In this document: piece by piece, positions 1 to 64,000 of the stretch
How the letters are laid out: each line of letters begins with the position of its first letter
How positions within the stretch are numbered: the stretch's first letter is position 1
Assembly: GCA_965644265.1 (NCBI GenBank)
Contig: OZ286460.1
Coordinates: 99,944,001 to 100,008,000 of the forward strand
Length of the DNA: 64,000 nt
DNA from: Glycera tridactyla
Lineage: Eukaryota
Direction of reading: 5' to 3'
Translations under genes and position numbers: made by a program
Notes under the pieces: generated by a model
Databases searched by the model: none
What the model was told of the DNA's origin: nothing
Seen by the model: only the letters and a program-made list of their open reading frames with translations

Positions 1-13900: not shown

Positions 13901-16900
13901 CATTTTGCATGTCCTGGAAAAATTGCTTGATGTCCTGGAAATGTCCTGGAAAAGTTATGGAAAAAAATTCTGTCAAACGTGTATGAACCCTGATAAAGGT
14001 GGTCTTTATAGGCAGTTTCGACTGTATATGCAATATGAGTGAGTCAATTCGGTGTCAGTTTATGCACTCTAAAATTATTATTGACTTCATTTTTAAATCT
14101 GAGGAACTCAAGATTTCACATGTCATTCATTCAGTGGTCATTCACGACAATATGGTACCATAGACAGCATTTACCAATGAAAAACATTGGTATCGTCAAG
14201 CAAGAAACTCATATGTAGAATTATTATTGTTTTATGCATGGAGGTCGCTGTTCACAGGGCCCCGTGATCCTTGCCTTGGGCCAGGAATATTCCAGCCCAC
14301 AAGCCTAGTTGGCTACTGGTGATTTTGTGTCAAAAAAAACACCTGATCTTCCTATGGATGATACTTGAGTATACATAAGGTGAATTAATGATTTGTCTTG
14401 TTCACTAGGTGATGATCTATTTCCATAATAATCTTTTGCGTGGTAACCGAAGTACTAAGGTTGACACAGGCTCCTTGGATGCTTTCAAGTCCCCCAATCT
14501 GTCACCACTTGCTGAATTAGAGATTGATATTAAAGGTAAGCCAGCTCTGCAGTAAAATCTCTCATAAATGTCCTGCTCATGAACGACCACCTCCACTATT
14601 TATTTTAGTAACTGTCTCTTCTCTATATCATACATCAATTGAATGATGCGGATCAACCATGATTACTTGTTCTTTCATGTACACATATAGTAAAACCTCT
14701 TTTCACAGACCCCTCTTTTGGGAGACTGCCCTCTTTTGAGAGACTGCTTTTCATCAGTTTATTTCTATTTGGCATAGTCTAATATACCTGCAATGAGAGA
14801 GCACCTCTTTTGAGAGACTGCTTGTGGTTGGCATTTGGGGTGGTCTCCCATGAGAGGTTTTACTGTGCTCTTCTACCATTTCATTATCTACTTGGATTGG
14901 TGATTTGAGAGTTATTGGTATTTCTTGAGATGAGTACTGTTAGCCATAAATGTCAAAAGAATACTCAGCCTGTGATGCTCCTTAATCTGAGTAATGAATA
15001 TGATGAACTTGATGATGAAGGACACACGTGAAACTTTGAAGTTATGGTTCTCATAGTGGGAATAGGATTTGTTTAGATGTTTCTCCCTCACTTTTCATGA
15101 TTCAGATTCGGGGTTTTATTATCTGTCCACTACCATATGTGTCTTATAAGACTTGATAAGAACGTCACCTCAGTAGGGAACAGCCCCCTACTCTGCAAAG
15201 ACTAATAGTATGTCATTCACATGCATGTGGACATCACTCGCCACCTTGATAAAAAAAAAGCCACCTCAGGTGCCAATTAACATGATTATTTTCTACAGTG
15301 GATGACCTCTCTACAAAAGCAAACTGTCTACAGACACCACTTTTTCACATGACTAAAGGTGGTCTTTGTAGACAGGTTTGACTGCATCTGCATTTCACAT
15401 GAAGTACTGGGAAGAGTCAGATATCCCTCACCACTGTGCATGAGTTGTTTGACCTTGTATCTAGCAGTACTAATATCCATGTTATCAGTTAAGATTATTG
15501 GCACTTGATTATAAGATGGTCTTATCCTATCGTTTACAAATATTTACGTAATGATATAGTGTAGTGGTCAGTTTTTTTTGGTGTGTGATGGCATTCTGAA
15601 GAATCACTTCCTGTGATTAGGTTTGAGAGGTTTGAACAGCATGATGTCTTCAAGGTTATATGTGCTACAGATAGTTTAAGGGAGTGAATTTTATAGTCAA
15701 CAAGCTGTTGCCTCTTCTAATCTGGGCATTTCAAGTAGATCTCAGTCATAAATCATACATGTATCTTAGAATCAGTCATGAGTGGTGATTCATCTCCAAT
15801 ACAATCAAATCTTTTATGTGAACCCCTCCCCCCCCCCCCCCCTCTCTTTCTGTCTTTCTCTCTATCTCTATCTATCCATCTCCGTTAGTCCCTCCCTCCC
15901 TCCCGCCCTCCCTCCCTCTTTCACCCTAGCTCCGTCTGTCTATCTGTCCATTCAGCACCTACCCATCTGTCCATCCCTCAGTCTGTCCAACCACCAGTGT
16001 GTCCATCTGTCCATCATCCATCATTCTCTCTCCCCCCCCCCCCCTTCAGCCACCTCTCTTAATTGGTCAAGTAATTGATTTGTGGGTGTAGTTGGGCAAT
16101 CAGACCTTTTTTTTTTAAGTGAATGTACATAAATGACACAGATGCAGTTTCCCACCTCATATTTTTCACAATTCCTCAAACATTTGGGCTCATTTAATTT
16201 GATAAATCTTTATCAGACTCTTGCTTTGAAGGTTCATTGTTACCATATCTTCTGAGAAATTATTAAGCTTTCTTTTCAGATTTTCATGAGGGTTGAATCT
16301 ACACAGTCAACCTTTACACTGTGTTTCTTTGTTGCAGTGAACTGGGATGCAGTCTTCCGGCCACTAGGCATTCACAAGTTTGCAGTTCACACAAAAATGT
16401 GTGCAAATGTTGGAATATTGAGGCTTTTTCCAAGCATCACCAAACAGTGTGTAGGTATCATAATGAACTTGTGCTTCAAAACCAATATAGTAGTGATTAA
16501 TGATCACTCCAGTCGATGAAATTCACAAATGATATAATTGGTATATCCATGATGATGCAGCAATTCTTCATCAGGAGGTGAGATGGCCTTCATAACCCAT
16601 TCAGGCTGTCTGTAGGGATCTAAAATTGGAAAACGAATTTAGATAGGCTTGGCAGATTACCTATTTATTTGGGTGTGTCTAACATGAAGTGCAAAAAGTC
16701 CACAAATGGTTTCTGGGTGATTACCAGGCCATTTTAGTGCGAAGGTCACTGTATGCAAAAAAAAAGCCTTGAAGCAGTCAGGATTATTATTCAATGTACT
16801 GGCCAACAGGAAGAGAGTGACTGGTGCTCGCAGCATGGCACCAACGCTCACTGGGTACATCTACCGGTAGTTTTTTTTGGCTTACATGATCATTGATCAG

Positions 16901-19900
16901 TTGTTACAATGCAAACAATTCCTATGACTCAACTCAACAGTCAACCTTTCTATGCAGCGGCACTTCACAGAGAGAGAATTTTCATGGTTCATCATCACCA
17001 GCTGTGAGAGACTGGAATAAAATCCCTACACCACCTCAAGTGAACAGGCCAGTCAAGTAGTCCCAAGATTAGGGTAAACTGAGGCAAGGTTACCATGAGT
17101 GAGGTGTCACAGCCAGGGTTGGTAATTGACACATTTATAGAATACTGTCATTGAATTTCACTCTTCATCTCACCACTATATCAATGCAAATGCTCTTACA
17201 ATGGAAAATTATTTTTCTCTTACGATGAACAGAAAATAGAAGCATCTTGCATGACTCTACTACATCCATAATTCATAAACCCACATAACTCATTTAGAGT
17301 CATATTTTTGCTTTTGAAAATAGTCAGTTCAGTAGGTATTCATCTGAATCTTTCACAGATATATGTGTAAATTTGACATCTCTGAACAGTCCTAAATTCT
17401 GCACAGTCCCCTGGTTAGTTGGGGATGAGGGGAAATCAGGGCCATAAAAAGATGACTGCTGGGAGCACCTGTGTATACCGGCGTGGATGTTGGTAATCTG
17501 ACTACTTTTGCCTTTCAAAGTTAAAACATGCCGCTAGAAAGGTTTAAGCCAGGTATATCAGTACATGTATCATTTGGTGAGTAGACAATTGCATGCTCTG
17601 ATCTGTTTATTGATAGCTGATCATCAACCTGCTTGAACCTGTGCTTAAATGCTGGAATGATAACTAAATAGTAGCTCTCAGTCTCTGGAAATGAAACCTA
17701 CATAATGTTAATTGAGCATTTCAATATACAGTAAAACCTGTCTTAAGTGAAGAGTCACGGGACCAAATTTCTCTTCCACTTCAGACAGGATTTTGCTTAG
17801 CGCAGGACAATTATGGCGAGAAAAAACATCCGGGCAGACTGTGGGGTATGTGCTTAAGACAGGATTTCGCCTAGCACAGGTTTACACTCAAGCAGGTTTT
17901 ACTGTAGTATTTATTTTATCAGAATGCACATATACATGTAGTTGTATGCTGTAATGGAATCAGTGATGTAGAATGCAATCATGTTGCACTCACACATGCA
18001 TGCATGCATGTACTTATACACTCACAGACACACATACACACTCACTTACCCACTCACTCTCTCACTTACTCATTCACTCACTTGCTTACTCGCTCACCCA
18101 CTCACTGACTCACTTATCCACACACTCACTGACTCTCTTACACTCAATCACTTATTTATATACTTACTCACACACTCACGCATGTACTGACTTGTTTACA
18201 CACACTCACTCATTTATACACTCACTCACGCATGTACTGACTCATTTACATACACTCACTCGCTTACTCTCTCACCCTCTCACTCACTCGCTTGGTTGCT
18301 CGCTCGCTTGCTCACTCACTCACTCACTCACTCACTCACTCACTCACTCACTCACTCACTCACTCACTCACTCATCCTTTGACCTGATTACTTACTAAAG
18401 TGTCTCCTTCCTGTAGGTGGAGGCATTTCTGCAGCCCCCTATGCAGGGTGTGGTGGTGCAGAGTTATGGTGCTGGTAATGGACCGAGTGAACGTAAGGAC
18501 CTGTTGGAGGTGTTCAAGCTCGCCTCAGAGCGTGGCATCATCATTCTCAACATCACCCAGTGCTCGCGTGGTGCTGTCTCAACGGCCTATGAGACTGGAA
18601 AGGTGGGTGCCACCGCTATTTTCTCCAATTTGTTTCCGATAGTGAAATTTTGAGCCTTCAGTGTAACTATCTATTTTGTATTGCACTTTCCAGACTCTTC
18701 ACTGGCCAGGCTTGAACAAGATATTCTTCTGATTTCACCATATTGTAGATGATCTCGACCAGACATAAATAACTGATATTTGATAGCAGATTCCATTCAC
18801 TTACTTGAATACCTCAACTTTCATAATATCGTCGAATATTTTTAGGTGTGAGCATGGAGATATCAAATTCAAATTTCACGTACACTGTACGCTTGAATCT
18901 GCTTGAGAGACCACCTCTATTCAAAGTTCACCTACCTACAAAGGCCTGCCTGAGCAATAACTGTGATAATATCTTCTAAAATAAACAGCATCTTTACAAT
19001 GCCCACCTGATTATAAAAAATAAACTTTTGATGTGACCAAGAGTCATCTCTTTATACAAGTTCGACTTTACTTCAGATACATGTAATTGAGGATGTCAAA
19101 TTATTGATAGACTCACATCAGTCTTCCTGGAATGCTGGTCTCTCCATCAATGGCTTCTGGGTTGGGCTGTAGTGCTAGTTATTCTATTGACTAAGCCCAG
19201 ATAATTGACTGATGTACCAAGTTTAACTCAAACTGTGGACATAAGGAATGGAAGATGACCTTTTTCTGTCTATGCCTCTACAGCAGGACTTGTGTACCCA
19301 CATATGTACCTGTAATAATCTCATCGTACAATGGAGATGACACAGATGATGGTAGATTAGCAGATAACTCTTCTTGGCTACGAGCCACACTTCCAAGATG
19401 GCCTCCCTGGTAACTTCTGATGTGGTTGCACTCCTCTAAACAATCTACTTATTCTCCCCACGTGGATTCTTCCAATGTGACAGTACCAACCATTGCTGTC
19501 CATATGAAGCACTATGGGATGATCAATTCTGACAGCTCCACCATCACATGAATGTGACATTTTCAGTGAAGTATCAGATGTTGAGTATTACATATGATGG
19601 GTGAGGATTCCTTTTTTGACAATTTCTCTCCTAACCCATATGATAAAAGCAATCACTGAAAACCACTGATAAAATCAGCTCTTGGAAGGAAGGCCAATGA
19701 TTCATTAGTCATCAAGCAAATAATCACTTGAGGTGAGCCAAGCAACAATGGTTTATTGGAAGACTTTGATATCTTCATGCAATACCTTTTCATCCCAGAA
19801 CCAGATCACTAAAAATTACAGTGTATCATGTCCTGTATTCAAAACCGAGACTGACCCAGCTTTCATCTATCACAATCAGGAACTTTGGCAGACTTGTCAA

Positions 19901-22900
19901 AATGGATGGATTTGTTTTGTAATTTGATACACTGATGAAGAAGGAGGTAAGGCTGTTCATTTGGTGATCAAGATTTCCAAATTTTGTCTTTGTGACCTAT
20001 ATGTCTGTTGCATGAGATACAGCCTTCCGAGATGTCAGACTAGTCCCTGTTGTGGAAACAGTAGAAATACTTTTAGGAGAGTGACATTTGTGTTCAACTC
20101 TCCTAAAACTTTGTGAAAATTCCTCACCTCTCAGAAATTCATTAATGACATTTCTCTGAAAAGTGCAGCTGGAATGATCAGAGAACAAAATTTTATAAAA
20201 TAGATATGTGCTTGGAAAATTGAGTTTCCTGTTTCAGTTTTCAAGATATTTACTCACAGAAAAAAACGCTGGCCCATCAGAAAACCCAAGTAGTTGGGAG
20301 GCTGGATGATATATTTCTAGAGAGGAGGAATATTCCATGAGAAAAGATGTGTTTGGTGAATATGGATACAGTTGAACCTGTCTATAGAGGCCACCTCCAG
20401 TCACATAAAATAGTCGACTTTATATGCAGGTGGTCGTCATAGAGGTCATTCGCTGTTGAAACTACTGTCACGGTCGCAGCTCAGGGTGGCCTTTTTCTTG
20501 ACAGGTGGTCTTTACAGAGAGATGGTCTGTAGAGCAGGTTTGACTCTATGTGATGTTTGCTGGGTCAGTTAGACCATGTCCTGTGAGTTTCTCAACCATC
20601 CATTTCCCCTCACCACACCTACACCAGATGAAATTATTGCTCATCATGAACCTCCTTAATTTTTGATATTATCTCAGGGAATCATAATGAGCATGCATAC
20701 CACACGGTCTTGATTGTGTATATTTGCTAAAAAAAAAAATGCTTTGTCACTCACGCCAAAAGTAAATTTCCACAGAACAACCTGCTATATTTCTTTCAAA
20801 AATGAGACATGATCTGAGAGACCACCCTAAATGTCGCTAAAATTTTGTCTCAAAAGAGGTGGTCTCTCGTCGGAGATATATTTGACTATGTTGAATGGGA
20901 AAGCTGCAATGAATCTCGTTGAGAGAGGGGGCGGTTCTCATCGCAGGTTTCACTGTATCTATATTATTCAATCATGTTCAGAGGTCAGATGAAATGTGAG
21001 GCCACTTGAATATTGACACCCTCATTGAAAGTCCACATCACATGATCAACTGTTGGACTTGACCCCAATGTTTTCTTGGCCTAGTTTTGCACCATTCTTT
21101 AGATTCCGATATTTATGCCACATCTTAGGTGACTCATCATATATGTGTATACTGTATATCATTTGTATATTTAACGAGGTTGAATGAAGATTATTCTATT
21201 GAATTCAAATCCATAGTGGCAATGTGTCCATCCCCTTACACACCTCCTCATATTGGAGCTTTTGGGGCTGAATGTCCTCCATTTGGGGAAGACCAGAACC
21301 AAATACATTATATTTCCCAGATTCATTTATCTGCATGATCTTGAGTGCAAATTCTTGTCAAATTTTCACCAGAATTTTCACTTTGACCATAGTTTCCTTG
21401 TGTGTGTCCATTCAACCCACTCCATGTACCTTTCATTTATTCATCCTTTTGACTTCATGTACTTTTGACATAGTTACTTTTTGGTCTGTCTCACTGTAAT
21501 GTTCTTGAAATCTTCATAAGAAAATATAGAAATCTGGCTGCTGAAGTGAACTTCCGTGTGTTGATATTGAGCAAACTGTGTCTTTACTTTTTAACCCTAC
21601 TCCGTCTCCTTAGGAACATATTGTGTTTGCATTGTCCATTGTGTACAACTCATAATCACAAAACTGCAAGGAGTATTACAACATCGCTATTTTGACATAT
21701 GAGCTGATTGTTTCTGGCAATATTCTTCGAGACAATACAACTGGATGCAGATTCTCTGTTCACAATATCTTTATAAAGTTCCTTTAATCTGAAATTCATA
21801 AACTGTCATTCGAACCTGTTAAAGACCTTTCAAGTGCATTATTCATTGATTTTAGTTAAATTATTCATTACTGGTACCTCACTGCTGTGGCAAATTACGA
21901 GAAGCTACTTTGTTGGGAAATCCATAAACAGTTATTCAAACCATTTTAAGATCTTTTAAACACAATTAAAATTGAGTTTAGTGAAAGTGTATCTTTAATA
22001 ATTCTTTACTGCAATGGCTGTTGATCATATGGTCCAGATTGATACTTAATGAAATTACAGTGGAACCTGTATTAAGCAACCACTTTTTCATTTCCCAAGG
22101 GGGGTTGCTGAATACAGGTTATATTGTACCATAGGTAAGGCCATGGAAATTATGTTGCAGATAGGGTGATGAGGAAAACAAATTTCCAGGCTCATAATTT
22201 GACTTCGCCTTGATGTATTATTGAGAATACCTTCAGCTGGTATATTTCCATCAATTTCTGTTGCAAATATGATGTCATTGTGTGATACATTCATTCAATC
22301 CATTAGGTCATTATCGGCACCCAATCCATGCCTCAATTCATCTTTGTCTTTCTCATGATTATGCCAACTATATGGAAATCACTCTCCAATCACTGTTTTT
22401 ATACCCCCCCCAAACGAAGTTAGGGGGGGTATACTGGAATCACCCCGTCCGTCTGTCCGTCTGTCCGTCTGTCCGTCTGTCCGTCTGTCCGTCTGTCTGT
22501 CTGTCCGTCTGTCTGTAGACGGAGTCGTTTCCGGATGATATCTCAAGTTTGCCTTCACTCATTGATTTCATATTACATATACACATCACCCATATAGAGA
22601 GGAGGAACCCTATTGTTTTTGGGGTCACTAGGTCAAAGGTCAAGGTCACAGGAGGTCACTTCATGGGAAATCACATCTTCGGCTCCTCTGACCTTAATTT
22701 TCAAGTAATTGCTCTCATATTTGGTATGTGAACAGTGTGTCAGTATCTATCTCACATAAGTTCCGGGTTTTATGATGCAATTGTTACTTTTGGCGTCATG
22801 GGGCTGAATGTTAAGGTCACTAATACAATCCATGTATGTACAAGCTGCCAGTGTGTAGGCAGAATGGTTTCCGGATGATTTCTCAAGTTTGCCTTGCCTT

Positions 22901-25900
22901 ATTGATTCCATATTACAGGGACACATTACCCATACTAAGCAAAAGAACCCTATCGATTTTGGGGTCACTAGGTCAAAGGTCAAGGTCACGGGAGGTCACA
23001 TCACTGGAAATCACATTTTTGGCTCCCCTGACCTCAATTCTTGAGCAATCGCTTTGATATTTGGTATGTGAACAGTGTGTCGCTATCTATTCCACATAAG
23101 TTCCGGGTTTTATGATGCGATTGTTACTTTTGGCGTCATGTCACAACCCATTTATAAGCTGCCTGTGTGTAGGCGGAATGGTTTCCGGATGATATCTTGA
23201 GTTTGCCTTCCCTTATCAATTTCATATTACAGGGACACATTACCCATACTGAGCAAAAGAACCCTATCGATTATGGGGTCACTAGGTTAAAGGTCAAGGT
23301 CACGGGAGGTCACATCACTGGAAATCACATTTTTGGCTCCCCTGACCTCAATTCTTGAGCAATCGCTTTGATATTTGGTATGTGAACAGTGCGTCACTAT
23401 CTATTCCACATAAGTTCCGGGTTTTATGATGCGATCGTTACTTTTGGCCTCATGTCACAACTCATTTATAAGCTGCCTGTGTTTAGGCGGAATGGTTTCC
23501 GGATGATATCTTGAGTTTGCCTTCCCTTATCAATTTCATATTGCAGGCACACATCACCCATACTAAGCGAAAGAACCCACTCGATTTTGGTTTCACTAGG
23601 TCAAAGGTCAAGGTTACAGGAGGTCACTTCACTGGAAATCACATCTTCGGCTCTTGACCTCAATCCTTGAGCAATCGCTTTGATATTTGGTATGTGGACA
23701 GTGTGTCGCTATCTATTCCACATAAGTTCCGGGTTTTATGATGCGATTGTTACTTTTGGCGTCATGTCACAACCCATTTATAAGCTGCCTGTGTGTAGGC
23801 GGAATGGTTTCCGGATGATATCTTGAGTTTGCCTTCCCTTATCAATTTCATATTACAGGGACACATTACCCATACTGAGCAAAAGAACCCTATCGATTAT
23901 GGGGTCACTAGGTCAAAGGTCAAGGTCACGGGAGGTCACATCACTGGAAATCACATTTTTGGCTCCCCTGACCTCAATTCTTGAGCAATCGCTTTGATAT
24001 TTGGTATGTGAACAGTGCGTCACTATCTATTCCACATAAGTTCCGGGTTTTATGATGCGATCGTTACTTTTGGCCTCATGTCACAACTCATTTATAAGCT
24101 GCCTGTGTTTAGGCGGAATGGTTTCCGGATGATATCTTGAGTTTGCCTTCCCTTATCAATTTCATATTGCAGGCACACATCACCCATACTAAGCGAAAGA
24201 ACCCACTCGATTTTGGTTTCACTAGGTCAAAGGTCAAGGTTACAGGAGGTCACTTCACTGGAAATTACATCTTCGGCTCTTGACCTCAATCCTTGAGCAA
24301 TTGCTTTGATATTTGGTATGTGAACAGTGCGTCGCTATCTATTCCACATAAGTTTCGGGTTTTATGATGCAATCGTTACTTTTGGCGTCATGAGGCTGCA
24401 TGTCAAGGTCACAGGGCACAATTCGCCTTCATTGATAGCGGCGAGGGGGGGTATTAATTTGCCTCTGGCAATAGCTCTAGTTTTGTCCTGGTTCCACTGT
24501 AGCTAAAATTTGGTTTGTTTGTGAAATTCCGGGTTATGATTTTATCATTTCACTGCCTGAATTGTTCTTGTTGGAAATTTTCCTGTATTCTGTCCATTGA
24601 AATGGAAAGAACATATTGTATTCACGGGAAGCTGATGCTCATTCGCCTTCTGCTATCTAAGGGGAATGCTTTTATCAAAGGTTCCTTTTTTCCGAATATC
24701 CTCAAGTTGATGAATTTCCTCTCTTCAGTGATTAGCAATTTAACAAAAAACAATAATATAATCGCAATTTATTGAATTCAGATCATATTCTGAGGTTAGC
24801 AGAACTCATGCGCTATACTCTAGGTTACATATATCAAGGTACAGTTGAACCTTTCTATAAAGACCGCCCTCGGTCGCATCGAAAGGTGGCCTTTATAGGG
24901 AGGTGGCCTTCATAGAGAAGTCATTTACTGTTGAAAGTACTACCACGGTCGCAGCTCACGGTGGTCTTTATAGAGAGGTGGTCTTTAGAGGAGGTTTGAC
25001 TGTATCAAGGTAGTTGTTAATGTACAAATGGTTTGAGTATTGCAATAATTGCATGGCATAAAGCACCTATAATGTATCTATGGTTCTAGGCTCTTCTGGA
25101 TGCAGGAGTGCTCCCTGGCTCAGACCTGACCTCTGAGGCCGCTTTGATGAAACTCAGCTACGTCCTCAGCTTTGAAGATGAAACAGTGGATGAGAAGAGG
25201 CAGGTAAGTGATATGTTGGTGGTTTTAGAACCACGCATCCTGAAATCTGCTATTCTTCCGTGACATTGTGTGTGAAAATGCAACTGTTATAAGAATGGCC
25301 TTGAATGAGCAATTCCTACCTGGTGCCTTTATATATTCTGCTGAAAATAAATTCTGTTATGTGACCACCTTGTGATCTATGCAGATTGAATCTCTTGCAA
25401 AACCTGCCACAGCATTGCATGTCAATATGCATCTTCACTCATCAAGATCAATATCTTCGTGGTAAGAGTGATCCCCAGTGACAGGTGATTAGGTGACACC
25501 ACATGATCACGATTCCTTATTTGATCGATGGTGGCCTTTGAGATGGTGGCACCTGCTCCATTGCTGTGTAATTTTGATGCTGGTATTCTTGCTAATCAAG
25601 TCATTTCAATATAAAAATGGTCCTATAATGTAACAGCAAAACTGCTGTGACTACCACAGCAACAGCAGTAGCAGTGATGATCCATTGTAATGGTAAAATT
25701 CCAGCATCTAGAGCAGTGGTGATGATAGCAGTTGCCATGTGGCATTGATAGGAGCAACCTCAGAAAAATGCACCTAAAACACAAATGCAGAATCTTGGGC
25801 AGAATCATGGGCTGTAGCAGAAGCAGCACCAGCAGCAGGAGTAGCAGCAGGGGCTGCCACAAAATCAGCTGAATAGTGGCAGAAGCAGTGGTTTCTAGTT

Positions 25901-28414
25901 CACTTGAATCAGCAATTCATAAGAATTGGATGTACAATCAGAGCTGCACGTCTTCTGACAGCTCAGCAGGCCCCTGTGGCCCATTAACTAGAAATATCAT
26001 GGTCATCTCCTATTCATCATTGGCTAATATGGACAAAAAAAGCTGGGCCAGCTGACCCATAATGAAAGGTGAAAATGAGGGCCAAAGGCCACCAACAGTC
26101 TGAAACTCTATTAGATTCACGCCTCACACTTCTGTGGTTATCTCAGATGCTGCATTATATGTGAGAGATTATTTGATAAATTGTGACGTAATGAGCATAG
26201 TTTCTGCAGCTGAGAAGAGTGGATGAACATCATCGATACAGTGAAACCAAACACCACACCTGATTGTCCTACCGTAGGATCTTGTGAGGCCCTGATCTTG
26301 TGAATATGACGGGGTTAATTTGTATGAGCAGTGACACTATTCAAAAGACCTGCATTGTTCGGTCTTCGGCACCAAAAACCAGATGATCAGTAGATTGAGG
26401 TGCTCTAATTTCCCATTTGCCCAATATTCTTAGATAGAGCTCTTCAGATACATTGGACTAGATACAGATATCACAAAAATCATTCTACATTGATAAAATG
26501 TTCATGAGAGCACCCAAATGATGGAAATTTTGTGAAAAACAGATTTGTTGATGGTCGCATAAAAAAATTCAGAAAAAAACCTGCTTGCATTCATAAAGAT
26601 GGAGCATGTGCTTGTCCCACATCCCCCGCCGGGTACCAAAGATATGTTGCATGCTTGGTGGTAAAACCCCTCCCGCTGCACCCCTTATAATATCAAGTCA
26701 AAATGCGGTTGTGGAGATGATTGCTGCTTGTCACCAATTATGGTATTTCGATTCAAGTGTTTGATGTTGGAGGGAACTGAATGGTGATTCATTTGTTACA
26801 TTTACTGATGGATGTTTGGTGTATGATCTTTTATTTCCTCCCCGCTACCTGTATGAAGCTGGTAATTATAATGAATTGAATAATAATATGTATTTGATAT
26901 ATTGATATTTACATATTGTATCCAAGGTCGTGGTCACTCAGGCCGCACTGATAGACCTTTGTGTTCAAGTCAAACCTCTTTATTGCCCATTAAAGGTCCC
27001 ATGAATTTGTACTATACTGTGATACTACCAATTAAGGAGTCTTATTTTAGGAAAAGTCAGCATTCATATTTTGATGTGAAAAATTCAACTTAGATGGCCT
27101 CATATATAATATGGCGTTCATCAACTTTAGTGTGGTGACAAACTTGTCTGCCATCTCAGCAGTGTGTTGAGGTAAGATGACTTGAATACAGAGCTACCTA
27201 TCCTAATTTTTAAATGGTGGTTTGACTTGACCACATCAGCACTCTTTTTTATTAGATGTATCAATATGTGGATATCTGTGACTATTTTCTTCATTGTGAC
27301 TATTTTCTTCAGAAATGAACCAGCATTATAAGGTGGTTATTAAGATTGCCTTTCACAAAAGCTTGCCATTTCTGTATTTACCCATGATTCATATGTACCC
27401 AGAAGCAGCCATATTCCGGCAACTTATGAATTGTGTTATTCTCTAAACATTACCTGTAGTCAGGACATTTCTTGAGAATTAGCATTCTCGCTGTTGGTCC
27501 AATTTTGAAGAAATAGTTCTATATTTATCAAATGTTTTTATATTGATGCTGTGTGATATTCATTAATATCTGCATATTATGAATGTATAGGCATCTCCGA
27601 TATTGTGCAGTCTTTTTCTTGTATAGGCCTATCAGTCAGTCTTCATTTCCAAAGCTATTTATCATCACAAATTGAATTACCAGACTCATGTTGTCCGACC
27701 CCACTATCCTTTTTCCTGCACTTTCCATTTTTTGTTTGAAATTATGCCAATCTGTCATTAATACCATTTTATTGGCTCGCATGCGAAGCAAAATGCGAGT
27801 CTATGTAATGATGCGGGTGGTCTGTCCGTTTGGTTGCGTCTGTCCGTCTGTCCGTCCGTCCGTCTGTCCATCTGTCCGTATCACGTAAACTTTTAGGTTA
27901 AAGTTTTGCGTACAAGTTTTTCTCTGAAGCCTCACTCACTTAATATTGCACCTACATTCTTCAAATTTTGTATACTTATGCATCAGTAGTTGGTCAACAA
28001 CATGGGTGCATTCGTTTCCATAATCCTTCCCATATAGTTGGCAAATTTTGAGGGAAAAGAAGACTTTTTTATTTGTGAGTTTGGAATTTTTTGAGACAGC
28101 TGAACCCATTCACTCTGTCTGCATTGCATAAGACCACATGGAAACTGACCATGCCTCTTTTGTTTCCCTGCCTGTGTTTGGAAAGACCTCTCCGTAATAG
28201 ACATCTATTCTGGAGTAATTAAATTTGGCATTCTTCGGAAACTGACAATGTCTCTCTTGTTTCTCTACCTGTGTTATGTAACACCTCTTCATAATCGACA
28301 TCTATTCTGGAGTCATTGATAATGGCATGTAGTCTATTTCATCCACTCTAAGGTCAAACACAACTTTGCACTCCAATTATTTCCTCAAATGTGTGTATGT
28401 ATGTGTGTGGGGGG

Positions 28415-28457
<43 letters not shown>

Positions 28458-31400
28458 ATGTGTGCGTGCATGTGTGCCCCTCTACAAATTTCTGTGCATG
28501 CAGCTGTGGCTAAAGTATTGATGCTACATTAGCCAAATTCGATTTGTGGAATGCCCCCATGGTGGAGGTGTGCACAGGCATGAATTTTCACTCCTGTGAC
28601 CTATGACCTTGGAGATATGACCTTCAACTTGAAATGTTTGTCTGTGCTGCTGTGGCCAAGATATTAATGCCACAGTGGCTAATCTGTACCTGTGGACTTT
28701 CGATCAGGCGTAGATGTGATAGGCATTGATTTCTGCCCTTGCAACATTTGACCTTGGAAATATGACCTTGAACTTGATGATGGAGGGGTTTGTGTGTGCA
28801 TGTGTGTGGGGGCCGGGGAGGGGGAGTGGGTGGGGTTTGGGTGTGTGGGGGTGTGTGCTTGGGTGTGAGTTGGGTGATGGGTGGGTGATGGGGGTAGAGG
28901 GTGGGTGATGTGGGTGTGGCTTGGGTGGGGTGGAGCCTGGGTGGTGCCAGGGGGATGGAGGAGTTGGGGTGGGGCGGGTGTGGGGCTGTGTGCAAGTGTG
29001 TGTGTGTGTGTGGGGGGGGGGGTGATTTGGGTAGAGGGTGGGTAGTGGGGGTGTGCCGGGGTTGGGGGTGGGGATGGGGGGGGGGGTAATGTGTCCCCTT
29101 TCAACAAGCGGCGTGCATGCGAGCCTTATGTGCATTTATGCCTTGTGTTGAATAGATTCACCTGCTCGATTAGACATACCCCTTACCTCATCAAAAAATT
29201 AATACTTCATGGTTTCATCACCTCATACTTCACATAAACAGCACAAAATAGCTATCCATTCTGATAATGAAACGTATAGCTCAGCAGCATATATGAGGCT
29301 TTTGCAATATAATCTTATCTGAATTATTGGTGTAATCATCATGGCTGCGATGCATGGTGCAAACATGATGAAGTTTGGCTTCACCAACGGATGGTGATCT
29401 CTGACTGGTCAATCAATTAGATCATGCAGTTTTTTGGTGCTTTTATCACTGATATTGTGACAATCATGGCATCTCCGAAATATCACTGCAGCCACAAACT
29501 TCACTCGGTCAAGTCATTAATTGCAGGATCAAATTTATGGTCCGTAAAAGGTATTTTCCTCCCACTCAGGTCAGCATCGTTCATGACTTTGGGCAATGAT
29601 TGACAAAGGCCTCATGTTATATTACACACATATCAGCCATTTAATGTGCAAGTGAAAAACGAAAATTGAGATTTTAATTTATGTGCCTCCTTCTTGATAT
29701 TTGCTCACTTACTTTTTGCATCTATTTTAGCAGAATATGGTAGTTGTGTGTTCAATTTACCTCCCTTCATCTCCCTTGATATTTCACTTAAATGTTGATT
29801 GATGTTCATGTGATCTCAGAAATATCATACAAATGTCACTGGATGTCTCTTCTAAAGACGTACAAATATCTTGAAAGCTCTGGATGCATCTCATGGAACT
29901 CAAACATTAGCACTGAGGGTGTTAGAATGAATAGATGCATTTATCCACTTAAATTGGGATGAACTAGGGTGCATACATAAAGTGAGTGTGCAGCTCTAAT
30001 CCATAGATGAAATTCCTCTCATTTGGCATGGATGTTTTTCCGAATACAGTGAAACCTGTGACGAGAGACCACCCTAAATGTCACCAAAAAGTGGTCTCTC
30101 AAAAGAGGTGGTCTCTCGCCAGATTTGTATTTGACTATGTCAAATGGAGAAGCCGCCTTGGAAGAGCAGTCTCCTGTCGGAAGAGCAGTCTCCTGTCGGA
30201 AGTGCGCTATCGTCGGGGGTCTCCCGTCACAGGTTTCACTGTACAGCTGTAAGACAACCAGCCTTTGCAATGACTCTATATGAATCCAGAGAATTCACTT
30301 AGCAAATGATGCAAACAGTCAGAGGACAGGTATACCCTGCAATGGCCTCTCTCCCCATGGCATTATTAGTTTCATTAAAAAAAATGTATACCAAAATTAA
30401 TTTAAAAAATCTGTTCTTTTTGTTGTTGCCATATCATGAAAATTACAAAATGTAATTTCCCTGGCAAACTTTTGCTTGGGGAGTGGCTGCTTCAATGCAG
30501 AATTCCCGCCAACTGATTTCATGCATGCGCAGCTGTAACTTCCTAGCATGAAATTCTGCACATGCGTAATGAAGTCGCCATGGACTTGAAAAAAATTTCG
30601 TTTTGCACATTCACATTTCAAATTCCAACTCGGGAAATTCTATACATCAAACAGTGAGTTCCAAATTACTTCAATTGCAAGCGCATTACTGATACCTCTG
30701 GATTACTTCTCTATCTTACAAAATTAAATTTGTTGTGAACAATTTGTCTTTTGCTATCTTTCAGATGCGTGATGTAAAGTGAAGTTATAAGAGCTTTCAT
30801 TGAAGTATAAGGTCTTTCCTGCTTTTTGCCTGTTTGCATTTTCAGTAATCAGACCTATTCTTTTAGCCACCTAACCTGGTCACCTTACTATCTGTCTTGC
30901 CAACTCATGAGGGGGGATATTTTCAATCCTGGTATTCCCAAAGCAGTCATTTTGCAGACTCTGTCAGGATGAAAGTGATACCATGACCTTGTGTATTTCT
31001 GCAGCTGGCCATCAGATGTTTACCAACATCTCACGATGTCAGAATTGCATTTCACTGAAGTATGAGGATTTGAAAATATTACGTTCTCTCTCAATCTAAT
31101 GAAAGGGTATGATTCAGAAGGTCACTTTTCATTATTGCAGAGACCGTAAGTTGACCTCTGTCACTTCGATATCAGGAAACTTATATGCAATCAGCTAACG
31201 AGAAAATCCAGATACACACAATATCTATGCCACCTTTACGTACTGACTGAGTCAAAGACCTTTTTGTAATCTTTGAGCATGATCGCTCCTGATGGGTGCT
31301 TTCCCTTCACCATCATGAAGTACATTTGGGAGTGGCTATCGAATTGACTTATCATTTCTGGAAGCTTCACCGTTGATACATGTTATCAAGGTCAGATTAT

Positions 31401-34400
31401 ATCATCACTTTCATCAAAATTCTGAGAAGGCCTGTACTCCCAGTTTTTCTTCATGGCAAATTCCTTTCTAGATAATGGCTCATTCTTTGTCTTAAGAATG
31501 AAGATGTAAAATGATTCCTTCTTCATGTTTCTGGTAGCAAGGGCATCACTTCACTGGGAGCAGAAATTCTAAGAAATTTCAACAGTGTATCTACAAATTA
31601 TCACGTTTGAAAATGAAGAAATATCAGATCATGGTGACATTAGAACATGCTATTATTCTATTTAATCTTAATTAAAAAGGATCAATACTCATGAGTTCAT
31701 ACTAATAATCTTTTCACAACTATTGGGTGCATCTCAATTTTATTCTTTCATATCTGGTTTTGGTTTCTTATATTCTCTACTTTGGAAATTGGTTTGATGT
31801 TCATGATATAGTCTATGGTTGAAGATCGTCTTGTGTAGAATCATTTATCAACCTGTACTCTGTCAAAACCTTGATCTACTAGGTACTTATTGGCAAGCGG
31901 GAGAAATGTGTGCACCATAACCCTCCCCACCACCACCACCAACACCACCCCCAAACAACCCACCTCCTGTACACTCATATGTTAAGATGGCCATGGTAAT
32001 AGTGTCTCCTTATGTTGGAATCTGTCTGTGAATAGATATTTCCTATACCTCTGAGATGAGAATGAAAGAACAAGTGTAGTACACTGGCAGCTTCTGTTCA
32101 GTATATATTCAGGCTTGCCTACATTATCCCATTAGAACTCTCCTTTCTATGCGTGGTGGGGGTCAAGATCATAGAAGTTGAGGGTTGTATGTCACTGGAA
32201 TAATACTCTTTATCGATCAGCATCCAGTGCCATCTTGTTGATCAGTAATTGTCCACTGCTTCATCAAATATAACAATCTGGCAAGCTGATATTGTGCCAA
32301 AACTTGTTTAAAGATGATGAACGGCATACTTCATTGTGGTCTATTACATCTATAACATATTAGCTCAGTTTAACTCATGATGGATGGGATCAAACGGTAT
32401 ATTGGATTCAAAATGTGGCGATTTTTGGCATTTTACAGCATTTACCATTCAGTGGGAGAGCATTGCGGGTCAGTTACTAGAGTTCATGGATATTATTTTG
32501 ATGCTCAGTTTGAATTCCTGCAGTGGAGTGTGTAGATTCACTGATGTCACATCTTGTCTGTAGTCAGAATCTTGACTTGAAAATTCCTTTTATGTTTGAA
32601 GATCTTATCCAGGTATTTGGAGTGCAGTTCATACATATCTTCGACTAACAAAATAACAAGACATTACTTGAGAGAGCAATAAGTGGATAGTATGATTAAT
32701 ATGAATGAGATTGGCCCTCTCCTGGTTTGTTATTTTCAAAACTTGTATCAGAGTCTTTGAATTCATATCAGGACAGAACTTGCACAGGCTCAGTGCCTTA
32801 TAACTCAATCAAGAAGAATCTACTATGAGTTCAAGTGGAATGGTCCACCTTTATAGAAACAATATCCTACCCTAGAGTCTATTAGGGACAAAAGTATATT
32901 GGGTCCTTATTTTGAAGGCATTTGCCCTGCTGGGGTAGTGATCAGGGTTTGGGGAGGGTTTCAATATACAGTCGAACCTCCCTTTAAAGACCGCCCTCGG
33001 TCGCACCAAAAAGTGGCCTTTATAGGGAGCTGGTCTTTATAGAGAGGTCATTCACTGTAAAAAATACTACCACGGTCGCAGTTCAGGGCGATATGATATG
33101 ATACACACCAATTTGATGTCTCCTGTTCACTGGACACCATGGTGTCTGAAGATATGAAACTTATCTTTCTTCCCTTTCGATAATCACGGATGTTCTGAAT
33201 ATTCTCCTTTCATGTCAATACTTGTACTGTACCTTGCATGAATATCCATTCAGGGTGCCAAACATGTGCTTTGATCTAGCTTACGGTGTCTTTATGGCTT
33301 CATTTTGAATTTTTTCTCATATTGATGGATTCAGTTTGAATTAGAATCTCTACATGTACATTATTCTCATGAAGGGAAAGCCTGAAAAGCATTGAATACA
33401 GTGAAGCCTGCGGCAAGAGACCGCCCTAAATGTCACCAAAAAGCGGTCTCTCAGAAAGGTGGTCTCTCATCGGAGGTATATTTGACTATGTCAAATAGGA
33501 AAGCTGCCCTGGAAAAAGCGGTCTCCCGCCGGAGGTGGTCTCTCTTCAGGGGGTCTCTCATCGCAGGTTTCACTGTATTCTATTTAGAAAATACTTAAGT
33601 CAGAAACCATGAGATTCACAGGTCAACCATGCACATAATCCATGAAATCTAAGGTGAGGAGGAACTGTTCTGGTAAAATGTTGAATGCTAAATAACTGGA
33701 ATAACTTTTATTGGATGGAATGGCGTATATGTTTCTGATTTCAGGTTATACAGGTGAGTCATAAGATTCATTCATTGGGCTCAGCATGTATTATTCAATT
33801 GTGATTGCATGCTAACAAGTGTCAATTGGGAATTGAGTTTCAGATGACATTTGAGGTGATACATTTTCACAATTCATATAAATGTACTGTATGTAGGTCT
33901 CAGTGATTTCACTTTTGGGGAAGATTCCCTGAAATCAGGATATTCATTTCGAGAATTGAAATTGGAATCCTTCAAGATGTTGACCAACTTGAGGAAAACT
34001 GAGATCCCTCGAAGTTGCATCACTGAATGTTGCATCTATTACAGGGTTGCACCCAGAGTGTCATGTAGGCATTTCACACACTATCAAGAATGTGCCCTTT
34101 ATTGAGAACACCAGGGGCCACAATACCTCCTAAATCAATTGAATGCTTGCACTTTTTTAATTGAATGAACTCATTTCACAGAGGGATGCCCCTTTTCGGA
34201 AATTTTAAGGTCCAAATAACCCAAATTTGGAAATCTTGAATGCAACCCTGCTAATGCAGGGCGTGGGGGCAGGCCACATGTTTTGATGAAATTGCTCCTA
34301 CTTTCAAAGCAATGACCGGCAATCATGCCTCCTAAATCAAGGAGAAGGTTGCACTTATTCCTCACTGAGTGAAACCATTCCGGAGATATTGTAACAAAAA

Positions 34401-37400
34401 TTCTGCCCTTATTCTACATTTGAAATTGCCCTCAATTTTGGAGTTTGTGGATGCTTTTCTGCATATGTACGTAGAGTGGGTGTGATGGAAAATAATGTAC
34501 ATGTAGATTCATTACAGTCTAACCTGTCCTAAGCAGACACCTGCCCTAAGCAGCCACTTTATTCCAGAAGGGCGGCTGCTTAGAGTAGCTTTGATTGTAC
34601 TTGAGGATGCTCTTTGTGATGAATTTGGTGAATTATCAAATAGAGCTTGAAGGCTTGAATTGCAGTAACTAGGTGAAGGACTAAACAATAACCGCCAACA
34701 CTTTCAGACAGTAACACTGCGGTTCAAAACAGGCATTTACAGCTGATTGTGTGAAAATTCGCTGGACAGTTGGTTGTTTTTAATCCCATAAGCACAATCT
34801 GGGCCATATTGAGCTGCCCATACAATGGGCATTGGTCCCCTAATGGAAGGTGAAAATTATGACATTCACAGACACACATGGTTTGCTGAGTTGGGCATAT
34901 TCCTTGAACTGATATTGAGTGGATAGAGGATGGCATATGTACTGTACATGAACAAGTACTAAATTTCAGCTTTCAAAAGCTAGCCAGTTCAATATTTTTT
35001 TGTATGACACATAGTTTGTGGTCAAAGCTATTCACGAATCTGTTGCACCTCTCAAATGTTAACATGAATAAAGCAGGAGTGAATCAGGAGCAGTCCCTTG
35101 GTTTCACAAGTGAACATGATTTCTAACATCTGGGAGCAGGGCTCCTGCTCAGATAGGTGACCAAAATGGATGGAGGTAACCATTCAAGGCCAGACCTGGA
35201 GTATTACACAGATCTATATGATATGTGCTACTCAATAAGGAGGCATCTCAGTGTGAAGGTGACTATTTGGAACCTGTGTACTCCAACACTGCTCAGAAAA
35301 GTAATTGTAAACTTGGGTGAACTTGTTATACGGGACTGTAAACCACAACATATATTTCATAAAGGCATGGAACAGTTATATACATTGTACTGTGGTCAGT
35401 CAAACACCATCTTATTTTGTTCAGCCCAATTTACTGATTAGAGTAGCTACCAACTATAAGGATAAAATGAGGATGTATGCCTGTGTACAAGTATAATTGG
35501 CCATTCATATCTATCGCAACAGCTAAAAGCAACTTGCATTTATATAGAATGCCCCAAGTGCCGTGGACGGGAAGGCATTAAGTGCTGAGCAGCCTGTCCC
35601 AGGAACGCACAAGTGACCGCAGACCACAAGTTGCAGCCACGAGTGCCTTCCCGGGGCAGGATGCGAGGCACGTAATGCCTTCCCATCCACAGCACGAGGG
35701 GTATTCTGTATTCATCATCCGATAAATGGATAGTATTACCTTCAATTTGCTGTTTGGAAGGTGAAAATCGGAGCAGCGGTTGATGAATCACAGCAATTTT
35801 TCTAGAGGCATTTTCCCCAACTATTTCCGTGACGCTACACAAATTGAATGCGCAGACGCTACCAGTTGACCTTTGACCTCGATTGTGCTATGGCCAATCA
35901 GCAGTGGCGGGACAATTACACGACGCTTGATGTAACCTCCAAGATTACGCGATCCATATGGATGTGCACCGTGTGCGGCAATTACATGCACACTACACTT
36001 GACATCGGATGATAAGATGCAAATACTTACAGCTCAGTTGCAAAGTATAGCAGTCATGGGGAAAACAATGTTTTGATTTTCTAAGGCTGTATTGGATATG
36101 ATTACAGCCGGGGACTGAGGTCAGTATATGTGTTGATGTCAGAAGCCAGAATTTATTTTTCATTTAAAAAGTCCAGTACAGTCTAAGCTGTCCGAAGCAA
36201 CCACTTTACTAAGCAGCCACTTCTTGTTTTCCAAAGAGCAGCTGCTTAGAATGCAGACAAAGCTTTCCATTATGGAATGATGAGAAGACTTTTTGATTAA
36301 ATCCCCAGTAGATCAATCTTTGGCTTAGAAATACTGGTAGCCTCTACTTTGCAAGTATCTTACTTGGTTTTGTTTGTCATTTTCAATAGCTGCTTTCCCA
36401 GAATTTGAGAGGTGAAATGAAAGTTGCGATGCCACTCAGTCGTTCCCTCAAGCAGTTCACACTCATTGAGTCATTGGCCCAGATGATGAAGATCAGCTCA
36501 TCAGAGGTAAGTGCTTTTCACCCTCTGGTCAGGGAAGTTTCACGGTACTCATAGTCAACTTTAATGGAGCGAAACTTTCATTTGTACCCTTTCGCCAAGC
36601 TTTGGCGAATGCGATTGTCAGTTTGTGTTATGTGACCTGTTGGCAGAGGTGGGGTCACATCATATGATCACCCCAAAACTCATTGGCAGGGTGTGTAGAC
36701 CCCGGTCCCGATTTAGGTTTGGTTGGTGTTGAATGATGTGGATGGCCTCTGCCATGCCTCTTCAGAACCAATCCTGTTCCTGGTGGAGCATGGTGATGTT
36801 TTCCTCGGAGAAAGTATGTTTATGTGAGCACATATGCAAATGACCTCAAGAGAAGGTTTCTGTGTGTTTCTTGGATTCCACCATAGTTTAGCACTAACAA
36901 CCCCCTGACTTGGACTGACAACCAGCCGTGATGATCTGCTGGTAAGATATCAGTCAATGTTGCCAAAAGATCCAGAGGATTTGTAGTTTTGCATGTTCAC
37001 TCCTTAATTGGGGATGATCTGCATTCAGTAGTGTGATGCATCAGTGTTCTTCATGGGTCATTGTTACAGCATTTTCAGAGAGGTTGAATGTCAGTAGATA
37101 GCAAGGGCACACCTGAGATACTTGGTACAGTGAACATGTTCAGTTTCGAAAGGGTGGCTGTGGAGTGCTATGAAAGTTGGTAAGTCAGTTGGTGTGGATG
37201 GTATCTAGCCCTCGTTCTTGAAGATTGCATCTAGTAAAATTGCAATTCCAGTTGCCCATATACTGAATATGTCCCTATTAAATGGTATTGTGCCGGATGA
37301 CTGGAAGGTTGCATGTGTAACCCCCCTATTTAAAGAAGGGAGTCGGAATGAAGTTGGGAACTGTAGACCAATTTCGGTATTACCCGTAATGGGGAAGCTC

Positions 37401-40400
37401 CTCGAGAGATTCGCTCATTCTCAGCTTTACTCGTTTCTCCATGAAAACAATCTCTTTGTGCCTAATCAATTTGGTTTTAGGGAAGGTTTCTCTACTATGT
37501 AGAATATCCATCTTGAACGACGTATATCTTGGGATAGACCAGAGACTTATAACAGGCATGGTATTTCTCGATTTGAAAAAGGCCTTTGACACTGTCGACC
37601 ACAACATACTGATTGATAAACTTGGTCAGTATGGGGTGGTCGGTGGTGTCAGGGCCTGGTTCAGGCACTATTTGAAGGATAGGAAACAATGCACCAAGTT
37701 TAGATCATCTATTTCTGAAGTGAGATTTATTGAATGTGGGGTACCACAGTCCATTTTAGGACCCCTTTTGTTCATCATCTACATAAATGACCTCTGTCAA
37801 ATGATTCAAAACTGTAAGATTGCTATGTATGTGGATGACACTGTAATATCTTGTACTGGGGAATCCATGGAGCAGGTTGAAAATATGCTTCAGCAAGATC
37901 TGAGTGAGGTTGAATTTTGGTTAAGGGCAAATAAATTAACCCTGAATGTAAAATAGACAAAATCCATGCTGTTCCACTCTACTGACTTCAGGGGCCAGAA
38001 ATTCTTGCAACTGCAAATGAATCATGAGGCAATTGAGCCAGTATATAAATTTAATTATCTTGGAATTTACCTAGACCTGACTCTAAATTTCAATCATCAT
38101 ATTGACCATGTTGTCAAGAAATCAAAGCGCAGACTAGCTGCAATAGGCAGGGTAAGAAAATTTCTTGATCTTAAGATAAGTCTAATGTTATACAGGTCCT
38201 TAGTGGTCGCACACTTTGACTTTGGTAATGTTATATATGGAGAGACATCAGCCTCGAACATGAAGAAGTTGCAAATACTGCAAAACAAGGGTCTTCGTAT
38301 GGTCTGCTTGGTCGATAGGTATTCATCAGCTACGAATCTCCATATCAGATTGAAACAACTTACTTTAGAAGAACGTAGATGCTTTCACTACTGTGTTTTC
38401 ATGTATAAAATCAGAATGGGCCTTATAAAGTCTAGTCTGTTATCTGATTTATTCAATTGTATCTCTCTGATTAATAGCTATGCAACCAGAGGGGCTGACA
38501 GGGGCGACCTTGTGGTCCCCTGACTCCGAACATCATTTTGGTGTTTGGAAGAAAAAACACAAGACAAAAATTTCCAGTTTTTGGTAAATTTATTGTAATA
38601 AACCTAACTGGTAGGATGACGACATTCTTATATTTCATGACATATTAAGAAATATTCACGTTGACATATCTCCCTCCCCCCCATTAAATATCTATCCCCT
38701 TATGTTTCAATCATGTGATATTCTACCATATTCAGTACCGACCAGTTACCTTGCTCGATGCAAGATTGAATGCTTGTAATTATGTAACCATGGCAACGCT
38801 TTGAATGTAATCATTGATGTCATCCAAAAATAAATATATAATACACCATTACTAGTTTCTTATCTCTCCAATGAAATTACCTGTTAATGTGAAAACAATG
38901 AGGAAGATAATCCATGTTGAGATGCTGAATTCTATGCGAAAAAAAGCCAATGATTCTTAGTCCGAACCTGCAATTTTGAGGTTGTCAAGCAATTGATAAT
39001 TGCTCTCTGCTAAGAAAACAAACCCAACATGGTTTCAAAATTTCCAGTTTTTTCACCAAAAAATTCCCTCCATCATTTCCCTGGTACATATTGATGGGAA
39101 ATAATTTCCCACCACTCTGCCCCCTGGAAATAATGGATAGAATTTATTCCTGTGAGAGAAATATGTATATGTTGTTGATGTGTATTGGTCAAAAATATTT
39201 TTTGACCTAACCTTATGTACCTTACATGAAATATCAAATATCAATTATGGATACAATAAACATCAAAAATTGGTCAGTCCACACACAGTGTGCACCAATC
39301 CATAAGCATAAGGTGTAAGGGGATGGGTTGGCGGGCAAATTACTTTGAAAGACTGGCTGAGATCAAGTGTTTCGCGCCTCGGGACTCGTGGACACTGCGC
39401 AGATTCATTGAAGCGTGTCCACCGCGTCCCCTCCCACATTAGGCTCACTGAACCGGTTGTAGTTGTTACCAGTCAATACAATCCAACCTGTTTACGATCA
39501 CCTCTGAAAAAGTTTTTTCTTCCATTGTCCAAAATGCATTGTTTGGTAAACAATTTGATTTTTGGTGTTTGGAAGAAAAAACACAAGACAAAAATTTCCA
39601 GTTTTTGGTAAATTTATTGTAATAAACCTAACTGGTAGGATGACGACATTCTTATATTTCATGACATATTAAGAAATATTCACGTTGACATATCTCCCTC
39701 CCCCCCATTAAATATCTATCCCCTTATGTTTCAATCATGTGATATTCTACCATATTCAGTACCGACCAGTTACCTTGCTCGATGCAAGATTGAATGCTTG
39801 TAATTATGTAACCATGGCAACGCTTTGAATGTAATCATTGATGTCATCCAAAAATAAATATATAATACACCATTACTAGTTTCTTATCTCTCCAATGAAA
39901 TTACCTGTTAATGTGAAAACAATGAGGAAGATAATCCATGTTGAGATGCTGAATTCTATGCGAAAAAAAGCCAATGATTCTTAGTCCGAACCTGCAATTT
40001 TGAGGTTGTCAAGCAATTGATAATTGCTCTCTGCTAAGAAAACAAACCCAACATGGTTTCAAAATTTCCAGTTTTTTCACCAAAAAATTCCCTCCATCAT
40101 TTCCCTGGTACATATTGATGGGAAATAATTTCCCACCACTCTGCCCCCTGGAAATAATGGATAGAATTTATTCCTGTGAGAGAAATATGTATATGTTGTT
40201 GATGTGTATTGGTCAAAAATATTTTTTGACCTAACCTTATGTACCTTACATGAAATATCAAATATCAATTATGGATACAATAAACATCAAAAATTGGTCA
40301 GTCCACACACAGTGTGCACCATACCAACACAGTTGGTCGACCAATCAAATCTTATAGTGTAATCATCTGGGGCCTTATATACTTCTTGTAAGCCTGAGAC

Positions 40401-43400
40401 TTCCATCTCCCAAACAACCGGAGATCCTCATCTGATACACCCATGGCTGCTCTTTCAGTAGTAGCCCCTATCCGAAAACTATGGGTACCATAACGATTAG
40501 GGTTCAACCCATTTATGGCAACAAATTTCTTCAACATGTGAGCAACCCAGTTAGACTGTACAATTGACCCGTTCATTCTGAGAAACAAGAACCCTTCAGA
40601 ATTCCCTCTAAGTGTCAAATATCTATGCAGTGTCATGACTGGGCATAAACATGAGTTGGCCTTGCTATTGATGCGAATGCTCACTGGTTCTTTTGAATGC
40701 TTAAATGTCCTTAATTGAATGATATAAGCAATCAATCTACCACCGGTACATACACTGCTCAGATGGCTGACTCTTATGGTGTGTTGAGTTCCATCAGTGG
40801 ATGAAACAACCTCACCAATGCGTAGGCCTGCAATGAACATGATTGCAAATATTGCTTGAAGTAGAGCCTCATCCCATTCACTAATTATTGATGGGTTCAT
40901 ACAAGCAAAAATGCTTGACAGCAATTCAGTGGTGATTGGTAATCTGGTGTCTGGTGTCATGCCCTGTTTCCTCATTCCCATTAAGAGTTTCTTTATGTAA
41001 AAAGAATCCACCGGGTTCTCCATTGAGCGGATGTTATGGGCATAGGCAATGGCTGATGCCTGGGATGTAACAGTTGAAGGTTTAAGACCTTTAAAAAACA
41101 AATGAGTCAAGTATTTTCCCACCAACATGTTATCTGCTGGCATTACCAAATCTTTCCCAGTTAATTCTTTTGAGAAAGTCTGGAACTGACTCCATACTTG
41201 TTCATAGTTTGCAAGTGTTCTTTGTGATAATGATGACTGTATTAAGCTGTTCATAACCCGATCCAGTTCTTTGGCAGGAATGTATCTGGGATGGGATCGC
41301 TTTGTGCCTGCATTCCTTTGGTTGCCAGCTCTTGAGGTGTAACCTGTAATCGGGATATATGATCAGCTGTAGTATTATAAATCCCTGGCACATGCATAGC
41401 TACCATACATATGTTGCATTGCAATGCATTCAGAACCAACTGTCTGACAAGTTTCATGGTGCGTGGGTTTTTTGCTGTTTGTTTGTTAACTATTTGTACA
41501 ACCGCCCCATTATCCGTGTGAAAAACTAATCTATGATTAGCCATCTTTGGCCCATACATGACCATGGCAATTACTATTGGATAAAGTTCCAAAAAGGTGA
41601 TTCCAAACTTTATCCAATCTGACGGATACTGTACAACAAACCATTTGGAACCATAAAAACCCCCACCCCCAATAGCTGATGCATCTGTGTAAAAATGAAT
41701 GCTGTTGGAATGTATTGGTTCTTTAAATAGAAAAAGTGTTTTCCCATTATATGATTGTAAAAATTTAATCCACATAGACAAGTCTAGTTTCATACCCTGT
41801 GAAATTCTGATTTTTGACATTGGGTTGGTCTTGCCCATCATTCCATCGATTAGGCGGCGGAGAAATGGTCTACCTGGTATAACGACCATACAGGCCCACT
41901 GTAAAAAACCAACAATTGACTGCATCTCTTTCAATGTGGAAGTGCTTCTTATCAAAAATTCTTTAACCGTGACTAAGTATTTCTGAAGCTTAGTATCAGG
42001 TAAGGATGCAAACATATCTACAGATGATAACTGAATGCCCAGAAATTTAATTATTTGACTGGGTCCTTCTGTTTTATCTGGTGAAAGTGGCATGCCAGTG
42101 ATTGCTGCCAAACGTTGGAATTGCTCCAATGCTTTTTGACATTGTTCACGTGTTTTGGCAATGAAGAAATAATCATCAAGATAGTGGAGCATATGTGAAA
42201 CCCCCATCTTTTCTCTGAGAATCCACTCTACTGCACAGGCAAAACTCTCAAACAATCTACATGAAGAAGCACACCCCATCTGTAAACATCGATCAACATA
42301 AAACATGTTATCAACCTTGAATACAAATAAATGATACTGTTGAGGCTTTACAGGCAACAAACGGAAAGCTGACTTAACATCAGCCTTTGCCATGTATGCA
42401 TTATGGCCCAATTCTAATATCAGCTGGATGGCATTCTCCACAATTGTATATTGTACTGTAGAAAAAGAATCAGAAATCCCTACATTGACTGATTGCTCAT
42501 TGTATGGGTAAGAAAGATCATGAATTACCCTAAATTGCCCAGGTTCTGATTTTTCACGGATTGAAAGTGGAGATACATGCATGGTTTCAAATGGAGCCTG
42601 TTCAAAGGGGCCAACCCATCTATCCATAAGGAGCTCCTTTTGGATAAATTCTTTCACTACTTTATGATGTTGTAGTGCCAATTGTGAATTTCTAGGTGCA
42701 TGACATTCTGTGTTACCCACAAAACCCACGTCGAACCCATGTTGGAAACCATTAATGAGCTCAGATGCTTTGTCAATGGGGTACCCTTCCAATAAATGAC
42801 TCAACTCAATCGGTCTTATGGGACTCGGCATCTTGCTTGGGTTGAGTCTTGCTCCCTTTAGATTTTTTGCCAGCCCACTTGGATTTGGCTTTACAAGTGT
42901 ATCCGGGATGGACAGCTTTTTTGCATTTATGGCATTCATGGTTGAAGCCACATTTTTTCCCCATCTTGCATTTTTTCTGGGGGTTGTGATATGCAAAGCA
43001 GTATCCACCAGGTGGGTTTTTGTGCTTGGTTTTTGATGGTGTGTCACTCTCACCCCCATCCATGGATTCCTGGTCTTCTTTAGGGGTAGAATCTGATTCT
43101 TCCTCAACAAATGGGCCATTTTTCATTTTTTGTTTCAACAACTCATTGAAAATGGTTTGTCGAACCACACCCCATGGTGGTATCTTTTTCAACCTCAGTC
43201 TTTCATAGCGAAAACGCTTGTCATAGTACAACCAGTTCATGCCATCTTCCCTGAGGTTGCGGATAATTCTACCATAAATCAGTAGAGCCTGTTGTTTCTT
43301 GGCATGCAAGGGATGTTTCAGATAATTTGCCGAATAGATCTCCCAAGCCCTCCACCACTCACTAAATGTTTTAATCGGTTTGCGATTTTTTGGGGTTAGG

Positions 43401-46400
43401 AGCATAGATTTATCTCCATCAATGGACCTATATGATACTTCATAATTTTCATCCGGTAGGTCAACCAGCAAATCTCGAAATTCAAAATAAATGCCAGACT
43501 GTATCTTTTCTATCAAACGAACATCAATATTTTCTCCCACCTGCATGTCATCCACCCACATGTCATGTAAGTCAGAATCTCTATCAACATGACATGGCAT
43601 GCCCTGTGTTGGGCCACCAATTGGAGCAACAAATTCTGCTCCAGTTGGTATCCCAGTCTGTTGGAGCCTGTCCATCTGGTTGACTATATTGACAACTGGA
43701 ATTTCTGAATGATGTATGGTGGGTATAGGATTACCAACTTCAGGAGTTTCCTCCCGTCGACGGTCACGTAAAGGTGTGAAATGTGTGCTTGTACTAGGTT
43801 GTGGAATCAAAGGCAACTGATGGTTCTGAGGTAACTCACCATAGCTAGGTGGTTGCACATGGTTTACAATAAAACCTGTACCACCATGACTTACCATTTC
43901 TGGAACTTCGGGCATGTTTGTTATAGGGCCAGATAGCCCCGTACTAGTTGTATTATTAATGACATTTGGTTGTGACCCAGAGGGTGAACATAACCCTCGA
44001 TTGATGGCATATTTTGAAATGAAAGCCTGACTGTTCTGTGATGACATAGCCACTGTTGGTGGTGATGGTACAGTGGTAGTAGCTGTATCAACAGGAACAA
44101 TATTGCTGGGGGGTAACATAGCAATGGTCTGACTCTGAAACCACTTTTCCTGCATAAGGCTTATGTTCCTTGCCGTGGCCTGCATCTCAGCCATGGTTTT
44201 CTGTGCTTGAACAAACCACATGTTGATCCTACGATTGGACAAGGTGGTCTGTGCTGATCCCTTGGCTTTTGGTTGTTTCTGTGATAATTTCGACACCATC
44301 CTGCGTTTTTTGGGCTTGGTTGCCTCCTGGATGGGTGACTCATCATCGACAAACTCAACCTCGGGCTCAATCAGCTCAGGCTCACTATCAGAACTCAAAG
44401 TTTGTTCTTTACCTGTTTCACAAGGCTGTTCCAGTTCATTAGACTCATCCTCACCCACTGGATCTGCATCTAGATGTGTATAGCTACGACCTTTTTCAGT
44501 TAAGATACGCCTTCTTTTTGGTCGACCTGCTCCCATACTGCCTGATGTACAGGGTTGCTCATCGCTCTTTGCCGACACAACCATACCCTCGATTTCAGGA
44601 TCAGGATCCTCATCCATAGGCTCCAACTTCATTTTCTTAGGTGGCATCTGAAAACATAAGTAATAGTGTATATCGGCATGAGTTTCATTGCAATGATTCA
44701 ATTCTGTGATCAGAGGCGGTGTCAGTCACCAATCGGTCCAAATAACTTTTTTGGCCTATCTGATGTATCATCTGGTTATGGGAAAAATTAAGTACCAACA
44801 ATTATCAATCATAATTTGCATAGTCATATGCTGTATTATATTTCCCTCATGTGATATTCAATGCCGATCACCAAGTATGCTTCCTTCATGTTACCAATAT
44901 TACAAAGTCCGTAAAATATTTTTTACCGTGTAGTGTAACATGTTTTAGCAAAAAATATTCATCATCAACTGTACACCGATTCAATGAGTGCTCAATCCGT
45001 GATGTGACCGTATCTGGATCCTTCGATCATGCCATGACACAAAGTGTTGCTCCGGTTTCATGAATGAAAATATTTCCAGAACCCAACGAACGAATCATTA
45101 TACTCACGTTCAACACCCCAACTATCGATGACAGTTCAACTGATGATGCAATGCAAAGCAGTATGGCTAGTATTTCGATCGCAATGTGAATACTCTGATT
45201 CCAAGTTCGGTAATGAATGATCTACTATTTTGGCGCCAACTGTGGCGTCTTAAACGCTGCCGGTGATTGGCTCAATATGTCACATGACCAGTTCCGGGAT
45301 CCCTCCGACTTCGATGACGTCATCGTGGGGGATCCCGGGCCGAATCCGTCCGAAAAAGAGGCCGGAGAATCCCGAACGTCCCATGCGTTCAGGCAGCCAT
45401 ATCTTCATTCGGCGTGTTATACATCAAAAATAAATGTGACTGATACACTCACCAATGATTACATTTGCGAATGTCCATCTTTACTCGAATGCAACTCTCG
45501 TCTTGACATAATGGCCCACTCCTGCCATTATAGCCTTGCGAATCTGGAAAAAGAACTTGCGGAACGAAGGGTCTCGCCATGTTCTTCCTGGATGCAAGTT
45601 GTCGGGCGACCATTGAGCCACCGGTAGCGTGTCTCCCGTAGGCGTACAAGTGAATCCACGGATATGGAAGTAGTGTATCCTTCTGCGAAACTGGGCTTGT
45701 CTAGCTAGCTCCATGTTGAAACGATCCATGAGTTTGATGAAATACTGTGAAGGTGCCGTGAAGCCAGCCTCTCGTTTCAATACTGACATAAAGACCACAG
45801 TTTCGACTTTGTCAGCCGCCATCCATGTAAGTGCATCATCGATGAAGCGTTTCGCCAGTCTTTCCGGTGATCCTTGTCCTTCTCGAAGCATGTTGCACAG
45901 CTCGTTGGAACCCATATTTATCACTGTAATGTTCGGAAACACGTTGAAAACACGGTCAAGAGACAACTTCCATGCAGTCGTCCCGTAGACGTACGCCCAC
46001 TCCACTTGTATCTGAGCACACTTCTGATCAAGCCACATAGCCTGGGCACACTGTTCGGCCGGCGTTCCGAAGAAATATCGCTTCTGCGCCTCGTTGTAGC
46101 AATGGCTTCTTAGGTCTCGAATGAAAGAGTTCCCGATAACTCCTACTCGCACCCCGGGCTCCGATAGCGGGTATTCGTCGTACATCTCTTCGACCATGCT
46201 GACCCGTGTTGTCTCTCCAAATTACTTTGAAAGACTGGCTGAGATCAAGTGTTTCGCGCCTCGGGACTCGTGGACACTGCGCAGATTCATTGAAGCGTGT
46301 CCACCGCGTCCCCTCCCACATTAGGCTCACTGAACCGGTTGTAGTTGTTACCAGTCAATACAATCCAACCTGTTTACGATCACCTCTGAAAAAGTTTTTT

Positions 46401-49400
46401 CTTCCATTGTCCAAAATGCATTGTTTGGTAAACAATTTGATTTTGGTAATAGATCCTTACTTGCTGCGGGATCCAGAATATGGAATTCTCTGGATCCAGA
46501 AGTGAGAACTTCAGGAAGTCTTGGTATCTTTAAGTCAAGATACTGGAAATCGAAACCATCCCCGTTCATGTTGTTTGAGTGATGCTCTGTGGTTTATTTA
46601 TCATGACTATTTTTGTGGTGTCATTCAACAGTGAAGTATAAGAGTGTTGGAAGAATCCATAGTTATTCTCTCATATTTAATCTCTCATAATTTTCCATAA
46701 AATCTATCTATCATACCATATCTGAAATAGACTGTCTACTCATAGCCTGATGGCGTGAATCTCAGCACCGAATCAGCGCATATGGTATTATTCATATGGC
46801 ACTGTCTCTGAAGGTGGTGATCGAATGCTCTCAGAGGGCCAAATTTTAAACTTCATTTTTTTTCAATAAACTTCCATCAGGTGTTGGTACCCTTAGCCTG
46901 GGACATCAGGTTCTGGTCATAGGAGCACTGAATCCCTGTATCCCTCAAACATATACAAGCAATTATCAAAAGTTTGGTGTCGTAACACTTTTTGCCAGTT
47001 TGGGAAAAACCAGTTGTGCAATCTTTAATTATGCATTGAGCTGATCACTATTTTGATACATTGTAACTTGGTCTCATATGCCGACCTTATGATAGAACCA
47101 GCTCTGTTGAAAGATTTTCTACCTGGATGCATGCAAGACAAAAAGGCTGGTGTTGTAACAGGACATAATAGCTTTGATTGGGTATAAAAAATAGAAAAAA
47201 GATTCTGAGGCAATCATAATGCTACATCAGAATGTGTATGGACAAGATCATGTCCTAGTTACAACACATATATTATTTTCACATCTTGCTTTATTGGAGA
47301 TTCCCTCTCACTGTTTCCTCCATATTTCTTCAGGTTCTTCTCTCTGTGGATAATATCTTCAATGTTATATCACTTCTGTGATCAATCCAGGCACAGAGAT
47401 TGGAAAAACCTGCATGAAATCATTATAAAAATCAAGTAGTATGGTGTTGTAAGTGGACAGTGCCATATCTGCCACATTTCATTGCATGTTACACCAGGAT
47501 TTTGCATAAATTATCCCTAAGGTATCATTCAATCAATCATGAGATCAGATTGTTGAGAAATGGCTGTTTCAACACAGAGAAGGGATTAAAGTCTGTTTTG
47601 TAAACAGGACAGTCCAGGTTACAACCGGTGTTGTAACACAGGACTTATTTGGACACCTTATTTATATAGTGTGATAAAATCGTTTGTTTATCAGTGCTCT
47701 GATTCTCTTTTGCTTTTAACACATATATGGCATTGAGGAGAAAAGGAATGTGTGAGACATGTATGTTACATGAATTTGGTTCCATGGATTGGACAGGGGG
47801 TCAAATTTTGGTGTTGTAACAAAACAAATTAGGACATTATCTTTGAAATCATCTCAATCAGTATATAAATGGAATTTTTGCCTGATTTTTTGAAATGATT
47901 CAAGATGGGTGATTACCTTGATAAAGGATATTTTGTTGGCAGAATATCATTTGCCAAAAATACCAGGTGGAATGCCACTGGTGTTGTAACAAAAATACCC
48001 AAATTAGTTACAACACCTTCAGTCACTGATATTTTCCAGATGAAGGGTTTTGCAGGAGCACAGATAGTAAATATGTGTGGACATGGTGGTTTTCTTTCAT
48101 TTGACACCAAATTTGTGGGGTTGTATTGTTCTGCTGCCAGGATATGATTTTTTTTAAATAATGGGGTTGATGATTGTTCCTCAAAATAGCCAATTTTAGG
48201 GTTATTTTCGCACTTTGACATCTGATAAATGATGGTTCTCATTGAGATATCATCTTGAAATTGGAGCATATGATAGAGAAATATGTACTGTCTTATTTAG
48301 TGAAGAGTTGGTGCAATTATATTCACATGGTTTGTAATGGCAGTTGTTTTACTGATTTGGACATTTTATCTTAGGCGCGATCACCACCTTTAGAGACAGT
48401 ACCATATATATATACCAAATGCAGAATGATTATGTATTACCCAAGACCCTGGTCGTAGCCAATATCAGCCCAGGCTGGTTTTTCTCGATGTCTCGACAAG
48501 GTATCTCTGTTACGCGAAATTTTGCTACATTTCACTAGGTTAAATAAAGTCTATGTCATTCTGTCATTCAGAATGATTGTCCAGCAATTGTCCATCTGGT
48601 AGGGCTGATGACTGAAATAACACAGATAATCTGCAGGGCTCTATATTGGCAAAAATATTTAGGAGCCAGCTGGCTCCCAATTTGAATTTTTGGTAGCCAG
48701 TGCAAAAATTTGGTAGCCAATCAATACATTTCCAATTACATCCTTGCCAAACTTTTGGGGCGACTGGCTCCTAACTTTCAAAATATGGTAGCCGGAGGGT
48801 AAATTTGGTAGCAATTGGCTCCCCACAGGTAGCAACGTAGAGCCCTGATCTGAGACCTAGATGAACATAGAATCTTCCATCCACTGCACATGTTTATTTT
48901 GCCAAATTAAGCTGGTGGTTATCTGACAATTAAAACTACCTATTACTTGGTCAAATGGTAAATGATAGTAATTGTTGAATACAAGCCCTGTTACCATTCA
49001 ACTTGAGCCCATCAGGTCATTGCATCAATTAAAATGAACATTACGAAGAAAAACTCACAACTATCTTTTCACTAGATGCTTGGATCTTTTCTCAGGATGG
49101 TGAAACACTAGATTCATCCTCATATATGCACCCTTAGCTCCAAATATGTCAAGGTCATTGATCAAGCATATAGAATTATTGGTATCTGAGCCTGTCTCTC
49201 GATTTTACTTGTCTTTCCTAGCAAACATTTGTAGCAAATTCTCACTTCAAAGGCCACTTTTTGATGTGACCGAAGGTGTTCTTTATAGACCGATCCAACT
49301 GTATATTATAAATGTTATATTATGACGCATCTCCCATTGTGCATCTTTGCATCTGATAGAGCTGCTTCCACTTATGATGAAACTGATTGAACATGTTTCA

Positions 49401-52400
49401 GGAGATGCAATTGTTGCGTGAATCAGTACTCCCCTCGCTTTCCTGCAGTGCCGCTTGTAAGGGAGATCTGGACTCTCTTGAAAAGATATGGCAGGCTGTA
49501 AGTTATTTTCAATTTGCAATAAAAATATGATATGTTGATGCTTGTGACAGATGTTCGGATCGGCACATATTCTCGGAATGTACTGAATGAATGGGTTAAT
49601 GTGATTGATATGGGCAGAAAAGTCTTTGAGCACTGGAATACAGTCATATTCCAAGTATGTTTCATGTTTGATTCAGACTGATGGTTCATCATCACATGTT
49701 TTTGAAGCTAGCATTTGTACTTCACCCCATAATGAGACTCCTGAAATGTGCAAAATGAGAGGGAAAAGGTAAAAGGTTAATGTAAGTTGTGCTCAGTTGT
49801 TACATTGGGAGTAATTGGTAAAATCTTCCTGTTGGATGCTAGCAATGTGAAGGGAAAGCATAAGTTTTCATCAAATGTCATTCTTTACAACTGTTTCTAA
49901 TTCACCCACTTTGTTCTTTGACTTGAATGTTGGGTCATAGCCCACCACTTGTGATGTTAGACCTTATTTAAACTTGAGAACAGAGAGTTGATGTATATGA
50001 ACCATATGTGTCACCAACTCTTGGGTCTAGCTGCTATCATTCACTCTTTGACATCTGAGTCAGAATATATTCCATGCCCAATGGTCGAAATGGGAACATT
50101 TCTCTAAGTGAAGAATATGCGAAGTTCGTTGTTGCTATGATCAATATGGATACCCCAATGCATAGTGAATGAGAAGTGATCATATGGAGAAGACAAGCTA
50201 TATTAGGTAACTGCCGAAAGATAGTGTTCAAGGAAACCTGCTGATGATAGACAATTATAACATAGAATAGTGGGAGCATGACAATGTAAGCGGTCTCAGG
50301 AACTTGACAAACGTGAGATTTCATGAACGCTTTATTTATAGAAGATGGGTGTATTCAAAGCGACTATGATTACTCCTTTGGCCGACCATTACTCCTTTAG
50401 CCTATGTTCATAAGAAATGAGTGAAAAACAGAATTCTTCTTGAATCAACTGTAAATACAGCATGCATCATGTGAAATATAAGAAATATTTCCCGTGTTCT
50501 GGCTAGGGAGGCAATCCAACGATCGCTGATTATGATGGACGTACACCACTGCACATAGCATCTTGTGAGAATCACATTAAAGTCGTGGAATTTTTGATGG
50601 ATACGATGGGAGCTTCTGTACATCAGCGTGATCGCTATGGACACAGTGCACTTGATGATGCAGTTCGTTATGCGCATCTTGAGGTCATTGACATCCTCTG
50701 TAGAGGAGGTGCGCATCTGGCCATCCCTCCCCCCAAATTAGGCATGATGCTCTGCAAGTAAGTTCTTAATTTTTAGACAATCACAAGTAAGATTTTTATA
50801 AGTCCCAAATTAAACCTCAGATCGAATGTCAGAGATATCCCATTGCCACTTTTTTTTAACCATAAAATGGAAGCTCATTTTTCAAAACTCTTGAATACAA
50901 AACTTTTGCCATTCAAGTGCTCAAGCACTGACCACTTGTATGGTTCAGAAATTTCTAGCACCACATGAAAGAAATTTGGTAAATTTGAGATCAGAAGTAT
51001 CCAGATAGTGGACATAATCATTGGATTTCTTAATTCATCCTATATTGATACTACAGTCAAACCTGTATTCAGCAACCACCCTTGGGACAGTGAAAAGTGG
51101 TTGCTTAAGACAGGTGGTTGTCTAATACAGGTTAATTATGAACCTCTGGGGGATTTTCTAAAGTGGTTGCTTAAGGCAGGTGGTTGTCTAATACAGGTGC
51201 CCTTTATACAGGGTTCGCATAGACTCTGGAAATGTTCTGGAAATCATTACCTATACTGGAAATGTTCTGGAAAACATGTTTTTCACTTTATTGTTCTGGA
51301 AAAATACTGGAATTTTGAGATTTGCACTCTGGAACTCATACCCATGTTCTGGAGATCAGCAGAAACCTGATAATTTCACTAAGTTTTGCTGATTGACAGT
51401 TCACACTGCAGACATCAATAATTCTGATAGATCTCACAATGACCACCAAGATGTGCACATGAAAAATCGTGATCACCACCATAATGGAGAATTTCAGAAA
51501 ACTCAGTGGTTCACACATACGACCTCTAGTCGCTGATGCTGCACATATAAAATCACCATCAATTCTGAGGCATTCACTTCAGGAACCATGAATTTATTGG
51601 TTGTGCGTGTTCTGGAAATTCTTCATGCTGTACTGGGAATGTTCTGGAAAAACTCTGGAATTTTTTCGTAAGAACCTTGTATGAACCATGTTTATAGCAG
51701 GTTTGACTGTATGTAGCAATTATAATTAACATCAATATACCATCTCCCATTGTGTGAAAACAAAACAACTTAAACAGGAGTTTGACTGGATGGTCAACTG
51801 GGTCTCTTGGTGTCTGTGTGGGGACAGGAGCATTCTGCTGGCTGGGGTGTGTCGCCACCTGTTTTTTTTTTGAGTGGTCCACATAGCTCAGTAGGTGAGG
51901 CACTTTGTTCCTCCTCAGGCTACAAATCCACAAGAAATTTGATGATATCTGAAGAATGTAATTTGTATCCATCAATCTTTTTATTTTGATTATCATTATG
52001 GTTGATACAACAGTGAAACCCTTTTTTGAGAGACTACCCTTTCATGAGAGACTGCTTTTCATTGGTTCATTTCTACATGTATTTGGCATAGTCAGATATA
52101 CCTTCAATGAGAGACCACTTTTGTTTGGCATTGGGGTGGTCTCCCAAGAGAGGTTTTACTGTATTACTATTTAGGATTTATCATAAAAATTATAGGTAAG
52201 TCTTTGAAAACACATATTTCATGTGTACCCTAATGTATGATGATATATGGACATGTGATATGATACACCAGTCTTCACGAAAAACTTTTTCAGCCACTCT
52301 CCCATCGGGAGAGCAGATTGGGAGATTCACTCTCCCGAAAATGAATTCACTCTCCCGAATTTGTGCAAGTCCCACTAATAAATATTTTCCTAAGGTTAGT

Positions 52401-55400
52401 TCTTCAGAATCATACATTGTGCAGGCAAATGCAAATCCTACTCACAGGGACTAGGGATTATTGTTGGTGTAATCAAAATTGTGGTGTTCTGTCTTCACAG
52501 AAAATCCATCACTCTCACATCAACTCAAAAATTCCCACTCTCCCATCTGGAGAGTGAGTTGGAAGTTTCACTCTCCCGAAATCAAATCCACTCTCCCCGG
52601 GATTCGGGAGAGTGCTAAATTCGAAGACTGATACACACTATGGAAGTGCATCTGGGCAAATCCATGTAATCAACTGTGAATACACGGCAGCCCAATCTCC
52701 AATAATATAAACCTCTGATTTCACACTTAAATGCGGGATTTTTTTTCTGGCTTTGTTTTAGTACAGCCGCCCATGAGACAGTGGATGGTTTGGAAGCTTG
52801 GAGACGAGCAGGAGCTGACCTCAATCAGGATGATTACACAGGAAAAACTGCACTGCACATGGTGAGCATTTCATCTCTCAATTCAACTACATTCTGAGTG
52901 GAGATTTGGTTTTGGTTTTGTTGGGGGTTTAACGTCACGTCAGCTCCATCTGGGCTATATTGTGACGCCCATGCAATGGGCATGGGTGGGATCATTCAAG
53001 ACTCCTCCTTCTGGATCCCCAACAGAAGGCGAAAATTTTTGAAATTCACAGACACTCAAGGTGTCATTTCTGTTATTAGAAATGTTGACCTTGGTGTTAC
53101 CATATGAACATGAGATTCATTCACATAGCTTCCACTAGGTCAGTTATTTTAGGCCATTGTGTTACGCAGCAAACATGGGATCCGTTCACTGGCAGAGACA
53201 TTTGTCAAGATATGGCACATCACAATGAAGAAGGGGGGCACGGAAAAAGTCTGTCATGCAACCTTCCAGTCAGTAGACACCCTCATATACCCGAGAGTGA
53301 ATAGTGGCTCACATGGCCGATCATTCAACTCAGCTTGGGAATGAGCCGCTTCCTCCTCGGGCCAACTTGATTGAGCACCGGGGCGAAACATGAGGTTCAG
53401 CCACCCCCCTGGATAAAAGCCATGTATGCTTGAATTGCTATGCATAAGTAGTGTTTGATATTAGGCTTTGCACTCTTTACCATATATTTGCAATGAATCA
53501 GTTCTTTGCATAGGTTGGTAGGGGAATTCCTGAACAGATGTTGTTGGAAATTGAAGGTCTTATCTGGAGTGGATGCTGGTTGGTTGGTCAGTTGTTTTAT
53601 ATCCCATAAGCACCATTTGGGCTATGTTGAGATGCCCATGTAATGGACATGGATGGGATCAATCAAGGCATGTCCTGGGTCCCCAACAGGAGGGGAAAAT
53701 TTGTGAAATCCCCAGACATTCAAGATGTCAACATTTAAAGTGTGGTATGGTTCAATGATAGTGTTAGGGAGTTCCAGGATGCAACAAAATGATATCAGTG
53801 ATCAGATGAAAATGGGTTAGAGAGATGATCCTCATAAGATAAGGAAGTCATTCATAATGGAGCTTTCGGGGCACATTCATGCCCTTTCATCAGATCTATA
53901 GTGACTGTGGTATTGCTATTGTGAGACCATGTAACCACTATGTAGGAGATGAGTCACATAATTTGAGGAGTTTTTTAGGTTCTGTACCCGGTTTTAGTTC
54001 AGAGACGGTTGGATGATGGTGAAATGGAGAGGCACATAATCCTTGTACAAATGTACCGTATATACTCGCATATAAGCCCATTTTTTGACGACAAAAAATC
54101 GGCAAAAGAGGGGGGCAGCTTATTCGCGAGTATACATTTCGTCAGAGGAAAACATCAATGAAACGAATAGCTGTGAGCAGGTAGGGTCTTCGCTAGCAGC
54201 CGCCACAGCCATCTTTGACCATTTGTCAGCAATATTGTTTTATTTATCATGCCATGATATTTTAGTTGATTCATCACGTGGTTCTTGAGAAATCAATACT
54301 TTTACAACACGGGATCAGACACGAATACAGACGCCATTGCGAAACACTTGCCGGTTGACGAACTGATGCTGAACATGATGTTTTTCACAACTCGCAATGG
54401 CTCTCGAAACGCCCAAAGTACTGCCGGATATAAATTGATAGTCCCAGATGTACGGATGTCGAATCTAATGGCACGTTTGATGATCGTTTGATAGAAAATT
54501 CTGACAAAATCGCCATAAACGTGAGAAAACATTGAACGGAAACAACAATTCGAGAAAGGTTATGAGGTCAAGGCCGTATGCTAATTAGGTATTCTGGTTC
54601 CGTGTTTTGGTCTACATTCGGGGATGCCAGTCTCGTCACATAATCAAACAATGGCACCCAAATCGATGTTGAAGAAGCCAGCCTTTCGTTTTCTTCGCGA
54701 AATATATGCTCACTCTGCCTAGACACGTGTTTTTTCCTCAGCATGGATTGTACCCGTGAATCATTGAAGTGTGGAGGCGCAAATGAATGAACAGTAGCCA
54801 GGGTAAGCTGCGAATTGGCTTCTCTATATGCCTGTCTTTGATGTATCATGGCACTCGTCACTGTGTTCACTCAGCAGGATCAGGGGGGAGGCTTATATTT
54901 GGATAATTGACTAAATCCCGACTTTCAGAGGCGAAATCGTACCCCGGCTTATACCCGGAGAAGGCCTATATGCGAGTATATATGGTAGTTGTTTTCACAC
55001 TCACAACCATCAATCCAGAGCAGGCAAAAATTGTTTTTAAGTTGTGCATCCCTTTATGAGTAATATCACCCAAAAGGTTCTCCCTATATTTTGAAGAATA
55101 TGACGGTGTGTGTATTTTGCTTTGATATGATGATGTATCCATTCATTTTTTATTACTGTAAATATCTTTCATGTACATGTATATTCATTCACCTAATAAT
55201 GCCTCATGTATGCTGGAGAAAGCTATCCTATAGCTAAATGCCTACTTAGTACTTTGTATTGTTACGAAACTAAATAGAGAGTATTCAATTCGATTGAATT
55301 GGTAAAATTTGTTTTCAGGCCATTGCAAAGAAGAACATGGATGCTGTGGTGTACTTGCTGGAACAAGGTGTGCGCGTTGATATCTGTGATGCATTCGGCC

Positions 55401-55504
55401 ACAAGCCACGAGATGAAACAACAGACCCAGACATCTTGAAGCTGTTGGATCTCCACGAGAAAAAGCAGGGCGAAAGTGATATAATTAATGGTGCAGTACA
55501 TTAG
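4149..55504 (+). CDS. ASPG: L-asparaginase / 60-kDa lysophospholipase with ankyrin repeats (ASPG-like), 14 coding exons, 649 aa
   Basis: Exons join in frame through GT-AG sites and total 1950 nt. Type I asparaginase motifs [31 protein letters not shown] and NLRGEM are followed by ankyrin repeats ([32 protein letters not shown]). Confidence 0.95.
6402..6522 (+). CDS. ASPG: ASPG exon 2 ([24 protein letters not shown]...LIMP)
   Basis: ttcttgacag acceptor, GTAAGT donor; phase 1 to 2; FHD motif. Confidence 0.92.
7812..7923 (+). CDS. ASPG: ASPG exon 3 ([25 protein letters not shown]...DIK)
   Basis: tttctcctcag acceptor, GTAAGG donor; phase 2 to 0; EYEPLLDS motif. Confidence 0.95.
8134..10522. mobile_element. 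Non-autonomous TIR DNA transposon, 2.39 kb, 4-bp TSD (Sola2-like termini)
   Basis: GGGTCATTCCATGG...CCACGGAATAACCC TIRs; ATCT duplicated at 8130-8133 and 10523-10526; at least 9 internal GTCCGTCCGTGAC-type motifs; no transposase ORF. Confidence 0.75.
10648..10950 (+). repeat. (GT)n microsatellites
   Basis: Long GT tracts at about 10648-10720 and 10864-10950. Confidence 0.95.
12361..12486 (+). CDS. ASPG: ASPG exon 4 ([28 protein letters not shown]...ILTGSQ)
   Basis: Catalytic HGTDT motif; AG/GT flanks; 42 codons. Confidence 0.97.
12899..12982 (+). CDS. ASPG: ASPG exon 5 ([28 protein letters not shown])
   Basis: RSDGRDN motif; tgcttcag acceptor, GAG|GTAC donor; 28 codons. Confidence 0.95.
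13396..13992. mobile_element. CAGGG-terminated non-autonomous element nested in a CAGT-MITE (host about 13290-14026)
   Basis: CAGGGATCGCACG...CGTGTATGAACCCTG; flanks ATAAG/ATAAA; many subterminal (GT)CCTGGAAA repeats. Confidence 0.7.
14409..14535 (+). CDS. ASPG: ASPG exon 6 ([19 protein letters not shown]...[18 protein letters not shown])
   Basis: RGNRSTK with catalytic Lys and the SPN motif; phase 0 to 1. Confidence 0.96.
14688..14865. mobile_element. CAGT...ACTG MITE (Tc1/mariner-pogo-like family)
   Basis: AGTAAAACCTCT...AGAGGTTTTACTG; internal GAGAC(C/T)/GGTCTC repeats. Confidence 0.7.
16338..16450 (+). CDS. ASPG: ASPG exon 7 (VNWDAVFRP...[14 protein letters not shown])
   Basis: ttgttgcag acceptor; GTAGGT donor at 16451 gives the phase 0 that exon 8 requires. 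Confidence 0.92.
17727..17906. mobile_element. CAGT...ACTG MITE with TA TSD
   Basis: TA-CAGTAAAACCTG...CAGGTTTTACTG-TA. Confidence 0.75.
18000..18375 (+). repeat. (CACT)n microsatellite just upstream of exon 8
   Basis: Degenerate then perfect CACT array. Confidence 0.95.
18417..18602 (+). CDS. ASPG: ASPG exon 8 ([23 protein letters not shown]...[16 protein letters not shown])
   Basis: Conserved GVV..SYGAGN and TQC..G.V...Y motifs; 62 codons. Confidence 0.96.
20367..20548. mobile_element. CAGT-family MITE
   Basis: TACAGTTGAACCTG...CAGGTTTGACTCTA. Confidence 0.7.
22396..24482 (+). mobile_element. Helentron-associated non-autonomous element (HINE/DINE-1/pearl-like) with an internal ~313-bp tandem array
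   Basis: 5' T-run and hairpin TATACCCCCCC...GGGGGGGTATA; (GTCC/GTCT)n microsatellite; about 6 core repeats; 3' GGGGGGGTAT subTIR, TTGCC-TCT-GGCAA hairpin, CTAG then TTTT. Confidence 0.8.
24840..25004. mobile_element. CAGT-family MITE just upstream of exon 9
   Basis: TACAGTTGAACCT...AGGTTTGACTGTA; similar to copies at 20367 and 32966. Confidence 0.75.
25090..25203 (+). CDS. ASPG: ASPG exon 9 ([26 protein letters not shown]...EKRQ)
   Basis: DLT.EAA..KLSYVL motif; GTAAGT donor; 38 codons. Confidence 0.96.
27768..29146 (+). mobile_element. Second HINE-like element with GT- and G-rich interior
   Basis: subTIR GGCTCGCATGC (27774) and GCATGCGAGCC (29115); 5' hairpin CTCGCAT...ATGCGAG; (GTCC)n tract. 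Confidence 0.65.
28395..28475 (+). repeat. (GT)n microsatellite
   Basis: Direct read. Confidence 0.95.
30045..30243. mobile_element. CAGT-family MITE
   Basis: TACAGTGAAACCTGTGACG...CACAGGTTTCACTGTA; similar to 33397-33577 and about 20810-20958. Confidence 0.8.
33397..33577. mobile_element. CAGT-family MITE
   Basis: TACAGTGAAGCCTGCG...CGCAGGTTTCACTGTA. Confidence 0.8.
35543..35710. mobile_element. ~168-bp palindromic MITE
   Basis: ~36-bp imperfect TIR: TAGAATGCCCCAAGTGCCGTGGACGGGAAGGCATTA versus TAATGCCTTCCCATCCACAGCACGAGGGGTATTCTGTA. Confidence 0.75.
36390..36506 (+). CDS. ASPG: ASPG exon 10 ([14 protein letters not shown]...MMKISSSE)
   Basis: NLRGEM motif; ttttcaatag acceptor (alternative in-frame AG at 36401); GTAAGT donor. 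Confidence 0.9.
37140..38535 (+). pseudogene. 5'-truncated, dead CR1/L2-type LINE ORF2 (RT), left part
   Basis: [69 protein letters not shown]; several stops and a frameshift. Confidence 0.93.
38536..39297 (-). repeat. Ngaro repeat B2 (3' terminus)
   Basis: Copy of B1; AATAAA on the - strand about 55 nt before the terminus. Confidence 0.95.
39336..39562 (-). repeat. Ngaro repeat A2
   Basis: Copy of A1 abutting B1, forming the circle-junction sequence. Confidence 0.95.
39560..40321 (-). repeat. Ngaro repeat B1 (~762 bp)
   Basis: Begins about 30 bp after the YR stop; identical by eye to B2 (ORF-track peptides at 39053 and 40077 are the same). Confidence 0.95.
40352..41254 (-). CDS. Tyrosine recombinase (YR), 300 aa
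   Basis: Full catalytic set: GLRIGE (R), FKHSK (K), HSFRIGA (H-x-x-R), GRW (W), AYKKY (Y); N-terminal SAM-like helical domain. Confidence 0.95.
   Translation of the reverse strand: MNSLIQSSLSQRTLANYEQVWSQFQTFSKELTGKDLVMPADNMLVGKYLTHLFFKGLKPSTVTSQASAIAYAHNIRSMENPVDSFYIKKLLMGMRKQGMTPDTRLPITTELLSSIFACMNPSIISEWDEALLQAIFAIMFIAGLRIGEVVSSTDGTQHTIRVSHLSSVCTGGRLIAYIIQLRTFKHSKEPVSIRINSKANSCLCPVMTLHRYLTLRGNSEGFLFLRMNGSIVQSNWVAHMLKKFVAINGLNPNRYGTHSFRIGATTERAAMGVSDEDLRLFGRWKSQAYKKYIRPQMITL
41251..43119 (-). CDS. pol: Reverse transcriptase / RNase H (Ngaro pol); conserved part starts near MPSPI at 42831
   Basis: [32 protein letters not shown]; RNase H FYTDAS, LELYPIV, HTDN, HVPG..N..AD..SR. Confidence 0.95.
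   Translation of the reverse strand: MAHLLRKNQILPLKKTRNPWMGVRVTHHQKPSTKTHLVDTALHITTPRKNARWGKNVASTMNAINAKKLSIPDTLVKPNPSGLAKNLKGARLNPSKMPSPIRPIELSHLLEGYPIDKASELINGFQHGFDVGFVGNTECHAPRNSQLALQHHKVVKEFIQKELLMDRWVGPFEQAPFETMHVSPLSIREKSEPGQFRVIHDLSYPYNEQSVNVGISDSFSTVQYTIVENAIQLILELGHNAYMAKADVKSAFRLLPVKPQQYHLFVFKVDNMFYVDRCLQMGCASSCRLFESFACAVEWILREKMGVSHMLHYLDDYFFIAKTREQCQKALEQFQRLAAITGMPLSPDKTEGPSQIIKFLGIQLSSVDMFASLPDTKLQKYLVTVKEFLIRSTSTLKEMQSIVGFLQWACMVVIPGRPFLRRLIDGMMGKTNPMSKIRISQGMKLDLSMWIKFLQSYNGKTLFLFKEPIHSNSIHFYTDASAIGGGGFYGSKWFVVQYPSDWIKFGITFLELYPIVIAMVMYGPKMANHRLVFHTDNGAVVQIVNKQTAKNPRTMKLVRQLVLNALQCNICMVAMHVPGIYNTTADHISRLQVTPQELATKGMQAQSDPIPDTFLPKNWIGL
42806..44647 (-). CDS. gag: Ngaro gag-like ORF (likely start MPPKK at 44647; ORF open from 44701)
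   Basis: DIRS/Ngaro gag core (W..AWEIY...Y...IR.L......W..YD.RFR); C-terminal C-x9-C-x5-C-x3-H followed by a CX2CX4HX4C knuckle. Confidence 0.85.
   Translation of the reverse strand: MPPKKMKLEPMDEDPDPEIEGMVVSAKSDEQPCTSGSMGAGRPKRRRILTEKGRSYTHLDADPVGEDESNELEQPCETGKEQTLSSDSEPELIEPEVEFVDDESPIQEATKPKKRRMVSKLSQKQPKAKGSAQTTLSNRRINMWFVQAQKTMAEMQATARNISLMQEKWFQSQTIAMLPPSNIVPVDTATTTVPSPPTVAMSSQNSQAFISKYAINRGLCSPSGSQPNVINNTTSTGLSGPITNMPEVPEMVSHGGTGFIVNHVQPPSYGELPQNHQLPLIPQPSTSTHFTPLRDRRREETPEVGNPIPTIHHSEIPVVNIVNQMDRLQQTGIPTGAEFVAPIGGPTQGMPCHVDRDSDLHDMWVDDMQVGENIDVRLIEKIQSGIYFEFRDLLVDLPDENYEVSYRSIDGDKSMLLTPKNRKPIKTFSEWWRAWEIYSANYLKHPLHAKKQQALLIYGRIIRNLREDGMNWLYYDKRFRYERLRLKKIPPWGVVRQTIFNELLKQKMKNGPFVEEESDSTPKEDQESMDGGESDTPSKTKHKNPPGGYCFAYHNPQKKCKMGKKCGFNHECHKCKKAVHPGYTCKAKSKWAGKKSKGSKTQPKQDAESHKTD
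45481..46197 (-). CDS. Element-encoded SGNH/GDSL hydrolase (esterase), 238 aa
   Basis: Block I VGVIGNSF (Ser), candidate block II Gly (VYGTT), block III MGSNEL (Asn), block V PDNLHP (DxxH); no stop codons. Confidence 0.85.
   Translation of the reverse strand: MVEEMYDEYPLSEPGVRVGVIGNSFIRDLRSHCYNEAQKRYFFGTPAEQCAQAMWLDQKCAQIQVEWAYVYGTTAWKLSLDRVFNVFPNITVINMGSNELCNMLREGQGSPERLAKRFIDDALTWMAADKVETVVFMSVLKREAGFTAPSQYFIKLMDRFNMELARQAQFRRRIHYFHIRGFTCTPTGDTLPVAQWSPDNLHPGRTWRDPSFRKFFFQIRKAIMAGVGHYVKTRVAFE
46218..46444 (-). repeat. Ngaro repeat A1 (~227 bp)
   Basis: Identical by eye to 39336-39562. Confidence 0.95.
46445..46582 (+). pseudogene. C-terminal end of the same LINE ORF2, beyond the Ngaro insertion
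   Basis: [37 protein letters not shown]... matches the G.RSF...G...WN.LP..R...SL..FK end motif and continues the frame of 37966-38538. Confidence 0.88.
46797..48404. mobile_element. Non-autonomous TIR DNA transposon, ~1.6 kb
   Basis: 27-bp TIR TGGCACTGTCTCTGAAGGTGGTGATCG / CGATCACCACCTTTAGAGACAGTACCA (2 mismatches); AT-repeat flanks; repeated GGTGTTGTAACA motif in both orientations. Confidence 0.8.
48634..48849. mobile_element. 216-bp MITE with CAGGGCTCTA termini and 5-bp TSD
   Basis: CAGGGCTCTA...TAGAGCCCTG; ATCTG at 48629-48633 and 48850-48854. Confidence 0.75.
49402..49497 (+). CDS. ASPG: ASPG exon 11 ([32 protein letters not shown])
   Basis: P.L.C.AA..GD motif that opens the ankyrin region; tttcag acceptor, GTAAGT donor; 32 codons. 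Confidence 0.93.
50507..50757 (+). CDS. ASPG: ASPG exon 12, ankyrin repeats ([21 protein letters not shown]...LGMMLC)
   Basis: Two ankyrin TPLH/SALDDA motifs; phase 0 to 2; GTAAGT donor. Confidence 0.95.
51209..51690. mobile_element. Related CAGGG element nested in a CAGT-MITE (host about 51051-51712)
   Basis: CAGGGTTCGCATA...GTATGAACCATG; TTTATA on both sides; GTTCTGGAAA repeats. Confidence 0.7.
52010..52164. mobile_element. CAGT-family MITE
   Basis: ACAGTGAAACCCT...AGAGGTTTTACTGTA; related to 14688. Confidence 0.7.
52762..52861 (+). CDS. ASPG: ASPG exon 13 ([34 protein letters not shown])
   Basis: GL..W..AGADL..DY.G.TALH motif; phase 2 to 0; GTGAGC donor. Confidence 0.95.
52905..53110 (-). 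mobile_element. SINE-like retroposon 3' part with (AACC(A))n tail; related copies at about 53575-53720 (-), 63180-63256 (+), 63850-64000 (+)
   Basis: Shared GTCACAATATAGCCCAGATGGAGCTGACGTGACG segment followed by an AACCAA tail in four places; 5' tRNA head not identified. Confidence 0.6.
54056..54985. mobile_element. Non-autonomous Tc1/mariner-type element, 930 bp, TA TSD
   Basis: TA-CCGTATATACTCGCATATAAGCC...GGCCTATATGCGAGTATATATGG-TA; CpG-rich interior, no transposase. Confidence 0.8.
55319..55504 (+). CDS. ASPG: ASPG exon 14, last coding exon ([17 protein letters not shown]...NGAVH*)
   Basis: gttttcag acceptor; completes the ankyrin repeat; TAG at 55502-55504. Confidence 0.9.
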   Translation, partial: AIAKKNMDAVVYLLEQGVRVDICDAFGHKPRDETTDPDILKLLDLHEKKQGESDIINGAVH

Positions 55505-56016
55505 GGAATGAGAAGCATGGTCCAGATTTAACAATATTTATTGAAACTCGAAAAGAACATAGTAACGGTACATATTACTACAATCTTTGTCAAAATGCAC
55601 AGTGTCTAATATACAAAACACCGTATACATGTATCAACACGAGGGAGCTAATGTTGTATGCAGGGTGCAGACATTTTGAAGCAAATGCAATTGGAAGTCC
55701 CAACCGGAATCTCTCCACAGATGATCTCAGAAACCTTTTCAGATATTTGGCTGGCCTATGGTGACTAAGTTGTAGTCTTGTTATCATTAGTATTTGTCAA
55801 GATAGGATGAAAAGATGGAGAAGTTTGCACTCTGTATACTACATCCCCGGCCAAAACAACAGTCACTTAGAGTCAGAGTCTCAGTCATTCAACTCCCTTC
55901 CTATTAAGGGTTACTGGTACCTTGTGTTTTGTTCATCTTCACTGCTGTTGTTGTCAATGTCTACATACTATCTTGAGTATCACTGAGCATACATACTTCG
56001 ATTTTCACTCAGATCT

Positions 56017-57082
56017 GTACTATAGCAAGAATATATGGCCGTGAAGTAAAAACACAATACCAAACAAGGTGTGAATTTTGCTGGATGTCACGTGGCCGAA
56101 AGCCGAGTGACATCCAGCGAAATTCACACCGAGTTTGGCATTGCGTTTTCACCTCACAGTCATATATTCTTGCTTTCATCACATGGATCAGGGGACAAAT
56201 CATCAAAAAATAGTTCTCACCTAGCTGTGAAGTATCACGCGCAATACTCAACACCTGATACTTCACTGAAAATAACACATCCATGTGATAATGAGCAATA
56301 CTTGCACTGGGCAAGCACTATTACTTTTCAAAAGTAGCCACTTTCCGTACATCCAATCTGGATACTCTTCACTTTTTTTTTGCATGGACTATGCATAAAC
56401 ATGCTTGAAGCACATATTTTATTTATTTCACTTGAACCAGATTCTAACCCAGTTTTTGGTGCATCGTAATCTGAGTGCAAGCATGGATATATATTGTTCA
56501 AATTATACCCAGTACCTAGGTCTATTTGCATATTAGTTTTATGTCTATCTACTGAAGCTGCACCATTCAATGAAGTGGATGATTGGATGATTGGATCTCA
56601 AGCACAGCAGAATGGTTGGTTATATTGTAAATGATGTAATAATTATCACAGGAATTTGTAAAGGATTATTGAGAGATGGTCTATGCTATATTGTTACACC
56701 CATGTAGTGAGCATGGGACGGATCACCCAAGACACCTTTCCCAAGGTTGACAATGGAAGGACAAGAGTGTGTATTTACACACCATAGCAATAGATATTGG
56801 TAAGGGAGTTTATCGCATGGATGTGCCATTTTCAGTGAAGGATCAGGTGTTGAGTATTGTGTGATACTTCACAGCTGGATAAGAACTACTTTTAGATGAT
56901 TTCTCCCCTAATCCATGTGATAAAAGCAAGACTATATGGCCGTGAAGTAAAAATGCAATACAAAACAAGGTGTGAATTTCTCTGGATGTCACTCGGTCTT
57001 CGGCCTCGAGACATCCTGTGAAATTCACACCTTGTTTTGTATTGCATTTTTACTTCACGGCCATATAGTCTTGCTATAGTAC
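56017..57082. mobile_element. Fold-back element with ~280-bp inverted arms, each itself palindromic (Crypton-like MITE?)
   Basis: 56017-56300 is the reverse complement of about 56805-57082; each arm folds around GGCCGAAAGCC / GGTCTTCGGCC. Confidence 0.7.
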
Positions 57083-58504
57083 ATTGACAGCTTGGGTGAT
57101 TGGGTATGCACTTTGAAATTCCATGAAGGACATACGATTGGGGCAATTTATAGCCACTTTCTGGCAGGAGTAAGCTCCATTTTAGGTAGGGAGTATTGTC
57201 TGGCATCTATTGAAGCACTAGTAAATATTACGTTATTTACATCTTACTTCTGAACTTCAAATGACTAGTTTGTATGCTATCATATATCTATGTAATCCTC
57301 TATTACACATTGTCAACTATTGAGTGATGGTTATTAGACACTTGAATTCATATGATTATGTTTATTTTTGCTAAACTAGTCTGCTGTGGAAAGGTGCTGA
57401 TTTTGAAGTATTCAACTGTATATTTATCCTATTTTATTTCTGGTGCTGAAAGAATCAAGTGTTTCTGGCTGTTCTTGACTTCTGTATGCATATTTTCTCT
57501 TCAACATCAACTTGAATCTCTAGAATCAGTATGTGATATTTATCATCAGCTCTATTGTTCCTTATGTAGGTTGCCGATTAACCTGTAGACGTAGGAGTAC
57601 AGTGAGGGATGAAGTGCTGGTCCATAACTGTTGTCTTTTACACCCTATTATAACTACTTTCATGGCTGGTGCCATGCTGGAGATCCCAGCTCCAAATCCA
57701 CAAAAAAAGTGGATGATTTCTGAAAATGTAACTTGTACATTTCAATGGTGTATCATGAAACATAGTTTCATCTTATTTTCATGATGTTAGAACTACTTTT
57801 ATGACCAATATATGACAGTCAAAGTTGAGAACCCTGGCGTGGGAAGGTACAAATTAGATATCACTCTGCGATATTTGCAGAAATATTTATTCTAGATTTC
57901 AGCATAACGAGAACCGTAAGTGCATATAATGTCTATCTGTGATTGACATGGTTTGTAGTAATACTACTCGAGGATGGGATTGTGATCATTCATTGATCTG
58001 CATATTTCTGTGATTTATAGTAAATGTAGTCATCCATAGTGACAATGGCCATTGCATACCTAATGTTTTGGTTTTTAAATCATGGAAATTTGCCCAGAAT
58101 TAGTGGAACTGAGTGTATGCAGATGGTTCGACACATCTGCCACTTTGATGGTCATGTGTCATTCTTTCCCCTTGTCACATGTTGCAGTAATCATGTTAGA
58201 TGAGTTATTAACACCTTGGATATCACAGAAAACATCCTACAAGGCTGAAAGACCTTTTTTTTTTGTTCTTTCAGACGAAGTAAAGAGAGAATCTCTTTGT
58301 AAGGTTCACTAATGAAACTTGTCCTTTTTGAGACTAAATGTTCAGAGAAAATTTCTTGGTATGTGTCACCTCAAGAGAGACCACCCCTTTACCAAGATCT
58401 GAAGATGCTCTCATCTGGGGGTTATGGATGAGAGACCAGTAAAATGCAGGATAAGCCTGTCTTGTGGATACTGCATGCACTATCGTGGATTCGATAATTG
58501 ATCT

Positions 58505-59150
58505 CTCTTGGTTTTTATGACCTGCCGGTGTTCACACAAAAGAGGCAGAATGTTTCTGCCTTGGCTCTCTGTGGGTGAATGACTTCATCTAGAGAGTGTG
58601 TTACAGTACGTCTGTCTATCTGTCCTTGCATGCATCCGGTCATCCATGTGTAAGTGCTGGATGATAACTAAAAAGATTCTCTGCCTATTGGTTCAAAATG
58701 ATTCTGGGATGGCCTTCTAAAATGTCCAGATCACAGGGTTCAAAAAGGTCTTAAAGAGACTTCATTGGTTACTGGATGGTGACTAAAACATCGCAGTGCT
58801 TTTCATTTGAAACTTTGCAGACTGACTCATCGTAGTACTGGCTGGATACCTTTTGATTTGGGTGTGTTCATAATGAATGTCAAGGTCACAGAGTTCAAAA
58901 AGTCTATAAATGGTTTGTGGGTGATTAGACAGAAAGTTACTGAGCTATGACCTTAAAACTCAGTGGGTAGACTTTCATCATGATTGAAAAGGAACCTATT
59001 GATTTTGTAGTGGCCAATTTGAATTTGAAGGTCACTATGTTAAAGAAGTCTGTAAGTGGTCAGGATCATTGGTGTGCTGACCAACTGGAAGACAGTCAGA
59101 GGCACTCTCAGTGGGGCACCCTGCCTGCACTCACTGATTGCATCTAGTTA
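58505..59150 (+). repeat. Degenerate HINE-like element
   Basis: GTCTGTC tract, AAGGTCAC motifs, 3' TGCA...TGCA followed by TCTAGTT. Confidence 0.4.
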
Positions 59151-60466
59151 AATGATACAATATAACTCCATATCCAATCTCAAAAAATTAGATCCGTATT
59201 TTGCTAGCAAGAAATTCTCATAAGCGAGTAAACTTTCCCCGTATGATAAGTTATTCTAAGCCTTAATTTGTTTGAAGCTCACTAATATGACAAACTGAAT
59301 TAAAAACCTGGAATAAACTTACAATAATTGTAACTTTGCGGCTAGAGCTCTGGGAGCTGTCACATGGATGACTAAAAACATTCATAATTTTGAAATATTC
59401 ACTCAATATTCACATCTAAATGGAAAAAAAGAACCATATTTGAGGTCGTGAACGTAACCAGAGCAAAGCTCACAGAGCTTCATTCTTCAAGTATTCTTGC
59501 TAGATTGACATCTTTGGGAAATAGATCGGATTTGCTGCTGACCAACCAGAGGCATCACCACCCATGATGGACGTAAAAAAGCACGGGGCAGTGAACATGC
59601 AGAGGAGAGGTGAGAGACATATGGTGCCTTCCTACACGAAAAATTAGATCTTATTGCTTAGTTGATCATTCAGAAGCATTGTTGCAATTATCTGGTTGTT
59701 CACTATTATTCCCAACTGCATGATGCTTACTTAAATTGTCAGTCACTGTACACTTGAGTCGATGAATTTGATGGTTACTCATGCTGAATGTAATCTGTTG
59801 TACGAAGCTTCATATAATGAAGTATTTCACCTTGTCTGTATTTATTGAAGTGCATCTTCATTGTTGAAAGCGTCATCCCTATCAATTTTTTAGGGCAGTG
59901 TTAGTCCCGCTACCTGGATTGACAAGTTTGCGATAATTTTACCCAAATACGTTTGGCTCAAATCACCAAAAAGCATGTGAAGGATCAACGAGATTGCTAC
60001 AATTTGGGCACAGCTGAACTTGTCCCTGGTGTGTTATACCAAATACCACTAACTTATTTGTCAATCAAAGTATGAGATAGGGATTTGGTGTAGGCTGTAA
60101 ATCTTGAATTTTCAGTCATGATTGGGATACGTATTGAGCATTGTTTGGTTTAACTTCTATCAATGGCTGACCTTGATCCTCCAATGAATGACCGCCTCCT
60201 TTCACGGACCGCATCTGCTCAACATTTGAGGTGATCTCGTCAAAGGTGTAACTGTAACTTTTGTCTTCCACAACCTGCGAAAGCAACACCTGTAGAATCA
60301 TAGTAAGATACCATGCCAGTAGAGGGCACATTATATATGCCAATTGGTGGTATTTCAGAAGGCACTGCTGATGGGAATGCCATACATTAATCCCACTGGA
60401 TAGAATTTGCATCTGGCAATGTTTCCTACTATAGTGGTATTATTGCTGTGTAGGAGTCTTACTTAC

Positions 60467-60663
60467 GATTTTTCTCCTGGTAACCATGTACCATTAGGAC
60501 AAAGATTTTCTATGTTTTGTTTACCAGAGTAAGTACATGTAGTATGAGACCCTAATTTGAATACCCAGTAGTTAAACTTCATTTCTTGAGACTTTATTTT
60601 GGAAAGAAGCTCTTTGATCGAGTTCATTATACCTCTCAGGAGTGACCACTCAATGCTCAAGAC
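60467..60663 (-). other. Candidate coding exon of an unidentified downstream - strand gene
   Basis: 197-nt open frame bounded by ttttgttttaatgcaaaattAG and a perfect GTAAGT donor; product not recognised. Confidence 0.3.
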
Positions 60664-61621
60664 CTAATTTTGCATTAAAACAAAACAGACAAACATCTAC
60701 TCCATAACATGTCAATCTGCCCAATACTTTCTCTCAAATTTGTTAAGTTATTTGACTTGAGCAGTGACTCTCAGAAAATGATCTCCATCAGAACATGATG
60801 ATATTTGGCTGTATTTTTCTTTCGGAATATTAAGTCATTCCACTGAATGTGTGACATACAGAACATGGGATGTACATTTTACTAGGTATCTTGATTCATT
60901 GGTGATTTGTATAGATTTGATGTATAGCAATCAAGAGTACTGACAGCCATTATCATTTGTCTGCTGAGGTCTTTTCGCATTTGACATCTATGGAATGTGT
61001 TTATTGAATTTCTTTCTGATTGGATTGTTTCATGGAATGGTGATTAATTACAGATATGGATTTTTCTAGTGATGTATTCCTTTATGATTTGCTTCCTATT
61101 TATGATTGTTATTTCATTATTTTATTGAATTTCCATCTCCCCTCTTCACCCTTCCTGTGACAAGCATGCACTACTGAGTGTATCTAGTCTATTTGACAAC
61201 CTTTCTGGCTCCCCACCCTATTGTGTTCAGTGTTAGTGTGAGTGATTCCTGCAGGGGACTGATTGTCCAACTTTCATGGAGCAGGAACACATGGCATACA
61301 CAATCGTTTCGGTAGGTACTTGCTGTTGAAGTCCTCCGAGTCAATCATTAATCTTTTTCAGAGCAGTCAGTGAGGACAGGATGAGGAAATCTTCAGCAAA
61401 TAATGCTGAGAGACTTAGTTTCAATTAAGCAAAAGATGCATATCTGGTGGCAAGTATACATATTAGAACGAATGAATGAATAAGTGGAAGATAGACTGTA
61501 AGAATGTTCTTTCGATCATGAGGTTCATCACTGCATTCTGACAGTTACTATGTTTGCTCTGTTTGAATGAAGGTAATTTAATCTTCAGATACATTTCGTA
61601 ATTCAAACAATTAAGTGAAAA

Positions 61622-61745
61622 TACAGTCAAACCTGCTCTAAGCAGCCTACCTCTGAGAAGGCAAAGAATGGCTACATAAGGCAGGTTAATAAAGTCCTGA
61701 AGTGGGAATTTCACAAGTGGCTGCTTCGGACAGGTTAGACTGTAT
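61622..61745. mobile_element. CAGT-family MITE (short subfamily, also near 22067, 34514, 36176)
   Basis: TACAGTCAAACCTG...CAGGTTAGACTGTA. Confidence 0.7.
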
Positions 61746-61983
61746 CGAAATCCTGGAACTGCCCAAAGTGATTAGATGTTTTAAAGCAGATATTTTTAGA
61801 AAACAATAGGGGCATTTGCAAAATATCTAGCCACATTTATTGGATTTGATTTCATCATTTATTTTTTGTAGACACTTTACCTGATTTGTATATATTGAAG
61901 ACTTCAACCTGTGAGATCTCAAGTGCTATCATGTTTGCTGCTTGACTTGTTCATCTTTGATTGTGTGTTGAATATGTGCAAGA

Positions 61984-62253
61984 AATAAAATGTTTACCCT
62001 ATATGTCAGGGTTTAAAAGCATTTGTTCTGTCTACGGGAAAGGAGTGAAGCAATGAGGCAGCATCTGAGAACCAATAAAATGTTTACCCTATATGTCAGG
62101 GTTTGAAAGCAGGTGTTCTTTCTACAGGGAAGGAATGAAGCATTGAGGCAGTATTTGAGAACCAATAAAATGTTTACCCTATATGTCAGGGTTTAAAAGC
62201 ATGTGTTCTGTCTATGGGAAAGGAATGAAGCAATGAGGCAGCATTTGAGAACC
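61984..62253 (+). repeat. Minisatellite, 3 x 90 bp
   Basis: AATAAAATGTTTACCCTATATGTCAGGG starts at 61984, 62074 and 62164. Confidence 0.9.
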
Positions 62254-62369
62254 ATCTATAATATAATACTGGATACCCAAAACGTGCCCCGCTGAGAGCG
62301 CCAGCCACTCCCATCCAGATTTTCAGTATGGTACATCAAACACACACCTTGACCATTTTGTAGCAATAA

Positions 62370-62760
62370 GTTCTTGCCAGTGACCCTGAGATTTGACCTC
62401 AATACGCCCAGAGTAACAATGGCGGGATCAAACCCTGAATTCATGTGTGAAAGATTGCAATGGGCAGCTCACATACCAAATATGAAAACATTTAGTGAAA
62501 AATTGAGGTCAGAGGAGCAGAAAATGTGATTTCTAGTGAATGACCTCCCGTGACCTTGACCTCTGACCTAGTGACACCAAAATCAAAGGGGTTTTTCCTC
62601 TCCCTATGGGTGATGTGTGTACATGATATGAACTCAGTAAGTGAAGACCAACTTGAGATATCATCCGTAAACCACACCATCTACAGACAGGCAGCTTATA
62701 CATAGGAGGTACCAACAACCCTGACCTTTGACCTCGTGACACCCAAGGTAACAATCGCAG
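62370..62760 (-). repeat. Fragment of the 22.4-24.5 kb HINE core repeat in reverse orientation
   Basis: TGACCTCCCGTGACCTTGACCTCTGACCTAGTGAC is the reverse complement of the core motif; the surrounding sequence is also similar. Confidence 0.75.
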
Positions 62761-64000
62761 GATAAAACTGGGAATTTATGTGTGAAAGTTTGCAATACAC
62801 AGCCCACGAGATAATAGTAAATACAAGTGAAATGATCACTGGGAGATGGCACACCAAGTCACTGACCATTGAGGTCATGCCAGTGGATCCTGATATTGGA
62901 ACATGTTTTCTCCATTTGTCTTCAACAAAGTGGAGCCTCAGAGGGACAAAGACTATGCATATACTGTATACATATACCACCTAATTCAAACAGAACTCTG
63001 GTCGTCACTCAAGATAGGAAGGTGGGGCTGCGCAGACCCTGGGATAGAGACACTGATCTGTCTAGTATAGTCACTTCATAAAGAAGAGAGGGAGGAGCCA
63101 CAGTATCTACTGATGAAGGTTGAGAATAGAGCTCTTGGCAAGAGGCTTGGGAGAAGACCCGGTCGCATCACCAGTACACAGTCATGCTCATTGCATGGGC
63201 GTCCCAATATAGCGCAAATGGAGCTGACGTGACTTAAAAACACAACCAACCAACCTAGCACCACCAGTGTCAATGTGGGGTGTCCCTGGGACAAGTGGAG
63301 CAGTCGGTATGTAAGGGTGAGTATTGAAACCAGTGGGGAACGCACACATGTGTTTTCAGGCACATGGCTGCCAAATAGTTTGACTAACAGAGAAAACATT
63401 CGGCAAATGTCCCATCATGTATCCTCAAGTGCGACAAAAAAATAATGGGGACCAGTATTCCTTCACAAAATGTTGCAAAACATTAGCAACTGAACAGCCT
63501 GCAGGTCATGTCATGTTACAAGCCGTGACTTCCACACCATTGCAGTTCATCAGCGAATCAAAGAAGTGATCTTATGTCTGAGTCATGGCTTCCACACTCA
63601 TGTCATCAACGTTGAACTGCGAACTCAACAAAGCCTGCTGAGCTTACGTACCATCACAGTTGATGTGGGAACTCAATGGCAGCCTGTTGAGCTTGTGGTA
63701 GTAGTGATGGTAGCCAGGGTGAGGATGATGATGACGACGAAAATAAAATAAAATAAGAACAGACAAGCATTCAAACGAATGAGCACAATACTGGATGAAT
63801 GGATATGGATGCTCATTTGAACATCATCTTGAGTGGATTCCCACAAATGACACTTTGAGTGTCTGCGAATTTCATGAATTCTCACCTTCCGTTTGGGACC
63901 CAGAAGGAGGAGTCTTGGAAGATCCCATCCCTGCCTATTGCACGGACGTCACAATATAGCCCAGATGGTGCTGACGTGACGTCAAACCAGAACCAACCAA

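Follow-up and report, generated by a model that had tools for sequence, protein, structure and literature searches.

Within the window analyzed here, a stretch of 64,000 nucleotides of Glycera tridactyla (assembly GCA_965644265.1, contig OZ286460.1, positions 99,944,001 to 100,008,000), the minus strand carries at 38537..46442 a young Ngaro-type tyrosine-recombinase (YR) retrotransposon, which resides inside a dead LINE. The element has the order A1-ORFs-B1-A2-spacer-B2, and its ends were assigned using the cut position to which other families point, with a one-base ambiguity in this copy. Repeat comparison places A1 at the 5' end (46218..46442), B1 at 39561..40321, A2 at 39336..39560, a unique spacer of 38 bp between A2 and B2 at 39298..39335, and B2 at the 3' end (38537..39297), all on the minus strand. 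Both repeat pairs are 100% identical, over 227 bp for A (39336-39562 and 46218-46444) and over 762 bp for B (38536-39297 and 39560-40321); the exact match of A1 to A2 extends to 46444, as two target bases coincide by chance.

Four ORFs were recognized in the element, likewise on the minus strand. The one located upstream of gag (45481..46197) encodes an SGNH/GDSL-hydrolase-like protein, with a Pfam Lipase_GDSL match that falls below the cut-off (E 0.016) and Atlas matches of 0.94-0.96, in which GDSL families are found on 21-63% of members; such an ORF precedes gag in distant families of the same genome too. The gag-like ORF (42806..44647) was assigned by its position and its Cys/His-rich end, and gave no Pfam match. 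The reverse transcriptase/RNase H ORF (41251..43122; RVT_1, E 3.7e-17) stops approximately 30 residues past RNase H, and a methyltransferase domain was absent from the four ORFs in Pfam searches up to E 5. The tyrosine recombinase ORF (40352..41362; Phage_integrase, E 1.5e-5) is open, and its catalytic residues R, K, HxxR, W and Y show no variation across 37 homologues. Moreover, its predicted fold is Cre-like: Cre is the best structural match to the model (TM 0.67-0.74), and there is no integron integrase among the 29 structural matches listed for it.

On the plus strand, the host LINE is split into a left reverse-transcriptase remnant with its own stops and a frameshift (37209..38536; from ORFs, Pfam and sister LINEs) and a right remnant (46443..46582; from sister LINEs). 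An earlier note on this DNA had counted four, five and four T at the left, internal and right junctions, and these counts are correct: CATCA-TTTT-GGTGTT (38536-38539), TTGA-TTTTT-GGTGTT (39559-39563) and TTGA-TTTT-GGTAAT (46441-46444). The empty site with 3 T that it predicted is found in the four sister LINEs whose left flank is most similar (85-95% identity; L032-L035), which read TCATTTGGTAAT, and the LINE frame is continuous over this site from the left part to the right, as had also been proposed. The insertion is conservative, because these nearest sister LINEs carry the 3-T site: there is no net gain or loss, and no target-site duplication is present, both in agreement with the note. 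Joined end to end, the termini of the element reproduce the internal B1/A2 junction to the base. A different count, with a 4-T circle, a 4-T target and a common 3-base core, is ruled out by the 3-T sister LINEs. Across the insertion site, 12 of 13 paralogue alignments are equal in length, and the remaining one contains a short duplication; some loci enter this count twice. The empty-site evidence consists of paralogues; of seven public runs listed for the orthologous allele none matched half of the sequence words, and four contig sets compared with 37000-48400 contained no piece spanning the site, a result that is neutral. By itself, such a base-exact reconstruction is ordinary, and integration free of duplication is expected in this order.

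The register of the crossover was evaluated in 95 copies with both ends, all from one genome, comprising 70 copies and 25 copies of distant families. From 100 screened YR loci, 44 without a split-repeat call and L139, a tandem repeat, were dropped, as were 35 of 60 distant loci without such a call; the window family contributed 15 both-end copies out of 32 A matches and 35 B matches (30 loci each retrieved). In all 95 copies the crossover falls at one constant junction position, designated position 0. In this insertion the target base at position 0 is 38536 (T on the plus strand, A on the element's strand), and the copy survey and paralogues identify it as the single base common to target and junction. 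This base is A in 70/70 3' junctions and in 68/70 5' junctions, with a non-A base at the 5' junction of L178 and L187. Beside it, target and junction do not match at -1 in 28/70 copies and at +1 in 52/70, and the longest right-hand match was 4 among the runs of the 70 copies and 3 among the 25. The 25 distant-family copies display the same crossover pattern; the rule that assigns position 0 in them was adopted once an initial automatic one had returned shifted registers. In addition, empty paralogues have exactly one base between the flanks for 11/13 insertions, which were thus conservative as well, the one-base result not being obtained in the remaining two comparisons (75-89% identity).

Likeness between target and junction is confined to one side: at -4 to -1 there are 161 matches in 280 observed versus 76 expected, and at +1 to +5 the 87 in 350 are at chance level (91 expected). 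As target position -5 favors G, where the junction base is C, the one-sided likeness reads as protein preference and not as homology, and we infer that the target preference, approximately G/R-C-A-W-W ahead of the cut and W-T at +6/+7, is a protein readout. The earlier note had instead explained the insertion by a 5-T circle that pairs with a look-alike target, ATTTGGT, in a reciprocal crossover with a one-base slip in the T-run. Its arithmetic is correct, its 3-T site is real, and the likeness at -4 to -1 is above chance; nevertheless, ATTTGGT occurs in 1/70 targets, namely that of this very insertion, in 22/70 inferred targets the A-run is just one base long, and the crossover is invariant, so that the copy survey largely refutes this explanation and we consider it highly improbable. 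The one-base offset arises only when the GGT of target and junction are aligned, which is not the register used; in the true register, the junction and the target of this insertion disagree at -5, -3 and +1. Moreover, a reciprocal two-strand exchange is disfavored by the one-sided target pattern, and the junctions previously read as direct support for circle integration would look the same after any precise conservative joining. A circle junction is indistinguishable by sequence alone from the internal B1/A2 junction.

The B1/A2 junction, CAAAA/TTTTG, is predicted from folding and covariation to form a three-stem hairpin on the minus strand (39512..39582, with position 0 at 39560): an outer stem of 13 bp (39570-39582/39512-39524) followed by a 4x4 loop, a middle stem of 6 bp (39560-39565/39529-39534) followed by a 5x3 loop, and an inner stem of 7 bp (39548-39554/39538-39544). 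This fold was predicted for 71/71 junctions (46 plus 25 distant), with the crossover at a stem-loop border. All 46 distinct junctions had a folding z of -2 or lower (median -5.4), with medians of -0.1 to -0.4 in control windows from the same repeats; position 0 was paired in 46/46 predicted folds, +2 in 0/46, and the loop measured 5x3 in 41/46. The distant junctions, whose YRs are 29-38% identical, all had z of -2 or lower as well (25/25), with unrelated inner-stem sequence and a constant T opposite position 0 (25/25). Both sides had changed in 15/25 pairs, a covariation reached by 0/500 shuffles, and across 13 families the pairing energy is -11.5 kcal/mol for own arms and -6.6 kcal/mol when arms are swapped (p 5e-6 by permutation). 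With RNAalifold, just the two inner stems emerged, since a plain alignment puts the outer ones out of register. Both strands fold equally well, the antisense being more stable in 21/46 junctions, and G-T exceed A-C mismatches by 28 to 15 (p 0.07, counts not independent). Searching the own genome with the junction pattern gave 74 matches versus 0 for the reversed control; in metagenome contigs it gave 11, none with RT, YR or outer stem, which were taken as chance, and a YR query found no relative in the metagenome contigs searched. We found no description of a Ngaro junction hairpin in the literature covered, to which neither the founding Ngaro article (Goodwin and Poulter 2004) nor its authors' reviews belong, and the word 'hairpin' has 0 occurrences in the available text of PMC8547959, PMC9210276, PMC3266345 and PMC3783388.

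Conservative insertion at a constant crossover, with one common base and no homology beyond it, is here combined with a conserved and covarying fold-back. On these sequence patterns, the recombinase probably takes as its substrate one strand of the end-to-start junction in folded form, by an integron-like exchange of single strands, and not a plain double-stranded circle. The element's sense strand would fold, whether it is single-stranded DNA or is extruded from a duplex circle as a cruciform, so that the 6-bp stem and the inner stem flank the 5x3 unpaired spacer; the recombinase would cut immediately 5' of position 0 on the folded strand and on the target; the first freed base of the target, nearly always A, would be read against the T of the hairpin's other arm; and one pair of strands would be exchanged, with replication or repair completing the insertion. 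Exchange of both strands over an unmatched spacer would leave copies with the crossover at the spacer's far side unless repair were biased, and such copies number 0/95, which counts for single-strand exchange. Several observations count against the folded-strand model, namely the equal folding of both strands, the small excess of G-T over A-C mismatches, the targets of the G and C families and the swapped ends of the T families described below, the Cre-like YR model, L178 and L187, the two empty-paralogue comparisons that do not give one base, and the later choice of the position 0 rule for distant families; against a folded sense strand, the available text of PMC7192593 reports antisense polarity for the single-stranded cDNA of DIRS-1.

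The hairpin might also act earlier, in RNA or first-strand cDNA, where it would prime or stop the reverse transcriptase or hold the ends for a template jump, and thereby fix the ends, a linear or circular copy then integrating at a target A chosen by the protein. A hairpin has indeed been proposed as the DIRS-1 primer, and DIRS-1 cDNA described as linear, single-stranded and antisense (PMC7192593, in the text available), and the slight sense-strand excess of G-T over A-C mismatches would suit RNA too. However, this explanation, which we consider quite unlikely, leaves unaccounted for the constant 5x3 loop that two stems enclose, the invariable T facing position 0, and the likeness of the one-sided target preference to the stem beside the cut.

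Returning to the folded-strand reading, natural mismatches at position 0 bear on how the target base may be chosen. In two separate clades of a tree built with copies from this genome only, the T families, the element has a T at position 0 opposite a T. Their 5' junctions carry the element's base in 7/7 cases, and further 5' ends agree; their 3' junctions (n=16) carry A in 13, T in 2 and C in 1 (A versus background, p 2e-5; A versus T, p 0.007), and an empty paralogue of L229 shows that the A of the 3' junction is target-derived. In 13/16 the target thus still supplies A, which complements the T of the opposite hairpin arm. Pairing is, however, open to just one of the two ends that are exchanged in these families, which speaks against the folded-strand model, given that integrons lose 3-4 logs on such a mismatch. 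Among the 4 copies with G at position 0, the target base is T three times and A once, and with C (1 copy) it is G; these targets are unexplained by pairing with the opposite T, and a recombinase that prefers A or T at this position would fit all.

The T families also bear on the view that the substrate is a double-stranded circle with a short degenerate site, in which an unmatched spacer is tolerated, both strands are exchanged, repair or replication always retains the left-hand crossover, and the inverted repeat represents a pair of sites to which protein binds, or else an accessory site. Conjugative-transposon integrases do tolerate an unmatched spacer. In line with this view are the Cre-like protein, the duplex junction, which forms a weak palindrome about a 6-bp spacer, the target W-T at +6/+7, and the G-family targets, which are consistent with a plain A/T preference; a duplex circle is, moreover, the published model for DIRS elements (PMC7192593, PMC3266345, in their available text). 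Nevertheless, arm pairing is kept despite sequence turnover, which the binding sites of one protein would not need, the fold-back is centered approximately 14 bases away from the crossover, the second crossover is missing from all 95 copies, and T-family targets have A and not T. We regard the duplex circle as an unlikely substrate.

According to the available text of PMC7192593, the specificity of the DIRS recombinase has had no experimental examination, and amplification of the circle junction did not succeed. With a candidate cut position and strand, a substrate of 71 bases and naturally mismatched variants, our survey opens the integration step to tests with oligonucleotides. If the folded-strand reading is true, recombination of folded single strands, known from bacterial integrons, works in animal genomes too, and the element would offer a scarless integrase with multi-kilobase cargo and a loose target rule, of interest to genome engineers.

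Compared with Ngaro elements of the order DIRS (Xenopus DIRS-53_XT and the Cafeteria Ngaros), as presented in the available text of PMC9210276, PMC8547959 and PMC3783388, the element shares the split direct repeats A1-ORFs-B1-A2-B2, the gag, RT/RNase H and tyrosine recombinase ORFs, and the lack of a methyltransferase match, which separates Ngaro from DIRS1 and PAT, and of a target duplication. The SGNH hydrolase ORF is an optional Ngaro feature that follows the recombinase in amphibians; here the hydrolase-like ORF precedes gag. The element differs from described Ngaros in its 38-bp spacer between A2 and B2; for the latter, the same text gives no junction hairpin, cut position or target rule. 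With DIRS1-like elements (PMC3266345, PMC7192593, in their available text) it has in common a conservative integration via an end-to-start junction, without duplication. Unlike them, it has direct split repeats in place of inverted repeats at the termini and of an internal complementary region, and one common base in place of an identical trinucleotide (no match at -1 in 28/70 and at +1 in 52/70); their model assumes a duplex circle, while here we infer a folded strand.

In integrons, folded attC strands recombine through one strand exchange (PMC8946536), and recombination requires identity at a single nucleotide, a mismatch there costing 3-4 logs (PMC2811028, both as given in the available text). 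The junction resembles attC in its predicted imperfect hairpin, with two stems about an unpaired spacer, a variable tip, and a structure kept while sequence varies. It resembles the attC x attI reaction in the predicted cut beside one paired base and in a footprint such as single-strand exchange would leave (0/95 far-side crossovers); regarding identity at one nucleotide, A families share one base, and pairing with the opposite arm suits the T families but not the G families. Unlike an integron, this is a eukaryotic retroelement whose recombinase is Cre-like, with Cre rather than IntI as best structural match; unlike attC, the junction has no GTT/AAC triplet and possesses an additional outer stem; and the targets are scattered, with a loose consensus. 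Overall, it is possible, at somewhat less than even chances, that integron-like chemistry evolved independently in eukaryotes in the Ngaro elements, with a Cre-like recombinase that would read the shape of the folded junction, check one target base against the other arm and exchange one strand, the target base being reprogrammable via one hairpin nucleotide.

The element studied here occupies 38537-46442 on the minus strand, spans 7.9 kb and is laid out as A1-ORFs-B1-A2-(38 bp)-B2, where the two copies of each split direct repeat (A, 227 bp; B, 762 bp) are 100% identical, and the 38-bp unique spacer between A2 and B2 lies at 39298-39335. Its four open ORFs encode hydrolase-like, gag-like, RT/RNase H and tyrosine recombinase (YR) proteins; the recombinase keeps all its catalytic residues, and its predicted model (pLDDT 93) has Cre as best structural match. 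Following the definitions in the consulted parts of PMC9210276, PMC8547959 and PMC3783388, this is a young Ngaro-type element. The SGNH-hydrolase-like ORF (45481-46197, minus strand) precedes gag, as it does in most distant families, whereas in amphibian Ngaro elements it is described as following the recombinase. The insertion host is a LINE reverse-transcriptase remnant, dead independently of the insertion since it carries stops of its own (37500-37502, 37954-37956 and 38521-38523) and one frameshift. Regarding neighboring repeats, a pair of 35-nt inverted repeats 1554 nt apart lies to the right of the LINE (46789-48412); this stretch, which each of the four contig sets covers deeply, is probably a high-copy DNA-transposon-like element. 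In addition, a tandem array with a unit of about 314 bp (22509-24415) has a related copy in inverted orientation towards the end of the window (62377-62807), and a MITE-like 276-bp inverted repeat (87%) with palindromic 151-bp parts is found at 56016-57083.

The borders and internal junction of the element are marked by runs of 4 T (38536-38539), 5 T (39559-39563) and 4 T (46441-46444), exactly as counted in the earlier note, which had argued from conservation for an empty site with 3 T. A search of the same genome with the LINE left flank gave 35 matches, 30 of which were fetched. The argument was right, as the four closest sister LINE copies show the predicted site, TCATTTGGTAAT, and length at the site is equal in 12 of the 13 alignments spanning it (some loci being counted twice). 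Moreover, for other insertions that hit repeats, exactly one base lies between the flanks in 11/13 empty-paralogue comparisons in fetched DNA, the remaining two involving paralogues at 75-89% identity. Four public contig sets yielded no orthologous empty allele and contained no piece bridging the site.

The copy survey, with all junctions and targets taken from one genome, covered the window's own family (15 copies, each with both ends), related families (55 copies from 100 YR loci, 44 giving no call and one being set aside) and distant families (25 copies from 60 loci); at 70% identity, the YRs of the 81 elements form 30 groups. A YR query of this genome gave 3208 first-look candidates, 120 of them scored, and many copies have repeats 99-100% identical, so recent activity extended to many families. 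In the first 70 copies, read along the element's strand, the internal junction is C-A-A-A-A(0)-N5-ATTG, position 0 being the base beside the crossover (39560 in the window). An A occupies position 0 in 70/70 3' junctions and 68/70 5' junctions, while mismatches with the junction occur at -1 in 28/70 copies and at +1 in 52/70; therefore, a single base is shared and the crossover stays at one position. A far-side crossover, beyond the unmatched stretch, was seen in 0/95 copies. Targets prefer G at -5 (43/70, versus C in the junction), C/A, A/G, A/T and A/T in turn over the four positions from -4 to -1, A/T at +6 and T at +7; they match the junction in 161/280 cases at -4 to -1 (76 expected) and in 87/350 at +1 to +5 (91 expected). 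Thus, although conservative insertion at a 3-T site stands, the one-base offset in the T-run and the look-alike target (ATTTGGT), with which the earlier interpretation had a 5-T circle recombine, do not: the crossover position is fixed, the seven-base likeness is confined to the window's target, which in true register mismatches at -5, -3 and +1, and offset and mimicry alike are products of lining up on GGT, a register that the family does not use.

A repeat search revealed an inverted repeat spanning the internal junction, predicted to fold into three stems in the window (z -3.7, both strands alike). The same three-stem fold is predicted for 46/46 distinct junctions of close families (median z -5.4), always with position 0 paired and never with +2 paired, the loop beside position 0 being 5x3 in 41 of them. 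In contrast, median z was -0.1 to -0.4 in 116 windows taken as controls from the repeats that supplied the junctions, 23 of these windows reaching -2. All 25 distant junctions have z <= -2 (17 with z <= -3), and their inner-stem sequences are unrelated. Among 23 aligned junctions, both sides changed in 15/25 pairs, above 500/500 shuffles, and the cells paired exceed all slid controls, although the shuffles take no account of relatedness. Across 13 families, own arms pair much better than swapped ones (-11.5 vs -6.6 kcal/mol, p 5e-6), the own arm being best in 9/13. The complete hairpin occurs only where the B end meets the A start, the sequence expected in an end-to-start intermediate. A hairpin acting in reverse transcription is an unlikely alternative. 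Tandem B-A arrays at two further YR loci hold four (L135, G000:C34:47049670-47052807) and three (L173, G000:C26:44493125-44495177) complete hairpins about 1 kb apart, and another (L094) holds two; such arrays could reflect unequal crossing-over or repeated junction use.

Distant families provide a natural mismatch test at position 0, where the opposite base is T in 25/25 junctions. Seventeen have A at position 0, and in both flanking junctions too, while seven, from two separate clades, have T. To these T families nine further copies were added, three of which lacked the internal junction in fetched DNA and were assigned a type from the 5' end. In these families the element's T is present at the 5' junctions, and the 3' junctions (n=16) carry A in 13, T in two and C in one; at one locus (L229), an empty paralogue assigns this A to the target. 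This places the cut just 5' of position 0. Tyrosine recombinases form a 3'-phosphotyrosine, the spacer being led by the free 5' end, and with this polarity the cut would be on the sense strand. Judging by sequence, the folded strand may offer a T partner for the target's A. A duplex circle needing identity would pick T targets in T families, yet mostly A was found, and a duplex circle with biased repair seems unlikely to us. Nevertheless, pairing with the opposite T is spoken against by four copies with G at position 0 (target T in three, A in one) and a single copy with C (target G), as is the hairpin-pairing reading by non-A 5' junctions in two A-family copies; a simple A/T preference of the protein at position 0 would fit too.

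Overall, we favor with moderate confidence, on sequence grounds, a mechanism in which the recombinase would bring together the folded element junction and duplex host DNA and join them by exchanging one strand pair adjoining a single checked base, the insertion then being finished by replication or repair. Sense and antisense strands fold alike, and wobble mismatch counts favor neither clearly. As the single-stranded cDNA described for DIRS-1 in the part of PMC7192593 consulted is antisense, a folded sense strand would need second-strand DNA or a cruciform as its source.

Conservative integration without duplication is already part of the printed model for order DIRS, in the sections consulted of PMC3266345 and PMC7192593; the present analysis adds a count of copies, checks of empty sites and the natural mismatch test. 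No description of an Ngaro junction hairpin was found in the literature searched, the founding Ngaro paper and supplements lying outside that search, and a metagenome search for other hosts returned nothing usable. Folded-junction exchange has a precedent in integron attC recombination, as described in the portions consulted of PMC8946536 and PMC2811028, and the proposed mode of working is similar; however, the element is not a member of that system, since it has a Cre-like enzyme and lacks the GTT triplet.
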